A stretch of 64,000 bases of DNA from Candidatus Sericytochromatia bacterium. GTDB taxonomy: Bacteria > Cyanobacteriota > Sericytochromatia > S15B-MN24 > VGJW01. Shown piece by piece: positions 1 through 64,000 of this stretch. Within the stretch, counting starts at the first letter, position 1; each line of letters begins with the position of its first letter. The translations under genes and the position numbers were made by a program. Location: contig JAYKHS010000026.1 of the NCBI GenBank assembly GCA_035285865.1, positions 77,766 to 141,765 of the forward strand, in the 5' to 3' direction. A model generated the notes under the pieces. The model ran no database searches and was not told where the DNA came from. It worked only from the letters and a program-made list of their open reading frames with translations.

Positions 1-414
1 GAACCCCCGCAGCACGAGCGGCAGTTGCGCCGGATGGCCGAACTGGTCCGGCAGGTATCCGACGCCATTGCCCCGGGCGCCGAACCGACGCATCCGCGCC
101 CGACCGAACATCAGGTTGCGAATCAGCGCCTCGCCGGACACCAGGAATTCATCCGGCAGAATGTACCAGGGCCCGATCGTCAGGCGTCCGGCCAGTACCT
201 GAGCGCGGAGCCGCGTCTCGTCCTCGGGGTGGATCTCGAGGTGGTCGTCCAGCAGGACGGTCTGGCCATCGAGCAGGAAATGGGGCAGTTGCTCCGATTC
301 CAGCAGATCAAGCACGCGTCGTACGGCATCCGCAAGCCTAAGGCGGTAACCTTGGAAGGTCCGGTACCACTCACGATCCCAGTGGGTGTGCGGGACGACG
401 ACGACGTCTGCCAT
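1..414 (-). CDS. GH38 alpha-mannosidase family protein, N-terminal part (runs off window)
   Basis: Not in the ORF track; translated by hand from ATG at 414: MADVVVVPHTHWDREWY...FLLDGQTVLLDD...IGPWYILPDEFLVSGEALIRNL...GYLPDQFGHPAQLP. These are GH38/MngB-type motifs. Confidence 0.93.
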   Translation of the reverse strand, partial: MADVVVVPHTHWDREWYRTFQGYRLRLADAVRRVLDLLESEQLPHFLLDGQTVLLDDHLEIHPEDETRLRAQVLAGRLTIGPWYILPDEFLVSGEALIRNLMFGRARMRRFGARGNGVGYLPDQFGHPAQLPLVLRGF

Positions 415-440
415 GTCCGCATCATAACCCGTCCGAGGGC

Positions 441-1637
441 CTACCGGCCGCGCGGGTGCTCGATGGCCAGCATGTCGGTACGGAAGGCCTGTTCGCTCAT
501 CTGCTCGCGCTGTCCCCACGGGTTCAGATAGGTCACCTTGCCGTCGCGGATCGATTCGATCTGGATCTGGTGGCCACCGCCGCTCTCCCAGACGACGCTT
601 GCCGGCACGGGGCCATGACCTTGCTGGATCAGGCGCTTGACCTCGGAGACGAGTTCCTCGCGGTTCCATCGCGTGGCCATCCGCGAACGCCACGGTTCAC
701 CTTGCAGTTGGGCGTTGAGGCTGGCGCTGGCCCACGAAGTCAGGCCGCCGGGCAGCGGCAAGGGGCCGAGGCGGGCCTTGTCGTCGGTGTTGTCATAGCC
801 GAGAGGCGAGGCAACCTCCATGAAGGCGGGCTGGACGAGGCGCGCCACCGTCGTGCGCATGCCGTCATTCGTTGACAGCCAGTCCGGTTCGCGGACGGCC
901 GTGCGTCCGCCCGCCAGCACGACCTTGCCGCTTGGCGACGCAAGGCCCGATGCGACTCGGACGAACTCCGCGGGATGCTGGCGCATCAGCAGGATCTGCG
1001 CCGTAGTGGCGACGCACGTGCCCTTTTCACGCTGCTCGACCCGGATGGGCTGTTCCAACTCGACGACGAGCTCGTTCATGAAGCGCTTTCGGTCCAGACC
1101 GGGGACGAGCGGTTGGTTCACGAGGCCGTGCAGCAGGGTCAGGGTCGGCTGCCCGCCGCGCAGGGCCGGGGCACCCGGCAGATCGCCGCGCAGCAGCAGG
1201 AGTTGCAGGGAGCGACCGGCCCAAGGGTCGAGCGCCTCCAGGATGACCCGGTAGCGGTTGCGGTCGGCCTCGGACAGGCGCGCCAAGGCGGCCTCGGCCT
1301 TGGGAGCATCGCCGATGAGCGCCGCGGCGGCCGCATCCATCTCGCGCTTGGTCCATTCGTTGGCCGCAGATGGATCTTCGAGGACGCGACGCTCGGCCGT
1401 GCCCTTCATCGGGGCGCCCGTGTGCCAGCGCAACAGATGCAGCGCCTTGTCGCCCAGCTCGCGCAGCTGCCTGCCGACGTCGCCGGCATCGGGCAGGGAG
1501 GCCTGTGCGGCACGGGATGCGGCGGCACGCGCCGTGGAGACCACGGCAGGATTACCCATTCGGGTCGCGGGCGTACGTGACGACGCGCTGCGTGCCTGGA
1601 CAGGCGTGGGCCGGATGGATGGAATCACGGGGGGCAT
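441..1637 (-). CDS. Hypothetical protein with putative papain-like cysteine peptidase domain
   Basis: Q-x4-T-C (EQREKGTCVATT), GGGHQIQI and YLNPWG give a Cys-His-Asn arrangement; paralog of 58824..60125. Confidence 0.65.
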   Translation of the reverse strand: MPPVIPSIRPTPVQARSASSRTPATRMGNPAVVSTARAAASRAAQASLPDAGDVGRQLRELGDKALHLLRWHTGAPMKGTAERRVLEDPSAANEWTKREMDAAAAALIGDAPKAEAALARLSEADRNRYRVILEALDPWAGRSLQLLLLRGDLPGAPALRGGQPTLTLLHGLVNQPLVPGLDRKRFMNELVVELEQPIRVEQREKGTCVATTAQILLMRQHPAEFVRVASGLASPSGKVVLAGGRTAVREPDWLSTNDGMRTTVARLVQPAFMEVASPLGYDNTDDKARLGPLPLPGGLTSWASASLNAQLQGEPWRSRMATRWNREELVSEVKRLIQQGHGPVPASVVWESGGGHQIQIESIRDGKVTYLNPWGQREQMSEQAFRTDMLAIEHPRGR

Positions 1638-1703
1638 GCCGGATTGTCCGCAACTTGCAGCCTGCGCTTGACCGCAGGGGGGGAAGATGTCTTGAATCTT
1701 CGG

Positions 1704-3638
1704 TTAAATCTGGGAATCAGGCTTTTCCCAGACCCTTGCAGTGACGAAGATGTCGAGCAACGTACGGTCCAGGTGCCCGCGACCAGCTTCGTCGTGCAGG
1801 ATGTCCAGCGCCTTCTCGAGCGGCACGGCCTTCTTGTATGGGCGGTCGGATGCCGTCAGGGCATCGTGGATGTCGGCGATGGCCATCATCCGCGACTGGA
1901 GCGGGATGGCGTCACCTGCAAGGCCGAGCGGATATCCCGAGCCGTTCATGCGCTCATGGTGGGCCCCGGCGATGGAAGGAATGCCCGAGAGCTCGGGGGT
2001 CCACGGAATCTGGGCCAAGAACCGCTGGGTGTGGACCACGTGGCGCTCGATCTCCTGACGTTCGTCGGCATCGAGACTGCCGCGGCGGATCGACAGGAGC
2101 CTCACTTCGCCGGCTTCAAGCACGGCGCGTTCCCGGCCTTCGCCGTCGGTCCACCTCTGGTTGGCCAGTTTCTGAAGGAGGTCGAAGTTGCCGTCCTCCA
2201 GCACCGTCGGTTCGTTCGCGGAGAGAATCAGGGCCAGCCAGCGATCGATGCGAGCCTCGGCCTCGGCAGCGTCCCGGTCCATCTGCGGGCAGCAGGCGGC
2301 GTAGGTCTCGGCTCCCTTGTCGAGGACCAGCGCCAGGCGATGACGGGCATCGGCCAGCCGGGTTGCCTGGCGCATGGCCGCGAGGCGTTCGCGGACCTGC
2401 TCCAAGTGCCAGGGATAGAGCTTCTTGGCCTTGACCAGCACCTCCTCCCGAACGCCCACCTTGCCGAAATCGTGCAGGAGGGAGGCATAGCGGAGTTCAC
2501 GCAGATGCATGAGCGAGAACCGGACCGGCGCCAGCGCACCGTTCGGCGTCTCGTCAACCATCCGGGCCAGGTTGACCGTCAGGGTCGCAACCCGGGAGCT
2601 GTGCCCTGAGGTCGTGGGGTCCCGACTCTCGATGGCCGTGACTGACGCCTGCACGAAGCCTTCGAACAGCTCCTCGATATTCTTGACCAACCGCGCGTTC
2701 TCGAGCGCGACGCCTGCCTGCGAGGCCAGGGACGAGGCAAAGGTCACGCTGCCCTCGTCGAACGCCAACACGAAGCGCCTGACGTGCTCGGGACTGGCAA
2801 GCACGGCTTCGGCGTGCCGCTTGCGGTTGATCAGTTGGACCACGCCGACGACGTGGCCGCCGCGATCGCGCATCGGCACGACCAGCATCGAGTGCGTGGT
2901 GTAGCCGGTCTTCAGGTCCCATGCGCCGTCAAAGGAGAAGTCCGAGCCTGGGGGAAGGTGGGCCACGTCCTCGATGACGAGGGGGATCCCCGTGAGTGCT
3001 ACCGCACCGGCGATGGAGGCCTTGTCGATGGGGACCGTGAACTCTTCGTAGGCGACGTTCATCGAGTCGTTCTGGGACAGCTTGAAGCGCAGCCTGCGTC
3101 CACCCTGGCCATCGGGTTCGACGAGGTACAGCGATCCGGCATCCGCCGTCGTCACTTCGCGACACTTGCGGAGAATCAGCGCCAGGAGGGTCTCCGGATC
3201 GCGTTCCGTGGTCAGGGCAATGCCGATGCGGTGGACTTCCTCCAGTTGCTTGCCGAAGCGCTCCCGGGCATCAAGGGCCGCCATGCGCTCCTGTTGCAGT
3301 TGGTCCTGTGCCAAGGCGGAACGGAGCACGATGCGCCACTGCGTCGCGCTGGCTTCCTGGGGCAGCCAGCCCCAGAAGGCGTCCTCCGGCAGGAGGTCGG
3401 TCGCAGGTGTCGTTGTCGGACCGCTGCCGATCAGCAGGCCTCCGTCCGCCACGTGTCGCCGAAGGCGTTCACGGATGGCTACGTCCGTCAGCAAGGTGAC
3501 CGGGACAACGAGGATGCCCGACGTGGCCAGAGCGCCGACAAGGCCTTGCAGGCCGGAATAGCGGCGAATGGGCAGGTCGGCGGCCCACTCGGCATCGCCG
3601 GGTCCGGTCGCGGCATCGAGCCAGATAGTTCGTGCCAT
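1704..3638 (-). CDS. GAF + HD-GYP cyclic di-nucleotide phosphodiesterase
   Basis: GAF domain (ADAGSLYL...SMLVVPM...GVVQLINR), then GHSSRV, LLHDFGK, HHERMNGSGYP and DALTASDRPYKKA. Start moved to ATG 3638. Confidence 0.93.
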   Translation of the reverse strand: MARTIWLDAATGPGDAEWAADLPIRRYSGLQGLVGALATSGILVVPVTLLTDVAIRERLRRHVADGGLLIGSGPTTTPATDLLPEDAFWGWLPQEASATQWRIVLRSALAQDQLQQERMAALDARERFGKQLEEVHRIGIALTTERDPETLLALILRKCREVTTADAGSLYLVEPDGQGGRRLRFKLSQNDSMNVAYEEFTVPIDKASIAGAVALTGIPLVIEDVAHLPPGSDFSFDGAWDLKTGYTTHSMLVVPMRDRGGHVVGVVQLINRKRHAEAVLASPEHVRRFVLAFDEGSVTFASSLASQAGVALENARLVKNIEELFEGFVQASVTAIESRDPTTSGHSSRVATLTVNLARMVDETPNGALAPVRFSLMHLRELRYASLLHDFGKVGVREEVLVKAKKLYPWHLEQVRERLAAMRQATRLADARHRLALVLDKGAETYAACCPQMDRDAAEAEARIDRWLALILSANEPTVLEDGNFDLLQKLANQRWTDGEGRERAVLEAGEVRLLSIRRGSLDADERQEIERHVVHTQRFLAQIPWTPELSGIPSIAGAHHERMNGSGYPLGLAGDAIPLQSRMMAIADIHDALTASDRPYKKAVPLEKALDILHDEAGRGHLDRTLLDIFVTARVWEKPDSQI

Positions 3639-3689
3639 GGGCCGCGTGCCCCGGAGATCGAGGTTGGCCGAGGGCGAGGACATGCGAAG

Positions 3690-5303
3690 ATGATAGACGA
3701 AAGCCTCTTCGCCTGCATGAGCGACCATCTGCCCTATCTCTGCCGCCCGGGACGCAGCAGGCGGGTCCTGCTGACGACCGAGGACGATGCCGTCCGGGCC
3801 TGGTCGTGGCCCGAGACCGTCGATGCAGCCCGCAAGGCAGCTGCGCGCTTGTTGGAGCGAGGCTTCCAGCCAGGGGACGTGGCGGTCTTTTCCGGGGTCG
3901 TCCATCCGGGGGCATGGTTTGCCGCGTGGGGCGTCTGGCTGGTCGGCGGGCGCGTGGCCTGGGTCGAGGAGCCCGAGGACGCCGAACCCGCAGCAAGGCA
4001 TCTGGAAGCCTGCCTGCATGTCGGTCCCCGGGGCGAGGATCCTTGGACGCTGGTTTCCGGAGACCTGCCCGACGACGGGCAGGTCGTGGAACTGGATCGA
4101 CGCGAGGCCGGCACCACGCCGGACGAGACGGCCTTGATCCTTTGTCCGCGGGGGCATCGGGGGCTGCGTGGCGACGTCTTCAGCCACGGCGGACTCGTCC
4201 GGGCGGCTCGTGCCTTTGCCCGTCACGCCTTCCTGACGCCTTCCGACCGCTTGCTCGTCGGAACCACGGCCGATCATCCCGTCACATGGGGGACCATGCT
4301 GGCATTCGCCGTCTCAGAGGTCTCGCTCGTGCTGCCTTCCCGAGCCCCCGGAGGGCGAACGCCTGCCGAGGATCTTGCTACCGTCTGGCTTGCGCCCGCC
4401 TGCCTGCTGGATCGTCGAGTCGCTCGCCTGCACGAGCGATTGCGGGGTCGGGGGCGCCTCTCCCACGCGCTTTCGCGCTGGGCGCTCGCCGAAGGCGTGG
4501 CGTCAACCGAGCGCCGGGAGCGGGCCAGGTCGACCACGCGGGGCGAGGCGCGCCGACACGCGCTGGCGGAGCGCTGGTTGCTGGATGATCTTCGGGGCCA
4601 CCTCGGGCCCTCCTTGCGCCTGGTGTTCGCCGTCGGCGATCGCCCGCGCGTGCTGACCCGCCGCTATAACCGAGCCGTCGGCATCGCGTTGCTCGAGGGC
4701 CTTGCTTGTCGGCGGGTGGCTGGCCTCGTGGCATGTGCCCGTCCCTACGAGGAGATTGACCTAGGGCTGGGGGAGGTCCTCGAAGGGGTTCGGATCGAGG
4801 CGACGGACTCGGGGGAGCTTCTGCTGGCAGGACAGGCCGTCATTCGTGGAAGGTTTCGCGATTCGGCCGGCAGCGATGCCCTCCGATTCGCAGGCTGGGT
4901 CCGTGGGGGGATGCGCGTCGAGCGCGAAGGTCAGCATGTCTTGCGCGTGATGCCCGAGGGCCCTGCCGAGGATCCGATCTGGCCGGGACGGGACTGGGAA
5001 ACCCTGCTGGCCGACGTGCTCGGCCTCACGGCTGCGGTGCGCATCCCGGACGTGGGCATGGTGCTCGAGGCACCCGGTTGGGTTCCGGCGGCCCCGTGGT
5101 GGGCCGAGGGGGCCGAGGCGCTGCGCACTGGCCGTCCCCACCCCGGCGTCGGGCGGGTGCTGTTCGACCTTTTGGGAGCGCCCGAGGCCGAGCATGAAGG
5201 CGTGGCATGGCATCTGGTCGAGGGGCTGCCGCGGACGTCGCTGGGAGCGCTGGACAGGGATGCGTTGCGACGGGCGTGGGGACGAAAGGAGTGGCTTTCG
5301 TGA
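3690..5303 (+). CDS. AMP-binding / long-chain acyl-CoA synthetase-like protein (degenerate motifs)
   Basis: GFQPGDVAV, PDETALIL...FSHGGL, LGPSLRLVFA, SGELLLAG and LPRTSLGALDRDALR resemble the ANL superfamily, but the P-loop is not conserved. Confidence 0.65.
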   Translation: MIDESLFACMSDHLPYLCRPGRSRRVLLTTEDDAVRAWSWPETVDAARKAAARLLERGFQPGDVAVFSGVVHPGAWFAAWGVWLVGGRVAWVEEPEDAEPAARHLEACLHVGPRGEDPWTLVSGDLPDDGQVVELDRREAGTTPDETALILCPRGHRGLRGDVFSHGGLVRAARAFARHAFLTPSDRLLVGTTADHPVTWGTMLAFAVSEVSLVLPSRAPGGRTPAEDLATVWLAPACLLDRRVARLHERLRGRGRLSHALSRWALAEGVASTERRERARSTTRGEARRHALAERWLLDDLRGHLGPSLRLVFAVGDRPRVLTRRYNRAVGIALLEGLACRRVAGLVACARPYEEIDLGLGEVLEGVRIEATDSGELLLAGQAVIRGRFRDSAGSDALRFAGWVRGGMRVEREGQHVLRVMPEGPAEDPIWPGRDWETLLADVLGLTAAVRIPDVGMVLEAPGWVPAAPWWAEGAEALRTGRPHPGVGRVLFDLLGAPEAEHEGVAWHLVEGLPRTSLGALDRDALRRAWGRKEWLS

Positions 5304-5314
5304 CGGAAGGCTTC

Positions 5315-6256
5315 ATGGAGACGCGTCTCACGCGTTTGCTGGGCATTCGCCATCCCGTCATCCAGGCCGGGATGATCTGGGTTTCCGGCGCACGGCTTGC
5401 GGCAGCCGTCAGCGAAGCGGGCGGGCTCGGGACGTTGGGTGCCGGCAGCATGCGGCCAGAAGTGTTCCTCGACCAGGTACGCAAGCTGCGCGCGGCCACC
5501 ACGCGCCCGTGGGCCGTGAACCTGCCGGTCTTCTACCGTCATGTCGAGGAGATCGTGCCCCTTGCGCTACGGGAAGGGTGTCGCATCTTCATCACCTCGG
5601 CGGGTAATCCGGCCAAGTGGACGCCCGTCCTCAAGGATGCCGGCGCCATGGTGCTGCACGTGGTCGCGACGGCGCGGCAGGCCGAGAAGTGCGCGGCGCT
5701 CGGCCTCGACGGGGTCGTGGCCGAGGGCTTCGAGGCCGGCGGGCACAACGGCCCGGACGAGTTGACCACCATGGTGCTGGTGCCCCAGGTCGTGCGTGCC
5801 GTGGACATTCCGGTCGTGGCGGCAGGTGGCGTGGTCGACGGCGCGTCGATGGCGGCGGCTTTGGCGCTGGGGGCTGATGGAGTCCAAGTCGGCACCCGTT
5901 TCGCGTGTACCGTCGAGTCTTCGGCTCATCCTGCCTACAAGCAGGCCATCATGGGTGCAGGCGAGACTGACACCGTGTTGGCGCTGAAGTCCGTCATGCC
6001 GGTTCGCCTCCTGAAGAATGCGTTCTGGCAGCAGGTGCGGGCAGCAGAGGCGCGTGGGGCCACTCCTGAGGAGCTGCGCGAATTGCTGGGCACGGGCCGA
6101 CCGCGGCGCGCCATTCATCTGGGCGAACTGGAGGATGGCGAGATCGAGGTTGGCCAGGTGGCAGGGGCTATCCGCGACATGCCTCATGCCGCGGACGTCG
6201 TGACGGCCATGGTCAGGGAGGCTCGTCAGACGATCGGCCGTCTGGCAAGGCTCTGA
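5315..6256 (+). CDS. Nitronate monooxygenase / enoyl-ACP reductase II (FabK-like)
   Basis: HPVIQAGM, AAVSEAGGLG, VAEGFEAGGH, PVVAAGG and ALGADGVQVGTRF. Confidence 0.9.
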   Translation: METRLTRLLGIRHPVIQAGMIWVSGARLAAAVSEAGGLGTLGAGSMRPEVFLDQVRKLRAATTRPWAVNLPVFYRHVEEIVPLALREGCRIFITSAGNPAKWTPVLKDAGAMVLHVVATARQAEKCAALGLDGVVAEGFEAGGHNGPDELTTMVLVPQVVRAVDIPVVAAGGVVDGASMAAALALGADGVQVGTRFACTVESSAHPAYKQAIMGAGETDTVLALKSVMPVRLLKNAFWQQVRAAEARGATPEELRELLGTGRPRRAIHLGELEDGEIEVGQVAGAIRDMPHAADVVTAMVREARQTIGRLARL

Positions 6257-6263
6257 CAGTCTG

Positions 6264-7481
6264 TCAGAATCCGAGGCTGGCCTTGATCTGGTCGTAGGCT
6301 GACCGGGCCTTCTCCCTGGATGTGGCGTTGCCGATCCGGCCGATGGCCGTGAGCGCTTCGCCAAGGTCCTTGGCCGTATTGACGTTGTCCTCAAGGGCTT
6401 CGGCAAGCTGGGTTCGTGTCGCAGAGTCCGTCACCGCGGCGGCGACTCCGACCAGCTCGCGCCAACGTGCCGTCGCGGCATCCTGGCCCTGGATGCCGTT
6501 GGCCCACTGGATCAGGGTAGCCGTCGACTTGTCTGCTGGCCGGCTGATGCCGGCAGGCCTGAAGCCACCCACCACAAGCGATGACAGGCCACTTGCCTGT
6601 GCAAGGTTCGAGACGGCAGGACCGACCTTGCTCGAGGTCTGGGGGGTACTGTTGCCGCGCGCGGTGGCTGCCGCCTTGATGTTGCGGCTGCCCAGACTGG
6701 CGGCGGTAGCCTGGCCACCGGCGACGCGCGCTTGAACCACGCTGTTGCCCTGATCACCCCTGAATCCGTACGTATCTCGCGCAAGTTGTCCGGCACCGGC
6801 CGACGAGACGGAGGCCAGACTGCGCCGGCTGGCCTCGGCGATGTCCACACGCGTGCCTGCGAGGGTTGGCCCGATCTTGCCGGTCTTCAGGATGCCCCGC
6901 CCGACCTCGACGGGCTTGTCCACCGCTGCGACAGGGGGCCACGTCCGGTCGTCGTCGGTCTGGTCATAGGTGGTTTCCGGTCCCTCGAAACGCAACTCGC
7001 GACCGGAGACCTCGTCCCGCCAACGGGCTACCCGCTTGCTCGCGTAGCTGTTCCGGCGCTGGAAGGCGTCCCACTGTTCCCATTTGTGGACGGTGTAGTC
7101 CACGTAGGGGGTTTCGGTCCAATCCAGGCGATTGATGGCGACCTTGGTATGGCTCAGCGTGATCTGGATGCGGCCTTGGACCTTCGTGGAGTAGGTGGGG
7201 GCATCCTTGACCTCGAAGGTCTCGAACTTTTTCTGCGTCGGCTCGGAGACCCGCATCGGCACATCGCGCTCGTTTCGGCGCAGGGTCTGTCGCGAACCGG
7301 GAATCTCGGCACCGGTCGCCGTGCGGCGGATTTCCACGACACCGGGTTTGAAGGCACTGACCCGCTCCGTGCCCGTGTGGCGGTAGTCGGGCCAGAGGTC
7401 CGGAGGACCGGCCATCGCCGGCTGGCTCGTGACCAGAACGGCAGCGGCGCCAAGCAGGGTCGCGTATGCCTTGCTGTTCAT
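6264..7481 (-). CDS. Secreted hypothetical protein (paralog of 7609..8715)
   Basis: Signal peptide ending in AMA; mature N-terminus PDLWPD; GGAG RBS before ATG 7481. Confidence 0.8.
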   Translation of the reverse strand: MNSKAYATLLGAAAVLVTSQPAMAGPPDLWPDYRHTGTERVSAFKPGVVEIRRTATGAEIPGSRQTLRRNERDVPMRVSEPTQKKFETFEVKDAPTYSTKVQGRIQITLSHTKVAINRLDWTETPYVDYTVHKWEQWDAFQRRNSYASKRVARWRDEVSGRELRFEGPETTYDQTDDDRTWPPVAAVDKPVEVGRGILKTGKIGPTLAGTRVDIAEASRRSLASVSSAGAGQLARDTYGFRGDQGNSVVQARVAGGQATAASLGSRNIKAAATARGNSTPQTSSKVGPAVSNLAQASGLSSLVVGGFRPAGISRPADKSTATLIQWANGIQGQDAATARWRELVGVAAAVTDSATRTQLAEALEDNVNTAKDLGEALTAIGRIGNATSREKARSAYDQIKASLGF

Positions 7482-7558
7482 GGTCTCCACTCCTTGGTTA
7501 TCGGGACCGATGGTTCCATGCCCACGATCGGCCAGGGCTCAAACGCCACACGGACGAG

Positions 7559-7588
7559 CGGGGCGGGTTCCGGAAGGAACCCGCCCCG
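7559..7588 (-). terminator. 13-bp GC-rich hairpin between the tandem paralogs (stabiliser or weak terminator)
   Basis: cggggcgggttcc-ggaa-ggaacccgccccg; no U-tract after the stem in the gene direction. Confidence 0.55.
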
Positions 7589-7608
7589 AAAAACGCACAA
7601 GCGCGGTG

Positions 7609-8715
7609 TTACCCGCCTTGTCTGCGAAGCGCCGCCCGCGCCTTCAGGATCTGCTTGGTCGCGTTGAGGATTGCGTCGCGGTTGCTCTTCAGGAGAGCGT
7701 TCTTGCGCGCATTTTCCAGCGCAGCCTTGATCTGGGCATCGGTAGCGTCCGGGTTCTTCAGAAGGGTGAGTGCCGACTGGAGACGAACCGAAACTTGTGA
7801 CCGAGTGTTCAGGTTGACCAAGCGTGCGGCTGCCTTCTCGATGGCAGCATTGGCGCGGACCACCACGGGGCTGGCCGCCTGCGCAGACTTGACGCTCCTT
7901 GAACCCAGATTCGCAGCAACCTGCCCTGCCGTGGCCTTCGGAGCTTGCGTGACGCCCTTGGCCGAATCCCCTTGGAACACGCGGGAGGGGCCTTCGCCGC
8001 CGCCGCTACCCGCTGCCGTCGAAGCTGCCTGGACCGTGGCCAGCGACTTACGGGCCACTTCCTTGACCTCGGTACGGGAGGACACGAACCCGGGACCCTT
8101 GCGCTCCGACTTGTCGACGCCAGCGCCGACGAAGACCTTGGGATCCTCGGCAGCCACCCAGCCGGTGACGGCAGATTCGACGGCCGAATAGCGTGACTCG
8201 TGACCGGAGAAGACTTGAGCGGCTCCCGAGACCGGATTGGTCCACGTCACCCGGACCGTGCGCCGATAGGGCACGTCCTTCAGGAACTCGTCGCGCTGAT
8301 CCCACTTCTTGACGGTGTAGTCCTTGAAGGGAGTCTCGGTCCACGTGTAGCGGAACTTGTCGAACTTGGTCGCCGACATCGTGGAGTGGATGCGGCCCTG
8401 AATCTTGGTGCTGAAGACCGGGGCGCCGGGAACCTCCTCGAAGGACTCATGATTCTGGATCGGGTCCTTCTCACGGAGCGATTCCACGCGCTCGTTGCGC
8501 CGGACGGTCTTGCGGGTTCCGGCAACCTCGGTGCCCGAACCGAGGGGGTCGATGACCTCCTGACCGGCCTTGAACTCATTGACACGCTCGGAGCCGACGA
8601 ACTTGAAGTCGGGCCAGAGGTCGGGTGCGGCCGAAGCCTGCGGAACGATGAAGCCCTGAGCGAGAAGGGCCGACAAGGTCGACCAAGCCGCCACCTTGAG
8701 ACGTCGAGGAGCCAT
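7609..8715 (-). CDS. Secreted hypothetical protein (paralog of 6264..7481)
   Basis: Signal peptide ending in ASA; mature APDLWPD; GGGAGG RBS. Confidence 0.8.
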   Translation of the reverse strand: MAPRRLKVAAWSTLSALLAQGFIVPQASAAPDLWPDFKFVGSERVNEFKAGQEVIDPLGSGTEVAGTRKTVRRNERVESLREKDPIQNHESFEEVPGAPVFSTKIQGRIHSTMSATKFDKFRYTWTETPFKDYTVKKWDQRDEFLKDVPYRRTVRVTWTNPVSGAAQVFSGHESRYSAVESAVTGWVAAEDPKVFVGAGVDKSERKGPGFVSSRTEVKEVARKSLATVQAASTAAGSGGGEGPSRVFQGDSAKGVTQAPKATAGQVAANLGSRSVKSAQAASPVVVRANAAIEKAAARLVNLNTRSQVSVRLQSALTLLKNPDATDAQIKAALENARKNALLKSNRDAILNATKQILKARAALRRQGG

Positions 8716-8792
8716 TGGGAGCGCCTCCCTTCATGATTGTGATGTTTGCCAGCGATACCTGAGGAGACGCATTCCCCAAGTCGTCGCGTAAT

Positions 8793-9611
8793 TCACAAAC
8801 CGGGATCGATTCTCCAAGGATTCTTCGTCGCGGCCTGGATGACCGCGGCGGCGTTGGCCAGCACCTGATCGGCCGTGTGCATCCCGACGAGCACGGCATC
8901 GACGAAGGGTCGCGTGGCATTCCACTGGATGCTTTCCCGCGCCACATCCGCCAGTCGACCCTCTCCGACGGCCTTCATGACCAGCACGCCGCGGCCGGCA
9001 TCGTGGTGCGCGGCGAGTGCCCGGACGTAGTCTTCGAGGCTGGCGTCCATATGGTCGCCGAAGCGGTTGAAGTTGGTCATGACGGCATCGAGGTCCCGGT
9101 ACTCCGGGTGCGTCAGCAGGTGCTCCAGCGTGTCGATGTTGTGGGTCGAAAGGGCGATGGCACGAATGTCGCCCTGTGCTCTCCGCGCCCGCACGGCTGC
9201 CATGGCAGGTGCGCGCCTGTCGAGTTCCTCCGGTTCATCGACATCGTGCAGGAAATAGAGGTCAATCCACGACAGACCCATCTCGCGCAGGGCGGCGTCG
9301 ATGCCCTCGTGTGTCGCGCTGCCCGTCGTCGCGTGCGTCTTGCTGGAGATCTGGACCTGATCCCGATCGGTCCCGACAAGGCCCTCACGCACGTGGCGGT
9401 GGGTCTGGTAGTCGTCCGAAGTGTCCCACCACGTGATGCCCACATCCAATCCGAGGCGCATCAGGCCTCCGAGCTCGGCAGGATTCAGGGCACTCTGTGA
9501 GCTGGGGTGCCCGTTGCTGGCGGTCGTCCCGGTACCGAAGCCCAGCAGGGACAGTTCGACTGCAGAGCGGCCGACGCGTCGGCGCGGCATCGCCTCTTCG
9601 TCGAGGATCAT
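8793..9611 (-). CDS. Aldo/keto reductase
   Basis: RRVGRSAVELSLLGFGT, WDTSDDY, ISSK, IDLYFLH and MKAVGEG; ATGA overlap with def. Confidence 0.9.
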   Translation of the reverse strand: MILDEEAMPRRRVGRSAVELSLLGFGTGTTASNGHPSSQSALNPAELGGLMRLGLDVGITWWDTSDDYQTHRHVREGLVGTDRDQVQISSKTHATTGSATHEGIDAALREMGLSWIDLYFLHDVDEPEELDRRAPAMAAVRARRAQGDIRAIALSTHNIDTLEHLLTHPEYRDLDAVMTNFNRFGDHMDASLEDYVRALAAHHDAGRGVLVMKAVGEGRLADVARESIQWNATRPFVDAVLVGMHTADQVLANAAAVIQAATKNPWRIDPGL

Positions 9612-10165
9612 TCCGTGACGAGGGCCGGATCCGCCAGCCAGTACCGTTCCCACTCGGCGATCTGGGCGAGGCTGCTCATATCCTCCATGCGATCCAGGAA
9701 GACCTTGCCCACGAGGTGATCGGTCTCATGCTGGGCCACGACGGCCGGGAAGTCCTCGAGCTCCAGGTGTTGTTCCTCGCCGTGGCGATCGAGGAAGCGC
9801 AGCGCAATGCGCCGCACGCGCCTGACCTTGCCCCTCAGGCCGTCCACGGAAAGGCAGCCCTCCCAGACCTCGATGCGTTCGTCCGTGAGGAACGTGATTT
9901 CCGGGTTCACGAGCACGGTCAAGGGCCAGGTCGGAGCTGCAGGGTAGCGCGGATTCGCGGCCATCTCGATGATCTGGATCTGTTTGGAGACCGAGACCTG
10001 AGGGGCTGCGAGGCCGATGCCGGCGGCCGCCCGCATGGTCTCGATCATGTCGTCGATCAGGCGCTGGGTCTCTGGGGACGCCAGCTCTTCCGGCGTCACG
10101 GGTTCCGCCATGCGGCGAAGGACGGGATTGCCAAGCTTGGCGATCTCCAGCAAGGCCACGGGCAT
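9608..10165 (-). CDS. def: Peptide deformylase
   Basis: GIGLAAPQ, EGCLSV and QHETDHL motifs. Confidence 0.97.
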   Translation of the reverse strand: MPVALLEIAKLGNPVLRRMAEPVTPEELASPETQRLIDDMIETMRAAAGIGLAAPQVSVSKQIQIIEMAANPRYPAAPTWPLTVLVNPEITFLTDERIEVWEGCLSVDGLRGKVRRVRRIALRFLDRHGEEQHLELEDFPAVVAQHETDHLVGKVFLDRMEDMSSLAQIAEWERYWLADPALVTE

Positions 10166-10198
10166 TCCTCCTGTCGCGAATATTTTACCCCCAAAGCA

Positions 10199-10227
10199 GA
10201 AGCCCCCTGCCCTGGGGCGGGGGGCTT
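10199..10227 (-). terminator. Probable intrinsic terminator after the Flp/small-protein unit
   Basis: gaagcccc...ggggcttc inverted repeat followed by TGCTTT on the minus strand. Confidence 0.6.
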
Positions 10228-10238
10228 CCAAGTGCTGG

Positions 10239-10490
10239 CTACTTGCCGAAAAGGCCCATCAGGAAGGCGGCTGCCTTGTTCACGATAGGGCCGAGGAACT
10301 GGTCCCAGATGTTGGTGAAGAAGCTCATGATGCCGACCTTGGTCGGGGTCGATGCCGGTGTAGCCGATGGCACGAAGGCATCTCCGGCCATCGGACGCGG
10401 CTGGACGGGGGCTGCGGGCTGGGCCGAGGGAGCGCCCCAAGGCGAGACGCTCGGGATCATGGGGTTGGCGGCGACTGCGGGTGCTTGCAT
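10239..10490 (-). CDS. Small protein with Pro/Ala-rich N-terminus and amphipathic C-terminal helix
   Basis: AGGAG RBS just after the flp stop; MQAPAVAANP...GIMSFFTNIWDQFLGPIVNKAAAFLMGLFGK. Confidence 0.7.
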   Translation of the reverse strand: MQAPAVAANPMIPSVSPWGAPSAQPAAPVQPRPMAGDAFVPSATPASTPTKVGIMSFFTNIWDQFLGPIVNKAAAFLMGLFGK

Positions 10491-10501
10491 GGTCGTCTCT
10501 C

Positions 10502-10663
10502 CTACTTCATGTTCTTGAGCAAGGTATCGAGCGCCTTGTTGGACTGGTCGCCGATGGCACGGAAGCCACCCACGCACACCGCCGCGATGACGGCCACGAT
10601 GATGCCGTACTCGACCATGCTCTGGCCGGATTCGTCGTGCACGAGGGTCTTCAGAAAGGTCAT
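10502..10663 (-). CDS. flp: Flp/Fap family (Tad-type) pilin
   Basis: DESGQSMVEYGIIVAVIA Flp motif; 53 aa; GAGGAGG RBS. Confidence 0.93.
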   Translation of the reverse strand: MTFLKTLVHDESGQSMVEYGIIVAVIAAVCVGGFRAIGDQSNKALDTLLKNMK

Positions 10664-10763
10664 CGGCGCGCCTCCTCGATGGTGCCGGTGGGGTCCACGT
10701 TGTTGTCGGACCAACCGTTTCCTTATCGGTAAAGGCGCGGAAAAGCTGTGCTGAAGGTTCGGC

Positions 10764-10943
10764 TCAGGGAGCCTGGGACAGCGCTTTGTGGTGCTGGAGA
10801 AGCTGCCGGGAGAGTGCTGCCTGCACGAGTCGGGTGGCAAGGGCCACACCGATCGTGATGGCGGCGGCGATGAGGCCGTATTCCACCATGGCCTGGGCGT
10901 CCTCGCCGCGTACGAGACGCCCAAGGAAGGTCTCGTCGGCCAC
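10764..10943 (-). CDS. Second Flp-like pilin
   Basis: EDAQAMVEYGLIAAAITIGV; GTG start inferred. Confidence 0.8.
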   Translation of the reverse strand: MADETFLGRLVRGEDAQAMVEYGLIAAAITIGVALATRLVQAALSRQLLQHHKALSQAP

Positions 10944-10945
10944 GG

Positions 10946-11521
10946 TCAGTTGCCGCCCGCGAAAGCCACCGGAACGAGTACCTCCAGCGCCACCGGCCAC
11001 TGGGCGTCATCCGTCCCCTTGAGCACGGCGGCGATGGTTACGGGCGCGTTGGTGCGCGTCTTCCCGTACTCCAGGACGCCGTTGGAGACGATGGGCAACT
11101 CGGCTTTGCCCTGTCCCAGGACGAGCTTCTGCTGGTCCTGGCCGACCGGGCTGACGGTGCCGGCCCTCGGGTCTTCGCGCAGCGTGGAGGGGGCAACCCG
11201 CAGGCTGATGGGGAGCTGGGCACGCTGGCCACCGCCGAACAGGCCCAGCAGGTTGCCCGGGTTGGCCGGGTCAAGCGCCGTAACTTCCATAGCGTTGAAG
11301 GTGGCACCCGGACTGCCCGGAGCTCCCTCGATAGTAACGACCGGATTCTTGAAGGAGGCCGTCACCTCGTTGGTGGCTCCCTTGGCGTAGGTGACCGTGA
11401 CGCTGGCCGGTTCCACCGACCGGATGGCCAGTTTGGCCGAGAAGTTGACGAAAGGAAGCGGGACGCCGCAACCAACGAGGAGGATGCTTGCGAGACCCGG
11501 AACGAGCTGCGTCCGCATCAC
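10946..11521 (-). CDS. Hypothetical lipoprotein
   Basis: Lipobox LLVGC; overlaps the pilT stop. Confidence 0.75.
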   Translation of the reverse strand: MMRTQLVPGLASILLVGCGVPLPFVNFSAKLAIRSVEPASVTVTYAKGATNEVTASFKNPVVTIEGAPGSPGATFNAMEVTALDPANPGNLLGLFGGGQRAQLPISLRVAPSTLREDPRAGTVSPVGQDQQKLVLGQGKAELPIVSNGVLEYGKTRTNAPVTIAAVLKGTDDAQWPVALEVLVPVAFAGGN

Positions 11522-12618
11522 CCCGTGAGGCCCGCCTGGAAGGAGCTGCCGGAACCGTGGTAGGCGCCGCGCATCATGCGCTGGAGTTCGTTGGGCGACT
11601 CGGAATAGGAAAGCGCATCATCCAGCGAGATCAGGTCATCCTGATAGAGGTTGAAGAGCGCCTGGTTCATCGACTGCATGCCTTCCATGGAGCCTTGGTT
11701 CAGGACCGTGTAGAGTCCGTCGATCTCGTTCTTGGAGATCAGGTCCACGACCGTCGGTGTCGAGACCAGCACCTCGATGGCGGCCACGCGCCCCTGGCCG
11801 CTCGCCCGGGGAATCAGGCGCTGCGAGATGGAGCCCCGCAGGATCTGCGAGAGCTGCAGGCGGATGCCGTCCTGCTCGTGCGGGTCGAAGGTGCTGATGA
11901 CCCGGATGATGGTCTGGACGGCATCTGTCGTGTGGAGCGTCGAGAGCACGAGGTGGCCGGTTTCTGCGGCCTTGACGGCGGCCATGATGGTCTCCTGGTC
12001 GCGCATCTCACCGATCAGGATGACGTCCGGGTCCTGCCGCAGGGCGTACTTGATGGCATTGGGGAAGGACATGGTGTCCTGACCGACCTCACGCTGCGTG
12101 ACGACGGACTTCTTGCTCGTATAGACGAACTCGACGGGGTCTTCGACGGTGATGATGTGAACGTCCTTGGTCGTGTTCACGAACTCAAGCATGGCCGTCA
12201 GCGTCGTGGATTTTCCGGAGCCCGTGGGGCCGGTGCACAGGATCAGGCCCTGACGTTCGAGCGCCAATTTCTTGATGACGGGCGGCAGATCGAGCGCATC
12301 GACGGTCGGGGTCTTGATCGGGATGACCCGCATGGCGGCACCGATGTTTCCCTGTTCGAAGTAGACGTTCACCCGGAAGCGTGACAGGCCCTCGATGGTC
12401 AGCGAGATGTCCAGCTCGCGCGATTGTTCGAACTGCTGGCGCTGGTCTGCGCTCATCAGGGAGTAGAGGGCCTGCCGCGTGTCCGCGGGCGTCAGCGCCT
12501 TGTATTCCGTGGGGACGATGCGGCCGTCGATTCGCAGGATGGGCGGGCTGCCCACCTTGATGTGGATGTCCGAAGCCCGCTTCTGGACGGCGTTGCGCAA
12601 GAAGTCGAGAATATTCAT
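11518..12618 (-). CDS. pilT: Type IV pilus retraction ATPase PilT
   Basis: ASDIHIKVGSPP, GPTGSGKSTT, ITVEDPVEF, LRQDPDVILIGEMRD, AETGHLVLSTLHT and GMQSM. Confidence 0.95.
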   Translation of the reverse strand: MNILDFLRNAVQKRASDIHIKVGSPPILRIDGRIVPTEYKALTPADTRQALYSLMSADQRQQFEQSRELDISLTIEGLSRFRVNVYFEQGNIGAAMRVIPIKTPTVDALDLPPVIKKLALERQGLILCTGPTGSGKSTTLTAMLEFVNTTKDVHIITVEDPVEFVYTSKKSVVTQREVGQDTMSFPNAIKYALRQDPDVILIGEMRDQETIMAAVKAAETGHLVLSTLHTTDAVQTIIRVISTFDPHEQDGIRLQLSQILRGSISQRLIPRASGQGRVAAIEVLVSTPTVVDLISKNEIDGLYTVLNQGSMEGMQSMNQALFNLYQDDLISLDDALSYSESPNELQRMMRGAYHGSGSSFQAGLTG

Positions 12619-12631
12619 GCGTGGGCCCGCC

Positions 12632-13237
12632 TCAGACCGATCCGCCGCCCCGGGCCACGTTGGCCAAGGGGTAGCCGACGCACTTCTGGGCGAAGCGCGA
12701 AATGTCGAAGAGGTTCCGCACTTGGTCCGGTGCCGTCGATTCCATGGCCCATGTTTCCACTGTCTGGCCCCGTTCGTCCGCGAAGACAAGCAGGATGGAG
12801 ATGTTCGACGGGATGAACTTGCCGGGTTGGACTGTGCGCAGCTCGTCGGGAGCCGGGGGGTCATACTTCACCTGCACGTCGGTGATCGTGTGGATCTTGC
12901 GCTTGCGCAGGTGATGCGTCTTGGGGAACAGTGCGATGTTGATGAAGTAGGCGCTGGTCACCAGCACCACGTCGATCGAGTAGAAGTTGTTGGCGTCAGC
13001 CCCGGTTCCACCCGCACCCATGTCGAATGAGTAGTAGCACGCCACGATCATGTCCTGTGGGTGGATCAGGTCGTAAAGGCTCTGGACCAGCACCATGCCG
13101 GCCCCACCGGCCTGCTGTGCGCGTCGGAGCAGGTCGGCGAGCCGCGGATGCTGGAAGGCGTTGGGTGGCTGGGCCGGAGGTTGTTGGCCCGTGGCAGCGG
13201 GGGCCTGCGCGGTGATGGCCGTTGATTCGGCGGTCAT
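12632..13237 (-). CDS. Hypothetical protein
   Basis: ORF co-oriented between serS and pilT; low-complexity N-terminus and beta-rich core. Confidence 0.7.
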   Translation of the reverse strand: MTAESTAITAQAPAATGQQPPAQPPNAFQHPRLADLLRRAQQAGGAGMVLVQSLYDLIHPQDMIVACYYSFDMGAGGTGADANNFYSIDVVLVTSAYFINIALFPKTHHLRKRKIHTITDVQVKYDPPAPDELRTVQPGKFIPSNISILLVFADERGQTVETWAMESTAPDQVRNLFDISRFAQKCVGYPLANVARGGGSV

Positions 13238-13294
13238 GGCGGATCCTGGGCAAGTGAGGGCAATCGATCCGACCATGCCCCCCTTCGCACGGGG

Positions 13295-14593
13295 CTAAAC
13301 CGCGCGCGCTTGCCCCAGGACGGAGAGCCCGCCCATGTAGGGCACCAGGGCATCGGGCACGCGGACGGTGCCGTCCCCTTGCAGGCCGTTTTCGAGGATA
13401 GCGGCCAGGCATCGGCCGACGGCCACGCCGGATCCGTTCAGACTGTACGGGTGGCGAAGCGTCTCGCCGTCCCGGAAGCGGGTCTGGCCCCGACGGGTCT
13501 GGAAATCGGTACAGAGCGAGCAGGAGCTGATCTCGCGGTACCTGCCCTGGCTGGGGAACCAGACCTCGAGGTCGTACGTGATGGCGCTGTTGAAGCCCAG
13601 GTCGGCCGTGCACAGCCTGACCACGCGGTAGGGCAGGCCCAGGGTCTGCAGGACGCGTTCGGCGTCGGCCACCATGCCTTCCAGAGCCGTGATGCCTTCC
13701 TCGGGGGCCACGAGCTTGACGAGCTCCACCTTGCGGAACTCGTGGACCCGGATCATGCCCTTGGTATCCCGGCCAGCCGCCCCCGCCTCCGAGCGGAAAC
13801 ACGACGTGCCGGCCGTCAGGTGCATCGGGAGTTGGTCGGCATCCATGATCTGGCCCCGGGCCATGTTGGTCAGCGGCACCTCGGCCGTCGGGATCAGGTA
13901 CAGGGGCCAGCCCGTTACCTGGAAGAGCTGGTCATGGAACTTCGGCAGGTTGCCGTTGGCCGTGAGCGTGTCGGCATTGGCCAGGGTCGGCGGCAGGATC
14001 TCGGTGTAGCCGTGGGCCAGGTGCAGGTCCAGCATGAAGTTGAGCAGGGCGCGTTCGAGCCGGGCTCCTTGGCCCTTGAGCAGAACGAATCGCGAGCCCG
14101 CGAGCCGGGTTGCCTCTTCGGTGGCCAGCAGCCCGAGTCGTTCGCCGATTTCCTCGTGGGGTTCGGCTGCGTGGGTGAAGGTGGGTGGAGTGCCCCAGCG
14201 TCGCACTTCCACGTTGTCGTCTTCGGAGTTTCCGACGGGCACCGAGGCGTCCGGGATGTTCGGGATCTGGTACAGCAGGCCTTCTGCCGGATCGAGGCGG
14301 GCATGCTGGTTCTGCGCCAACTCGCCCTCGAGGCTCGTCAGGGTCTCGCCGAGCGTGCGGACCTCGGCCTGCAAGGCATCGGCATCGCCCGCGGCCTTGC
14401 CTGTGCGGATGGCCCCGATGGCCTTGCTTTTCGTATTGCGCTCCTGGCGCAGCGTGTCGATACGGGCCTGAAGATTCCGGAAGGCCGCGTCCATCTCGAG
14501 CAGGCGATCGACCTTGCCGGGGTCGTCGCCGCGATGGCGCAGGGCCGTGCGAACGGTCTCGGGTTCCTGGCGGATCAGCTTGATGTCGAGCAA
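13295..14593 (-). CDS. serS: Seryl-tRNA synthetase
   Basis: LDIKLIR, LIPTAEVPL, CFRSEAG, RVHEFRKVELV, YREISSCS and LNGSGVAVGR. Confidence 0.98.
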   Translation of the reverse strand: MLDIKLIRQEPETVRTALRHRGDDPGKVDRLLEMDAAFRNLQARIDTLRQERNTKSKAIGAIRTGKAAGDADALQAEVRTLGETLTSLEGELAQNQHARLDPAEGLLYQIPNIPDASVPVGNSEDDNVEVRRWGTPPTFTHAAEPHEEIGERLGLLATEEATRLAGSRFVLLKGQGARLERALLNFMLDLHLAHGYTEILPPTLANADTLTANGNLPKFHDQLFQVTGWPLYLIPTAEVPLTNMARGQIMDADQLPMHLTAGTSCFRSEAGAAGRDTKGMIRVHEFRKVELVKLVAPEEGITALEGMVADAERVLQTLGLPYRVVRLCTADLGFNSAITYDLEVWFPSQGRYREISSCSLCTDFQTRRGQTRFRDGETLRHPYSLNGSGVAVGRCLAAILENGLQGDGTVRVPDALVPYMGGLSVLGQARAV

Positions 14594-14612
14594 TTGCGGG
14601 GCCTCGGCTGGG

Positions 14613-15245
14613 TCACGACGTGAAGGGGTTCCATGGTGGCATGGACCGGGCCGGCCATGGGAGGGGGGGGGCCTCCGGACCCGGTAGCAGCAGCATGTCG
14701 AGGATGTGGGCCGTCAGGCCCCAGATGACGTGCGGACCGACCACATAGGCAGGCAGGCTGCGGTTGGCCATGCCACGGCTACGGGTCTCGGGCTTGAGAG
14801 CGTGCAGCGGGCGGAGTTGTCGCACGCCCGGAGCCGTCAGCACGGCCCACGACCACGTGAGGACCAGATCGACCTCGCGGCCGTCCGGCATCGGTGTCGT
14901 CTGCAGGTCCAGTTCGGCCACCACAGGCTGGACCCGAACGCCGTAGAGTGTCTCCACGGCCGGGAGCAGGCCAACGGGACGGACATGGCGGGCGGCAAGG
15001 CCGATTTCCTCTCCCAGCTCGCGGACCGCCGTGTCCACAAGGTCGCGATCGCCGGGAGCCCAGCCGCCACCGGGGAAGCAGTATTCCCCCTTGTGGGTCG
15101 GCACCTCCATCGTTCGGCGCAGCAGCAAGGTTCCGCTGCCTTCGGGGCCACGGGTGACCGGCACGCATACGGCGGCCTCCCGTTCCGCGCGCCCAACGGG
15201 GGCGTCGAGCGGCAGCAGGCGGTCCAGATCCGGTCCGTGGGCCAT
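14613..15245 (-). CDS. NUDIX hydrolase, CoA pyrophosphatase family
   Basis: EAAV, HKGEYCFPGG...TAVRELGEEIG and IWGLTAHIL. Confidence 0.9.
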   Translation of the reverse strand: MAHGPDLDRLLPLDAPVGRAEREAAVCVPVTRGPEGSGTLLLRRTMEVPTHKGEYCFPGGGWAPGDRDLVDTAVRELGEEIGLAARHVRPVGLLPAVETLYGVRVQPVVAELDLQTTPMPDGREVDLVLTWSWAVLTAPGVRQLRPLHALKPETRSRGMANRSLPAYVVGPHVIWGLTAHILDMLLLPGPEAPPLPWPARSMPPWNPFTS

Positions 15246-15310
15246 CGAGAGGATCATCATACCTGCGGGTGCTATCCTTGGACCGGATCCGGACCGGGAT
15301 GAGGTGTAGA

Positions 15311-15961
15311 TTGAAGCTCTTGAGGACCAGCGTGCGCCGGGGCATCCTTGCGGCTTTGGCGACTCTCCCGGTGATGGTTCATGCAGATGATGCGCAGGCG
15401 GCGCGCAAGCCTGCGCCCGCCAGGTCGGCGGCGGCAGCCATGGAGCCCCGCGTGCGTTTCGGGTTCGTCGATTCGGTTCGCCTGCAGGCGGAGTCGCCGG
15501 GTTTGATGGCTGCACGGCAGCGCATCGAAGCCGAGCAGTTCCGTTACGACCAGGAACTGCGCGAAGGACAGCGGCGGATTGCCGCCATCGATGCCGACAT
15601 CGCGTCTGTCGACGTGCGGGTGGCATCCTTGTCGGCGGAGGCCTCAGGGGATCCCGTCGTTCGCCAGAAGGCTTTCGAGGAGCGCGAGGCGCTGGACGAT
15701 CGCAGGTACGCGCTCGCCGACGAGGTGGGGGGACGCATGTCCGCTCGGCGCGAGGCGCTGGATGAAGCCCGGCGGGCCCTCGAGCAGGAGATTCTGAGGA
15801 TTCGCGGGGTGCTGGCCGATCTGGCGCGCCAGCGTCGTCTCGAGGGAGTCCTTGATGGACGCCACGCCTTCTTCGGTGCGGTCGATCTCACGGCCGACAT
15901 GTTGCGCTTGCTTGGGGCGACGGGCTCGACGGTGCCCGTGACGCCGCCTGCCACGCCCTGA
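15311..15961 (+). CDS. OmpH/Skp family periplasmic chaperone
   Basis: Signal peptide, RFGFVD, long coiled coil, C-terminal LADLARQRRLEGVLD...VDLTADML; GAGGTG RBS before TTG. Confidence 0.75.
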   Translation: MKLLRTSVRRGILAALATLPVMVHADDAQAARKPAPARSAAAAMEPRVRFGFVDSVRLQAESPGLMAARQRIEAEQFRYDQELREGQRRIAAIDADIASVDVRVASLSAEASGDPVVRQKAFEEREALDDRRYALADEVGGRMSARREALDEARRALEQEILRIRGVLADLARQRRLEGVLDGRHAFFGAVDLTADMLRLLGATGSTVPVTPPATP

Positions 15962-15969
15962 GATGGCGA

Positions 15970-15998
15970 GGTCGGCCCCGCAGCCTGCGGGGCCGACC
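15970..15998. terminator. Hairpin between convergent ompH-like and crp genes
   Basis: ggtcggccccgca-gcc-tgcggggccgacc, 13-bp stem. Confidence 0.6.
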
Positions 15999-16015
15999 AC
16001 ATGCCGGGTCGGGAT

Positions 16016-16738
16016 TCAGGCCCAGGCTGCCAATACCTCGGGCTTGTGGATCGTGATCTGCTGGTGGGCGATCGAGATGATGTCCTGATCCTGCAGACGG
16101 TTCAGGGCGCGCGTCACGGTCTCGCGGCTGGAGCCGACCATGTTCGCGAGGTCCTGATGCGTCATCTTGAGGTTGATCAGGATGCGGTTGCCACCCAGCA
16201 GGCGTCCCTCGACCCGCGACAGGCTGCAGAGCGTCGAGGCGACGCGCTCGTGGACGTCCTTGAATGCCAGATCCTCGACTTGCTGGTTCACCTGACGGAT
16301 GCGCCGCGTAAGATCACGCAACAGTTGCAGGGCGATGCGCGGAGTCTCGAGCACGACCCGCTCGAAGTCGCGCTTGCTGATTGTCAGGGCGACGACGGGC
16401 TCGTCGAGAACTTCGGCCGTGGCGGATCGGGGCATTTCGTCGAAGATGGCCATCTCGCCGAAGAACGCGCCGGGCTGCATGATGGCGAGGGTCTTCTCGC
16501 GTCCGTCCTCGGTGATCTTGGAGATTTTCACGCGTCCGCTGCGAATGATGTAGAGCGTGTCGCCCTCGTCTCCCTCGTGGAAGATGATGCTCCGCTTGGG
16601 GTGGACCCGCTCGGAGACGATGGATGCGATGCGCTCGAGCGCGTCAGGAGCCACGTGGGAGAAGATGCTGACTTTCTGCAGGAAAGCGAGGCTCTGGGCG
16701 GGGGTCGAGGGGATGAACCGGGGCTCCTTGGGCGGCAC
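16016..16738 (-). CDS. Crp/Fnr family transcriptional regulator
   Basis: cNMP domain (FFGEMA...PRSATA) and HTH (THQDLANMVGSSRETVTRAL). Confidence 0.95.
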   Translation of the reverse strand: MPPKEPRFIPSTPAQSLAFLQKVSIFSHVAPDALERIASIVSERVHPKRSIIFHEGDEGDTLYIIRSGRVKISKITEDGREKTLAIMQPGAFFGEMAIFDEMPRSATAEVLDEPVVALTISKRDFERVVLETPRIALQLLRDLTRRIRQVNQQVEDLAFKDVHERVASTLCSLSRVEGRLLGGNRILINLKMTHQDLANMVGSSRETVTRALNRLQDQDIISIAHQQITIHKPEVLAAWA

Positions 16739-17080
16739 GGCGAGCTTCCTTTGGTGGGGAGGGGTGGGACAGAAACTTTGCTGGAATGTCAACAAGTCGT
16801 CTATGTGAGCGAGTGTAGCAAACGACAATGTTGCGCTGTCAAGGATGGATATTGGCAGCAGAATCAGCGTGATGCTTCCGTGTGTCGTTGCGAAGGTTGC
16901 CGCGTGAACGGTTTGTTGCCGCGGAGGGCGTGCCCTCGCCCTCCGCGGTGAGACTTGATGACGCCAATTGCCGCTTCAGGTCATATATGAAGTTTTATGA
17001 ACAACCGAAAATGCGCGCGGGGCGCGCCTCTTGGCCTTGCGGTCGTCGATATTATGTTCGAATGAATCGCGGGGAAGGCG

Positions 17081-17824
17081 TCAGTCGACGAGGCGCAGGT
17101 CGCGGGTTGCTTCGGCGGCCCTGAGGGCGCGCGCCGTGGCCAGGGGTTCCCCATGGGCGGGGGCGAGGGCCGTCAGGCTCCACGTCAACGGGGTGCCGGA
17201 AGGCAGGGTGCCGCGTTCCCCCCGAGGCCTGAAGACAGGCCAGTGGTCCGGCGGTTGCACCGAACTGCTGGCTGGCCAGTTGGTCTCGGATACCAGATCC
17301 TCGAGGAGCACGCTGCCCGTGGTGTCGCGCACGGCGATCCGGTAGGCGACGGCCTCGGGGACGGCCTGCCACGAGATGATTCCCATCCGCTCAAGGATCA
17401 GGCTGTCCGTTGCGAGCCCGGCGACATTGATGCCGACGGGCGTTGCCAAGGACTCGGTGGCTGGCCGGATGCCCGGCGAGGTGCTGCGCCAGCGTTCCGC
17501 GTTGGCGCCATCGAGTGCGCGCACGACATAGATGAATGTGGTCCCCGGGGTGAGGCCGTCCCGGTCGACCCACGTGCGGGCCGGACTCGCGCCCAGCACC
17601 CGAATCCTGCTGCCTTCGACGCGTACGACCTCGTAGCGCGGGATGGCAGGCACCTCTCCCCAAGCCAGTTCGACCCGAGATCCCGTCCCGTCGGTGACGG
17701 CCAGCGCAGCAAGGGGCATCAGGCCTTGGCCTGTGCCGGGGACCTGCGGGCAACCTGCGAGCGTGGCGACTGCCGAGGCCGCGAGGGTGCCGGCCCGGAC
17801 GGACCGCCTAGACCACCAGTGCAC
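17081..17824 (-). CDS. Lipoprotein with fibronectin type III-like domains
   Basis: Lipobox LAGC; VELAW...YEV...D.GLTPGTTFIYVVRA; ISWQAVPEAVAYRIAV. Confidence 0.7.
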   Translation of the reverse strand: MHWWSRRSVRAGTLAASAVATLAGCPQVPGTGQGLMPLAALAVTDGTGSRVELAWGEVPAIPRYEVVRVEGSRIRVLGASPARTWVDRDGLTPGTTFIYVVRALDGANAERWRSTSPGIRPATESLATPVGINVAGLATDSLILERMGIISWQAVPEAVAYRIAVRDTTGSVLLEDLVSETNWPASSSVQPPDHWPVFRPRGERGTLPSGTPLTWSLTALAPAHGEPLATARALRAAEATRDLRLVD

Positions 17825-18506
17825 GAAGCCGTTCCTCGTCGCGGACGACGAACCGCTGCCGGTCGATTCGGATCAGGCCCCGATCCTGATAGTCCATCAG
17901 GACGCGTGTCAGGGTCTCGCGCGACGTGCCGGTACGGTTGGCCATCTCCTGACGCGTCATGCGCGTCTCGAATCCGCCGTCTTCATCGCGGCTGAGGACG
18001 GACTCCCGGGCCATTTCGAGCAGCAACCGCGCGACCCGGCCCGGAGCCGACAGGAAGGCCAGGCTTTCGACGTGGCGATCCGTCTGGCGCAGCCGGCGGC
18101 AGAGGACGAGCAGCAGCTTCGGAGCGATGCCGGGCTGGCGGTTCAGCAGCGAAAGGAACTCCTCGCGCGGCAGGATCAGGATTTCCGAGGCCTCGACGGC
18201 GACGGCGGTCGCACTGCGTGGCTCGCCGTCGATCAGGGACATCTCACCGAAAACGTCCCTGGGTCCCAGGAAGCCGAGGATGTGCTCCCGGCCGTCGTGC
18301 GTCGAGTTCACGACGATCTTGACCTTGCCCGACAACAGCACGCTGCAACTGGTGCCCGGATCGGATTCGTAGAAAACGATGGCATTCTTGGCCAGTTCGC
18401 GCTTGCGGGCGATGCCGACGATGGCCTGCAGCTCCTCGGCGTCCAGATCGGTGAAGAGGGGACTTTCCTTGAGAAAGCCCGCGAGGTCGCGCACCCGATC
18501 CGGCAT
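17808..18506 (-). CDS. Crp/Fnr family transcriptional regulator
   Basis: FGEMSLIDGEPRSATA and TRQEMANRTGTSRETLTRVL. Confidence 0.95.
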   Translation of the reverse strand: MPDRVRDLAGFLKESPLFTDLDAEELQAIVGIARKRELAKNAIVFYESDPGTSCSVLLSGKVKIVVNSTHDGREHILGFLGPRDVFGEMSLIDGEPRSATAVAVEASEILILPREEFLSLLNRQPGIAPKLLLVLCRRLRQTDRHVESLAFLSAPGRVARLLLEMARESVLSRDEDGGFETRMTRQEMANRTGTSRETLTRVLMDYQDRGLIRIDRQRFVVRDEERLRALVV

Positions 18507-18759
18507 CGGCTTGATTCTAACATCCCGTCTTGTGGCTCATACGGTCATGCCTTACGATGGTGGTCCTCGTGGTCCGGGGCCGGACGGCCCCGCGCGGCGT
18601 TCCGCCGCCAACCCCGCCAGGCCCGGAAGGGAGCAACGGTACGCGGATGCGAGCGGGTGCCGCGGGTTTCCCGTCCGGCCTCCGGGTCCCGGGGGTGACC
18701 GATGTTCTTCGGTCCCCCTGGGCAAGCCCTTTGCTATGCCGGCGGATCAACATGGGTCC

Positions 18760-19842
18760 ATGCTCAAGACCGGATTCCCCGGGCGATTCTCCCGCGTGTT
18801 GCTCTGGGCCGCGCTGTCCGGGCCATTTCTTCCCGGCCCCCCGGTGGCGGCCCACGCGTCCCAGACGCTCGATTGGCTGCCAGTTGCCAGGCGTGCTGTC
18901 GTTGCCATCGAGACCCTCGACAGGCCGGCGGGCCCCTTGGAGGGCATACTTCCCGTCATGCCCGGCGAGCCCGGCGGCGGCACGGGCCGAGGAGCCGGAT
19001 TCCGATGGCTGCGGGAAGGTCTGGTGGTCACGAGTGCGCACGTCGTCCAGGACGCCCTTCGTGTGCGTGTGGGAACGGGTGACGGTGCCTGGTGGCCTGG
19101 ACGCCTGGTCGGCGTGGATCGCCCCTCGGACCTTGCCTTGGTCGCCGTGGATGCCTGGGGATCGGCCGAGGGCCTTGCTCTGGCGGACGAGGATCGTCTG
19201 GGCGTCGGTGACCCTGTCCTCGCAATCGGTCATCCGCTTGGGCTCGAAGGCACCGTGACGCGTGGCATCGTGAGCGCGCTGGACCGCGGCTTGCCGATCG
19301 CCGATCGGATCGACTTCATCCAGACCGACGCGTGTCTGCAGCCGGGTTCATCGGGTGGGCCGCTGCTCGATGCGGATGGCCGCGTCGTCGGCGTCAATGC
19401 CGCGGTGGCTCGTCACTTGCCGGGCATCGGTTTCGCCGTACCGGCACGGATCGTTCGATGGGTGCTGCCGAGACTGCGCGCCGGCAAGGGGATCGTGCGC
19501 GGACAGTTGTCGGCGACGTGGACCGAGCAGACGGAAGAGCGCCCCTGGCATCAGCCCAGCCACGATGGGGTGCTGCTGGTAGCGGCTGCTCCCGGGGGAG
19601 CGGTCGCAAGGGCGGGTCTGCGCCCGGGCGATCGCCTCCTTTCGCTGGGAGGGCGGGCAATCCTGAATCCGGCGGACGTGGGGCGCTTCTTGTTGTGCAC
19701 TGTACCGGGACAGACCGTGGACGCCGAGTTCACGCGGGGCGCGAGCCGGGAACGTGTCATACTGACGCTGGATGCGGTGCCAGGTGACGATGAGCTTCGA
19801 GGACAGTTTCCGGCGTATCGTCGGCCAACTGCCCGGCCATGA
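18760..19842 (+). CDS. HtrA/DegP-like S1C serine protease with PDZ domain
   Basis: VVTSAHVV, SDLAL, QTDACLQPGSSGGPL and a PDZ domain (AGLRPGDRL); start uncertain. Confidence 0.9.
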   Translation: MLKTGFPGRFSRVLLWAALSGPFLPGPPVAAHASQTLDWLPVARRAVVAIETLDRPAGPLEGILPVMPGEPGGGTGRGAGFRWLREGLVVTSAHVVQDALRVRVGTGDGAWWPGRLVGVDRPSDLALVAVDAWGSAEGLALADEDRLGVGDPVLAIGHPLGLEGTVTRGIVSALDRGLPIADRIDFIQTDACLQPGSSGGPLLDADGRVVGVNAAVARHLPGIGFAVPARIVRWVLPRLRAGKGIVRGQLSATWTEQTEERPWHQPSHDGVLLVAAAPGGAVARAGLRPGDRLLSLGGRAILNPADVGRFLLCTVPGQTVDAEFTRGASRERVILTLDAVPGDDELRGQFPAYRRPTARP

Positions 19843-21736
19843 GCCCAGGGCGGCTCAGGAACTCATGGCGGCCACCGTGGATGACGCCCTGCAGCGTGGC
19901 CGCCATGCCCTCGTCGAGGCCGGCACGGGCTGCGGCAAGTCCTTCGCCTACCTGATTCCCTTGCTGCTCGGCGAAGGGCCCGTCGTGGTCTCCACGGCCT
20001 CCATCGCGCTGCAGGAGCAGCTTCTGCTCAAGGACTTGCCCTTTCTGGAACAGGCGATGGGGCGTTCCATCCCGGTGGTGCTTGCCAAGGGGCGAAATCA
20101 CTACCTTTGCCAGCAGAAGTTCTGGGAGCTCGATCGCATCCTGCCCGTGACGGATGCCCGGCGTCCTGCATTCGAGGATCTGCGTGGCCGCCTGGCGTCA
20201 TGGGACATGGACGTGGCGAGCCTCGACAGCCGCATTCCCGACGATCTCTGGTCCGAGCTGGGCCAGACCTCGGAGGATTGCCTGGGACCCCGATGCGAGT
20301 TCCATGACCGCAACCCCATGCGCATCCAACGCCAGCGCATGGCCGATGCCCATCTCATCGTCACCAACCACGCCTTCTACATGGCCGACGTGGCGCTCGG
20401 GGGGCAGCTGCTCCCGCCGCACCGGGCGGTGGTCTTCGACGAGGCCCACCATCTCCCTGCCGTGGCGACTCAGGCCTATCTCGCGACCATCGGCCGCTAC
20501 AGCCAGCTCGCCCTGCTGCAGAAGATTCGCCGCAGGGTCGCGCCTGTCCCCGAAGGCCTCGCCCGCAACCTGATCGGGCTGGAGGCGACGCTCTTCGAAT
20601 GCCTGCTCTCGGCCGCGGAAGGCGGGCCTATGCCTCCATCTCCTCTGGCTGCCCAGCAGCAGGGACGCACGTCCTTTCGGCTCTTTCCCGACGGCCGCTT
20701 CCTGGACGTCGCGGAAGGCATTCTGGAACAACTTGGCGAGCTGCGGCACTGGCTGAAGTCCGAGCCAACGCCCGACGGTCTGCTGCCCGAGTTGGCGAGC
20801 AAGGCTCCGCTCCACCGCGAGCGCTGCCGGATGCAGCTCGACGGCCTGATGCGGCGCTGGGAGCACTTCGCGCGCGAGGCGGATCCGGGCGGAGACCGGG
20901 TGGCGTGGGTCGAGCTGGATCGGCATCGGGGTACCTTCGAACTCAAGAGCGCGCCGCTCGAAACCGGAAGTACCCTTGCCCGGGACCTCTGGAGCAAGCG
21001 GCCGGCCATCCTGACTTCGGCAACGCTCGCCGTCGATGGCGATTTTTCCTACTTCAGGCGGCAACTGGCCATTCCGGACCCCGTGGAGCTGGCCGTGGCG
21101 AGTCCCTTCGACTACCGTCGCCAGGCGACGCTCTATGTCCCGAGGTTGTTGCCACAGCCCAATGAGCCGGGCTTCGCGGAAGAAGCCCGCCGTGCCATCC
21201 GGGACATCCTCGAATTTTCGCAGGGCAGAGCTTTCGTGCTGTTCACGGCACATCGCGCGATGAGGGCGGCCTTCCGGACGCTCGAGCCCGATCTGCCGTT
21301 CCCCGCGCGACAGCAGGGGGACGCGCCCAGGACGGTCCTGCTGGACTGGTTCCGCCAGACGCCTCATGCCGTTCTGTTCGCGACGTCCAGCTTCTGGGAA
21401 GGGGTCGATGTTCCCGGGGATGCCCTGTCCTGCGTCATCATCGATCGTCTGCCGTTCTCCGTGCCCGACGACCCTGTGGTTCAGGCACGGGTCGACCAAC
21501 TCAAGGCCAGAGGACGGGACTGGTTCGGCGAGTACACCCTGCCCGAGGCCATCATTCGCCTGAAGCAGGGCTTCGGGCGCCTGATCCGGACAGGTTCGGA
21601 CCGCGGTCTCGTGGCGATTCTCGACAATCGTCTGCTGACGAAGGCCTACGGCGCGAGCATCCTCAAGGCCTTGCCGGATTGCCCGACGGTCCGGGATCTC
21701 GACGAGGTCCGCTCGCTCGGGATCGGTCCGGCCTAG
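19790..21736 (+). CDS. dinG: DinG/YoaA family ATP-dependent helicase (Fe-S type)
   Basis: EAGTGCGKS, KGRNHYLC, DEAH, TSATL, FWEGVDVPG and QGFGRLIR. Confidence 0.93.
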   Translation: MSFEDSFRRIVGQLPGHEPRAAQELMAATVDDALQRGRHALVEAGTGCGKSFAYLIPLLLGEGPVVVSTASIALQEQLLLKDLPFLEQAMGRSIPVVLAKGRNHYLCQQKFWELDRILPVTDARRPAFEDLRGRLASWDMDVASLDSRIPDDLWSELGQTSEDCLGPRCEFHDRNPMRIQRQRMADAHLIVTNHAFYMADVALGGQLLPPHRAVVFDEAHHLPAVATQAYLATIGRYSQLALLQKIRRRVAPVPEGLARNLIGLEATLFECLLSAAEGGPMPPSPLAAQQQGRTSFRLFPDGRFLDVAEGILEQLGELRHWLKSEPTPDGLLPELASKAPLHRERCRMQLDGLMRRWEHFAREADPGGDRVAWVELDRHRGTFELKSAPLETGSTLARDLWSKRPAILTSATLAVDGDFSYFRRQLAIPDPVELAVASPFDYRRQATLYVPRLLPQPNEPGFAEEARRAIRDILEFSQGRAFVLFTAHRAMRAAFRTLEPDLPFPARQQGDAPRTVLLDWFRQTPHAVLFATSSFWEGVDVPGDALSCVIIDRLPFSVPDDPVVQARVDQLKARGRDWFGEYTLPEAIIRLKQGFGRLIRTGSDRGLVAILDNRLLTKAYGASILKALPDCPTVRDLDEVRSLGIGPA

Positions 21737-22713
21737 AAGCGTCGATAGTAGATCGTCCCGAGGGTACGGTCCGTCATGGCATTGCGTGACAGGCCCATAT
21801 CCGGGTCGAGACCCAGCGCAAGACGGATTCCCTCGCCCTCGGCGAGGCGCCACTCCACGGACGGCGTGACCTTGAGCTTGGCTTGCAGCTGGGCGCTCTC
21901 GGCGAGGCCGGGCAGGTCCGACTGTGCGCGGAAGGCCGTGATGCCCAGACCGAACCAGCCGTCCGGAATGATCTCGAGCTCGCCTTGCCATGTCCCCAGC
22001 AGCGCCCTGCCCAGATAGAAGACCGGCACGGGCCCCGCCGAAAGAGCAGCCAGAGGCTGCTGCCATGCCAGATTCAGACTCTGGGACCACATCTGATCGC
22101 TCCAGAGCATCGCGACTCCGATCTGGCCCGTAGGCAGACCGAGTCCGGTCATGTCCGCTGCGGCTCCCGCGAAGCGCCCTGTCGGCAACGTCAGGCCACC
22201 CCACAGCGCCACCGAGGGCCACATGCCTTCCCCATCGCGGACGGTCCATGCCCCTTGCAACGCGATGTCTGCCAGACCGCCACCCTGGCTCTCGCGCGGG
22301 ATGGCCTCACCCGTTTCCTCGTCGCTGGTGTCGAGCGGCGCGACCTTGCCGAGGGCTGCCCATCGCGCACCATCGAGGCGATTCAGGGCACCGGGCAGCG
22401 TCATGGACAGCGCGAGGCCGTCGCTTGGGTACCACGTCAGGGCCGTCTGTACCTGAAGGCTGCGCAAGCTGCTGCCAATCGGCTTGTCCACCCACGCCCC
22501 CGCCTCGTTGAAGCTCCCCGTGATGTCGCGGACGGAGACTCCCGTCTGGACAAGCCAGTTCCCCATGCCGCCGAACATGCTTCCGGCACCGGCCAAGGAA
22601 CCGATGTCGGCACCGCTACCGGGAAGTCCACAGCCGCAGGTGGTACAGGCCTCTGCGCGGCCGGCCGCAAGACTTGCCACGATGGCGAGAGACAGCGCGC
22701 GGCGCAGCATCAT
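21733..22713 (-). CDS. Putative outer-membrane beta-barrel with N-terminal CxxCGC motif
   Basis: Signal peptide (AEA), mature CTTCGC, GGLADIAL, LTLPTG and a C-terminal Phe. Confidence 0.7.
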   Translation of the reverse strand: MMLRRALSLAIVASLAAGRAEACTTCGCGLPGSGADIGSLAGAGSMFGGMGNWLVQTGVSVRDITGSFNEAGAWVDKPIGSSLRSLQVQTALTWYPSDGLALSMTLPGALNRLDGARWAALGKVAPLDTSDEETGEAIPRESQGGGLADIALQGAWTVRDGEGMWPSVALWGGLTLPTGRFAGAAADMTGLGLPTGQIGVAMLWSDQMWSQSLNLAWQQPLAALSAGPVPVFYLGRALLGTWQGELEIIPDGWFGLGITAFRAQSDLPGLAESAQLQAKLKVTPSVEWRLAEGEGIRLALGLDPDMGLSRNAMTDRTLGTIYYRRF

Positions 22714-23255
22714 GGCTGTGGACCCTCCCGAGCGGTAAGAGGCAGGAGCTTCCGGATGGCCGACACCAACTCTCCTGATGGGGGAGGGCCTGCCCACTGC
22801 TTGCGGATGTTGCCTGCCTGATCCGCCAGCACCAGTGTCGGGTAGCCGCGGACGCCGCGGAACCTGCGGCGCAGGGCGTCATCGCCGACGATGACGGGAA
22901 AAGGCAGGTGCAGTTGCTCGGCCAGTGCGGTGCGTGCCTGCTGGTCGGCAGGTGCATCCATCGTCAGCGCGACGAGGCGCAGGCCCGAGGGACCCAGTTC
23001 GTCCTGGAGGGCGGCGAGTTCGGGCCACTCACCCATGCAGATCGTGCACCAAGGGGCCCACAGCACGATCAGGGCAACGTGCCCCCGTAGCGCGGCGCTG
23101 TCCCACACCATGCCATCTCCGAGGCCGGGCTGCCGGAATGTCGGCAACGGTCGTTCCCCGAGCAGGGCGGCCTCCGCAACCATCAGGCGAGACGACAGCA
23201 CCAGCGCCATGAGTGCCAGCGACAGCCCGGCTGCGTTGTGGATGCCTCCTGCCAT
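22710..23255 (-). CDS. TlpA/ResA family thiol-disulfide oxidoreductase
   Basis: WAPWCTIC, VRGYPTLVLAD and an N-terminal signal/anchor. Confidence 0.9.
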   Translation of the reverse strand: MAGGIHNAAGLSLALMALVLSSRLMVAEAALLGERPLPTFRQPGLGDGMVWDSAALRGHVALIVLWAPWCTICMGEWPELAALQDELGPSGLRLVALTMDAPADQQARTALAEQLHLPFPVIVGDDALRRRFRGVRGYPTLVLADQAGNIRKQWAGPPPSGELVSAIRKLLPLTAREGPQP

Positions 23256-23289
23256 GAGTCCATCCTACCCCCGGGATGCCCCGGGGGGC

Positions 23290-24687
23290 TCAATTGCCGC
23301 CGATTCCCGGAAGGGTTTCCTGACTGCCGGCGAGTCGTGTCGTGATCTTCGGTGTCACGACAATGATGATCTCGGATTCGGCCTTGGAGTCGACGGTCGT
23401 CTGGAAGAAGGCGCCCAGCAGGGGGATGTCTCCAAGTAGCGGGATTTTCACGACGCTTTTTGTCACGTCCGTGCGCTTGAGGCCGCCGATGACGATACTC
23501 TCGCCATCCTTGACCCGCATCGTGGTCTCGACCTTGCGGGAGTCGATGATGGGCACGGCATTGCCGTTGACGATGACATCCCCGGTCTTGGCCGAAATCT
23601 CGGGGGCCAGCTCGAGGGTCACGAAGCCCTTGGTATCGATGCGTGGCGTGATGTTCAGGATTTGTCCGGCTTCCTGGAAACTGATCTGCGTGGTCGCGAA
23701 GCCATTTGGCGTGATGGTGACGTTCGTGACCGGGAACTTGTTGACGATCGTGATGGTTGCCTTCTTGTTGTCCTGGGCGGCCACCTTTGGATTGGCGAGC
23801 ACGGTTGCGTTGTTGTTCTGGATGGCGGCGTCAAGCCGGGCATTGAAGTTGGCCGTGAGGTTGTCCAGCGCGTGGAACGTGATCGCGGTGCCGCCATTGG
23901 TCGTCGCGGGGTTGCCGGCCTGATTCCCGGCGCCGCCCGCAGTGGTATTGGGGTTGCTGTTGTTGAAGGAAGCCCCGAACTTGGATCCGCCGAATCCATA
24001 GTTGATGCCGAGTTGCTCGCTGACGCGCGAGGAGACTTCGATCATCTTGACCTCGATGAGAACCTGGGGGGTCGGGATGTCCAAGGCCTGGATGAGCGCC
24101 TTGGCGCGATCCAGCGTGTCTTCCGAAGCCGTGATGATGAGGCTGTTGGTGCGATCATCGCTGAGGATTCGGATTGTCTCGTTGCCGGCCTTCTCGTCGC
24201 CTTGCGCCAAAGCCTGCTTGATGCGGGGTTCGAGGTCCGTGACCTTGCTGTTGTCGATGCGGAAGAGCACCGTTTGCATGCCCGTGAACTTCTTCTTGGC
24301 GAAGACCTCGCGCGTGGCGATCAGGAGCGTCGAGCCGACCCGGCGGGCCTCCAGATCCTGCATCTTCATGACGAGGCTCAGGGCTTCCTCGAGTGGTACG
24401 GCCTTGAGCGAGATCGTGACCTTGCCTTGGACCGAATCATCAATCAGTAGGTTCATGCCGCCCTTGCGTCCCATGGTTTCCAGAATCTGCCGAACGTCAA
24501 CGTTCGCAAGGTTGAGGGTGACGAGGGTGGGGTTCTGGATGAGGCGCGTGCGCTCCACGCCGAGGGAGCGATCGCCCACGGCCCGGACATCGCTGCCGGA
24601 GGCCTGTGCCCGGGCGGGCTGCATCTGTCCCGAAAGGGTCACTGCAGCCGCCATCAGGCCCAGGATGCGTCGGGTCCGGCTTCTCAT
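23290..24687 (-). CDS. pilQ: Type IV pilus secretin
   Basis: Secretin N domains (DDRTNSLII), QVLIEVKMIEV and KIPLLGDIPLLGAFF. Confidence 0.93.
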   Translation of the reverse strand: MRSRTRRILGLMAAAVTLSGQMQPARAQASGSDVRAVGDRSLGVERTRLIQNPTLVTLNLANVDVRQILETMGRKGGMNLLIDDSVQGKVTISLKAVPLEEALSLVMKMQDLEARRVGSTLLIATREVFAKKKFTGMQTVLFRIDNSKVTDLEPRIKQALAQGDEKAGNETIRILSDDRTNSLIITASEDTLDRAKALIQALDIPTPQVLIEVKMIEVSSRVSEQLGINYGFGGSKFGASFNNSNPNTTAGGAGNQAGNPATTNGGTAITFHALDNLTANFNARLDAAIQNNNATVLANPKVAAQDNKKATITIVNKFPVTNVTITPNGFATTQISFQEAGQILNITPRIDTKGFVTLELAPEISAKTGDVIVNGNAVPIIDSRKVETTMRVKDGESIVIGGLKRTDVTKSVVKIPLLGDIPLLGAFFQTTVDSKAESEIIIVVTPKITTRLAGSQETLPGIGGN

Positions 24688-25346
24688 GGCGTGGTCTGTC
24701 CTCCGATGTTCTTGACGAAGCGGCGACCGCGGCTGAGCAGGACCACCTGGGCGCTGTTGATGCTGACGACCTTGGAGCCGTCCTCGAGAATCTCGCCGAT
24801 GCGTGCCTCGCGAGTCAGGCCATCGAGTTCAAGCACGGCGAGTGCCTCGCGGCCCGTGTTCAGGATGCCCTGAAGCTCCCAGAGCGGTTCGTCGGGATCG
24901 AGATAGACGATCTCCTCGATGTACTGGCCGCCTGGGCCCGGCCTGCGCAGGGTGCGGGCAACCTTGCCCGGAGGGGGCACGATGACCGGGGGTGGAGTCA
25001 GCTTGGGCTTGAGGATGATGGGGGCGGGAATGGGGGCGATCGGTATCGTCTTGTCCCGAAGCAGGGAACGGAAGGGGTCTTCGCGTCCCGACTTCGACCG
25101 GGCCTCGCGGATCAGCTGGTGGATCTTGGACTCCCGCTTGGTGGTGGCTGGTCCGGGATTGGGGGCTGAACCCGTCGCGGGCGGCAGCGATGCACCGAAC
25201 TCCGGGTTGCCCGATCCACTGGCGGTGCCCACGACGGGTGGCAGGCCACCGACGTCACCGGTGGCGACCTGCTGGGCCCGAACGGGGTCGGGCGCCAGCC
25301 AGAGGCCAGCAGCGAAGAGGGCGAGACCGCTATTGGTCCAGCGCAT
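24684..25346 (-). CDS. pilP: PilP-like pilus assembly protein
   Basis: GREDPF motif, LQGIL...ALAVL...IGE...VVSI; located between pilO and pilQ. Confidence 0.7.
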   Translation of the reverse strand: MRWTNSGLALFAAGLWLAPDPVRAQQVATGDVGGLPPVVGTASGSGNPEFGASLPPATGSAPNPGPATTKRESKIHQLIREARSKSGREDPFRSLLRDKTIPIAPIPAPIILKPKLTPPPVIVPPPGKVARTLRRPGPGGQYIEEIVYLDPDEPLWELQGILNTGREALAVLELDGLTREARIGEILEDGSKVVSINSAQVVLLSRGRRFVKNIGGQTTP

Positions 25347-25977
25347 ACGTCGTCACTCGGAAATTGAACGTCAGGGACCTGTCCGCGGCATTGGTCTGGG
25401 CCTGTCGAGACCCACCTTCGCCGCCAGCCCCTCCTGCATTGGAAGGACTGATGGTCGGGGGGCCGACCTGCAACACGCCCTCATAACTGGAAAGTCGCTC
25501 AAGGAAAGAGACGAAGTCGGGGAACTTGCCGCTGACCTCCAGCTCGATGGTCTGGGTGCCCAGAGCAGCGAACTCCGCTGGCAGGGCCTCGTCGCCCGGC
25601 GCCTTCTCCTTGAGCGTGAAGTTGAACGGGGCGAAGCGTCGGATTTCGATCTTCGACTCGGCGGCAAGGGAAGCGAGATCAACCAGCAGGATGGAGAGGA
25701 CCTGAGTGTTGGCCGGAATGCCGCGGCGCATGCGCTCGAAGTCTTCCTCGTTCAAGCGCTCCCGCTCCGCAATCTCCGCCTCCGTGGTCGTCAGGCTCAC
25801 GGCGGCAAGCAGCGTCTGCTCGTTGGCGGCGATCGTGGTTCGCTTCTCGAGGTATTCCTCGAAGCGAGGCCAGGGTCCCAGCCATGTCTGCAGCAACAGC
25901 AGCAACAGGAAGAAGACCAGCGCGGCGTAGCGCTGCTGCTCCGGATTGAAGGAGCGTCCGAAAAGCTCGATGTTCAC
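25330..25977 (-). CDS. pilO: Type IV pilus assembly protein PilO
   Basis: TM, coiled coil and IELEVSGKFPDFVSFLERL. Confidence 0.85.
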   Translation of the reverse strand: MNIELFGRSFNPEQQRYAALVFFLLLLLLQTWLGPWPRFEEYLEKRTTIAANEQTLLAAVSLTTTEAEIAERERLNEEDFERMRRGIPANTQVLSILLVDLASLAAESKIEIRRFAPFNFTLKEKAPGDEALPAEFAALGTQTIELEVSGKFPDFVSFLERLSSYEGVLQVGPPTISPSNAGGAGGEGGSRQAQTNAADRSLTFNFRVTTYALDQ

Positions 25978-25980
25978 GGA

Positions 25981-26649
25981 TCAGGACGCTTCCTTGTCCT
26001 GCTCGGCCGGCGCCGGTGCTTCTGCCTTGGCCTTGGCCGCAGGTGCAGCAGCCGCCGGGGCATTGCCCGCCGCATCCTCGTGCGTGACGCGGACCGTGAT
26101 CTCGAAGTTCAGCGCGCCATCCTCGCCCGGCTCCATCTCGATGGGCTTCAAGGCAGGGTCCGCGAAGTTCCGGGCCGTCTGCAGATTGGTGTAAAGATAC
26201 GCGATCGAGCGCGAATCGAGCGCCGAGCCTCGCAGGACGAACGTGTTGCCCGAGGCGCTCAGATCCGTCAACCAGAGGTCCGTGGGTGTCAGCATCCGCA
26301 ACTCTTCGAGGACCTCGGCCCACGGGTTTGACCTGTCGATCATGGAGCGGAGTGCACCGTAAGCTTGCTCGCGTAGCTCGAGCTGGTTCTTGCGCTTGCT
26401 GAGCTTGGTCTTGCCGGCACTGGTGACCTTGAGCTGCTCGTTTTGCTTGGCGAGCGTCTCGTCGGCAGGTGCGATCAGTTGGGTATCCACCAGACCTGTC
26501 GTGAGAACTGGAAGGCCCAGAGCGACGACACACCCGACCACGACGATGAAGACGAAGCCCGGGTCCAGGTTGGCCAGATAGGGCGGCAGCTTGATCCCGG
26601 CAATCTCCTTGGATTCCGGGGGCAGCAGGTTGACCTTCAGGACCTTCAT
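25981..26649 (-). CDS. pilN: Type IV pilus assembly protein PilN
   Basis: VNLLP motif, TM and WAEVLEELRMLTPTDLWLT. Confidence 0.9.
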   Translation of the reverse strand: MKVLKVNLLPPESKEIAGIKLPPYLANLDPGFVFIVVVGCVVALGLPVLTTGLVDTQLIAPADETLAKQNEQLKVTSAGKTKLSKRKNQLELREQAYGALRSMIDRSNPWAEVLEELRMLTPTDLWLTDLSASGNTFVLRGSALDSRSIAYLYTNLQTARNFADPALKPIEMEPGEDGALNFEITVRVTHEDAAGNAPAAAAPAAKAKAEAPAPAEQDKEAS

Positions 26650-27770
26650 TCGCCCAACGCCCCCCTCATCGCGAGGCCGATGGCCGTGGCCAGGGTGGGG
26701 CCTTGGGGCAGCAGGATGTCAGGCGGGAACTCGGATTCGTCGAACTCGATATGGTGGAACGGATTGATGGGTTCGACCGGCATGGCCACGCGGCTCGCAA
26801 GATAACGTTCGATGCCGCGGATGTTCCCGCCGCGACCGGACAGCACCACGCGATCGATGGGGTCGGAGCCTTGGGCGAGATAGAAGTCGAGGGAGCGACT
26901 GATCTCGCCCGTCAACTCGCCAAGGGCGGGCCGGATGCTCTCGGCCGCCTGCTCGGCTTCAGGTGACATGTCGAAACCACCCTGTGGGTCGACATCGACT
27001 TCGTCGAGCAACTTTCGCGCCGTTTCTTCGTCCACGCCCATGCTGTTGATGAGCAGATCGAGCAGGTAGGCGAAGCCGATGGGAATCGAACGCGTGAACC
27101 GGGGCACCCCCGACACCAGGATGTTGATGTCCGTCGTCCAGCCCTGAATGTGCACGAGCGCGGTCGTCATCTCGTCTCGGCACTGGTCGGTGTCGGCAAT
27201 GGTCCGGATGATGGCGAACGACGCGACATCTAGCGCATCCAGCTGGACCTCCGCACCTTTGAGGGCTTCCACCAGGGAGTTGACCAGTGTCTTCTGGGCT
27301 GCAACGAGAATGATCTCGTGCTTGAGGGCTCCGTCCTCCTCAATTTCGCCGACTCGGTCATAGGCCAGGTTGACGTCTTCGATGGCGAAGGGGATGTAGC
27401 GTTCGGCCTCGTAGCTGATGACTTCCTTGAGTTCGCTGTCCGGCATGGCGGGGAAGCGCACCGGACGGACGATGGTCGACTGTCCGGCCACGGCCGAAAC
27501 GGCACGCCTGCTCTCGATCTCGTTGTCAACGAGCAGGGCCTGGATCGTATCCGCAAGGGCGACCGGATCCGTGATCTCGCCCTCTTGGACCGAGTTCCAT
27601 GGCGTGTTGCCGAGTATGACCTGACGAAGGACCATGGCCCCCTTCACCCGGCGGAGTTCGACGATGACGATCGTGTCGGACGTGATGTCGATGCCGATGC
27701 GGATGATCGGCTTGAAGATGGCCCGGAGCCGCTCGAAGCCCTGTGTGATGGTCTGCTGGAAGTTCGCCAT
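26646..27770 (-). CDS. pilM: Type IV pilus assembly protein PilM
   Basis: IGIDI, EAERYIPF, EISRSLDFY and AIGLAMRG (FtsA/actin-like). Confidence 0.93.
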   Translation of the reverse strand: MANFQQTITQGFERLRAIFKPIIRIGIDITSDTIVIVELRRVKGAMVLRQVILGNTPWNSVQEGEITDPVALADTIQALLVDNEIESRRAVSAVAGQSTIVRPVRFPAMPDSELKEVISYEAERYIPFAIEDVNLAYDRVGEIEEDGALKHEIILVAAQKTLVNSLVEALKGAEVQLDALDVASFAIIRTIADTDQCRDEMTTALVHIQGWTTDINILVSGVPRFTRSIPIGFAYLLDLLINSMGVDEETARKLLDEVDVDPQGGFDMSPEAEQAAESIRPALGELTGEISRSLDFYLAQGSDPIDRVVLSGRGGNIRGIERYLASRVAMPVEPINPFHHIEFDESEFPPDILLPQGPTLATAIGLAMRGALGE

Positions 27771-27771
27771 C

Positions 27772-28713
27772 TCAGGCCAGGCCTTCCAGATACCAACGCA
27801 GCAGCCTGTCGCCGGTCAGCATGGCCACCCATCCCCCGAGGACCAGGGCCGGTCCGAACGGAAAGGGCCGGGTCTGCCGGTCGCGGATGGAGCGCCAAGT
27901 CGCGCTGATGCGATACCCCTGACGCACGAACTCGACGGCGATGCCCAGCAGGCTGCCGAAGACGAATGAACCAGCGATGGCCACCGCCAGAGGCTTGGGC
28001 CCAAGCCAAGCTCCCAGAGCAGCCGCGAGATGGGCGTCACCTCGTCCCAGGGCGTCGCGTCGGAAGACGGCGAAGGCTACGGATTCGAGGGCGCGGAAGC
28101 CCAGGTAGGCCGCGACTGTCGCAAGAATCGCCCCTGCGGGATTGCCCGCAAGCGCGTGCCAGACGAGTCCGGCCCAGACCAGCGGGAAGGTGATGCCCGT
28201 GGGCAGCATCATCGTGTCGACATCGATCCAGAAAAGGGCCATCGTGGCCGCGAAGAACCCGGACCAGGCAAGCGCGGCAGGCGTGGGCCCGAACTGCGTG
28301 AAGATCGCGAGACAGCCCGCTGCCGTGGCTGCCTCGACAAGTGGATAGCGGGGGGAAATGGCGACGGAGCAGTGGCGGCAACGCCCCCCAAGCAGCAGCC
28401 AGCCGATCACCGGGAGGTTGTCGTGCCAGGGGATGGGGTGACTGCAGCCAGGACACGCCGAACCGGGCTGGGCCAGATCGTAGTTGGCTCGGACCGGCAG
28501 GGGCTGCGCCACGGTGTGTTCGCCGATCTCGTAGGTGTGGTTGCCCCACGTGGGCAAGGGGACGCGGGGTTCGGCCATCGGGGCATAGCCGCCCATGATG
28601 GGGAGCCTGTGGATGACGACATTGAGGAAACTGCCCAGGATGGCTCCGAAAAGCACGGCCGCCACCGGAAGGAAGCCCGGCGGCCACCATGACGCATCGA
28701 AGGGGCTGGCCAT
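27772..28713 (-). CDS. pilD: Prepilin peptidase
   Basis: GSFLNVVIHRLP, CPGC...CRHC, ISPRYPLVE, GRGD and PFGPAL. Confidence 0.95.
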   Translation of the reverse strand: MASPFDASWWPPGFLPVAAVLFGAILGSFLNVVIHRLPIMGGYAPMAEPRVPLPTWGNHTYEIGEHTVAQPLPVRANYDLAQPGSACPGCSHPIPWHDNLPVIGWLLLGGRCRHCSVAISPRYPLVEAATAAGCLAIFTQFGPTPAALAWSGFFAATMALFWIDVDTMMLPTGITFPLVWAGLVWHALAGNPAGAILATVAAYLGFRALESVAFAVFRRDALGRGDAHLAAALGAWLGPKPLAVAIAGSFVFGSLLGIAVEFVRQGYRISATWRSIRDRQTRPFPFGPALVLGGWVAMLTGDRLLRWYLEGLA

Positions 28714-28749
28714 CGTCAACACCCGTTTGTACCACCCATCATGGCCATG

Positions 28750-29481
28750 TTAACGGCCTGCAAGGTCCGGTGCCGTGACGGATGCCCGTTCCCGACGCAG
28801 TCTGTCCAAGGCGCGCCTCGCCATCCCGGCGAGGCGTTCGTCTCCGCGTTGGCGCGCATCTGACTCGATGGCAAGCCAGAGTTGCCTCGCGAGGTCGGGG
28901 TCATGCCGACGCTCGGCCAGGCCGGCCGCCATCCTGAGCGCATTTCGGGCAAGGCTCTGGAGCCGGGGTTCGGCATCGGGTCTCCCCGCAGCCTCGAATG
29001 CATGAATGGCTCCGTCAATGTCCTTGAGCAGCAGGTACCGGACGAATCCGAGTTGGAAGAGCAGCACGCGATCGCCGGGACGATGCCGCAGGCCGCGTTC
29101 GAGCAGCGCTGCGGCGGGTTTCGGCAGTCCTGCGTCACCCAGGGCCCAGCAGCCGAAGCTGTAGGCCACCATGTAATCCGGGTCAAGGGTCGTGATGGTG
29201 TCGAGGCCTGCTTCGAGGTCGCCGAAGCGGCGTTCGCCTTCCGGGACGGCCACTACGGCACCGTCATGCTGCAGTAGGGCCAGCCAGGCCATGTCGGCCC
29301 ACAAGGCGTCGAAGTCCGTGGCCATTCTCTTGGCGTAGGCTGCCGGAAGTGGCCGGTAGTCCAGCGCTGTCTCGCCCGCCAATCCGGTCGCGGCCACGAT
29401 GTGGACGGAAATGGCCGTCACGAGGGAGGCCGAGAGCAGGAGGGCCGGCAGTCGTTCAGGCTTCACGGCGTTGGAAGGCAA
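28750..29481 (-). CDS. TPR-like helical pilus-associated protein
   Basis: ADMAWL...TTLDPDY..AY...LLERG helical repeats; sits with the pilus ABC transporter genes; start uncertain. Confidence 0.65.
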   Translation of the reverse strand: MPSNAVKPERLPALLLSASLVTAISVHIVAATGLAGETALDYRPLPAAYAKRMATDFDALWADMAWLALLQHDGAVVAVPEGERRFGDLEAGLDTITTLDPDYMVAYSFGCWALGDAGLPKPAAALLERGLRHRPGDRVLLFQLGFVRYLLLKDIDGAIHAFEAAGRPDAEPRLQSLARNALRMAAGLAERRHDPDLARQLWLAIESDARQRGDERLAGMARRALDRLRRERASVTAPDLAGR

Positions 29482-30220
29482 GGATACCGACGCACAGGGC
29501 TGCGACGGACCAGGATATTCCGTGGATCGCCGCCTGCGCGGCCAGTCCCGGAGTCAGGCGCTGCCCATGGATGACGCGGTTCTTGAGATCCAGCAGCGAG
29601 AAATCGGGAATCGCGTGTCCGATGGCTGTCATGATGGCCTTCGACAAGGGAGGTAGCTGGGTGGCCATGCCCGTGACGCTGTCCAGATTATGGCCCGTGA
29701 CATATAGGGCCAGCGTGGCCAGCAGGGTGACGGGCAGGGAAGCAAAGGCCGAGAATCCGACGGCAAGCGAACCGACGAGGATCGTCTGCAGCATGACCAG
29801 CGGGACCTGCCCGGCCAGGATCAGCGGGTCCATCCCGCGCGCGCCAAGCAGCCCGAGCAGGACCGCCGACTGGCCGAGGACCAGCAACGTGCCCATGGCC
29901 AGCAGGCCCAAGGCCTTGCCCAGCAGAAAGCTCGTCCGCGACACGGGTTTCGAGAGCACGAGGAAGCTTGTTCTCCGTTCCCATTCCCGGGGCAGCATCT
30001 GCGCACCGGCCACGGCCACGAGCAGGACCGACGTCACCTCCATGCAAGCGAAACCCAGGTCGGCAAGGATTCGTGCATCCTGGCCGAGCGACAGGCCGCC
30101 CAGGGGCAAGGCGCAGAGCAGGAGCAGCGCGGACGCCAGCATCGCCCCCGAGACCAGGCGCTCGCGCAGCAGTTCGCGCCACGTCTGGTGGGCCAGTGTC
30201 AGGACGTGTCCGAAGGACAT
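29456..30220 (-). CDS. Pilus-associated ABC-2 permease (PilI-like)
   Basis: Multi-TM; EWERRTSFLVLSKPVSRTSFLLGK; C-terminal FQRRE. Confidence 0.88.
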   Translation of the reverse strand: MSFGHVLTLAHQTWRELLRERLVSGAMLASALLLLCALPLGGLSLGQDARILADLGFACMEVTSVLLVAVAGAQMLPREWERRTSFLVLSKPVSRTSFLLGKALGLLAMGTLLVLGQSAVLLGLLGARGMDPLILAGQVPLVMLQTILVGSLAVGFSAFASLPVTLLATLALYVTGHNLDSVTGMATQLPPLSKAIMTAIGHAIPDFSLLDLKNRVIHGQRLTPGLAAQAAIHGISWSVAALCVGILAFQRREA

Positions 30221-30224
30221 CGTG

Positions 30225-30986
30225 TCAGACCGCGACGGCTGCGGTCTTCGGGTTGCGAACCGTTTCCATGAAGAGTGTTTCCAGGTCGCGGCCGTCCCGC
30301 GAGAGATCCGCGATGGCCGCTTCCGCTGCCAGTTGGCCCTCCACGAGAATACCGACCCGGTCGCAGATTTCGGAGACATCCGACAGGATGTGCGAGTTGA
30401 AGAAAATGGTCTTGCCCTGGCGTTTCAGGTCCAGGATCAACTCGCGGAATTCGTGACGGCCGACGGGGTCGAGGCCGCTCATGGGCTCGTCGAGCAGGAC
30501 GAGCTCTGGGTCGTTGATGAGGGCCTGTGCGATGCCGACACGCTGCAACATTCCCTTGGAATACTTCTTGAGCTGGACCTTGCGTGCATCCTGCATGCGG
30601 ACCTGAGTCAGAAGGCGGTCCGCACGCTCGTCGACGACCTGCCGAGGCAGTTTGAAGAGCCCGCCGCAGAAGCGCAGGAACTCTTCCCCCGTCAGGTGTT
30701 GATAGAAATAGGGATTCTCAGGAAGGTACCCGATACGGTTGCGCACATCGGGGTTTTCGGGGCTCTCCCCGAAGAGTCGGATCTCGCCACGGGTCGGACG
30801 GACAAGTCCGAGGAAAAGCTTCTGGGATGTGGTCTTGCCTGCACCGTTCGGGCCCAGCAAACCGAAGGTCTCCCCCGGTTCGATGCGAAGATCGAGGTCC
30901 GACAGGGCGTGGCGCGCCGGTTGCCCGATCTGCGCCGCATAGGTCTTGGAGAGGCCTTTGGCCTCGAGGACAGGCACGCTCATCAT
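30225..30986 (-). CDS. Pilus-associated ABC ATP-binding protein (Myxococcus PilH-like)
   Basis: GPNGAGKTT, YSKGMLQR, LLDEPMSGLDP and NSH. Confidence 0.93.
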   Translation of the reverse strand: MMSVPVLEAKGLSKTYAAQIGQPARHALSDLDLRIEPGETFGLLGPNGAGKTTSQKLFLGLVRPTRGEIRLFGESPENPDVRNRIGYLPENPYFYQHLTGEEFLRFCGGLFKLPRQVVDERADRLLTQVRMQDARKVQLKKYSKGMLQRVGIAQALINDPELVLLDEPMSGLDPVGRHEFRELILDLKRQGKTIFFNSHILSDVSEICDRVGILVEGQLAAEAAIADLSRDGRDLETLFMETVRNPKTAAVAV

Positions 30987-31056
30987 GGCTGAACCTAGTC
31001 TATACCAGAGCCGATGGCCAGCCGCCAGAGGCGACAGGCCCACGGAAAAACTCGGA

Positions 31057-31539
31057 TCAGGTGTTGTTGAGGACCGAGACCACGACGGCGTTGCCGGCCT
31101 TCTTGCCGACGCCAGTGATGGTGTACTGGTCGTTGGCGGTACCCGCTTCGGTGTAGCAAACGGCACCGTAGTGGTTCTCGGCGAAGGTACCCGTGTTGAT
31201 GCCTGCACCTAGTGAATCATTCAGCACGACCTTGGTGGGCGCAATGTTCGCGGTCTGGGCCTGGCCCCACGGGGTCTTGGGATAGGCACCGCCAGCCATG
31301 TACTCGGTCTTCTGGATCACGTTCCCATAGAAGTCTGCCTTCACAGGGTAAACGCCGGCATTGTCCACACCGTACTGTTCAAGTGCCATCTGCACACTGT
31401 GAGCGTTGGCTTGGACGCCGGCATTCTTGGCCTTGTCCTGGGCTCCCATGAAGTTGGGCACGGCCACGGACGCGAGGATGCCGATGATGACGACGACCAC
31501 GAGCAACTCGATCAGGGTGAAACCACGAGACTTGCGCAC
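31057..31539 (-). CDS. pilA: Type IVa major pilin
   Basis: RG/FTLIELLVVVVIIGILA N-methyl-Phe motif; first gene of the pil operon. Confidence 0.88.
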   Translation of the reverse strand: MRKSRGFTLIELLVVVVIIGILASVAVPNFMGAQDKAKNAGVQANAHSVQMALEQYGVDNAGVYPVKADFYGNVIQKTEYMAGGAYPKTPWGQAQTANIAPTKVVLNDSLGAGINTGTFAENHYGAVCYTEAGTANDQYTITGVGKKAGNAVVVSVLNNT

Positions 31540-31707
31540 CTGTTGGGCTCCATGTTCCGGGAAATGGGGGTAGTGGGTGAGGCGTTCCCCTCAAGGCGTC
31601 AGGTTAAACCATGGGCGGGGCATCCGGCTATCCCTCCACGGTTGAGCGTGACTGTGCCCCGTCTCAGAGCTGCCGACCCGGGTTTGTTGCATCCCTGTTA
31701 AGGGTGG

Positions 31708-31733
31708 GTTTGAGCCCCGGAGGCAAGGGGTAG
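31708..31733 (+). promoter_or_regulatory. Putative SigB/SigF-type promoter of the flagellar cluster
   Basis: GTTTGA-N14-GGGTAG, about 50 nt upstream of the fliK-like start. Confidence 0.4.
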
Positions 31734-31781
31734 ACAGGCATTGGGGGTGGTGTTCGGTCGCCCCCGATGAAGGAGAGTGTC

Positions 31782-32945
31782 TTGGCCTTCAACCCCCTGA
31801 GTCGGCTGGGAGGCGGTGGCATCGACCCCGCGCTGTCCCGGACCGCTGGTGGGCGTGGTCTGGGTCCGATCGACGCCGAGATCGACGCCAAGGCCAAGAC
31901 CATGGCGTCACTGGCGTGGCAGACGGCCGTGGGCCGCTCCGGAACCGCCGATCCCTCGCTCGAGGCCGCAGCGCGCCAGAAGCCCTCGGGGCCGACCTGG
32001 TTCGGCTTCCACAACGACGCCTCCATCCTCGCGCGTCTGGCCCAGCAGGGCGTAGCCCCAACGCCCGTGCACCTGCGCATCGCCCAGCAGATGCTTCGGT
32101 ACGGAGTCCCGCTTCAGCCTGCCAACATCGAGCAGATCCGGGCACTCTGGCAGGCTCTGGGTGGTTCGTCGCTCGTCGATCTCGAGGCATTGACAGCCCT
32201 TTTCGCTGCGGGTCTGCCAACCGACCCGGAAAACTTCAAGGCGATGTCCCGCCTGCTTGCCGGTGGGCCGGCCGCCCATCTGTTCGCACGGACAGCCATG
32301 ACGCTCAGGTCGGCCGGCCCGGCCGGCCCGCAGGCCGAGGCTCTGAAGCAATCGCTGCAGGCGTGGTGGAAGCTGGGCAACGGGCCCGAGATGCTGGCGT
32401 CCGAGATGCCCCAATTCCAGCAACTGTCGACCCGCATCCGCCAGCAGGTGACCGCGCTCTCGGGCGCTCGCCTGCCCGAACAGCTGGCCCAGGACGTGCA
32501 GGCCCTCGCCGAGCATTTCCGTGCCCACGAGATGCTTCAGCGCACGCCTCAGAACTCCCTCTACATCCCCTTCTTCCAGTGGCGCGACCAGCAGCCGTTG
32601 CCCGGGGAAATTCTGATCCACGCGGACCGCGACGGGCACGCCGAGCGAACTGGCCAATACGCACAGGTCACGCTGGCCATCGACACGCGCAATCTTGGCC
32701 GCATCACGATCGATCTGACGGCCAGCCGAGGCCACCTCGGCATCGCCTTTGAGGTGCAGGACGCCAGGATCAAGGCCTACATGGACGCCCGGACCCCCGA
32801 GCTTGGGAAGCGGATCGCGCCCAGAACCGGGTACGTGCTGGCCGGGATGCGGGTCGACGCCGTCGGCAACGGCCGCAGCATCTCGATCTTGCTGCCCCGG
32901 CGCAGGGATCTGCGCCGTTTGTCGCGCGCCGTGGGGGTCCTGTGA
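31782..32945 (+). CDS. fliK: Flagellar hook-length control protein FliK-like
   Basis: C-terminal VTLAIDTRNLGRITIDL...LGIAFEV...YMDARTPEL resembles the Flg_hook/T3S4 domain; AGGAG RBS before TTG 31782. Confidence 0.7.
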   Translation: MAFNPLSRLGGGGIDPALSRTAGGRGLGPIDAEIDAKAKTMASLAWQTAVGRSGTADPSLEAAARQKPSGPTWFGFHNDASILARLAQQGVAPTPVHLRIAQQMLRYGVPLQPANIEQIRALWQALGGSSLVDLEALTALFAAGLPTDPENFKAMSRLLAGGPAAHLFARTAMTLRSAGPAGPQAEALKQSLQAWWKLGNGPEMLASEMPQFQQLSTRIRQQVTALSGARLPEQLAQDVQALAEHFRAHEMLQRTPQNSLYIPFFQWRDQQPLPGEILIHADRDGHAERTGQYAQVTLAIDTRNLGRITIDLTASRGHLGIAFEVQDARIKAYMDARTPELGKRIAPRTGYVLAGMRVDAVGNGRSISILLPRRRDLRRLSRAVGVL

Positions 32946-33172
32946 GAGGCAATCGTCCTGACGACGACGCGCTTTGGAACAGCCTGGCGCAAGTGGCCGA
33001 AGCCTACGGGGCTCCGCCCGCCGAGGCCGCGGCCCTGACGCGGGTGCTCGGGCAATTGGACCCGCGTTCGGTGCCTCCCGAACTCGCGGCGGCTGTTGCC
33101 GAGACGCTTGGGTTCGTCTTCGCACTGGATCAGCAGGCTGAAGGAGCGGGCACGATGGAGGGACGTCGATGA
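32942..33172 (+). CDS. Small FlhB C-terminal-like protein (FlhX/YlqH type)
   Basis: SVPPELAAAVAETLGFVFALD matches the FlhB-CC consensus IPxELYxAVAEVLAF; the position after fliK is typical. Confidence 0.75.
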   Translation: MRGNRPDDDALWNSLAQVAEAYGAPPAEAAALTRVLGQLDPRSVPPELAAAVAETLGFVFALDQQAEGAGTMEGRR

Positions 33173-33900
33173 TCCGGGGCATCTACACCGCAGCATCCGC
33201 GATGCAGCTCAACACGCACATGGTCGACGTGATGGCCGACAACCTCGCCAACTCGGCGACCACCGGCTACAAGCGCAAGGAAGCCATCGTGCGTTCCTTC
33301 GGCGATGTGCTGGTGGACCTGACGGGGGATGCCGAGCCGGGGCGGGTCCAGCTTGGCGCCAAGATTGACGAGGTGGCCCGGGACGGCAAGGCGGGCAGCC
33401 TCCGGAGGACGGACGGGCTGCTTGACGTGGCCGTCGAGACCGACGATCACCAGATGCTGGCGCAGCGCGCCGACGGAACCCGGCTCTTCACGCGCAACGG
33501 CCAGCTCAGGCTGGATGCCGAGCGTTACCTCGTGACCAGTACGGGCGACCGCATCCTTGACGCCGGACTTGCTCCCATCGAGATGCCCCAGGACTTGAAT
33601 GGCCTGCGCATTGAGGCCGACGGCACGGTGCGCAGCACTGCCGGTGTCGTGGGACGCATCGGCCTGTTCACGCCCTCGGTGGCCCAGATGACGGGTTTCC
33701 CGGTGGCGATCGGTGCCTTGCTGCCGGCCGAAGGCGGCCGCCTGCAGCAGGGCTATCTCGAGTCGTCGAACGTCAATATCGTCACCGAGATGATGGGCCT
33801 CGTCGAGGCCAATCGCCACTTCGGCTTGGGCCAGAAACTCGTCACCGTGCATGACCAGTTGCTGCAGAAGGCCAGCAACGACCTCGGCCGTACCCAGTAG
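33169..33900 (+). CDS. flgF: Flagellar basal-body rod protein FlgF-like
   Basis: MIRGIYTAASAM...NLANSATTGYK, FTRNG and QGYLESSNVNIVTEM. Confidence 0.88.
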   Translation: MIRGIYTAASAMQLNTHMVDVMADNLANSATTGYKRKEAIVRSFGDVLVDLTGDAEPGRVQLGAKIDEVARDGKAGSLRRTDGLLDVAVETDDHQMLAQRADGTRLFTRNGQLRLDAERYLVTSTGDRILDAGLAPIEMPQDLNGLRIEADGTVRSTAGVVGRIGLFTPSVAQMTGFPVAIGALLPAEGGRLQQGYLESSNVNIVTEMMGLVEANRHFGLGQKLVTVHDQLLQKASNDLGRTQ

Positions 33901-33927
33901 TCCCCAGTTCCACGGAGGAATGTCGCC

Positions 33928-34707
33928 ATGATGCATTCGATCTGGACCGCTGCCACCGGCATGCAGGCGCAGCAGATGCGCATCGATGCCATCGCCAACA
34001 ATCTGGCGAACGTCAACACGACGTCCTACAAGAAGAGCCAGGTGGACTTCCAGGACCTGCTCTACCAGGCGGTGCAGGCCCCCGGGCAGGAGACCGCCGG
34101 CATGCAAGTGGGGCTTGGCGTGCGGCCGGCTGCAATCACGAAGTATCACGCGCAGGGCAATCTGCAGGTCACGAACAATCCCCTCGACGTCGCCATCGAC
34201 GGGCCGGGCTTCTTCCAGGTGACCACCACGGATTCCCGGGTCGTTGGCGGTCGGGCCTTCACGCGGGACGGATCCTTCAAGATCAATAATCTGGGGCAGC
34301 TCGTGACGTCCACCGGCCTGGTGGTCCAGCCCGAGATCCAGCTGGGCAACGTCACGGACATCCGTATCCGCGAAGACGGCATGGTGTTCGGTCGTCTCGG
34401 GGGCGCCGGGCCTGTCACCCAGATCGAGGGCATCCAGCTGGTGACGTTTCCCAACCCTGCTGGGCTGATGTCCATCGGCAACAACCTCTATATGGAGACG
34501 GCTGCCAGCGGTCCGGCCAACGCCCCTGCGGCGGGTGGCGCAAACGGCAATGGTCGCTTCGTCCAGGGGGCTCTCGAAGCCTCGAACGTCGAACTCGTGA
34601 CCGAGATGGTCATGATGATCGCGACGCAGAAGGCTTACGACACCTCTTCAAAAGCCATCAATGTTTCCGACAAGATGATGGAGTCGACCAACGGCCTCAT
34701 CCGCTAA
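33928..34707 (+). CDS. flgG: Flagellar distal rod protein FlgG
   Basis: ATGMQAQQ...ANNLANVNT...FQDLLYQ, FTRDGSF and LEASNV. Confidence 0.95.
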   Translation: MMHSIWTAATGMQAQQMRIDAIANNLANVNTTSYKKSQVDFQDLLYQAVQAPGQETAGMQVGLGVRPAAITKYHAQGNLQVTNNPLDVAIDGPGFFQVTTTDSRVVGGRAFTRDGSFKINNLGQLVTSTGLVVQPEIQLGNVTDIRIREDGMVFGRLGGAGPVTQIEGIQLVTFPNPAGLMSIGNNLYMETAASGPANAPAAGGANGNGRFVQGALEASNVELVTEMVMMIATQKAYDTSSKAINVSDKMMESTNGLIR

Positions 34708-34718
34708 CGGTCGGGAAC

Positions 34719-35459
34719 GTGAGCAACATGCGCGCAGGGGGATTCGCGGGGGTGGCCGTCGCCGCCCTCATGTTGCTGCTCGCTGTCACGCCCGGGGCCG
34801 AGGCTCGGCCGGCGCTCGGTCGCGTGGCTCTGGACACGGTGCGGGCTTCGCTGCAGGCGCAGTACCCGGGGGGCGAGGTCGAGGTCAAACCCCTGCTTCC
34901 CGAGATCTCCACCATGATCCCAAAGGGGGCGGTCGACCCCACGCTGCGCCTCTCGGGTCCCGTTCGCCAACTGGGACCGTCCGTGCCCGTTTCTCTGGAT
35001 GTCCTGGACCGGAACGGCCGCAAGATCGCCTCCGTGGTGCCTCGATTCTCCGTCGAGGTTTGGCGCAACCTGCCCGTGCTCGCTCGGGCGATGCCACGCG
35101 GCACGGCCCTCGCCCCCGCCGACATCGAGGTCCGGCGGCTCGCCCAGAGTCGCGTGACCGGCTCGGTTTTGCTTGACGTGGGGTCTTTGATCGGGGCCAG
35201 ACTGGTCCGCAGCCTCGCCAGCGGCAGCGTGCTCGTGACCCACATGCTTGATCTGCCTCCCGTGGTCCGCCAAGGGGCAACCGTGCGCGTGCACGTGCGC
35301 AGCGGGGGCCTCGAGGTGCTCGGACAGGGGACTGCACTACAGGACGGGCGCGTCGGCCAGGTCATCCGGATGGTCAATCCGACCTCGCGCAAGGACTTCC
35401 TTGCCAGGGTCCGTGACGCCGAAGTTGTCGAATTGGATCTCGGGGAGGAACTCGAATGA
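34719..35459 (+). CDS. flgA: P-ring formation chaperone FlgA
   Basis: Signal peptide, SAF domain and ALQDGRVGQVIRMVNPTS. Confidence 0.9.
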   Translation: MSNMRAGGFAGVAVAALMLLLAVTPGAEARPALGRVALDTVRASLQAQYPGGEVEVKPLLPEISTMIPKGAVDPTLRLSGPVRQLGPSVPVSLDVLDRNGRKIASVVPRFSVEVWRNLPVLARAMPRGTALAPADIEVRRLAQSRVTGSVLLDVGSLIGARLVRSLASGSVLVTHMLDLPPVVRQGATVRVHVRSGGLEVLGQGTALQDGRVGQVIRMVNPTSRKDFLARVRDAEVVELDLGEELE

Positions 35460-36082
35460 TGCGGAGCCTCGCGTGCCTCGCGGTGACCGCGGTGTTGGTC
35501 GTCGCACCCACCGATGCGGCGCGTGCCGACTCACTCTTCCCCGACAGCAACTATGGCGGGCTGATAAGCGATCAGGTCGGGGATCGGCGCATGGCCATCG
35601 GCCCGGGCTCCCTCGTCACGGTGGTCGTGACGGAGAACATCCAGGCCGAGCAGGCGGCGACGACCCGTACCATCAAGGATTCCAAGGTCTCTTCGTCGTG
35701 GGACTTCGGGTCGATCTTCGGCATCGGCGCCAATAACCAGGGCTCTTTCAACAATCAGGTCGAGATGTCCGGAAAGGCCGACTTCAACGGCGACGGCGTG
35801 ACGCGTCGGGGTGGGACGATCTCGATGCTTGTGGCGGCTCAGATCACGGAAATCCTTCCTGATGGCTCGATGCGCATCAAGGGTTCCAAGGATCTGGTGG
35901 TCAACGACGAGAAGTCGACGGTGGTGATCTCGGGCGTGGTCCGCCCGTGGGACATCGGCATCGACAACCGGATTCCCAGCGAGCGGATTGCCGGCTTCCA
36001 GCTCGAGTACCAGGGCTCGGGGCCCAACTCGGCGAAGACCACACCAGGCCTGTTCTCGCGTCTGCTGAACTGGCTGTTCTAG
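35456..36082 (+). CDS. flgH: Flagellar L-ring protein
   Basis: ADSLF, LVTVVVTE, ISGVVRPWDIGIDNRIPSERIA and PG...RLLNWLF. Confidence 0.93.
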   Translation: MMRSLACLAVTAVLVVAPTDAARADSLFPDSNYGGLISDQVGDRRMAIGPGSLVTVVVTENIQAEQAATTRTIKDSKVSSSWDFGSIFGIGANNQGSFNNQVEMSGKADFNGDGVTRRGGTISMLVAAQITEILPDGSMRIKGSKDLVVNDEKSTVVISGVVRPWDIGIDNRIPSERIAGFQLEYQGSGPNSAKTTPGLFSRLLNWLF

Positions 36083-36094
36083 GGGCTTGCCAAC

Positions 36095-37222
36095 TTGAGA
36101 CCCACACGCGCCATTCCCGGATGCCTGATGCTTGTCGGCCTCCTGCTGCTGCAGGCTCTGCCTTCACGAGCTCAGGTCCTGCAGGGTAAGCCTGCGCGGC
36201 TCAAGGACATCGCGACCGTCTCGGGAGCGCGATCCAATATCCTCCACGGCATGGGACTGGTGGTAGGCCTCGATGGCACGGGCGACTCCCAGACGACGGG
36301 TTTCACCGAGCGGGCCCTGCGCAACTTCATCCAGGCCGCCGGCATGTTCCCGACCGAGCGGCTGCGGACGCGCAACGTAGCCGTCGTTTCGGTCGATGCC
36401 CGCTTGCCGCCCTTCTACAAGCCCGGGCAGACCATCGACATCACGGTGTCGTCCATCGGCGACGCCCGCAGCCTAAACAACGGCGTCCTGATCCCGACCG
36501 CGCTCAAGGCCGCGGACGACAAGGTCTACGCCGTGGGCCAAGGGCCGCTGAGCACGGGCGGCTTCGGCATCGAGGTGAACGGTTCCCAGGTCAAGAAAAA
36601 CCCGACTCTGGTGGCGCGCATCCCGAACGGCGGGCTCGTCGAGCGAGAGGTGCCGGTCACGGTGCTCGATGCCAACGGTTTCCTCTACATCAATCTCAAC
36701 AATCCGGACTTCATCACGGCATCCCGCGCGGCCGCCGCCATCGGACGCTCCTACCTCGGCTCGGCCCAGGCCCTCGACGCCGGGACCATCCGGGTCTACG
36801 TGACCAACCAGTATCGCGACAATCTCGTGGATCTGGTGGCGCGCCTCGAGGGTCTCGAGGTGGCACCCGACGCCGTGGCCAAGGTCGTGGTCGAGGAGCG
36901 CACGGGCACGGTCATCCTCGGATCCAACGTGAAGATTGATCCCGTGGCCATCAGCCATGGCGGGCTTATCATCAAAGTCGAGACCAAGTTCAACGTCTCC
37001 CAGCCCAATCCATTGTCGGCCGGCCAGACGACCGTCACTCAGGAGTCCCAGGTCTCCGCCGAGGAGCAGAAGGCCAAGGCGGTCATCTTCGACAAGGGCA
37101 CGACCCTGGGCACGCTTGTTCGGGCCTTGAATGCGCTGGGCACCACGCCGCGCGACCTCATCACCATCCTGCAGAACATCAAGGCGGCCGGTGCCTTGAA
37201 CGCCCAGCTGGAGATCATCTGA
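36095..37222 (+). CDS. flgI: Flagellar P-ring protein
   Basis: RLKDIA...GLVVGLDGTGD, ERTGTVILG and ILQNIKAAGALNAQLEII. Confidence 0.96.
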   Translation: MRPTRAIPGCLMLVGLLLLQALPSRAQVLQGKPARLKDIATVSGARSNILHGMGLVVGLDGTGDSQTTGFTERALRNFIQAAGMFPTERLRTRNVAVVSVDARLPPFYKPGQTIDITVSSIGDARSLNNGVLIPTALKAADDKVYAVGQGPLSTGGFGIEVNGSQVKKNPTLVARIPNGGLVEREVPVTVLDANGFLYINLNNPDFITASRAAAAIGRSYLGSAQALDAGTIRVYVTNQYRDNLVDLVARLEGLEVAPDAVAKVVVEERTGTVILGSNVKIDPVAISHGGLIIKVETKFNVSQPNPLSAGQTTVTQESQVSAEEQKAKAVIFDKGTTLGTLVRALNALGTTPRDLITILQNIKAAGALNAQLEII

Positions 37223-37650
37223 TGCAGGTGCCCCCGCCACCCGGCTTGCCCCCGTCACGGGGGGCGCAGGCTCCTGCTCGCTTCGGGCAGGATCTGTCGG
37301 CCACGTTGCCCGGGGGCGTGCCTCCGATGTTGCCGCAGATTGCGGGTGCGGCCGGCGTTCGTCCCGTCGTGGGTACACCCGCCGGCGTGACGGGGAACCA
37401 GATGGAACCGGCAAATCCCGAGGAGGCGGCAAAGGCGTTCGCAAGCATCCTTTTCGGGTACATGTTTGCGGAGATGCGCCCCAAGGAAGAGGACAGTCTG
37501 CTCGGGGGCGGGGATACCGAGATGTTCATGGACTTCTTCGATCAGGCGATGGCCAGGAATTTCGTCGACCAGGGCAACCCCCTCGTCGACCTGATCGTGG
37601 ATCGTCTGTCGCCCAAGGACACCGGCAAGGGAGAAGCTGGTCCCTCATGA
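37222..37650 (+). CDS. flgJ: FlgJ rod-binding domain only (no muramidase)
   Basis: EEAAKAFASIL...MFAEMR...MFMDFFDQAMA. Confidence 0.75.
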   Translation: MQVPPPPGLPPSRGAQAPARFGQDLSATLPGGVPPMLPQIAGAAGVRPVVGTPAGVTGNQMEPANPEEAAKAFASILFGYMFAEMRPKEEDSLLGGGDTEMFMDFFDQAMARNFVDQGNPLVDLIVDRLSPKDTGKGEAGPS

Positions 37651-38369
37651 GTGACAAGCGTGCCACGATGCCGGGCTCCAAGGGGGCTCCGGCGCTTGAT
37701 GCCGCGCAAATCAAGAAGTACGAGGGTCTGGTACGCAGCATTGCACGCAAGCAGCTCGGCAAGCTGCCGCAGCACTACGAGCTCGAGGAGCTCATCGCGG
37801 ACGGCTGGATGGGGCTGATGATGGCGCATGACCGCTTCGACCCGGATCGTGGCGTGAAGTTCGAGACCTTCGCCACCTACTACATCCGTGGCGCGATGCT
37901 GGACAACCTGCCCAAGCTGCCCAAGCCGCCCAAGATCAAGGGGGAAAAGGGGCCCGAGGCGCCCGAAGGTGCGCCAGCCGAAGGCGAAGAGGAGGGCGAA
38001 GCAGCCCTGATGGTCAATCGGGTGACCGAACTGGCATACAGCTATCTGCTCTCGCTGGATGATCCTGCCGGTGGCGATGGGGACGACGGGTATTCGCGTC
38101 TGGACCAACTCGGTCGCTGGGACAACAAGCAGAAGGAGCTGGAGGAACAGGACCTGCACCGGATCCTGAAGCTGACCATCCAACTGCTCGAGGATCGCGA
38201 GCGTATCACGCTCGAGAATTACTATTTCAAGAACATGAGCTTCGCGGAGATAGGCGAGATGCTCGGTCTCTCCGAATCGTGGGTCAGCCGGATCCATCGG
38301 CGGGCGCTCAGTCAGGTGCGTCAGAAACTGGGCAAGAAGAAGTCGATCGACGACTTCATCAGCTGGTAA
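37647..38369 (+). CDS. fliA: FliA/WhiG family sigma factor (region 3 reduced)
   Basis: Region 2 (RFDPDRGVKFETFA..IRGAMLD), LLSLDD and region 4 (EIGEMLGLSESWVSRIH). Confidence 0.85.
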   Translation: MSDKRATMPGSKGAPALDAAQIKKYEGLVRSIARKQLGKLPQHYELEELIADGWMGLMMAHDRFDPDRGVKFETFATYYIRGAMLDNLPKLPKPPKIKGEKGPEAPEGAPAEGEEEGEAALMVNRVTELAYSYLLSLDDPAGGDGDDGYSRLDQLGRWDNKQKELEEQDLHRILKLTIQLLEDRERITLENYYFKNMSFAEIGEMLGLSESWVSRIHRRALSQVRQKLGKKKSIDDFISW

Positions 38370-38384
38370 GGGCAGGAGGGCGAC

Positions 38385-38786
38385 ATGGACCTGTTCGGCA
38401 AGGAAATCCGCGGGCTCGAGCGCGCGATGGACGGCCTGTCCCGGCGCATGGAGGCCACGGCCCTCAACCTGGCGAACGTGCATACCCCCGGTTATGCGCG
38501 GCGCGATGTCCGGTTCGAGGACTCGCTCGCCGAGGTCCTCGATTCCATGGAGGTGCCCATCGATCCCGAACGGACGGAGGCACCCGAGGATCCTTCCTAC
38601 ATGATTGAGCAATGGCAGCCAAGGACCGAGATCGATGAGCGCCGTCCCCAGCGGCTCGATGGCAATGGGGTGATCCTCGAGAAGGAGGTTTCGACCGCCA
38701 GCCAGGCTGCTCTTCGTTTCAACGTCCTGGCCACGAGCGTCGCCGGGGACTACCGCGACCTCAAGTTCGTCATCGACGCCAAGTAA
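38385..38786 (+). CDS. flgB: Flagellar rod protein FlgB
   Basis: NLANVHTPGYARRDVRFE and RLDGNGVILEKE. Confidence 0.92.
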   Translation: MDLFGKEIRGLERAMDGLSRRMEATALNLANVHTPGYARRDVRFEDSLAEVLDSMEVPIDPERTEAPEDPSYMIEQWQPRTEIDERRPQRLDGNGVILEKEVSTASQAALRFNVLATSVAGDYRDLKFVIDAK

Positions 38787-38798
38787 TCCAGGCCGTGG

Positions 38799-38835
38799 GG
38801 GCTCCGGGCATCGCGCCCGGGGCCCTTTAATTCTT
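38799..38835 (+). terminator. Intrinsic terminator between flgB and flgC
   Basis: gggctccgggc-atcgc-gcccggggccc followed by TTTAATTCTT. Confidence 0.7.
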
Positions 38836-38920
38836 CATTGGCGAACTTTTCGGTTGCATCATCCGGGGGTACAAGAAAGCCGAACCGTCCTGGCCCGGTA
38901 TTCGCTGGAGGTGGCGTCCG

Positions 38921-39319
38921 ATGAGCCTGATGAACGTATTCAATACCGGCGAGAGCGCGCTTGCCGCCAACCGGATGTGGTTGGAGGTCATCGCGGGCAA
39001 CCTCGCCAATGCGCAGACCACGCGCACGGACGAGGGCGGTCCCTACCGCCGCAAGGTGCCGCTGTTCTCCGAGGTGCTGGACGCCGAGATGCAGGGCGTG
39101 CGCGTGTCGGCCATCGAACAGGACCAGAGTCCGCTCCAGAGGGTCTACAAGCCCGGCCATCCGGATGCGGACAAGGATGGCTTCGTCAGCATGCCCAACG
39201 TCAACGTCGTCACCGAGATGGTCGACATGATTGGCGTCCAGCGCAGCTATGACGCCAACGTCACGGTCATGCAGGCCATCAAGTCGATGGCCAACAAGTC
39301 CATGGACATCGGGAGGTAG
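38921..39319 (+). CDS. flgC: Flagellar rod protein FlgC
   Basis: NLANAQTTR..GGPYRRK and YKPGHPDADKDGFVSMPNVNVVTEMVDMI. Confidence 0.96.
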   Translation: MSLMNVFNTGESALAANRMWLEVIAGNLANAQTTRTDEGGPYRRKVPLFSEVLDAEMQGVRVSAIEQDQSPLQRVYKPGHPDADKDGFVSMPNVNVVTEMVDMIGVQRSYDANVTVMQAIKSMANKSMDIGR

Positions 39320-39322
39320 CGC

Positions 39323-39700
39323 GTGCGCATCGACGGTTTCCGAACGCCCGGTGTCGGTCAGGCCTTCGGGGGTTTCCCGGCCTTCGGGGACTTCCCGGCC
39401 ATGCCCGAAGCGTTGTCGTCCGACAGCAAGATGCCATCCGTCACCGATTCCTTCGAGGCAAGCGAGGATGATGGTCCCGGTGCGCACTTCGCGGCCATCC
39501 TGAACGATGCCATCGATTCGGTGAACGCGCAGCAGACTCGGTCGGAGCAGATCACGATGGACTTTGCCTTGGGCAAGGCGGTTGACCCGCATGCCGTCAT
39601 GATCGAGAACGCCAAGGCGGAGACGCTGGTCCATCTCACCAGCAGCGTCACCAACAAGATGGCGCAGTCGTTCCAGACCCTGATGAATCTCCAGATCTGA
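39323..39700 (+). CDS. fliE: Hook-basal body protein FliE
   Basis: FAAILNDAIDSVN...HAVMI..AKAE...NKMAQSFQTLMNLQI. Confidence 0.9.
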   Translation: MRIDGFRTPGVGQAFGGFPAFGDFPAMPEALSSDSKMPSVTDSFEASEDDGPGAHFAAILNDAIDSVNAQQTRSEQITMDFALGKAVDPHAVMIENAKAETLVHLTSSVTNKMAQSFQTLMNLQI

Positions 39701-39707
39701 TCGCCGC

Positions 39708-41630
39708 ATGGGCTTCCTGCAGAATCTGACCCCCCAGCAGCGGATCGCCCTGCTCGGCGGTGGCGGTGGTCTGATCCTGTTGCTGATCGTCGCCATCACC
39801 TTTGCGGTGATGTCGGGCGGCAAGAAGGACGAGCCGCAGGCCCGCGAGCAGGAGTCCGGCTACGAGGTGGTCTTCAAATACCTGCAGCCCAAGGAGATGG
39901 ACGAGGCGGCCGCCGCCCTGAAGGCTCAGAAGATTCGCGAATTCAAGTTCACCGAGGACGGCACGCTGCTGGTCCAGAAGGACAAGGTCGTCGACGCGCG
40001 CGTGGCGCTGGGTGAAGCGCAGGTCCCCAAGAACCCGAACAACCAGGGTCTCGAGATCTTCAACAAGAAGGACTTCATCTCGACGGACTTCGACAAGAAG
40101 ATCGCCTTCCTGCGGGCGCTCAACGGCGAACTGACGCGTCTGGTCCGCAAGGTCCAAGGCGTCGAGGACGCCACCGTGCTCGTGAACATGCCCGAGGACA
40201 CGCTCTTCCAGCAGGAGAGGAAGGCCATCACGGCCAGCGTGATGATCAAGATGGAGGCCAGTCGCCAGCTGACGCCCCAGCAGGTCGAGGGCATTCAGCA
40301 CATGGTGGCTTCCGCCGTTCCGGGCCTGCTCACGGACAATGTCACCGTCGTGGACGATCAGGGTAACCTCATCTCGAGCGGCCTCGAAAACAACATCGGC
40401 GACCAGAACGAGCGCCTCGTTTCTCGCGCTATTGACCAGCAGATGAAGATTACCCGGTCCATGGAAGGCGAGATCCAGACCAGCCTGCAGTTGCTGCTCG
40501 ACAAGTTGGTCGGCAACGGCAAGTCCGTGGTGCGCGTGCGCCTTGAGTTGGATTTCAACAAGCGTCAGGTCCGCAATCGCCTCCTGGCCCCCGTGACGGC
40601 CAACGGCGAGCCCATGAGCAGTGCGCGCTCCGTGCAGCGTGAGACGCTGAAGAACGGGGCGCAGGGTGCCGCGCCCGGCACGACGGCCAATCTGCCCAGC
40701 TACCCCTTGCTGCCCGGGAACGTCTCGGGCCAGCCCGGCGTCGCGGGGTCGACGCAGGGTCAGGAGACCTCGCGCGAGAACATTCGCGAGCAGCCTGCCT
40801 TCAACCAGGAAGACCAGATCGTCCAGACGGCCTCAGGCAACATCAAGCGGATGAGCATCGCCGTGCTCCTGCCCGAGACGGTCAAGCCCGAGGCCGTCGA
40901 CAAGCTGCGCAACGTCATCGCGGCTGCTGCGGGCGCCGATCCGGCCCGTCGGGATCAGGTCACGGTCGAGCGGGTCAAGTTCGACACCACGCTCATGGAC
41001 CAGCTCAAGGAGCAGCTCAACAAGAAGGAAGCCGAGGCCAAGGCGGCCGCGAAGAAGAAGGGCGCCGTTGGCTGGAACCTGGTTATCTGGGGCGGGGTTG
41101 CCGCCTTCGTGTTCGCGGCGATCGTGGCGCTCGTCTCCCGGCGCAAGCGGTCGACCGAGAACCCGTTCGATGTCCTGTCCTCTGGCCTCGATGCCGAGGC
41201 CTTGCCGTCCGGCTTCGAGGGACCCGGGGCGTTGGGTGGATTCCCGACCCCCGAGCAGCTGGGTGCCTTGCCCGGCGGGATGCCTCAGATGGGCGGATTC
41301 AACCAGGACCAGACCGACTATGCGGCTCAGGCGGGTTACGGGGCACCCCAACAGGATTTCGGGGCCCAGCAGGCCGGGGGGCCCTTCGACTTCACCTATC
41401 AGGTCGGTCCCGATCAATTGGCCGAGGCCTTGGCGACCGAGCGTCCCGCCACGGTCGCCGGCGTGCTGGCCCAGCTTGACCCCTCGTTCGCCGAGACCGT
41501 CATCGCCAGCCTGCCGCCGGACATTCAGGGCGACGTCTTCAACCGGATGGGCTCCGCGGCACCATTGCCGTCGATGACCCAGCGGATGGTGTCGCAGAAC
41601 CTCAGGCGCAAGCTGGGGGTTCCGGTCTAG
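39708..41630 (+). CDS. fliF: MS-ring protein FliF with C-terminally fused FliG-middle-like domain
   Basis: Two TMs, GLEIF...TDF...RALNGEL and HMVASAVPGL..DNVTVVD; C-terminal PFDF...ERPATVAGVLAQL...LPPDIQGDVFNRM. Confidence 0.9.
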   Translation: MGFLQNLTPQQRIALLGGGGGLILLLIVAITFAVMSGGKKDEPQAREQESGYEVVFKYLQPKEMDEAAAALKAQKIREFKFTEDGTLLVQKDKVVDARVALGEAQVPKNPNNQGLEIFNKKDFISTDFDKKIAFLRALNGELTRLVRKVQGVEDATVLVNMPEDTLFQQERKAITASVMIKMEASRQLTPQQVEGIQHMVASAVPGLLTDNVTVVDDQGNLISSGLENNIGDQNERLVSRAIDQQMKITRSMEGEIQTSLQLLLDKLVGNGKSVVRVRLELDFNKRQVRNRLLAPVTANGEPMSSARSVQRETLKNGAQGAAPGTTANLPSYPLLPGNVSGQPGVAGSTQGQETSRENIREQPAFNQEDQIVQTASGNIKRMSIAVLLPETVKPEAVDKLRNVIAAAAGADPARRDQVTVERVKFDTTLMDQLKEQLNKKEAEAKAAAKKKGAVGWNLVIWGGVAAFVFAAIVALVSRRKRSTENPFDVLSSGLDAEALPSGFEGPGALGGFPTPEQLGALPGGMPQMGGFNQDQTDYAAQAGYGAPQQDFGAQQAGGPFDFTYQVGPDQLAEALATERPATVAGVLAQLDPSFAETVIASLPPDIQGDVFNRMGSAAPLPSMTQRMVSQNLRRKLGVPV

Positions 41631-41644
41631 CGGCCGGTTGATCC

Positions 41645-43750
41645 ATGCCGCAGCGCAAGGGGCTGATTCCTGATCTGATCCTGGCCGGGATCGTCATCCT
41701 GGTCCTTGCGATCCTCGTCATTCCGCTTCCCTTGTGGATGCTGGACCTGCTGCTGATCATCAACCTGGTCGCGGCTCTGGTCATCGTCTTCGTCTCGCTC
41801 TATCTGGTCCGGCCCCTCGAGTTCGCAAGCTTCCCGTCGTTGCTGCTGATCATGGCGCTGTACCGCCTGGCCTTGTCGGTGGCCACGTCGCGGTCGATCC
41901 TCAGCCATGCGGAAGCCGGCAAGGTCATCGAGACCTTCGCCAACTTCGTGGTCGGCGGCAATTTCATCGTCGGTTTCATCCTGTTCGCGATTCTGATCAT
42001 CGTGAACTTCATCGTCATCACCGAAGGTGCGAAACGGGTCGCCGAGGTTGCTGCCCGGTTCACCTTGGACGCCATGCCTGGCAAGCAGATGTCCATCGAT
42101 GCCGACCTGGCCGCAGGCCTCATCGATGCGGAGGGTGCCAAGAAGCGCCGCACGGACCTCGAGCGCGAAGCCAACTTCTTCGGCGCAATGGACGGTGCCA
42201 ACAAGTTTGTTCGGGGCGATGCGATCGCCGCCATCATCTTGATCTTCGTCAACATCATCGGCGGCATCCTGATTGGGATCCTGCAGAAGGACATGGAGGT
42301 CGAACAGGCCCTCAAGGTCTATTCGCTGCTGACAATCGGCGACGGCTTGGTCGGCCTGATACCCGGCCTGTTGATTTCGATCTCGGCCGGTTTCGTGACC
42401 ACGCGTGCGGCCTCGGACTTCAATCTCGCGACGGACCTCAAGAACCAGCTCTTCACCAGCCCGAAAGTCCTTGGCATCGTCGGCTTCGTCATCATCATGA
42501 TGGGCTTCATTCCGGGCTTCCCGACGGTTCTGATGCTGTTGCTCGGGCTTGGTATCCTCTTCGCGGCCTTCGTTGCCTACAGAGGGGGACTGCTCGGGGC
42601 TGCACCGCCCTCCCTGGCGGGAGATGCGCCACCGATGGGTGACGAATTCGACGACTACCAGCCGGAGTCGGACGAGGACCTCAAGAATCCCGAGAACGTC
42701 ATGAAGATGCTCGGCGTGCCGCCGCTGACGCTCGAACTGGGCCTCGATCTGGTACCTCTGGTGGACCCCGGCCTCGGTGGCGAGCTGATGGATCGCGTCG
42801 TGCCCATGCGCGTGGCCATCGCGTTGGACCTCGGTTTCGTCATGCCGGGTATCCAATTCAAGGACAACCTCAATCTGCGGCCGAATGCCTACCAGATCCT
42901 GGTCAAGGGAAACACCGTCGCCACGGGCGAGCTGCTGGTCGGCTACATGCTGGCCATCCAGCTCAACACGACGGACCTGTCTCAGGAGTTGGTCGGCTTC
43001 CCGACGAGCGATCCGGCGGGCAACCGTCCTGCTGTCTGGGTGGCCGGTGCCGAGGCGCAACGAGCCGCACAGCTGGGCTACCTGATCCAGGATCCGACCA
43101 ACGTGCTGACGGCACACCTTGAGGAAGTGGTCCGGGCACATGCTCACGAGATCCTGAGCCGCGAGGAGGTCAAGATGATGCTCAACCGGCTGCAGGAGCG
43201 TGCCCCCATCACGGTCAAGGAGCTGGTGCCCGAAGTGCTTGCGCTGGGCGAGGTACAGCGCGTCCTGCAATCGCTCCTGCGCGAGCGGGTGAGCATCCGT
43301 GACCTCGCCACCATCGCCGAGAAGCTGGCCGACTTCGGCAAGATGACCAAGGATGTCTTCACGCTCACCGAACTGGTGCGGCAACAGCTTTCCCGGAACA
43401 TCTGCGCTTCTGTGGCCGACGATGAGGGTCGCATCGACGTGATCACGCTTGATCCAGCGGTCGAGGGCGCCATCCAGCAGGCCATCCAGCCTGGACCTCA
43501 GGGACCGACGCTGGCGCTGAACCCCCAGATCGCCCAGCTGATGCTTGCGCGGCTGGCTGGCGTGGTGAACGAGGCCCTCGCCAAGGGCCAGAACCCGGCA
43601 GTGCTCGTCAGCCCGATTGTGCGTCCCCACGTCAAGAACCTGGTGGATCGCAACTTTCCGAACCTTTCGGTTCTGTCCTACTCCGAGATCAACGCCAAGT
43701 TCAAGGTCCAGGCGATCGGGGCCGTCTCGATTGCCGTCGGGGCTGCTTGA
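41645..43750 (+). CDS. flhA: Flagellar export apparatus protein FlhA
   Basis: RVAEVAARFTLDAMPGKQMSIDADL, FFGAMDGANKFVRGDA and VLSYSEI. Confidence 0.97.
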   Translation: MPQRKGLIPDLILAGIVILVLAILVIPLPLWMLDLLLIINLVAALVIVFVSLYLVRPLEFASFPSLLLIMALYRLALSVATSRSILSHAEAGKVIETFANFVVGGNFIVGFILFAILIIVNFIVITEGAKRVAEVAARFTLDAMPGKQMSIDADLAAGLIDAEGAKKRRTDLEREANFFGAMDGANKFVRGDAIAAIILIFVNIIGGILIGILQKDMEVEQALKVYSLLTIGDGLVGLIPGLLISISAGFVTTRAASDFNLATDLKNQLFTSPKVLGIVGFVIIMMGFIPGFPTVLMLLLGLGILFAAFVAYRGGLLGAAPPSLAGDAPPMGDEFDDYQPESDEDLKNPENVMKMLGVPPLTLELGLDLVPLVDPGLGGELMDRVVPMRVAIALDLGFVMPGIQFKDNLNLRPNAYQILVKGNTVATGELLVGYMLAIQLNTTDLSQELVGFPTSDPAGNRPAVWVAGAEAQRAAQLGYLIQDPTNVLTAHLEEVVRAHAHEILSREEVKMMLNRLQERAPITVKELVPEVLALGEVQRVLQSLLRERVSIRDLATIAEKLADFGKMTKDVFTLTELVRQQLSRNICASVADDEGRIDVITLDPAVEGAIQQAIQPGPQGPTLALNPQIAQLMLARLAGVVNEALAKGQNPAVLVSPIVRPHVKNLVDRNFPNLSVLSYSEINAKFKVQAIGAVSIAVGAA

Positions 43751-44160
43751 TGCGTGGTGCCGGCCGTCCGGTTGCACGGGCGCGGTCGTGGATCCGGCTG
43801 CTGGTGCTCTGGATGGTCGTGCTCTGCTTCGGAGCGGCCTCGACGTTATTGGAGGACGAGCGCGTGGGCGGTCAGGAGGCGCACCACCTTCTCCTGGAGG
43901 ACGTGTTGGCCTGCGATGCCGTGTCGCTGGGCCGCGGTCTCGCCGGCATCCCGGAGTTCCGTGCGCGCGTGCCTGCGTTACGGGGCGAGTCCGGCCAGTT
44001 CGCTTCACGTCGGATGGTTGACCGTAGTCGGACGACCTCCGGAGGCGTACGGGAGGGCTGTGCGATGGCCCCGCCAACATCACGCGGGCCACCGTCTACG
44101 GGGCGGGGCGGACCTTTCCTGATTCGCTGGCGCGATCGTTGGGGGTGGGTCGGACCGTAA
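43750..44160 (+). CDS. Hypothetical membrane-targeted peptide with RGPP motif (possible arrest leader)
   Basis: Hydrophobic segment LLVLWMVVLCFGAAS, His/Cys residues, SRGPPS near the C-terminus. Confidence 0.35.
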   Translation: MRGAGRPVARARSWIRLLVLWMVVLCFGAASTLLEDERVGGQEAHHLLLEDVLACDAVSLGRGLAGIPEFRARVPALRGESGQFASRRMVDRSRTTSGGVREGCAMAPPTSRGPPSTGRGGPFLIRWRDRWGWVGP

Positions 44161-44289
44161 GGCCCAGGTCGACCCTGCGAGGTCGTCCACGACCCCACGA
44201 ATGCTGGAGTTCCGACCTAGTCCGTTTCATCACCGCCAGCAGCAGCTGTTGCCGCCGATGCCGGTCTCGGCCCGCGGCTCGCCTATTGC

Positions 44290-45568
44290 ATGAATCCTGT
44301 CGACCGCCGGTATGAGGATCTCCGGACGGGTCATCTCGGCCTCAATATCCTCCGCGACTTGATGGCCGGTCTGATCGTGGCCATGGTGGCCATTTCGCTG
44401 GCCATGGGCTTTGCGATGGCCAGCGGATTGGCCCGAGCAGGGCATCGTGGGCGGGGCCGTGGCCGGCGCCATAGGCGCTCTGTTCGGGGGCTCCAAGTAC
44501 CAGGTCTACGGACCGACGGCGGCCTTCATCCCGATCATCGCGGGCATCATGGCCAAGCACGGCTATTCGATGCTGGTGCTGGCGTCGATTCTTGCAGGCT
44601 TGGTCCTGATGGTCATGGGGGTCGCTCGCCTCGGGCGCGTGGTGGCGCGCGTGTCCCACTCCATTGTGGTGGGATTCACCGTGGGCATCGCCCTGTCTAA
44701 GGTCGGTGAGGTCCTGGGCCTGCACGCCAAGTTTGGCTATGCCATGGCAGACAAGAACCGCGGCATCGTCGCACACGGTCACGAGACCAACGTCTATGCC
44801 GTCATCATCGCGCTGCTGACCTTCGCGATCAGCTAGACGCTCATCAAGGTTTCCGTCCTCATTCCGGCGCCGCTGATTGCCGTCGGTGCCGGTACGATGC
44901 TCGCGCAGGGACTGTAGGCCGACAAGGGGCTCGTGACGGTTCGCGAGAAGTACGGTTCCATTCCGACGGACTTCTGGATCTTCACGCCTCCGCAGGGCAT
45001 CGACCCGACCCCGGCGGTACTGGGCGACCTGGCCTTCTATACCTTGGCCATCATCTTCGTGGCGGCCATCGAGGGCCTGCTCTGCAGCCGCATGGCCGAT
45101 CGCCTGGCGGGCAACAAGGGCATGCCCTACAACCCGGACAAGGAGCTCTGGGGGCAGGGTCTGATGCAGGTCGTGGTGCCGCTGCTGAACGGCTTCCCCC
45201 ATACGGGTGCGCTCGCCCGGACGGCCACCAACATCAGGTTGGGTGCCTTGTCTCCGCTTGCAGGCCTTTTCAAGTGCGTGCTGAAGCTGCTGCTTGCGGC
45301 CTTCCTCGCCTCGTGGCTGGAGCGGGTGCCCATGGCCTGCATCGGCGGCAGCCTGCTTTATGTGGCCTCGGGCATGGTCAAGGCCGATGAGGTGCGCGAA
45401 CTGGTCCGTGACGGCAGGGCGCACATGGCACTGGCCGCCTGGACTGCCGTGATGGTCGTCGCCACAGACTTCCTGAGGGACGTTCTGTCGGCGCTTCTCA
45501 TCTTCATCCTGTTCCGGAGATTTTTCGAGACTGGGTTTCAGGCGGCTCCGCCGGCCAGCGCTTCCTGA
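44290..45568 (+). pseudogene. SulP/SLC26 family anion transporter pseudogene
   Basis: DLMAGLIVAMVAI and ALFGGSKYQVYGPTAAF...ALARTATN; frameshift near 44430 and in-frame TAG stops at 44834-44836 and 44915-44917. Confidence 0.88.
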
Positions 45569-45626
45569 CCACCGAACCGCCGTCCCCGGTGCGCAAGCAC
45601 GCATCGGGGACGGCTCGAGTGTCGCG

Positions 45627-47267
45627 CTATCCGGCCTGGGCGTCCAGGATCTGCTGCATCTTCAGCCCGATGTGCAGCATGAGCCGGGTCTCGGCCGTAT
45701 CGAGGTCCACCTGCGTGATGTCCCGGATGCGCTCCAGTCGATACTTGAGGGTGTTGCGGTGGATGAACAGGCGTTCGCTGGTCTCCGTCAGATTGCCGTT
45801 GCAGTCGAGGAAGGCCCCGAGCGTCTTCACCAGCTCCTTGTCGGCCTGCTGGTCATAGGCCATCAGGCGGCTCAGGGCATCGCACAGGAAGGCACCCGGG
45901 CTGCGGTCTGCCGCAAACTGATAGAGCATCCGGTAGACGCCCATGTCGTCGAAGCAGTGGACTTGTCCCGGTCCGTGCAGGGTCCTTCCGATGCGCAGGG
46001 CCTGGACGGCCTCCTGATGCTGGCGACCCAGTGCCAGCAGGTCTCCGGGGGCCAGGCCGACCCCCACGGAGACCGTGTCACCTTGGGCGCCCAGCCTGTC
46101 GCGAATGGTCAGGGCTAATCGGCGCATCTGGTCGATGCCAGGGGGGTCGGCGGTTACGGGGACGAGGATGCTCGCGCCGAAGGTCTGAGGCACGATGATG
46201 CACTGTCGGAAGGACAGGATGGCGGAGAGTGTCGTCTGCAGCTTCTGGCGCAGGGCCTCGGCCTGGGGCAGGGGCATGCTGCGGTCGAAGGCTACGGCCA
46301 TGGGCCAGTACCGCTGCGCGAGGGCCATGCCGAGCCAGTGTGCCCGACGCTGGACTTCGCTGCGCGAGAAGGCTCCCGGACGCTGCAGCAGGTCCTGGAA
46401 GAAGTGGCCCCTGGGGTCCGATTCTTCGGGCAGGCTTGCCGCCACGATGGCCAGTGCGGCCCGCCCGCCCTCGACTCGGGCCAGGTGGATCTCGTCGCGA
46501 CGCGGTGGCTGGCCGAGGATCATCAGGGTCGCCACCAGGCGCTCCCCCTTCATGATGGGCCAGAGCGTCCGAATACCCTCCGTAGCCTGGACCTCGATGG
46601 GGTGCTGACCCTCCCGGAAGGCCGGCCAAGCCGGATGACGCTGGATGGCCGTGATCAGGCCATCGTCGCTGCCGTCCTCGTCCTCGGGAAGTCCGAGGGA
46701 TGTCGTGTCACCGGCCTGGGCCAGCCTGTTGAAGCGGGCATCCTCGAGCAGCAGGGGACGACCGAGGTCCGCAGCCAGAGCCTCCAGGATGTGCTGGGGC
46801 GAAGCTCCGCCGATGGCCTGTCGCACGAGCTCCTGTTGGCGGGACAGGCATTGCGCGAGCAACCACGGTCGGCTCATGGCCTGCTGGCGCTGGAGGTGCC
46901 GGGCCACGGCCGCGGATGCCTCTTCGATGCGCAGCAGAGGTAGTCCGTGGTCTCGGGCGCGCGCCACGAGGGCATCCGGGACGCATCCCGTGCCGCAGGC
47001 CAGCAGCCCGGCTGCACGACCCGAGGCGAGACCGTCGATCCACGAGGTCGTGGTCCCGTTCAGGAACGGGACTCCGGCGAGGACCAGCTCACCACCCTGG
47101 AGCCACGATTCAGGATGCTCCGTTTCAAGGACGAGGACTTGGGCGATCTCGGACGGAGGGGGTGCCTGCCCGCAGAGAATCTCGGCCTGGGCAAGCGGAT
47201 CCTGAGGGCCAAGGGGACGTTGGGCACCGGTGACAGCCGGGTTCGGGGACAGGAAACTGATCTTCAT
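45627..47267 (-). CDS. PucR/CdaR family transcriptional regulator
   Basis: N-terminal WLQGGELVL (PucR domain); C-terminal LVKTLGAFLDCNGNLTETSERLFIHRNTLKYRL. Confidence 0.93.
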   Translation of the reverse strand: MKISFLSPNPAVTGAQRPLGPQDPLAQAEILCGQAPPPSEIAQVLVLETEHPESWLQGGELVLAGVPFLNGTTTSWIDGLASGRAAGLLACGTGCVPDALVARARDHGLPLLRIEEASAAVARHLQRQQAMSRPWLLAQCLSRQQELVRQAIGGASPQHILEALAADLGRPLLLEDARFNRLAQAGDTTSLGLPEDEDGSDDGLITAIQRHPAWPAFREGQHPIEVQATEGIRTLWPIMKGERLVATLMILGQPPRRDEIHLARVEGGRAALAIVAASLPEESDPRGHFFQDLLQRPGAFSRSEVQRRAHWLGMALAQRYWPMAVAFDRSMPLPQAEALRQKLQTTLSAILSFRQCIIVPQTFGASILVPVTADPPGIDQMRRLALTIRDRLGAQGDTVSVGVGLAPGDLLALGRQHQEAVQALRIGRTLHGPGQVHCFDDMGVYRMLYQFAADRSPGAFLCDALSRLMAYDQQADKELVKTLGAFLDCNGNLTETSERLFIHRNTLKYRLERIRDITQVDLDTAETRLMLHIGLKMQQILDAQAG

Positions 47268-47286
47268 GGACGACCTCCAAGGGGGT

Positions 47287-47305
47287 TTGTAACATTTATT
47301 TACAA
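47287..47305. promoter_or_regulatory. Palindromic operator TTGTAA-N7-TTACAA
   Basis: Perfect inverted repeat 20 nt upstream of the pucR-like start in an AT-rich intergenic region. Confidence 0.6.
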
Positions 47306-47417
47306 TGGAGATCAAGCACGGCGGACGTGATCGTCATGTGGCCTGAAAACCTTGTGTTTGCTTGTTCTGGTCGTCTGTTGGCCCTCATCTCACGGCCTCA
47401 TGTGTTGTCTGTACCGG

Positions 47418-47456
47418 CTTGAGTGTTGTGCGGTTACTTGACAATGATTGACTAAG
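47418..47456 (+). promoter_or_regulatory. clpB promoter with HAIR(HspR)-like elements
   Basis: CTTGAGT at 47418; CTTGACA-N7-ACTAAG overlapping a TTGACA -35. Confidence 0.45.
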
Positions 47457-47491
47457 GTTGATGATGGTGGCACGAGGGAGGCAGAACCCTG

Positions 47492-50113
47492 ATGAGATTC
47501 GATCGCTGGACGCTCAAGGCTCAGGAAGCCCTGCAGGAGGCGCAGCATCTTGCGGAACAGGGCCAGCACCCGGAATTGCTGGGTCTGCATCTGCTGTCGG
47601 CCCTGCTGGATCAGCCCGAGGGTATTGTCCCGGCCTTGCTCCCCCGCCTCGAGGTCCCGTTGGCTTCATTGAGGGATGAGGTGCGGCAGGCCCTCGATCG
47701 CCTCCCGCGGGCTCAAGGCACACAGGGGCCCGGCCTCGGCCCCGAGGCCAAGGGCCATCTCGATCGATCGTTCCAGGAAGCGAAGGCGATGAAGGACGAG
47801 TACGTCTCGACCGAACATGTGCTGCTTGCGATGGTGGCCCACGAAGCGCGCGGGAGCGCGACCGAACTGTTGCGGGCGCGACGGATCACGCGCGATCGCC
47901 TGATGCAGGTGCTGGGGCAGGTGCGCGGCAGCCATCGCGTGACGGATCAGAATCCGGAAGCGCGTTTCCAATCGCTCGAGAAGTATGGCCGGGACCTGAC
48001 AGTCCAGGCGCGACGGGGTCGCCTCGACCCCGTGATCGGTCGGGACGAGGAGATCCGCAGGGTCATCCAGGTGCTCTCTCGCCGAACGAAGAACAACCCA
48101 GTGCTCATCGGCGAGCCTGGCGTCGGCAAGACGGCCATCGCCGAGGGGCTGGCGCAGCGCATCGCCGATGGTGATGTGCCCGAAGGGCTCAAGGACAAGC
48201 GGGTCGTGGCTCTGGACCTTGGCGCGCTCATCGCCGGCACGAAGTACCGCGGCGAGTTTGAGGATCGCCTGAAGGCTGTTCTGAAGGAGGTCTCGGATAG
48301 CGAGGGCGGAATCATCCTTTTCATCGACGAGATGCACACCTTGGTCGGTGCAGGCAAGGCGGAGGGTGCCGTCGACGCAGGCAACCTGCTCAAGCCGGCC
48401 TTGGCACGCGGCGAGCTGCGCTGCGTGGGTGCTACCACCCTCGATGAGTACCGCAAGCATGTCGAGAAGGACGCCGCGCTGGAGCGCCGCTTCCAGCCCG
48501 TGCAGGTCGGTGAGCCGAGCGTCGGAGACACCATCTCGATCCTGCGCGGTCTCAAGGAGCGCTACGAGACGCATCACCACGTCAAGATCAGCGACGCGGC
48601 GCTGGTAGCGGCGGCCCGTCTCGGGGACCGCTACATCACGGATCGCTTCCTGCCCGACAAGGCCATCGATCTGGTCGATGAGGCGTCGAGCCGCCTGCGC
48701 ATCGCTATCGATTCGATGCCCCCTGCGCTCGATGAACTCGAGCGTCGCTTGCGACAACTCGAGATCGAGCGCCAAGGACTGGTCAAGGAGATCGAGGCCG
48801 AGACGGCGGGGACATTCGCCCGCGACCGCCTGGGTGCGGTGGACCGAGAGGCGGCCGAGGTGCGGGCGCGTCGCGACGCCCTGCGCGCCCAGTGGCAGCG
48901 CGAGAAGGAGCTCATCGGACGGATCGGGGCGATTCGCGCGAAGCTGGAACAGGGGCGTACGGCCGAGCAGCGCGCCGAGCGCGAAGGGCAACTCGAACGG
49001 GCAGCCGAGATCCGCTATGGCGAGCGTCCCGCCCTGCAGCGTGACCTCGAATCGGCCACTCGGGATCTCGAGGAGGCCCAGAAGGAACACCGCATGCTCA
49101 AGGAGATGGTCACGGACGAGGACATCGCCGAGGTGGTGAGTGCCTGGACCGGCATTCCCGTGAGCCGGATGCTGGAGTCCGAAGTTCGCAAGCTGCTGGA
49201 CATGGAGGCGCGCATCTCGGCGCGCGTCATCGGTCAGGAGGAGGCCGTCCGCCAAGTGGCCGAGGCCGTGCGCCGGGCCCGGTCGGGCATCGGCGATCCC
49301 GATCGCCCCATCGGCAGCTTCCTGTTCCTCGGGCCGACCGGTGTCGGCAAGACCGAGCTTGCGCGCGCCCTGGCACAATTCCTGTTCGACGACGAGCAGC
49401 ACGTGGTGCGGCTGGACATGTCCGAGTACATGGAGCGCCACTCGGTCGCGAGGCTGATCGGCGCCCCGCCTGGCTATGTCGGACACGAAGAGGGGGGGCA
49501 GCTGACCGAGGCCGTGCGACGGGCTCCTTACTCCGTCGTGCTCTTCGACGAGGTCGAGAAGGCGCATCCCGAGGTTTACGACCTGCTGTTGCAAATTTTG
49601 GACGACGGTCGCCTGACGGACAGCCATGGGCGGACGGTCGACTTCCGGAACACCGTGGTGCTGATGACCAGCAACCTGGGCAGTGCACACCTGCAGGAGT
49701 CCGGCGGGGCCGTCACCGAGGCCGTCCGCGAGCGGGTGATGGGCGAGGTGCGCCAGCACTTCCGGCCCGAGTTCCTGAACCGACTGGACGATGTCCTGCT
49801 CTTCCGGCCTCTGGGCGTGCTGGAAATCGACCGCATCATCGATCTGCAGTTCGCGCGCCTGGCGAGTCGGCTGGTCGACAAGGGGATAAGTGTCGTGATG
49901 GACGACAAGGCGAGGGGGCGCCTGACCCGTGTGGGCTACGATCCGGTGTACGGAGCGAGGCCGCTGAAGCGGGCCATCCAGAACGAGGTGCTCAATCCTC
50001 TGGCCCGGATGCTGTTGTCCGGCGAGGTCCGTCCGGGTCAGAAGGTGCGCCTGTCCTTTGCGGATCAGGCCATGACGTTTCGTGTGGAAGAGGGCGTGAC
50101 GGCTCAGGCCTGA
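47492..50113 (+). CDS. clpB: Chaperone ClpB
   Basis: Two AAA modules ([17 protein letters not shown]), coiled-coil middle domain and [10 protein letters not shown]. Confidence 0.98.
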
Positions 50114-50547
50114 GGCAGGATGCCCGCCAAGGCTTCTAGGCCAAGACGGTAGCTTGCGAATCCGAGTCCGGAAATCACGCCCCGACAAGCCGAGGCCGTC
50201 AGCAGGACCTGGCGGCCCGGCTCCCGGGCGTGGACGTTCGACAGGTGCACCTCGACGGTCGGCAGAGCGATCCCGGCGATGGCATCTCGAAGGGCCCACG
50301 AGGTGTGGGCCAGGCCACCGGGGTTGATGACGATGCCGGCATATCCTTCCGCGCGGGCGGCATGCAGCCAGTCGATGAGCTGGCCCTCGTGGTTGCTCTG
50401 GCGTGACGTGACCTCGAGATCCAGATCCAGTCCCCAGTTGCGCAGGCGGATTTCAAGTTCTGCCAGGGTCTGGTGCCCGTAGACCTCGGGTTCGCGCTGC
50501 CCCAGCAGGTCCAGATTCGGTCCATGCAGCACGAGTACGGGGGTCAT
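50104..50547 (-). CDS. aroQ: Type II 3-dehydroquinate dehydratase
   Basis: [23 protein letters not shown] and [11 protein letters not shown]. Confidence 0.97.
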
Positions 50548-51740
50548 GGCGTGGGCTCCGATCGATCAGCCAGCTTGCGCGTGGCTTCGAGGTGGGCAAG
50601 GACTTCCGCGAGACTGTCGCCGCCGGTCTTCTCGAGCAGGGCGTCCGCGATGACGAAGGCCACCATGGCCTCCGCGACGACGCCCGCGGCGGGCACGGCA
50701 CAGATGTCGGCCCGTTCGAAGTGCGCGGGGGCCGGCGCCCCGTCGGGCCAACGGGCGCCCTGCAGCGGCTGCCGCAAGGTCGAGATGGGTTTCATCGCTC
50801 CCCGCACGATCAGCGGTTGTCCGTTGGTCATCCCGCCCTCGAGTCCGCCGGCACGGTTGCCCGTCCGAACGAAGCCATCGGCAAAAGGGTCGTGCACCGC
50901 GCTGCCGAGCCGCGATGCTTCCCCGAAGGCATCACCGATGGCCACGCCTTTGACGGCCTGAATGCTCATCACCGCTTGGGCGAGACGGCCGTCCAGGCGA
51001 CGATCCCATTGCACGTGACTGCCCAGGCCGACAGGCAGACCCGTCACGACCACCTCGAAGATTCCACCGAGGCTGTCTCCCGCCTTGCCCGCGGCATCGA
51101 TGGCCGCGACCATCGCGGCCGAGGCTGCGGAATCCGCGCAGCGGACGGGCGAGGGCTCGGCCCGCTCCTGCAGCAGACGGACGAGGTCCGGATCATCGGG
51201 CCCTGCAGGGATATGGGCCGTCACGGTGCCGATGGCAAGGACGTGGGACGTCAGGCGGATGCCGGCAGCCTCGAGCAGGGGCAGCAGGATCCCGGCCGCC
51301 GCCACGCGGGCGACGGTTTCCCGGGCGCTCGCGCGCTCCAGAACGTCACGGACATCGTCCAGGCCGTATTTCACCGCGCCGGCATAGTCGGCGTGCCCGG
51401 GACGAAGGTGCTCGATGCGGCGGGTGTCGACGGCGTCCTGCGCTGCGGATGTGGATGGGGCCTCGGGTGTCATGACCGCCGTCCACCGGGCATGGTCGAG
51501 ATTGGGAATCGCGAGGGCGACCGGGGCACCCGTGGTTTTGCCCAGGCGAATCCCGCCGTGGACTTCAGGCATGTCCTGCTCGATGCGTTGTCGAGCGCTG
51601 CGTCCGTGGCCCGATTGCCTGCGGCGCATGTGGGTCCTCAGGCGCTCGGCATCGAAGGGCACCCCGGCGGGCACGCCCTCGAGCAAGGCCACTTGCCAGG
51701 GGCCGTGGGATTCTCCCGCCGTCAGCAGTCGCAGGGGCAT
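50544..51740 (-). CDS. aroC: Chorismate synthase
   Basis: TAGESHG, RPGHAD, ERASARETVARVAA and MKPIST. Confidence 0.97.
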   Translation of the reverse strand: MPLRLLTAGESHGPWQVALLEGVPAGVPFDAERLRTHMRRRQSGHGRSARQRIEQDMPEVHGGIRLGKTTGAPVALAIPNLDHARWTAVMTPEAPSTSAAQDAVDTRRIEHLRPGHADYAGAVKYGLDDVRDVLERASARETVARVAAAGILLPLLEAAGIRLTSHVLAIGTVTAHIPAGPDDPDLVRLLQERAEPSPVRCADSAASAAMVAAIDAAGKAGDSLGGIFEVVVTGLPVGLGSHVQWDRRLDGRLAQAVMSIQAVKGVAIGDAFGEASRLGSAVHDPFADGFVRTGNRAGGLEGGMTNGQPLIVRGAMKPISTLRQPLQGARWPDGAPAPAHFERADICAVPAAGVVAEAMVAFVIADALLEKTGGDSLAEVLAHLEATRKLADRSEPTP

Positions 51741-51856
51741 GGGCTCATGCTACACGCTGCGGCCTGCCTCCCCGGAGAGCGCCGGATACGTTGGCGCGTG
51801 CCCGGGGTATGGACCCTCCGGGTATCGACCACGATGACCGGAACCACACCTTAACG

Positions 51857-52273
51857 ATGCCAGCCCTCCATTTCCTGAGCGACGTGGACCGGGTGGACGT
51901 CGTCCGCTCGTTCGTCGAGGACACGGCATCGGGCCTCGTATTGACCAAGGACGAGCGCTACCATCTGGAGCTTGCGGTCCTCGAGGCCGTCATGAACGTC
52001 ATGATCCATGCGTACAGTTCGGAGGCAGGGCATCCCATCCGCCTGACGATCGACGTCGATGGCGAAGGATTCCTGCATGTCGAGGTCCGGGACAAGGGAT
52101 CCTTCTTCAATATCCTCGATCTGCCGCCCCCGGATCTGCAACGACATATCGAGATCCAGAAGCGAGGCGGCCTCGGCGTGCACCTGATGCGGAACCTGAT
52201 GGACGAGGTCGCCGTGTTGCAGGAAGGCGACGAGAACATCTTGCGGATGCGCAAGCGTCTCGCGATTGCCTGA
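51857..52273 (+). CDS. RsbW-like anti-sigma factor / Ser-Thr kinase (HATPase_c_2)
   Basis: LAVLEAVMNVMIHAY, VRDKG and GGLGVHLMRNLMDEV. Confidence 0.9.
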   Translation: MPALHFLSDVDRVDVVRSFVEDTASGLVLTKDERYHLELAVLEAVMNVMIHAYSSEAGHPIRLTIDVDGEGFLHVEVRDKGSFFNILDLPPPDLQRHIEIQKRGGLGVHLMRNLMDEVAVLQEGDENILRMRKRLAIA

Positions 52274-52328
52274 GCGCCCCTGACGCACCTCGCCCGTTCG
52301 GGTAGGATGCCCTCGGAGACCAAGGGTG

Positions 52329-53396
52329 ATGCGTGCGTTGTTGTTGCTGCCGCTGCTGGCGGCCCTCGCGGGGGGACGTTGCCAGGAGGCGCCTCCGCCA
52401 GACAGTCGTGAGGCGCAGGTGGCTCGAGGCAAGGCGGCCTATGCGAAGACCTGTGCCATCTGCCACGGTCCGGCCGGAGAGGGGTACGCCGCGGACAACG
52501 CGCCGGCGTTGGCAGGCGCTGATCTGCTGGTGACGGCGTCGGACGCATTCCTGTACGAGACCATCGCCCGTGGCCGTCCGGGCACGGTGATGTCGGGATG
52601 GGCAAAGGAGCACGGGGGGCCTTGGGACGAAGGCCAGATCCAGGATCTGGTCGCCTTGATGCGGTCCTGGCAGCAGGGCACCATGCGGCCCCTTGATCAG
52701 GCCCCGTTGCGTCCGGATGGACAGGACGGCAAGACCCTCTACGGCAAGCATTGCGCCTCGTGTCATGGGGCCACGGGCATCGAGGGACCCAACAATCGCC
52801 TCGCGCATCCGCAGTTGCTGGATCTGGCCTCGGACGGCTTCCTTCGTGCGACCATCCTCGAGGGCCGCGCAGGAACGCCCATGAAGGCGTTCCGAGACAC
52901 GCTGCGGCCAGCCGAGGTGGATGCCATCATCGCCTATCTGCGCCAACATCCGGCGCAGGTTCCCGAGGTGGGCCGTCCCGTGGCGACCGGCAGTGCCCCG
53001 GTCGATCTGCCGAGCGGGGGCGAGCCCGATTTCCCCAAGGGAGCCCGCTTCATCGGCGTGGATCTCGCAGCCCGGGAGATGCGCCGGGGCGCCCGGATCC
53101 TGTTCGTCGACGCGCGTCCGCCATCGGACTTCCAGGCGGGACACGTCCGCGGCGCCATCAACCTCCCGTTCTACGAGGCGCCCGAGCGAGCCGACCAGGT
53201 GCCCAAAGGCGCGTGGGTGCTCACCTATTGCGGCTGTCCGCATGCGGAATCGGGCGAGGTGGCCGAGGTCCTTAGGGGCCGGGGCCACGATCGGGTCGCC
53301 ATCCTGGACGAGGGCTGGGGGCCTTGGAAGACGCGCGGTTACCCCATCGAGGGCCCGGCCCGAGCCGCAACCGCATCGGCGAGGTCAAAGCATTGA
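52329..53396 (+). CDS. Di-heme cytochrome c fused to a rhodanese domain
   Basis: CAICH and CASCH with distal Met motifs (GRPGTVM, GTPM); rhodanese DARP..F..GHVRGA, YCGCPH and LDEG...W. Confidence 0.85.
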   Translation: MRALLLLPLLAALAGGRCQEAPPPDSREAQVARGKAAYAKTCAICHGPAGEGYAADNAPALAGADLLVTASDAFLYETIARGRPGTVMSGWAKEHGGPWDEGQIQDLVALMRSWQQGTMRPLDQAPLRPDGQDGKTLYGKHCASCHGATGIEGPNNRLAHPQLLDLASDGFLRATILEGRAGTPMKAFRDTLRPAEVDAIIAYLRQHPAQVPEVGRPVATGSAPVDLPSGGEPDFPKGARFIGVDLAAREMRRGARILFVDARPPSDFQAGHVRGAINLPFYEAPERADQVPKGAWVLTYCGCPHAESGEVAEVLRGRGHDRVAILDEGWGPWKTRGYPIEGPARAATASARSKH

Positions 53397-53398
53397 AA

Positions 53399-54589
53399 GT
53401 GACGAAGCGGCATCGGCTGTTGCTCGTGGGCCTGAGCCTGCTGGCACCCGCCTGTGCCTCGGCTCGGGCAGTCTCGGGGGCCGTCTCGATTCCCGAGCCG
53501 GATGCCTCGGCTTCACCTTCTGCATCAGCCACGGCCGATTCCGGTGTCGCTCAGCCGCCGGCAGCCCGGCTGGCCCCCGACGATCCAGGGCCGCTGGATC
53601 GGCATCATCTCTGGGTCATGGGCACGGGGCCGACGGCGAGTACCTATTGCTGGATTCCCGAGTTCCGGGCGTGGCAGGTACTCGAGCCAGCGCAGGCGGG
53701 TTTGCCTGACTTGCCCAGGGGGGCATGGGTTGCCACACAACCTGCCGGTGCTGCCGGTGTCGCGTGGGCCGAGGAGACCTTTGGCGGGATGTACGTGGCC
53801 AAGTATGAAGCCAGCCATGAGGACGCCGTGCCGGGCGATTCGCAGACGGGTGCCGGTGCGGCGGCGGGGACTTCGCCGCGGGTCAAGTCGGCAGCCCTTT
53901 GTCCGGCTTGGGCCAACGTTCACTGGGATGAGGCCCGGATGCGCGCGCGCAGCGTGGCTCCCGAAGCCGATCTGATGGGCGACGAGGACTGGACGGCCCT
54001 CGCGGTCTGGTCCTCCGTCCATGGGATCCGGGTTCTTGGCAACAACAGTGGCGGTTCATTCCGGGATGTTTCGGATGCCACGGTCCGTTTCCTGTCGCCG
54101 CCGGATGCCCCTGCGTCAGGGGTGGCCCTCACGGGTTCCGGTCGCGCCCCGGATTGGCCGGAGGACGTCGACAGGACCACCCATACGGGACTGGTTGCCG
54201 GCGTGTCGGATCTCAATGGGAACCTCGAGGAATGGACGGCAGATGTAGCAATCGGCGGTAGCCCCGGCGTGCCCGGAACCTGGATTGTCCGCGGCGTGGA
54301 TTCGGGCGTGCGCGCGCCGATCGTGTCAGGTTCGTCCAGCGCCATCACGGCACTGGATACGAGCCCTGCCCTGCGACGTTACGGCTTGCCTGCACGTCTC
54401 GGTGCGTCCGGACTTCCGGCATTTGACCTGGACCACGCGATTCACGATGGCGCCACCGGCGTGCGGGCCATGCGCGGGGGAGGCTTTTACGACGTGGAGC
54501 GTGCCGGCCTCTGGCACATGCATCTGACGCGGCGGCACGACTTCGCCAATCAGTATTTCGGATTCCGGGTGGTGTTGCGCTATCGGTGA
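53399..54589 (+). CDS. Lipoprotein with FGE-sulfatase/CLec-like C-terminal domain
   Basis: Lipobox-like LAPAC; YVAKYEAS, DLNGNLEEW and RGGGF...AG...GFRVV. Confidence 0.7.
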   Translation: MTKRHRLLLVGLSLLAPACASARAVSGAVSIPEPDASASPSASATADSGVAQPPAARLAPDDPGPLDRHHLWVMGTGPTASTYCWIPEFRAWQVLEPAQAGLPDLPRGAWVATQPAGAAGVAWAEETFGGMYVAKYEASHEDAVPGDSQTGAGAAAGTSPRVKSAALCPAWANVHWDEARMRARSVAPEADLMGDEDWTALAVWSSVHGIRVLGNNSGGSFRDVSDATVRFLSPPDAPASGVALTGSGRAPDWPEDVDRTTHTGLVAGVSDLNGNLEEWTADVAIGGSPGVPGTWIVRGVDSGVRAPIVSGSSSAITALDTSPALRRYGLPARLGASGLPAFDLDHAIHDGATGVRAMRGGGFYDVERAGLWHMHLTRRHDFANQYFGFRVVLRYR

Positions 54590-54621
54590 CGCCGCGGCAT
54601 CCGGTTTGTTAACATGAGGAC

Positions 54622-55875
54622 ATGCTTCGTTCGCGGGATTGTTTTTCATCGGCGCTTGTCGGCTCCCTGATGCTGTCTGCCTGCGGGGGAGGTACCGGTT
54701 TCCCGGCGGCAACCGCCAGAGGCGCTCTGGCGGCCGAGGCGGCAGGCGAGACACGTCTCCTCGTCCGCTGGCAGGCCGAGGATCTGGCTCGTGGCACTGC
54801 GGGCCTTTTCGGAGCCTCCGGTTGGCGGCGCGCTGCGCGGCAGTTGCCCGATCTGCTTGCAGAAGGCTGGGTGGCTTACGAAGGCCCTTCCGGTACCGCA
54901 GCGGACCTGCGGCGCGCCCTGGCGGGGCGCAGGGGGGTTCGCTCCATCAGCGGGGTGGGTCGGGTCGGATTGACCCCTGAAGCGATGGAGCCGTCACCGG
55001 TGATGTTGGCCGATCCGGGTGTGCGCCAGCAGTATCATCACGCCCTGCTGCGGACCGCCTCGGCCCACGCCGTGACCCGCGGACGGCCGGACATCGTCGT
55101 GGCCGTCGTCGATACGGGCGCTGACCTCCTTCACCCCGACTTCGCCGGTCGTGGCGGGACCAGTCGCGTCTCGGCCGGCCGCAATCATCTGGACGGGGGC
55201 ACGGATCTCACGGACGGCACTGGCCACGGGACACATTGTCTCGGGGTCGTAGGGGCGACGGCGGGCAATGGCATCGGCGTCGAGGGCATGGCCCCGGATA
55301 CGGGCTTGCGGGCGGAGCGCGTTCTGGACGGTCGCGGCCAAGGCACGTGGGAGTCCGTCGCCAGCGGTATCCTGGCCGCTTCTCGGGCGGGTGCCAGGGT
55401 CATCAGCCTGAGTCTCGGGGACGTCTACAGCGCTCCGGTGCTCGAGCAGGCCGTGGCCTCCGCGCAGGCCCGGGGTGCGCTCGTCGTGGCCGCCATGGGC
55501 AACTATGGGGATGCGCGGCGCGTCTACCCGGCGTCGTTGCCGGGTGTTCTCGCCGTCGGTGCGACCAACCAGCAGGACCAGCGGACGGGCTTCTCTTGCC
55601 AAGGCCCGTGGATAGGTGTCGTGGCTCCCGGCATGCAGGTCTATTCGACGTTGCCCCATACGGGCCGCTATGCCTATGGCTACATGTCGGGCACGTCGAT
55701 GGCGGCACCGATGGTTTCCGGCCTGGCCGCCCTCTTGATGGCCCGCAATCCGCAATGGACCGCGGATCAGGTGGCGCGGCGCATCCGAGACACAGCCAAG
55801 GACCTCGGGGAGCCCGGGTTCGACGTCCAGACCGGCAGCGGGCGCATCGATCCCGTGGCCGCCCTGGCCAACTAG
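54622..55875 (+). CDS. S8 subtilase (lipoprotein)
   Basis: VAVVDTG, HGTHCLG and SGTSMAAP; lipobox LSAC. Confidence 0.93.
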   Translation: MLRSRDCFSSALVGSLMLSACGGGTGFPAATARGALAAEAAGETRLLVRWQAEDLARGTAGLFGASGWRRAARQLPDLLAEGWVAYEGPSGTAADLRRALAGRRGVRSISGVGRVGLTPEAMEPSPVMLADPGVRQQYHHALLRTASAHAVTRGRPDIVVAVVDTGADLLHPDFAGRGGTSRVSAGRNHLDGGTDLTDGTGHGTHCLGVVGATAGNGIGVEGMAPDTGLRAERVLDGRGQGTWESVASGILAASRAGARVISLSLGDVYSAPVLEQAVASAQARGALVVAAMGNYGDARRVYPASLPGVLAVGATNQQDQRTGFSCQGPWIGVVAPGMQVYSTLPHTGRYAYGYMSGTSMAAPMVSGLAALLMARNPQWTADQVARRIRDTAKDLGEPGFDVQTGSGRIDPVAALAN

Positions 55876-56789
55876 CCCCGGACCCTGCCCCCCTCGGGCG
55901 GGACGTGCGTGGCCGTGCCCGTGTCGAGGAACTTCAGGGTCGCATCGGTGACCAAGCGACGCGACTGCGCGTCCGGGTGCTGGCGCGGGCTGACCATTCC
56001 GTGGGGGACCGCCGCCGAGGCCGGAAAGTGCAACCAGCCACCGCTCGTGCCTCGCTGGCGCTCCCACAGGATGCGGCAGCCCTTGGGGTCCGCGAGATCG
56101 TCGAGGCTGGTACTGAGCACCTGCAGGGGCAAGGTCAATCGCCCGGCCTCGGGCAGGATGCCTGCCACGAACCCGAGGATGCCCGCAAGGTTTCCCGCGC
56201 GAAATCGCCAATGGCCCGGCCGTACCCAGCCGTCCTCGTGGCGTGGCGGAGTTTTCCCCCAGGCGAAGGGCTGACGGTCCAGCCAGCGGCCCAGCGATCC
56301 CCCGGCGGGTCCGTCGACAGCTTGCAGCATCCCCATGGCCACGCGTGCGCGCCAGGGTGCCGGCAGCAACAACGGTGCCATCACGCATGCTCGGGCGATG
56401 TCCCGATGCCTGATGGCAAGATCGAGGGCGAGGGCCCCTCCGGCCGAAAGGCCACACAGCACGAGCGGGGCATCAAGCGTCCGGGCCAAGGCCAGAGCCT
56501 TGTCGCCTTCTTCGCGGTAGCGATGTGCTTCGTGAGCCTTCGGCAGGTCACCGGGGTCCTCCTCCCCTGTCACCGTGGCGAAGCCGTGGCCTGCGAGTCG
56601 CGGGAGCACGACGTTCCAGCCGCGGGCACACATGGCGTCGGCGAGTTCGTCGAACTGCCAGGGCCCGGCCGAGTAGCCGTGGAAGGCGACCAGCGTGCCG
56701 CGCGCGGTTCCTGCATCCGGCTTGAGGATGCGCCCCCTGCAAGCCGGCTGGAGCAGGAGATCCTCGTCCCCGGGGAAGGCGACAACCAT
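55872..56789 (-). CDS. Alpha/beta hydrolase (carboxylesterase)
   Basis: FHGY, RLAGHG, GLSAGG nucleophile elbow and candidate catalytic Asp and His. Confidence 0.88.
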   Translation of the reverse strand: MVVAFPGDEDLLLQPACRGRILKPDAGTARGTLVAFHGYSAGPWQFDELADAMCARGWNVVLPRLAGHGFATVTGEEDPGDLPKAHEAHRYREEGDKALALARTLDAPLVLCGLSAGGALALDLAIRHRDIARACVMAPLLLPAPWRARVAMGMLQAVDGPAGGSLGRWLDRQPFAWGKTPPRHEDGWVRPGHWRFRAGNLAGILGFVAGILPEAGRLTLPLQVLSTSLDDLADPKGCRILWERQRGTSGGWLHFPASAAVPHGMVSPRQHPDAQSRRLVTDATLKFLDTGTATHVPPEGGRVRG

Positions 56790-56811
56790 GTCCAGAGGGT
56801 ACAACACGGGC

Positions 56812-58749
56812 ATGCGTCGCGTCCTCATGGCTCTGGTGTCCATCCTTGCCGGGTGTGCGACGCCCGATGCGACCGGCAAGACCGTTGCCGTCACGGTGCT
56901 TTCGGGGAACACGCCCATCGGCGGATCGACCGTTCAGACCCCTGTCAGTCCGGTCGAGGTCGGGGCAGCCGCGGCTCCGGGTGTTTCATCCTCAGCGCTG
57001 ATTGCCAATGCCGCAGCTGCTCTTGTTGCCAACTCTGCCGGTTCCCTGATTGCCAACCAGGCGGCCGGCCTTTCGGGCGACGTCCGAGCCTTCAGTTCGC
57101 TCATCGCCAATGCTGCCGGGGCGCGACGGGTGCAGTCGGTCGGCGAGGAAGTGCCCCTCCAGCGGGCACTGATCTATCTCTCCGACACGCGGGAGCGCTT
57201 GTGGCTAGATCCGGACAATGGCGCCATCCTGTCGACCACATCCGATGACCTCGGCCGTTTCACATTCCCGAAGGCGCCTTCCTCCGAGGCCCTGCTGGTT
57301 CAAGCCGTGCTCTCCGGCAATCGTCGTCTTGTCGGTCACCTGGATACGCGTGGAGGCGGTGCCACGGTCTCGATTGACGTGGCGTCGACCCTGGTCACGG
57401 AGATGCTTCGCGCACGCGCCTATGCGATGGGGGCCTCGGCCAGCATCGCCACGCTGGATCCGGGCCTGTCGGCGACGCCGCGCCTGCAGCGGTTGACCCG
57501 GGAGGGCCTGCTGGCTGGCACCATCACGCTGCCCTCGTTGTCCATCAGCCAGTTGCCGGACATGGTGCGCCGCTACCTGATCGAACTCGCCACGCGGACG
57601 CCGGCGCTCAAGGAGGCGTGGGAAGACCTGCTGCGCGAGGACCTGCAGGTGGTGCATACCGTGGGTGGTGCCACACCGGGGTTTGCCGGGGATGGCGAAC
57701 CCCTCGCGAAGGCCTTGTTCAATTCGCCTCAGGATCTTCAGCGCAAGCCGGATGGCACGATCCTGATCGCGGACCTGGGGAATGACCGGATCCGGGCCAT
57801 CTCCCCCACCGGGGTCATCACGACCGTGGCCGGCGGGGGCCGCGCGTCGGATCTGGCCATCGCCTTTGCCATGGGCCTCAGCTCCAGCGAGATCGGGGAT
57901 GGTGGCCCAGCCGTCGGTGCCTTGCTGGACGATCCGCGCAGCATGGCCTGGGACGAGGCCAACAAGCGCCTGTTCATAGTCGAGTCTGCGGGACGCCGTG
58001 TGCGCATGGTCGGGTCTGATGGACGCATCTCTACGGTCATGGGTCCTGACCAGAAGCATCTGCGGCGTCCGGGACTGCTCTCGGCCCCCGAACCACCGAC
58101 GCTCGGACTGCCCTCCTTCTGCATGCTGGAGTCCAGCAGCAGTCTGCTGGTCTCCGACATCATCGGCGCGGGAATCTGGCGCCTGACCGTGCCGGCGGAG
58201 GACGCGACGCGGGCCACTTGGCGGGCGGATCGGTTTCTCGGGATCTTCGACCGCCCGACGACCTTGCCGGTGGATGGCAACCAGGCGTCCGAGTCCCCGG
58301 TCGTCGGCCCCATGCAGCTATGCAAGGATGACGCCGGCAATGTCTATGCTGCAGCCATGCTCCTCCATGTGATTCTCAAGGTGGATCCCGAGGGGCGTAT
58401 CACCCGCTTCGCGGGGCGTTACGGTGTCGACGGCGTCGCAGGTGACGGCGGTCCGGCCCGGAATGCGGCCATCGGCTATCCGGCTTCGTTGGCCTGGGAC
58501 CCCATCGGGCGGCGTCTCCTTGTGGGCAGTTCGCAGACGCCACGCATCAGGTCGATCTCGGCGGATGGCAGCCTCGTGACGACGCTGGCCGGCAAGGGTA
58601 CCGAGACCGAGGATGGTCTCGCACGTGCCAGCCGCTTGAGCGATATCTTCGGGATCCTGCCCGAGTCGGACGGTGGCCTGCTGTTCACGGACGGTGCCGG
58701 CGGCCGTCTGCGCCGTCTGGCGCCGCCCCGGGCGAAGCCGCTTCCCTGA
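56812..58749 (+). CDS. NHL-repeat (beta-propeller) lipoprotein with N-terminal 'LIAN' repeats
   Basis: Lipobox LAGC; GDGxPA...P..L...IAD.GN.RIR repeats. Confidence 0.85.
   Translation: MRRVLMALVSILAGCATPDATGKTVAVTVLSGNTPIGGSTVQTPVSPVEVGAAAAPGVSSSALIANAAAALVANSAGSLIANQAAGLSGDVRAFSSLIANAAGARRVQSVGEEVPLQRALIYLSDTRERLWLDPDNGAILSTTSDDLGRFTFPKAPSSEALLVQAVLSGNRRLVGHLDTRGGGATVSIDVASTLVTEMLRARAYAMGASASIATLDPGLSATPRLQRLTREGLLAGTITLPSLSISQLPDMVRRYLIELATRTPALKEAWEDLLREDLQVVHTVGGATPGFAGDGEPLAKALFNSPQDLQRKPDGTILIADLGNDRIRAISPTGVITTVAGGGRASDLAIAFAMGLSSSEIGDGGPAVGALLDDPRSMAWDEANKRLFIVESAGRRVRMVGSDGRISTVMGPDQKHLRRPGLLSAPEPPTLGLPSFCMLESSSSLLVSDIIGAGIWRLTVPAEDATRATWRADRFLGIFDRPTTLPVDGNQASESPVVGPMQLCKDDAGNVYAAAMLLHVILKVDPEGRITRFAGRYGVDGVAGDGGPARNAAIGYPASLAWDPIGRRLLVGSSQTPRIRSISADGSLVTTLAGKGTETEDGLARASRLSDIFGILPESDGGLLFTDGAGGRLRRLAPPRAKPLP
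56998..57120 (+). repeat. Intragenic 24-nt / 8-aa repeats (LIANAAAA LVANSAGS LIANQAAG ... LIANAAGA)
   Basis: ctgattgccaat, cttgttgccaac, ctgattgccaac and ctcatcgccaat. Confidence 0.8.
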
Positions 58750-58823
58750 ACGGCATCCGGTTCGGCACTCGGGTGCATCCTGCCTGCGTCGTGGAGGGTA
58801 TGAGATCCTCGGGGGGAATCTGA

Positions 58824-60125
58824 GTGCGCAAGGCTGATGCGGTCCGGGACAAGTCGTGGCAACCCGGCACCCGTACGAGGACGGATCAGGCCCCCGTGCC
58901 ACCGCCGCCCGACCAACCGCGTGTCGGTGGCGATCTGCGGCGTGCAAGCCAGGCTCTTGGCGAGGTCGGAGCGAAGGCGAGGACGGAGACACGGGATGAA
59001 ATTGCCCGGATGCTGCGCCGTGCGCCGGTGGAGGATGGGGCCGATCCGGCAATCGTGGCCGACCAGTATGCCGACATGGTTGCCGATGCCATCCGCCAAC
59101 CCCCTGCGGCTACCGACAGGACCATCACCCGCAATGTGGCCGATGTGACGAAGCCGGTGTCGCAGGCCTCCGAGGCAGGCAGGAAATTGACCACGGCACT
59201 GGAGAACAACGCCGGCGCCGAAGCCCGTGCACTTGCTGCATTGTCTCCGGCCCAGCAATCGGCCTACAGGCGCCTCGCCGCGGCAACGACCGGCGATGTG
59301 GCGGCTCGCCTTGGTCTTCAGGTTCTTCTTCTCGGCGATCGTCTGCCCGGTCAGGCGTCATCCGGTGGTGGTGCAGACACGCTTGCCGGCCTGGATCGGT
59401 TACTCACCAAGGCACCCCTCGCCGAGGGCATCGATCGGAACGCGCTCGTGCGTCAGTTGGTGCGGGAAATGGCAGCACCGGCAGCCATTGCCCAGAAGGG
59501 CAAGAACACCTGCACCGTGACCTCCTTGCAGATCTTCATGGCTGATCGGCGACCCTCAGAGTACGTACGCATCGTGACGGCGCTGGCCTCACCCGAAGGT
59601 GCCGCCGTGCTGACCGGCGGTCCGACCGTGCGTCGCGAGCCCGGCACGGCTGCCGATGACGGGTCGGGCCGCTCCATCTCCTCGCGCCTCTGGCAACCGG
59701 CGATGATGGAGGCGGCCAACGGTCGTGATTACGACAACGCTGCCGATAATTTCGATGGGGATCCCGAAAGGCGCGGTCTGAACGTCAGGGATATCGGACG
59801 CGTCTTCAAGGCGGTCACGGGCGACCGGGTCATCTCGCGAGATGTCAGGAGCCTACCTTTGCCCGAGCGCGAGCGCTTCTGGAAGAAGCTCTTGGGAGAC
59901 TCCCTCGGGCGCGGAGACGCCGTGCTCGTGGGCCTGGAGTGGACGTCGATCGATGCTGCGACAGGCAAGGAAAATACCAGCGGCCACAAGGTGCTGGTCA
60001 CGGGCTTCGATGCCGGCGTCGTCCACTTCACGAATCCCTGGGGCCAGGAAGAGATCATGAGCGTGCGCGACTTCACCCAGCGTCTGAAGAACCTGAACGT
60101 GCTCGTCCCCGAGAACGCTGACTGA
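58824..60125 (+). CDS. Hypothetical protein with putative papain-like cysteine peptidase domain
   Basis: AQKGKNTCTVTS, SGHKVLV and FTNPWG; paralog of 441..1637. Confidence 0.65.
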   Translation: MRKADAVRDKSWQPGTRTRTDQAPVPPPPDQPRVGGDLRRASQALGEVGAKARTETRDEIARMLRRAPVEDGADPAIVADQYADMVADAIRQPPAATDRTITRNVADVTKPVSQASEAGRKLTTALENNAGAEARALAALSPAQQSAYRRLAAATTGDVAARLGLQVLLLGDRLPGQASSGGGADTLAGLDRLLTKAPLAEGIDRNALVRQLVREMAAPAAIAQKGKNTCTVTSLQIFMADRRPSEYVRIVTALASPEGAAVLTGGPTVRREPGTAADDGSGRSISSRLWQPAMMEAANGRDYDNAADNFDGDPERRGLNVRDIGRVFKAVTGDRVISRDVRSLPLPERERFWKKLLGDSLGRGDAVLVGLEWTSIDAATGKENTSGHKVLVTGFDAGVVHFTNPWGQEEIMSVRDFTQRLKNLNVLVPENAD

Positions 60126-60192
60126 ACGGCGCGGCGGAGCAGCCGGGTCGCGCTCCAGGGCGTACCATGGCGGCACCGTCCTGGAGGATGTC

Positions 60193-61860
60193 GTGTCCGA
60201 TCTGGCCATCGCCCAAGCTGCACGCCTGTTGCCCGTGACCGAGGTCGGCGCGACACTGGGACTGGAGCCTGACGATCTCGAGCCATATGGCCGCTACAAG
60301 GCCAAGATCGCGGCGCATGTCGCGGGGCGTCTTGCCGACCGTCCGGACGGTGTCCTGGTGTTGGTCTCGGCCATCTCGCCGACGCCCGCGGGTGAAGGCA
60401 AGACGACCATGACCATCGGCCTCGGCGATGCCCTGCGGCGCGTGGGCAAGCGTGCCGTCATTGCGCTTCGCGAGCCTTCGCTGGGGCCGGCTTTCGGGGT
60501 CAAGGGCGGCGCCACCGGGGGCGGGCAAGCACAGGTCGTGCCGATGGAGGACCTCAATCTCCACATGACCGGTGACTTTCACGCCGTGACTGCCGCCAAC
60601 AACCTGCTGGCAGCGATGATTGACAATCATCTTCATCAGGGGAACGCGCTGGGACTCGATCTTCGCCGGCTGACCTTCCGGCGTGTCATGGATGTCAACG
60701 ATCGAGCACTTCGGTACGTTGTCGTGGGCTTGGGCGGTCCCGCCGACGGCGTGCCGCGCGAGGATGGCTTCATGATCACGCCGGCGTCCGAGGTCATGGC
60801 CATCTTGTGCATGGCGTCCGACCTTGCCGATCTCAAGGGCCGCTGCGCTCGGATCATCGTGGGTTTCGACCGCGCGGGCAAGTCGATCACGGCAGGGGAC
60901 CTCGGTGCGGCCGGAGCAATGGCCGCGCTGCTGCGCGATGCCGTCAAGCCCAATCTGGTCCAGACCTTGGCGCATACGCCGGCTCTGGTCCATGGGGGAC
61001 CCTTTGCCAACATCGCGCACGGGTGCAACAGCTTGCAGGCGACGCGGCTTGCCTTGAAACTGGGCGAGATCGTCGTTACCGAGGCCGGCTTCGGCGCGGA
61101 TCTCGGAGCCGAGAAATTCCTCGACATCAAGTGCCGTCTGGGTGGGCTCAATCCTGCCGCGGTTGTGCTCGTGGCCACCATCCGCTCGCTCAAGATGCAC
61201 GGGGGCGTGGGGCGGGGCGACCTGGCCCGGCCCGATCCTGATGCCTTGCGCCGGGGTGCGGCCAACTTGCGTCGCCATGTCCGCAACGTCACGCAGGTCT
61301 ATGGCCTGCCATGCGTGGTGGCGCTCAATCCTTTCCCGACCGATACCCCCGACGAGATGGCGGTTCTCGAGGAAATTGCAGCAGAGCTGGGGGTCCGGAT
61401 GGTGCGGGCGCGCGTGCACGCCGAGGGTGCGGCCGGGGGCGAGGACCTGGCCCGTGCCGTGCTGGACCTTGTCGGCGAGAACCGCCGGCACGCCTACGTT
61501 TATGAAGATGGAGACGATCTGGAGACCCGTGTTCTCAAGGTAGCCACGCGGGTGTACGGCGCCGATGGCGTTTCGTGGTCGCCCAAGGCGCGCAAGGGCC
61601 TCGCTGCGCTGGCGGACAGTCCCCTTGCCCGGGCACCTGTCTGCATCGCAAAGACCCCTTACTCCTTCTCGGACGATCCCGCCCGGCTCGGCGCACCGGA
61701 AGGCTGGTCGCTGCAGGTCGAGGACGTTCGTCCGGTGGCCGGTGCCGGTTTCGTGCTGGTGCTTGCCGGTGACATCATGACGATGCCCGGCCTGCCTGCG
61801 GTGCCGGCAGCCATCCATATCGATGTGGATTCCGATGGGCGCATCCACGGCCTCTTCTGA
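60193..61860 (+). CDS. fhs: Formate--tetrahydrofolate ligase
   Basis: PTPAGEGKTT, KGGATGGG, HGGPFANIAHGCNS, TEAGFGADLGAEKF and IMTMPGLP. Confidence 0.98.
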   Translation: MSDLAIAQAARLLPVTEVGATLGLEPDDLEPYGRYKAKIAAHVAGRLADRPDGVLVLVSAISPTPAGEGKTTMTIGLGDALRRVGKRAVIALREPSLGPAFGVKGGATGGGQAQVVPMEDLNLHMTGDFHAVTAANNLLAAMIDNHLHQGNALGLDLRRLTFRRVMDVNDRALRYVVVGLGGPADGVPREDGFMITPASEVMAILCMASDLADLKGRCARIIVGFDRAGKSITAGDLGAAGAMAALLRDAVKPNLVQTLAHTPALVHGGPFANIAHGCNSLQATRLALKLGEIVVTEAGFGADLGAEKFLDIKCRLGGLNPAAVVLVATIRSLKMHGGVGRGDLARPDPDALRRGAANLRRHVRNVTQVYGLPCVVALNPFPTDTPDEMAVLEEIAAELGVRMVRARVHAEGAAGGEDLARAVLDLVGENRRHAYVYEDGDDLETRVLKVATRVYGADGVSWSPKARKGLAALADSPLARAPVCIAKTPYSFSDDPARLGAPEGWSLQVEDVRPVAGAGFVLVLAGDIMTMPGLPAVPAAIHIDVDSDGRIHGLF

Positions 61861-63052
61861 GGGTCCCCCCCGACGTTCGGTGCTCTGGATCAGCAATGGG
61901 CACGGCGAAGACCGCATTGCCCGGGTCCTCATCGACCAGCAACCGTGGCAAGACTGGCGCCATCTGGCTTTTCCGCTCGTGGGCGAGGGCCACGCCTATG
62001 GTGAGGTGAGCGCCCCGGTCGTGGCACCCGTGCTCGCGATGCCGTCCGGCGGATTCATCCTGAGGCAACCGGGTGCGTTCGCGGGCGATGTCCGCCACGG
62101 TCTGCTGGGCCTGCTGGTGCGGCAGTTGCGCCTCCTTCGCCCTGTCGCGGCGGGTGTCGATCTGGTCATGGCCGTCGGAGACCTGCTCCCGCTGGCGTGT
62201 GCTGCCTTCACGGGACGCCCGCATGCCTTCGTCGGCTGCGCCAAGTCGGATCACTACCGGGACCCCGGGGGCGAGGACTACCTCGGGATCGAGCGATGGT
62301 TCATGGCGCGGCCAGCCTGCCTCGCGGTCTATCCCCGGGATGGCTTGACGGCCTCGAGCCTTGTGCGTCGGGGCATCCGGGCCCACGATCTCGGCAATCC
62401 GATGATGGACGATCTGCCGGTCTCGGGGCTGGATTGGCCCCATGCCCAGTCGGGACCCGTGCTGGGTCTCTTGCCCGGAAGCCGGAGTGATGCCCGGATG
62501 AATCTGGCACCGCTGCTCAAGGCAGCACGGGCCTTCCTCGAGCGGCAGTCCGATGCTCCGGCGTGGAGTGTCGCGGTGGCCGTGGCGCCGCAGATCGATC
62601 CGGCGGACCTCGTGCCGGTGGCCGAGGCAGCAGGGTGGGTGCTCCAATCGGACGGTGGGCTGCGCGCGCCGGCGGGGCAGCGCCTCGACTGGTTGGTCGG
62701 GCGCTTCGGGGACTGGATCCGCCGCGTTCGCGTGGTCTTCGGGATGGCGGGCACGGCCACCGAACAGTGTGCCGGCATGGGCGTCCCGGTGGTGACCTTT
62801 CCGGGGGAGGGCGCGCAGTTTCATCCGGACTTCGCGCGGGCGCAGGCTCGGCTGCTCGGGGAGGCCGTGCAGTTGGTCGAGACCCCCGAGCAGGCAGCAG
62901 GGCGCGCCGTGGCCTTGCTCGAGGACCAGGAGTTGCGCGCGCGGATGCGCGCGGTCGGGTTGTCGAGGATGGGAACTGCAGGGGCTGCTGCGCGCATCGC
63001 GGCCCATGCCGCTCAGCTTGCGGGCACTGGCGGTCGCGGCACCTCGATCTGA
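61835..63052 (+). CDS. Lipid-A-disaccharide synthase-related protein (cyanobacterial type)
   Basis: ISNGHGED, PLVGEG.AY, LGNPMMD, LLPGSR, MAGTATEQ and FPGEGAQF; start uncertain. Confidence 0.85.
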   Translation: MGASTASSEGPPRRSVLWISNGHGEDRIARVLIDQQPWQDWRHLAFPLVGEGHAYGEVSAPVVAPVLAMPSGGFILRQPGAFAGDVRHGLLGLLVRQLRLLRPVAAGVDLVMAVGDLLPLACAAFTGRPHAFVGCAKSDHYRDPGGEDYLGIERWFMARPACLAVYPRDGLTASSLVRRGIRAHDLGNPMMDDLPVSGLDWPHAQSGPVLGLLPGSRSDARMNLAPLLKAARAFLERQSDAPAWSVAVAVAPQIDPADLVPVAEAAGWVLQSDGGLRAPAGQRLDWLVGRFGDWIRRVRVVFGMAGTATEQCAGMGVPVVTFPGEGAQFHPDFARAQARLLGEAVQLVETPEQAAGRAVALLEDQELRARMRAVGLSRMGTAGAAARIAAHAAQLAGTGGRGTSI

Positions 63053-63657
63053 AGCGCGCCGCAGGCGAACACGATATCCCGGTTCCAGATTCGCGCACCC
63101 CAGGCAGCCTTGCGAGGCAAGGCCTTGCCCATCGCCTCGAGATCCACGTGGGCCAGTTGGAACACCAGGCGAGCGTCGGCCAGCGGGATGTCGACGGTCC
63201 AGATTCGGGCTTCCTGGCGATGGTCCCGGTCGAGGACATCGGCAATCCTCAAGATGGAAGTCCAGAGCCGCGCTGCTTCGCGAACCGGCTTCGGCACCTT
63301 CTTCATGGCTACTTCCCGGACTTTGCGATGGTTGGCGGCCAGGATGCCGACCCAATCGCGCGCCTCCGGCGACCAGCCGCCCAGCAGGCTGTCCCGTCGA
63401 ATCAGGTAGCGGCTGTGGCGATGGTGGTCGCGCTCGCCGACAAGGTGCCCGACGTCGTGCAGCAGGGCGGCGGCCACGAGCAGGTCGCGCTCCGTCCGGC
63501 TACCGTGGTGCAAGGGAGCCAGTTCGTCGAATATCTGTCCGGCGAGGTCGGCGACCTTGCGGGCGTGGCTGGTGTCGGCACCGTACTTGAGCAGGACCTC
63601 GAGGCATGTGGCCTCGAAGTCGCCAGGAATTTGAGGCGCCTGTCGGATGAACGGCAT
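63013..63657 (-). CDS. Stand-alone HD-domain protein (Ppx/GppA C-terminal-like)
   Basis: HARKVADLA..IFD, AALLHDVG, HHRHSRYLI and LRIADVLDR. Confidence 0.85.
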   Translation of the reverse strand: MPFIRQAPQIPGDFEATCLEVLLKYGADTSHARKVADLAGQIFDELAPLHHGSRTERDLLVAAALLHDVGHLVGERDHHRHSRYLIRRDSLLGGWSPEARDWVGILAANHRKVREVAMKKVPKPVREAARLWTSILRIADVLDRDHRQEARIWTVDIPLADARLVFQLAHVDLEAMGKALPRKAAWGARIWNRDIVFACGALQIEVPRPPVPAS

Positions 63658-63724
63658 GCGATCCTCTCCTCTGGTGCGGGGGCAAGGGCATCATGCCCCA
63701 CGGCCTCCGAATCACCCCCGTGTC

Positions 63725-63754
63725 AAGACAAACCCCCGATCCACGGATCGGGGG
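63725..63754 (-). terminator. Terminator of the tRNA operon
   Basis: cccccgatcc-ac-ggatcggggg followed by TTTGTCTT on the minus strand. Confidence 0.75.
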
Positions 63755-63760
63755 CTCGAG

Positions 63761-63833
63761 CGCGCCTGACAGGATTCGAACCTGTGACCTCTTGCTCCGG
63801 AGGCAAGCGCTCTATCCACTGAGCTACAGGCGC
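63761..63833 (-). tRNA. tRNA-Arg(CCG), CCA not encoded
   Basis: GCGCCTGTAGCTCAGTGGATAGAGCG-CTTGC-CTCCGGA-GCAAG...GGTTCGAATCC...CAGGCGCG. Confidence 0.96.
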
Positions 63834-63834
63834 A

Positions 63835-63911
63835 TGGGGCGGATGATGGGAATCGAACCCACGAATGGAGGATCCACAATCCTCTGCCTTAACCACTTGG
63901 CTACACCCGCC
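63835..63911 (-). tRNA. tRNA-His(GTG) with encoded G-1 and CCA
   Basis: GGCGGGTGTAGCCAAGTGGTTAAGGCA-GAGGA-TTGTGGA-TCCTC...GGTTCGATTCCC...CCGCCCCA. Confidence 0.96.
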
Positions 63912-63939
63912 ATGGGTGTGTCGTACACGTTCGCCGCGA

Positions 63940-64000
63940 TGGCGCGCCCGGCTGGATTCGAACCAGCGGCCAGCCGCTTAGAAGGCGGCTGCTCTATCCC
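63940..64000 (-). tRNA. tRNA-Arg(TCT), 5' end outside the window
   Basis: ...GATAGAGCA-GCCGC-CTTCTAA-GCGGC...GGTTCGAATCCAGCCGGGCGCGCCA. Confidence 0.93.

Follow-up and report, generated by a model that had tools for sequence, protein, structure and literature searches.

A second flagellar-type gene set in Sericytochromatia, with a FliG middle domain on its MS-ring protein and a putative hook-basal body working without FliG-dependent torque

Introduction

What does a flagellar gene cluster build when its MS-ring protein ends in the middle domain of FliG and its fliF is followed directly by flhA? This question was raised by a 64,000-nucleotide stretch of DNA (the window) from a metagenome-assembled genome of the Sericytochromatia, a class of bacteria that are related to cyanobacteria but do not photosynthesize. 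A sequence-only reading of the window had proposed a derived apparatus that kept a C-ring docking site for export and had lost or uncoupled rotation. Here, the gene set to which the locus belongs is called system 2, and the ordinary flagellar set of the same genome is called system 1; numerals on gene and protein names follow this usage.

Results

Searches with Pfam and NCBIfam profiles placed the core genes of system 2 at window positions 31767 to 43750, all on the + strand. The fliK-like gene (31767..32945; 392 aa) had a Pfam Flg_hook match under the cut-off (5.2e-06, residues 298-351) and was one of two FliK-type genes in system 2; its position was conserved in loci L021-L023, L026, and L027. 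Its stop codon was overlapped by the GTG start (GTGA) of a small 76-aa open reading frame (32942..33172) that had no Pfam or NCBIfam match of its own. This frame was assigned as FlhB C-terminal-domain-like by homology, with 41% identity over 85 aa to an FlhB C-terminal-domain protein of 98 aa that is encoded at the equivalent position in the related genome G033 and matched PF01312 at positions 261-335 (E 3e-20).

The following genes encoded rod and ring components. The flgF product (33169..33900; 243 aa; proximal/distal rod) matched Pfam Flg_bb_rod, LlgE_F_G_D1, and Flg_bbr_C and scored 123.7 bits, under the cut-off, with NCBIfam flgF, and the flgG product (33928..34707; 259 aa; distal rod) was identified by Pfam and by NCBIfam flgG_G_neg (282.9 bits; cut-off, 252.75). 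Next came flgA, for the P-ring assembly chaperone (34719..35459; Pfam ChapFlgA, 5e-24), flgH, for the L ring (35456..36082; Pfam FlgH, 1e-37), and flgI, for the P ring (36095..37222; Pfam FlgI, 3e-121); tblastn indicated that these three copies were the only ones in the genome. The 142-aa FlgJ (37222..37650) consisted of a rod-binding domain (Pfam Rod-binding, 1.5e-05, residues 84-125) and had no muramidase domain in Pfam.

A 240-aa sigma-28-like factor (37647..38369) matched only Sigma70_r2 and Sigma70_r4 in Pfam. Its NCBIfam FliA_WhiG match, split into two stretches, reached 130.6 bits (cut-off, 189.6), and the genome's other FliA, in which region 3 was present, scored 257.7. Thus, of the marks of a FliA/sigma-28 factor (regions 2, 3, and 4 and a score over the cut-off), the window protein had regions 2 and 4. 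Because FliA_WhiG was nevertheless its best-scoring family, we regarded it as a reduced relative.

Downstream were the proximal rod genes flgB (38385..38786; NCBIfam FlgB, 67.3 bits; cut-off, 59.05) and flgC (38921..39319; NCBIfam FlgC, 151.9 bits; cut-off, 102.1; 47% identity between its product and system-1 FlgC), fliE (39323..39700; Pfam FliE, 3e-19; over the cut-off in NCBIfam), the MS-ring gene fliF2 (39708..41630; 640 aa; Pfam YscJ_FliF, YscJ_FliF_C, and FliG_M), and the export-gate gene flhA2 (41645..43750; 701 aa; Pfam FHIPEP, 6e-241). Only 14 bases separated fliF2 from flhA2, and the gene order was kept in all eight of the related loci that were compared. The gene content given by the sequence-only reading (rod, ring, and export genes together with the fliK-like, FlhB-like, and sigma factor genes) was therefore confirmed, as were the direct succession of fliF and flhA, the reduced structure of the sigma factor, and synteny in relatives, which it had suggested checking.

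FliF2 contained the full periplasmic domains (YscJ_FliF, residues 49-223; YscJ_FliF_C, residues 264-425) and a second membrane helix; a C-terminal FliG middle (ARM_M) domain followed after a linker of some 80 aa. Residues 568-636 matched Pfam FliG_M (2e-12), and no part of the protein matched FliG_N or FliG_C. The assignment was borne out when the C-terminal 100 residues were modelled with AlphaFold2 (pLDDT, 81.8): the 17 highest-ranking PDB matches in Foldseek were FliG middle domains without exception (for example, 4FQ0_C; target TM, 0.81; rmsd, 1.8 Å). The middle domain had been read from the sequence as the only FliG part on FliF, and that reading held. The NCBIfam fliF model covered FliF2 over model positions 14-449 of 555 only; since the match stopped at 449, FliF2 is, as judged from this model, without the FliG-docking tail and has the ARM_M domain in its place. 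In alignments, the linker before ARM_M was a low-complexity segment rich in Gly, Pro, and Gln that varied in length, and the EHPQ motif of FliG was altered to E-R-P-A or E-R-L-P.

FlhA2 scored 765.7 bits with NCBIfam FlhA (cut-off, 772.1) versus 632.5 bits with SctV, and FlhA2 sequences formed a clade of their own. By the profile scores, FlhA2 is of the flagellar rather than the injectisome type. For FlhA2, FlgG2, FlgB2, FlgC2, FliE2, and FliF2, flagellar NCBIfam models were either the best scoring or passed their cut-offs. We also considered an injectisome and rejected it on the FlhA2 scores and the presence of a rod and L/P rings; the only secretin nearby was encoded on the opposite strand, in a type IV pilus (PilMNO) cluster.

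The source genome contained a second set of these genes. System 1, on contig C22/C5, was a complete and contiguous ordinary flagellar gene set with its own fliF (526 aa), flhA, flhB, fliP, fliR, fliM, fliI, flgB/C, and fliE. FliF, FlhA, FlgB, FlgC, FlgF, FlgG, and the sigma factor were thus each present in second copies, and further second copies, of FlhB, FliP, FliR, FliN, FliI, FlgE, and FlgD, were found outside the window. The remainder of system 2 lay on four other contigs and comprised flgD/E, fliM-like, fliN, fliOPQR, flhB, fliHI, and fliJ genes and the second fliK-type gene; the hook cap (FlgD2) and hook (FlgE2) genes were at C22:9134-10790. The hook, fliPQR, and flhB genes, which had been surmised to lie outside the window, were among these system-2 copies. 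In total, system 2 had about 28 genes, which covered the MS ring, rod (FlgB/C/F/G and FliE), L/P rings, hook, and an export gate and ATPase complex (FlhA2, FlhB2, FliO/P/Q/R2, FliH2, FliI2, and FliJ2).

Outside the window, the genome also encoded a full-length FliG, MotAB, a hook protein, and flagellins, and it has flagellins that our analysis could attribute to neither system. Such genes would be expected of an ordinary single flagellum with dispersed genes, in which the FliG-like tail of FliF would be an irrelevant extra, and the sequence-only reading had named them as evidence that would overturn its proposal. They were indeed found, but they belong to a complete system apart, which has a fliF, an flhA, and the other core genes listed above. 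In addition, FliF2 and FlhA2 were only 28% and 40% identical, respectively, to the other copies in the genome, and FlhA proteins of both types were present across the class. The duplicate core genes contradict a single dispersed flagellum, an explanation that we regard as scarcely credible. Because a complete separate system has its own core genes, the window, on its gene content, encodes the central part of another, paralogous basal-body/type III export system of the flagellar type.

System 2 was not peculiar to the source genome. The FliF-FliG_M fusion, in a frame of 600-670 aa, was found in 44 of 47 Sericytochromatia genomes and in none of the 354 genomes searched from other Cyanobacteriota. 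In 43 of the 44, the fusion and an FHIPEP match were on one contig, 75-1051 bases apart. When 1.84 billion representative proteins were searched, the C-terminal domain aligned in only 7 of the best 150 matches. A second canonical FliG (FliG_C) was absent from all 47 class genomes; in family f2 (8 genomes), both FlhA types were present, yet each genome had exactly one FliG_C match. A FliG that sits with its N domain on the FliF tail and presents its C domain to MotA, as in a rotary flagellum, was found for system 2 in none of the 47 genomes. By these searches, system 2 has neither a FliG N nor a FliG C domain of its own.

The absence of FliG, the reduced sigma factor, and a FliM without switch motifs could be signs of decay, with system 2 being a relic of a lost flagellum that has no present function. 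However, synteny was conserved and reading frames were open in all seven families, across which protein identity was 27-98%; FliM2 was present with open frames in 45 of 47 genomes, and the set was retained in one family after loss of system 1 (see below). We consider a relic very improbable, and system 2 is, to judge from this conservation, maintained across the class.

The family that appears to have lost system 1, f6 (6 genomes), serves as a natural experiment for system 2 alone. Each f6 genome had one full-length FlhA, which adjoined FliF2. Profile searches of f6 returned no FliG_C (0/6 genomes), Flagellin_N (0/6), FlgK_D1 (0/5), or FliD_C over the cut-off (0/5). With full-length FliG1 as the query (E<=1), the FliF2 tail, aligning to FliG residues ~105-191, was the sole match in 5 of the 6 genomes, so that neither type of search detected a FliG N or C domain in the family. 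Genes for the rod, FlgA/H/I, sigma factor, FliM-like protein, FliN, FliOPQR, FliJ, and a FlgE-like protein were retained. Given that flagellin, FlgK, FliD, and FliG N/C were not detected, system 2 would persist in f6 without a filament and FliG-based torque.

Family f6 also bears on whether system 2 mainly serves system 1 by supplying the outer-membrane bushing (FlgA/H/I) and distal rod missing from the Firmicute-like primary set, in which case FliF2, FlhA2, and the export components would either help in assembly or be redundant. No flgAHI stood in the flgF-flgG-flgJ-flgM-flgK-flgL cluster of system 1, the genome's only copies being those in the window, and FlgI was encoded by a single gene with an open frame in 44 of 47 genomes, in 35 of which the coordinates placed it on the contig of FliF2. 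Against such a role, f6 keeps FlgA/H/I and all of system 2, yet the searches turned up no system 1, flagellin, or FliG there, and the role would not account for a second, complete export gate plus an ATPase complex, hook cap, hook, and sigma factor. We therefore judge it improbable.

The evidence on rotation itself pointed in two directions. All five f6 genomes searched had exactly one MotA/MotB pair, with the plug present in MotB, so a stator may still act on system 2 through another contact; in G033, this pair was preceded by a 1707-aa protein whose end weakly resembled the window FliK-like protein. The source genome had two MotAB pairs besides that of system 1. None of the system 2 clusters contained a stator gene. 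In the f2 genomes G004 and G007, a flagellin gene encoding 312-318 aa was directly 3' of flhA2 on the same strand, which suggests that system 2 may carry a filament in some lineages. An orphan full-length FliG paralogue was present in six g24 genomes and in G001 (7/47), and at the two orphan loci compared (G039 and G001) the surroundings were non-flagellar. FliM2 was without the N-terminal LSQxEIDAL-type (CheY-binding) peptide and without the GGPG loop; FliM1 had both. With these motifs missing and a variable low-complexity linker in FliF2, the switch functions of system 2 look lost. The FliF2-FliM2 contact is itself only putative because the EHPQ motif is changed and the GGxG loop is missing from FliM2.

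These observations could be accommodated by a true second rotary flagellum in which torque arrives at the rotor along a non-canonical path or through shared or orphan parts (FliG1, the orphan FliG paralogues, or an extra MotAB pair), with flagellins and hook-associated proteins drawn from a common pool. The MotAB pairs, the f2 flagellin, and the orphan FliGs all fit this explanation; in addition, like a motile flagellum, system 2 retains its rod, L/P rings, hook cap, and hook together with FliK. It has to contend with a FliF2 that is without the docking tail and holds ARM_M on a flexible linker, a FliM2 lacking the CheY-binding peptide, the confinement of orphan FliGs to 7 genomes, and the failure to detect FliG N/C, flagellin, FlgK, or FliD in f6. 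We consider a second rotary flagellum unlikely, although it deserves weight. As for the derived apparatus of the sequence-only reading, the part concerning a retained FliM docking domain without a FliG torque domain was supported class-wide and in f6, whereas its suggestion of lost rotation was countered by the f6 MotAB pairs and the f2 flagellin.

Discussion

Taken together, we think it fairly probable that the product of system 2 is a hook-basal body operating in the absence of FliG-dependent torque. In such an organelle, each FliF2 subunit would hold its ARM_M domain out directly to the FliM-like and FliN proteins, and in this way a platform resembling a C ring would be preserved for the export ATPase, FliH/FliI. 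With the part of FliG that takes force from MotA gone, the organelle would be non-rotating, as we infer, or at least not FliG-driven. It would be an export or surface structure with a hook at its end.

A further, more tentative possibility is that the Sericytochromatia independently evolved an injectisome-like repurposing, that is, a non-rotating hook-basal body in which a FliM-docking FliG domain is welded to the MS ring. If so, a repurposed organelle can keep its rod, L/P rings, and hook for protein export or surface attachment, and, as f6 would illustrate, can outlive the swimming flagellum.

System 2 shares homologous basal-body, rod, ring, hook, and export components with the ordinary flagellar motor, which has a FliF-FliG-FliM-FliN rotor and a MotAB stator. 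It differs in the lack of FliG N/C, the FliF docking tail, the CheY-binding peptide of FliM, and a dedicated stator gene in its clusters, and in the f6 genomes in which no flagellin, FlgK, or FliD was detected. Dual flagellar systems, such as lateral and polar flagella, also combine two paralogous sets in a single genome; FliF, FlhA, FlhB, FliPQR, and FliI are present in both, and the second set includes a sigma factor. To our knowledge, however, each known second system is a full motor that has a FliG, MotAB, and flagellin of its own; system 2 is without FliG, yet holds the only L/P-ring genes of the genome. Buchnera, the aphid symbiont, has filament-less flagellar basal bodies in which fliG is kept, unlike in system 2.

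On the route from flagellum to injectisome, repurposing starts with the loss of motility-specific parts, according to Abby and Rocha (2012, PMC3459982). System 2 shares with this route and with Buchnera a flagellum-derived type III machine that is without a filament and presumably has a non-swimming use. In injectisomes, a secretin and needle replace the rod, L/P rings, and hook, whereas system 2 keeps all three, and its FlhA2 scores as FlhA, not SctV.

The closest precedent is a fusion in the Chlamydiaceae. As described by Bergeron (2016, PeerJ, PMC4768692), a chlamydial FliF paralogue is fused to the FliG M domain, with no corresponding FliG and with an flhA paralogue alongside, and docking to a FliM/SctQ-like protein is proposed. 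That protein has about 330 aa; the third ring domain and some of the SctJ-like region are missing from it, and only a few flagellar genes remain in these bacteria, beside an injectisome (PMC4768692). The two cases share a FliF-family ring protein ending in a FliG M domain, the lack of a separate FliG, and an flhA paralogue. NCBIfam NF004606 matched FliF2 at positions 82-159, and because this match covers the ring domain only, no special chlamydial kinship is indicated. Unlike the short chlamydial protein, FliF2 has 640 aa and both full Pfam FliF domains, and in place of few remaining genes its set of about 28 provides a rod, L/P rings, hook, export gate, and ATPase.

The flagellar gene cluster in the window

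ORF calling and searches against Pfam and NCBIfam identified 14 closely spaced genes on the + strand at positions 31767-43750 of the window. In order, these were a fliK-like gene, a 76-aa ORF, flgF, flgG, flgA, flgH, flgI, flgJ, a sigma factor gene, flgB, flgC, fliE, fliF, and flhA, and the gene list claimed for the window in the sequence-only reading was right in every item. The flgJ product contained the rod-binding domain only. The 76-aa ORF, whose GTG start overlapped the stop codon of the fliK-like gene, had no Pfam or NCBIfam family match of its own. It did align with a 98-aa protein encoded at the same position in G033, a related genome in the class Sericytochromatia, and the latter protein matched the FlhB C-terminal domain (PF01312 positions 261-335, E 3e-20). 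Two further claims about the cluster were borne out: flhA directly followed fliF (640 aa), with a gap of 14 bases, and the sigma-28 factor was reduced. Specifically, the sigma factor had regions 2 and 4 and lacked region 3 based on Pfam, and its NCBIfam FliA_WhiG score of 130.6 bits fell short of the 189.6 cut-off; the second FliA in the genome scored 257.7. The gene order of the window was retained in all eight related loci examined, even at 31-52% FliF identity.

A type IV pilus cluster (secretin, PilO, PilN, PilM, prepilin peptidase, and pseudopilin) was located upstream of the fliK-like gene, on the - strand at 23290-31539, and the pseudopilin gene adjoined the fliK-like gene in the same way in relatives with just 52% FliF identity. 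Downstream of flhA, two + strand ORFs (44411-44836 and 44933-45568) matched successive parts of a sulfate permease model in Pfam (positions 30-174 and 221-368), and this split may reflect a frameshift or a pseudogene. Genes for a PucR regulator and ClpB were found farther downstream. A 137-aa ORF 3' of flhA (43747-44160) is probably not a gene, as it had no family and no match among relatives.

Two flagellar systems in one genome

The source genome (2.82 Mb in 32 contigs, 82.7% complete) carried a complete and ordinary flagellar gene set, which we call system 1, on other contigs. Its fliF gene encoded a 526-aa protein with a normal tail, and its fliG gene was full-length (N, M, and C domains). 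The set further included flgC, fliE, fliI, fliJ, fliK, flgD, flgE, flbD, motA, motB, fliL, fliM, fliP, fliR, flhB, flhA, cheA, fliA, and cheW; a second cluster with flgF, flgG, flgJ, flgM, flgK, flgL, flhF, and flhG; and four flagellin genes in tandem plus a fifth elsewhere. The system 1 clusters (contig C22, 93-122 kb, and contig C5, 60-68 kb; loci L015-L018) had a Firmicute-like gene order (flbD, fliL, and an 842-aa flgE) and contained no flgA, flgH, or flgI; within the genome, the window copies of these three genes were the only ones. The window FliF and FlhA were 28% and 40% identical to the respective system 1 copies. The sequence-only reading had allowed that the window might hold part of a dispersed single flagellum. 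Genes for FliG, MotAB, hook, and flagellins do indeed exist elsewhere in the genome, but they belong to the complete, separate system 1.

The window genes form the core of the second set (system 2; parts suffixed 2), whose remaining genes were dispersed over contigs C22, C28, C5, and C30, for a total of about 28 genes. On C22 (4145-10790) we found flgD2, flgE2 (379 aa), a fliM-like gene (292 aa), a gene for a polytopic membrane protein with a FliN end, fliN2, fliO, fliP, fliQ, and fliR; C28 carried flhB2 (432 aa), C5 carried fliH2 and fliI2, and C30 carried fliJ2 followed by a second fliK-type gene (285 aa). The true FlgD2 frame was confirmed, and a 164-aa flgD-like ORF and orf119 on C22 were rejected as wrong-frame artefacts. 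In this genome, system 2 had no FliG, FlgK, FlgL, FliD, or assignable flagellin, and no stator gene was present in any of its clusters.

The membrane protein ending in a FliN/SpoA domain (461 aa in the source genome, L028:6803-8188, - strand; 674 aa in G033, L036:12432-14456, - strand) was encoded between the fliM-like gene and fliN2; its N-terminal membrane part matched no Pfam family at E<=1, and an ESM Atlas search with the protein returned only low-TM FliN/FliY rows. A gene for a HEAT-repeat protein of 767-780 aa adjoined the flgE2-like gene in both genomes (L028:10851-13154, + strand, and L037:9955-12297, + strand, the latter in G033 and flanked by cheW and cheR), and the two HEAT-repeat proteins did not match each other in tblastn. 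In addition, a flagellin N-terminal domain was located inside long frames in class genomes (842-1803 aa; 1015 aa in the source genome, C14:188680-188976, - strand), which may be giant flagellin-like proteins.

A scan of the genome for the sigma-28-type promoter consensus yielded 11 matches, none of which was upstream of a flagellar gene. When upstream regions were read by eye, plausible sigma-28-like boxes were seen at some late genes of system 1, and none was firm for system 2.

The C-terminal tail of FliF2 is a FliG middle domain

Residues 568-636 of FliF2 matched Pfam FliG_M (2e-12), and neither FliG_N nor FliG_C was matched anywhere in the protein, as had been proposed from the sequence alone. 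The NCBIfam fliF model was matched up to position 449 of 555, which indicated that the usual FliG-docking tail is absent, and a weak NCBIfam fliG match covered FliG positions 107-170. Beyond the second membrane helix, FliF2 continued with roughly 80 aa rich in Gly, Pro, and Gln, variable in length and sequence among relatives, and then came a conserved domain, also about 80 aa long. The E-H-P-Q motif of FliG1, which has a role in FliM binding, was E-R-P-A in FliF2 and E-R-L-P in family f6 (six class genomes); a later arginine was retained.

The 100 C-terminal residues of FliF2 were modelled with AlphaFold2 from an 8-sequence alignment (mean pLDDT 81.8, residues 1-16 disordered). When this model was compared to the PDB via Foldseek, each of the top 17 matches was a FliG chain or a FliG middle domain (among them 4QRM_D with a target TM of 0.77 and an rmsd of 1.8 Å, 4FQ0_C with 0.81, and 3SOH_B with 0.78). 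The domain is short, and E values accordingly stayed above 0.001. One genome of family f2 (eight class genomes) matched the FliF2 tail once more, outside fliF2 itself, in a frame of 138 aa located between its fliF2 and flhA2 genes (G006:C48:36882-37103, + strand).

Distribution of the fusion and relationships of FlhA2

A query with the 100 C-terminal residues of FliF2 located the tail in 44 of the 47 class genomes, in each case terminating a frame of 600-670 aa (one frame was cut by a contig end). Based on coordinates, the tail and an FHIPEP match lay on one contig, 75-1051 bases apart, in 43 of these 44. The fusion was found in none of 354 other Cyanobacteriota, where the matches were 340-370-aa frames of ordinary FliG. 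When 1.84 billion representative proteins were searched exhaustively with HMMER, the best 150 matches were nearly all ordinary FliF proteins of 500-560 aa, and the C-terminal domain was aligned in just 7 of them. A word-index search with the tail returned 13 proteins, and the named ones were from Sericytochromatia or Cyanobacteria.

FlhA2-type proteins were 58-100% identical inside their clade, and identity then dropped to 46-49% with Firmicute-type FlhA. FlhA2 scored 765.7 bits on the flagellar FlhA model versus 632.5 on SctV. In a quick, unrooted FlhA tree, built from an unfinished search with rows taken from FlhA2's own best matches and with no injectisome outgroup, FlhA2 formed a separate clade (support 99), and FlhA1 clustered with one of two Vampirovibrionia FlhA types and Firmicute-type sequences; the tree gives no root or donor. 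Five Vampirovibrionia genomes each had two full-length FlhA types, the second of which was very divergent. Many class genomes and Vampirovibrionia also encoded stand-alone proteins of about 370-640 aa that matched the FlhA cytoplasmic half only (model positions ~320-656), with up to several per genome.

Search for a FliG of system 2

FliG_C was matched in 40 of 47 class genomes; exactly one canonical match (147-161 bits) was present in 38, and two canonical matches were present in none of the 47. Each of the eight f2 genomes had one FliG_C match despite having both FlhA types. The weaker extra matches were of three kinds: FliF-FliG fusions of a different type (615-758 aa; on contig C6 in the source genome), orphan FliG paralogues in six genomes of group g24 and in G001, and fragments in G027. 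Full-length orphan FliG proteins (N, M, and C domains) were encoded at L086:8257-9324 (+ strand, G039, 355 aa) and L087:6121-7119 (- strand, G001, 332 aa), next to unrelated genes (Thg1 and enoyl-CoA hydratase in G039; GNAT and lipoate ligase in G001).

Family f6 retains system 2 alone

Each of the six f6 genomes (74-98% complete) had a single full-length FlhA, which adjoined FliF2. FliG_C was matched in none of the six, and a full-length FliG1 query (E<=1) detected no FliG N or C domain; its sole match, found in five of the six genomes, was the FliF2 tail (FliG1 residues ~105-191). Flagellin_N was absent from all six f6 genomes versus present in all 41 remaining class genomes, FlgK_D1 was matched in none of five, and FliD_C was above the cut-off in none of five, with one sub-threshold match of 20.5 bits. 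FlgI was found in four of five genomes and FliP in three of five, and Flg_bbr_C gave 8-10 matches per genome.

In G033, a genome assembled into three contigs, the system 2 genes were arranged in four clusters: flhB-CC-like, flgF, flgG, flgA, flgH, flgI, flgJ, and sigma factor genes; flgB, flgC, fliE, fliF2, and flhA2; fliM-like, membrane fliN-like, fliN, a fliO-fliP fusion, fliQ, and fliR; and fliJ with genes for a 1607-aa FliK-like protein and a 532-aa FlgE-like protein. Four more rod/hook-family paralogues stood alone. The fliO-fliP fusion was one 413-aa gene (L036:10770-12011, - strand), and open frames of 393-413 aa were present in three f6 genomes. Two giant G033 proteins had faint FliK-type C-terminal ends, the 1607-aa protein beside fliJ (L037:2016-6839, - strand) and a 1707-aa protein (L042:2784-7907, + strand) encoded directly before the only motAB pair; the end of the latter matched the window FliK-like protein weakly (18% over 149 aa, E 1e-4).

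This pattern of genes kept and lost indicated that system 2 is maintained in f6 without a swimming flagellum, a filament, or a detectable FliG N or C domain. It also bears on the idea that system 2 helps system 1 by supplying its missing L/P rings. That idea fits one fact, namely that 44 of 47 class genomes had just one FlgI gene, which sat on the FliF2 contig in 35 of the 44, but it leaves f6 unexplained.

In some lineages, system 2 may carry a filament: a flagellin gene followed flhA2 directly 3' on the same strand in f2 genomes (L084:9507-10460, - strand, G004; L085:9855-10790, - strand, G007), and its product (312-318 aa) had both flagellin domains. The f2 cluster of fliM-like and fliPQR genes was only a few kb from an FlhA1-type gene.

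A working model for system 2

In the flagellar rotor, the FliG middle domain binds FliM, FliG_C provides the contact surface for MotA, and FliN together with FliH docks the export ATPase. By analogy with the known rotor, each FliF2 subunit would directly hold a FliM-like/FliN unit and would thereby keep a cytoplasmic platform from which FliH2/FliI2 could drive the export of rod and hook subunits. The route that torque canonically takes, from MotA through FliG_C and FliG_N to the FliF tail, would be absent. A stiff torque-transmitting joint is disfavored because the FliF2 linker is flexible. Chemotactic switching also seems unlikely, since FliM2 lacks the N-terminal peptide (LSQNEIDAL in FliM1) and the GGPG loop. 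The canonical FliF-FliM interface was altered on both sides, in the FliF2 motif and the FliM2 loop, and the FliF2-FliM2 contact is a predicted one.

Taken together, we lean slightly toward reading system 2 as a hook-basal-body organelle with no drive through FliG, most likely an export or surface structure that does not rotate. MotAB counted against this reading: one pair was present in each of five f6 genomes tested, with the MotB plug. The f6 MotA was 362-363 aa with a C-terminal extension, and the genomic context of the pair was not conserved. The earlier proposal of a derived apparatus that has lost or uncoupled rotation thus stood in part. System 2 was conserved class-wide without FliG N or C domains of its own; the loss of rotation is what we infer, and f6 keeps MotAB.

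Comparison with known systems

What is known of the path from a flagellum to a non-motile secretion machine comes only from its end product, the injectisome, and from a handful of degenerate remnants, such as those in insect symbionts and Chlamydia. In Sericytochromatia, the whole class retains an intact, intermediate-looking machine beside a normal flagellum, and one family retains the machine alone. This natural series can be used to ask what the C-ring does once torque generation is removed, whether the L/P rings and hook have non-rotational uses, and what such a machine exports. The findings also mean that a non-photosynthetic relative of cyanobacteria may be called "flagellated" on the strength of either of two distinct systems, of which the unusual one holds the only L/P-ring genes.

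The available text of Di Rienzi et al. 2013 (PMC3787301) reports two flhA genes in a Melainabacteria genome and treats the flagellum as one. In our literature search, which covered main texts, neither a second flagellar system nor a FliF-FliG_M fusion was described for Sericytochromatia. System 2 belongs with the flagellum-derived type III machines. In the available text of Bergeron 2016 (PMC4768692), a short FliF paralogue of Chlamydia is fused to FliG_M, and this was the only published natural FliF-FliG_M fusion that we found; engineered full FliF-FliG fusions, cited in the same text, work in Salmonella and Vibrio. Like the chlamydial paralogue as described there, FliF2 has a C-terminal M domain. 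Unlike that paralogue, FliF2 is a full-length FliF and is embedded in a near-complete basal-body gene set.

Follow-up and report, generated by a model that had tools for sequence, protein, structure and literature searches.

The gene described here, fliF2, lies in a window of 64,000 nucleotides (the whole stretch of DNA that was analysed, part of contig JAYKHS010000026.1) from a member of the Sericytochromatia, the non-photosynthetic relatives of cyanobacteria. The genome, referred to below as G000, comprises 2.82 Mb in 32 contigs and is 82.7% complete. The gene follows a block of flagellar genes on the forward strand and encodes a FliF paralogue; the features of the locus, in the gene order of the window, are the following.

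31767..38369, forward strand: remaining flagellar block, with FliK-like gene, flgF, flgG, flgA, flgH, flgI, gene for a rod-binding (FlgJ-like) protein and sigma factor gene in this order (Pfam)
38385-38786, forward strand: flgB2, in the block upstream of fliF2 (Pfam)
38921-39319, forward strand: flgC2, in the block upstream of fliF2 (Pfam)
39323-39700, forward strand: fliE2, directly upstream of fliF2 (Pfam)
39708..41630, forward strand: fliF2, FliF paralogue of 640 aa with a FliG middle domain at its end (open reading frame and translation)
39738..39827, forward strand: first membrane segment of FliF2, residues 11-40 (hydropathy window)
39852..40376, forward strand: YscJ_FliF domain, the periplasmic ring-building part, residues 49-223 (Pfam PF01514, 168.9 bits)
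40497..40982, forward strand: YscJ_FliF_C domain, residues 264-425 (Pfam PF08345, 92 bits)
41061..41141, forward strand: second membrane segment of FliF2, residues 452-478 (hydropathy window)
41145..41405, forward strand: Gly/Ala/Gln/Pro-rich stretch, residues 480-566 (composition; alignment of 15 relatives)
41379..41627, forward strand: FliG middle domain, residues 558-640, with the Pfam match at 568-636 (Pfam, PDB profile, AF2, VIA)
41645..43750, forward strand: flhA2, starting 14 nt after the fliF2 stop (FHIPEP, 802 bits)

Between positions 31000 and 45000 no promoters or terminators scored above shuffled sequences, and no RNA runs are listed with the stretch.

By NCBIfam the gene is a fliF (TIGR00206, 203 bits against a cut-off of 129.75), and the periplasmic region of the protein, flanked by the two membrane segments, matches both FliF periplasmic families. 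The TIGR00206 alignment covers only model positions 14-449 of 555, whereas FliF1 of the same genome is aligned over 2-554, so FliF2 shows no match to the section of the model for the final membrane helix and the end that docks FliG. What follows the second membrane helix instead is a low-complexity region (G 18%, A 11%, Q 11% and P 10% over residues 480-566), the last nine or so residues of which already belong to a folded domain, leaving a flexible linker of about 80-85 residues between the helix and that domain. When 15 full-length FliF2 relatives were aligned the linker proved highly variable in length and sequence, and the tail was the best conserved cytoplasmic part. The translation closes with ...GPFDFTYQVGPDQLAEALATERPATVAGVLAQLDPSFAETVIASLPPDIQGDVFNRMGSAAPLPSMTQRMVSQNLRRKLGVPV, the stop codon being next. 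At the level of sequence, the usual C-terminal peptide that docks FliG_N is absent from FliF2 and a FliG middle domain (FliG_M) stands in that place.

The original prediction held that this FliF runs in frame into a FliG middle domain, and both profile and fold comparisons bear it out. FliG_M (PF14841) matched residues 568-636 of whole FliF2 with 47.6 bits (cut-off 25, E 2e-12), and the Pfam check that had been proposed for the last ~85 residues returned 50.3 bits for the 83-aa tail by itself. The further claim that no other part of FliG accompanies the domain also stands: neither FliG_N (PF14842) nor FliG_C (PF01706) was detected by Pfam in the whole protein at E up to 10, and the stop codon ending at 41630 is followed by flhA. 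TIGR00207, the fliG model, scored 28.2 bits on FliF2, below its cut-off of 226.7. A profile built from the last 90 residues of 25 FliF2 relatives, all from genomes of one class (alignment A1), matched T. maritima FliG (1lkv) with an E value of 5.7e-14 over 79 positions (8-86), a stretch that opens with 'PF.F' where the domain starts and closes with the helix after the armadillo-like core. At E up to 0.01 this profile matched 11 solved sequences and all 11 are FliG.

Structure prediction pointed to the same fold. The AF2 model of the tail (mean pLDDT 88) contains six helices and was superimposed by VIA-align on the H. pylori FliG middle domain (4fq0_C) with a Z score of 12.0 and an rmsd of 1.8 Å over 80/80 residues. 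FliG middle domains occupied all of the best 12 VIA rows (Z 9.4-12.0), with FliG_C (7.4), the FliF_C:FliG_N complex (6.4) and MgtE (6.2 or less) further down. Foldseek against the PDB placed FliG chains, aligned on the middle domain, in its best 17 rows; the best E value, 4.7e-3, is weak, the model being short. By profile and by predicted fold, the FliF2 tail is thus a genuine FliG middle domain.

The EHPQ...R surface motif of FliG has a role in FliM binding. Alignment of T. maritima 'EHPQT...LKRIA' with 'ERPAT...FNRMG' of the window, together with the translation, confirmed the predicted change of EHPQ to ERPA in FliF2: E, P and R are retained, H is replaced by R and Q by A. Across the class (A1), E28, R29 and R63 are conserved at 90% or more, R63 being aligned with the R of 'LKRIA', and the two residues after R29 differ by family (PA, PG, PQ or LP). 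Other families carry ERLP, ERPG or EKPQ at this site of the fused domain; the ordinary FliGs of the class have EHPQ intact.

The fusion is very unlikely to be a remnant in decay, or two genes joined by an error of assembly or gene calling. Contig X3, from a run of another study, covered 41079-41900 with 67 substitutions and no gaps, and run X2 was identical over 41433-41676, spanning the stop and the start of flhA; run X1 is possibly the source sample and was left out as independent evidence. None of the four runs listed an indel or a joint; reads with a stop or frameshift that restores separate genes were what the original prediction had named as refuting it. Codon differences in the tail relative to two congeners are chiefly synonymous (26 against 4 non-synonymous for one, 32 against 12 for the other). 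The fusion was also retained despite a gap in base composition, one locus in the relative G016 having 27.5% GC and the fliF2 reading frame a GC3 of 0.88.

Its distribution argues likewise against artefact or decay. An 86-residue tail, used as query against 301 genomes of the phylum, gave a strong match in 44 of the 47 class genomes (G000 is counted among them). The open frame carrying the match is 603-669 aa long in 42 of these 44; for G000 itself the frame as printed is 647 aa, and in G124 it is 286 aa and starts about 600 nt from the first base of its contig. The three class genomes in which no fused form was detected have a completeness of 73-87%. A further, weaker match, seen in most genomes, lies in a frame of ~340 aa and represents the ordinary FliG, and outside the class matches occurred in only one family of 2-Mb genomes (23/124), all in frames of 341-371 aa. 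YscJ_FliF, YscJ_FliF_C and FliG_M were found together in 108 of the 116 protein database matches to the tail profile. When the periplasmic part served as query, 34 proteins were at least 42% identical, of which 31 carry FliG_M and the other 3 are named partial; the next 53 matches, ordinary FliFs at 34% identity or less, include none with FliG_M. These word-based protein searches have a reach limited to this clade. As far as can be judged from the DNA, assembly artefact and decay are refuted as the source of the fusion.

We next consider where the tail came from. In a maximum-likelihood tree built from 25 fused tails together with the middle domains of 17 resident FliGs and a single membrane-anchored FliG, the fused tails stood apart from the resident domains on one branch (support 99/98), which indicates that the tail did not arise by recent copying of FliG from the same cell; the FliF2 tail and the FliG_M of its own genome are 31% identical. 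In the Atlas, the nearest clusters combining YscJ_FliF and FliG_M belong, by label alone, to Planctomycetota (62 members) and Vulcanimicrobiota (73 and 52), and an Atlas search with residues 480-640, FliG_C clusters excluded, returned no usable match.

The genome of the window encodes more than this locus. Contig C22 carries a large canonical flagellar cluster with fliF1 (526 aa) adjoined by fliG1 (337 aa; TIGR00207, 425.5 bits), a 272-aa reading frame after fliG that is assigned as fliH from its position alone, a flgB paralogue (tblastn), and flgC, fliI, flgD, flgE, motB, fliL, fliM, fliY, cheY, fliP, fliR, flhB, flhA, che genes and fliA. Further flagellar genes of G000, located by tblastn and Pfam, lie apart from this cluster:

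C22, 4-6 kb: fliP, fliQ and fliR of the second set
C22, 6-10 kb: FliM-like gene (292 aa), gene for a membrane protein with a C-terminal FliN domain, fliN and a hook-like gene
C5: second fliI
C28: second flhB
C28: two additional motAB pairs

Paralogues were detected for flgB, flgC, fliF, flhA, flhB, fliP, fliR, fliI and fliN, and flgA, flgH and flgI are present in one copy each (tblastn). The cell thus has two flagellar sets, and FliF2 belongs to the second, which has its own FlgB/C, FliE, FlhA, FlhB, FliI, FliOPQR, FliM-like protein and FliN. A 665-aa membrane-anchored protein with FliG_N, FliG_M and FliG_C, distinct from the FliF of the window, is encoded on contig C6. The original prediction implied that fliF and fliG had merged and that a separate FliG had been dispensed with, and this part is not supported: canonical fliF, fliG and fliH are found on another contig of the same genome. 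Judged from gene content, FliF2 is not a replacement for the cell's FliG, a complete separate FliG being present beside a normal FliF. Within the second set, it is a reasonable inference that covalent linkage takes the place of the FliF_C:FliG_N joint.

Fusions of FliF to FliG had been anticipated as Salmonella mutants. Engineered cases in Salmonella are indeed known (PMC4768692), and what had been overlooked is a natural precedent in the Chlamydiaceae. The same paper (Bergeron 2016, PeerJ, PMC4768692) describes there a natural FliF of ~330 aa to which a FliG_M-like domain is joined, in a host that has no flagella and few flagellar genes; the third ring-building domain is missing from this protein, and its SctJ-like region is incomplete. 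On that description, the CT719-type FliF of Chlamydiaceae and FliF2 have in common that FliG_M only follows the last membrane helix, with neither FliG_N nor FliG_C; they differ in that FliF2 is 640 aa long, has both periplasmic families and is encoded amid a full set of rod, L/P-ring and export genes. Model NF004606 (PRK05934) scored 36.3 bits on FliF2 (cut-off 297), a weak match of the tail to the C-terminal end of the model (296-337). The engineered fusions of Salmonella and Vibrio resemble FliF2 in that FliF is covalently bound to FliG sequence, and their rings still assemble; they are laboratory-made and comprise whole or nearly whole FliG with its torque domain, whereas FliF2 is natural and has the middle domain alone.

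The canonical joint (T. maritima 5TDY, 4FHR, 3SOH and 4QRM; Salmonella C-ring 8UMD and 9N49) shares the FliG_M fold with FliF2 (Z 9.4-12.0), and like the canonical C ring the second set encodes a partner of the FliM fold. FliF2 departs from the canonical arrangement in lacking FliG_N, the docking helices of FliF, and FliG_C. Bergeron 2016 was the only report of natural FliF-FliG fusions met in a literature search whose scope stopped short of subscription journals and bioRxiv supplements, and among the papers listed as containing both 'Sericytochromatia' and 'flagell' no title had either term. New here is the combination of a FliG_M tail with a FliF of full length, in the setting of a rich gene set of flagellar type; the kind of fusion is known from Chlamydiaceae.

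The FliM-like protein of the second set, FliM2, is the candidate partner of the tail. It is 292 aa long, and the best Foldseek matches of its AF2 model (pLDDT 81) were Salmonella FliM chains (E 4e-15) and crystals of the FliM middle domain (1e-8 to 1e-9); hhalign related it to FliM1 at 98.5%. It lacks the first ~55 residues of FliM1, among them the 'LSQNEIDAL' N-terminus, which in FliM has a role in CheY binding, and by hhalign its loop at the GGPG site of FliM1 is 9 residues shorter. Invariant G82/G83 of FliM2 were considered as a GGXG motif and rejected, as the alignment to FliM1 puts the shorter loop at the GGPG site. FliM2 was found in 45 of the 47 class genomes, a co-occurrence with FliF2 that any two members of the same set would show and that is uninformative on contact.

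A natural comparison is provided by family f6, whose members have the second set only. Most genomes outside f6 have two FliF genes; five of the six f6 genomes have one, of the fused type. In our survey of the 47 class genomes, which are drafts, so that a missing gene means 'not found' rather than proof of absence, FliG_C was detected in 40 of the 41 non-f6 genomes (G000 included) and in none of the 6 f6 genomes, and Flagellin_N in all 41 and in none of the 6. The sole FliG_M above cut-off was that of FliF itself in 5/5 f6 genomes. In the f6 genome G016 (5.1 Mb, 3 contigs, 93% complete), flgB, flgC, fliE, the fliF::FliG_M fusion and flhA are found in the same order and adjacency as in the window. 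G016 also has a FliM-like gene, a gene for a 674-aa protein with a FliN domain at its end, fliN, fliO/P, fliQ and fliR, as well as flgF, flgG, flgA, flgH, flgI and genes for a rod-binding protein and a sigma factor. Its proteins with the C-terminal motif of rod and hook components number nine (9-10 Flg_bbr_C proteins across f6 genomes), and its one motA/motB pair lies beside Flp-pilus genes. As f6 has FliM-like and FliN genes, the FliG_M of its FliF is the only FliG-family domain found there onto which they could dock.

Our prediction, held with a little more belief than doubt, is that the FliG_M tail docks the second set's own divergent FliM and FliN onto the MS ring with no separate FliG needed. 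FliG_M is the FliM-binding domain in solved complexes, and 4FQ0, 4FHR, 3SOH and 4QRM are by their titles among the fold matches of the tail. Each FliF subunit would present one FliG_M under the membrane on its flexible linker, and FliM2, with its FliM fold but without the CheY-binding N-terminus or the GGXG loop, would bind it by a co-diverged surface, on the FliG_M side of which EHPQ..R has changed to E-R-P-A..R. Such a surface could also stop the two rotors of one cell from mixing. Against FliM docking, the canonical contact motifs are altered in both partners (EHPQ in the tail, GGXG in FliM2), the FliM2 middle domain is barely matched to solved FliM by sequence (E 0.0095), and the MotA/MotB pair of f6 would have no known rotor face to push on. 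The altered motifs fit a co-diverged, CheY-independent pair free of cross-reaction with the first set, and would equally allow that there is no contact.

The tail might bind a partner other than FliM. ARM_M:ARM_C stacking is the FliG-FliG contact, and the built-in FliG_M could stack on ARM_C of FliG1 or of the C6 protein and so borrow a torque domain, both proteins being encoded in G000. We regard this as improbable, since f6 keeps the fusion with FliG_C found in 0/6 genomes, the long membrane-anchored FliG type is confined to families f1 and f4, and FliG1 adjoins FliF1, whose docking end is normal. We give equally little credence to the idea that FliG_M touches not FliM but the export apparatus, at the cytoplasmic ring of FlhA or at the ATPase complex, which would tie the export gate to the MS ring. 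In favour of this are the adjacency of fliF2 and flhA2 here and in G016 and a metagenome protein, P0014, in which an FlhA_C-like part is followed by two tandem copies of the tail-type domain; P0014 is, however, a single protein on a single contig, adjacency of fliF and flhA is no proof of contact, and the fold matches of the tail include no solved FliG_M-FlhA interface.

It is possible, and here we are more doubtful than for FliM docking itself, that the second set is a flagellum-derived machine without torque domain or flagellin, in which a C-ring-like FliM/FliN platform is hung on FliF via FliG_M. If so, the machine of the family with the second set only may be a rotor that meets its stator in a way not yet known, or else a device for secretion that has rod and L/P rings but does not rotate, a present-day counterpart of an intermediate between flagellum and injectisome. 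The joint between MS ring and C ring and its evolution are a central question of flagellar motor biology, for which relatives having only the second set, with no FliG_C or flagellin found, are a natural control. The lineage makes it testable whether FliG_M on FliF is sufficient for a FliM/FliN ring and what role a basal body has without a torque domain, and the fusion in Sericytochromatia would give the isolated chlamydial case a wider context.

The FliM-like protein of the second flagellum-like gene set (FliM2, 292 aa) and the gene beside it were located on contig C22 of the window's own genome, and a copy of the neighbouring gene was found in G016, a genome of family f6:

L017:8188-9063, minus strand: FliM2, with a FliM fold
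L017 about 6803-8200, minus strand: membrane protein with a C-terminal FliN domain (FliMN_C match)
L041:16435-18456, minus strand: the G016 copy of this membrane protein, 674 aa (FliMN_C match)

The FliM fold is present in FliM2, but in comparison with FliM1, the canonical FliM of the same genome, the N-terminal ~55 residues are absent and the loop at the GGPG site is shorter. The gene for the membrane protein sits between the second-set FliM-like gene and fliN, and its product carries several hydrophobic segments and a terminal FliN domain, with no match to Pfam families other than FliMN_C.

The FliF-type FliG_M domain was also found in two other settings. In one relative (G133) it forms a 137-aa stand-alone ORF immediately after fliF2 (L059:548-961), and in P0014, a 778-aa protein from a single metagenome contig, two such domains stand in tandem after an FlhA_C-like part. 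Pfam domain matches also identified a FliG-like protein on contig C6 of the window's genome:

C6:61137-63134 (L016:9140-11134), minus strand: 665-aa FliG-like protein

Its N-terminus is signal-like and leads into periplasmic pieces, among which there is a weak match to the end of YscJ_FliF_C (E 0.022), and these are followed by a single membrane helix and then by FliG_N, FliG_M and FliG_C (31.8, 36.9 and 63.1 bits, respectively). The periplasmic pieces also contain a 'ARGDSLEIMNRQF' motif that resembles the end of the FliF ring domain. No motAB lies beside the gene at this locus. Within the class this long membrane-anchored FliG type occurs in families f1 and f4 only.

Two further features of the window were noted:

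23290-31539, minus strand: type IV pilus block
44411-45568, plus strand: sulfate-permease-family gene

The pilus block encodes a PilQ-like secretin, PilO-, PilN- and PilM-like proteins, a prepilin peptidase and a pilin carrying the N-methylation motif. The permease gene is broken by in-frame stops, and two ORFs in the same frame each match one half of the Pfam model.

In the f6 genomes, such as G016, neither FliG_C nor Flagellin_N was found. Each carries one full flhA and one motA (363 aa)/motB pair adjoining Flp-pilin genes, and the rod/hook C-terminal motif occurs in 9-10 of its proteins. Additional short FHIPEP matches, in frames of 374-427 aa, are restricted to FlhA's cytoplasmic C-part:

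G016:C2:1059210-1060085, with comparable sites in f6 genomes: short FHIPEP match

The second set is the sole flagellar set retained in these genomes.
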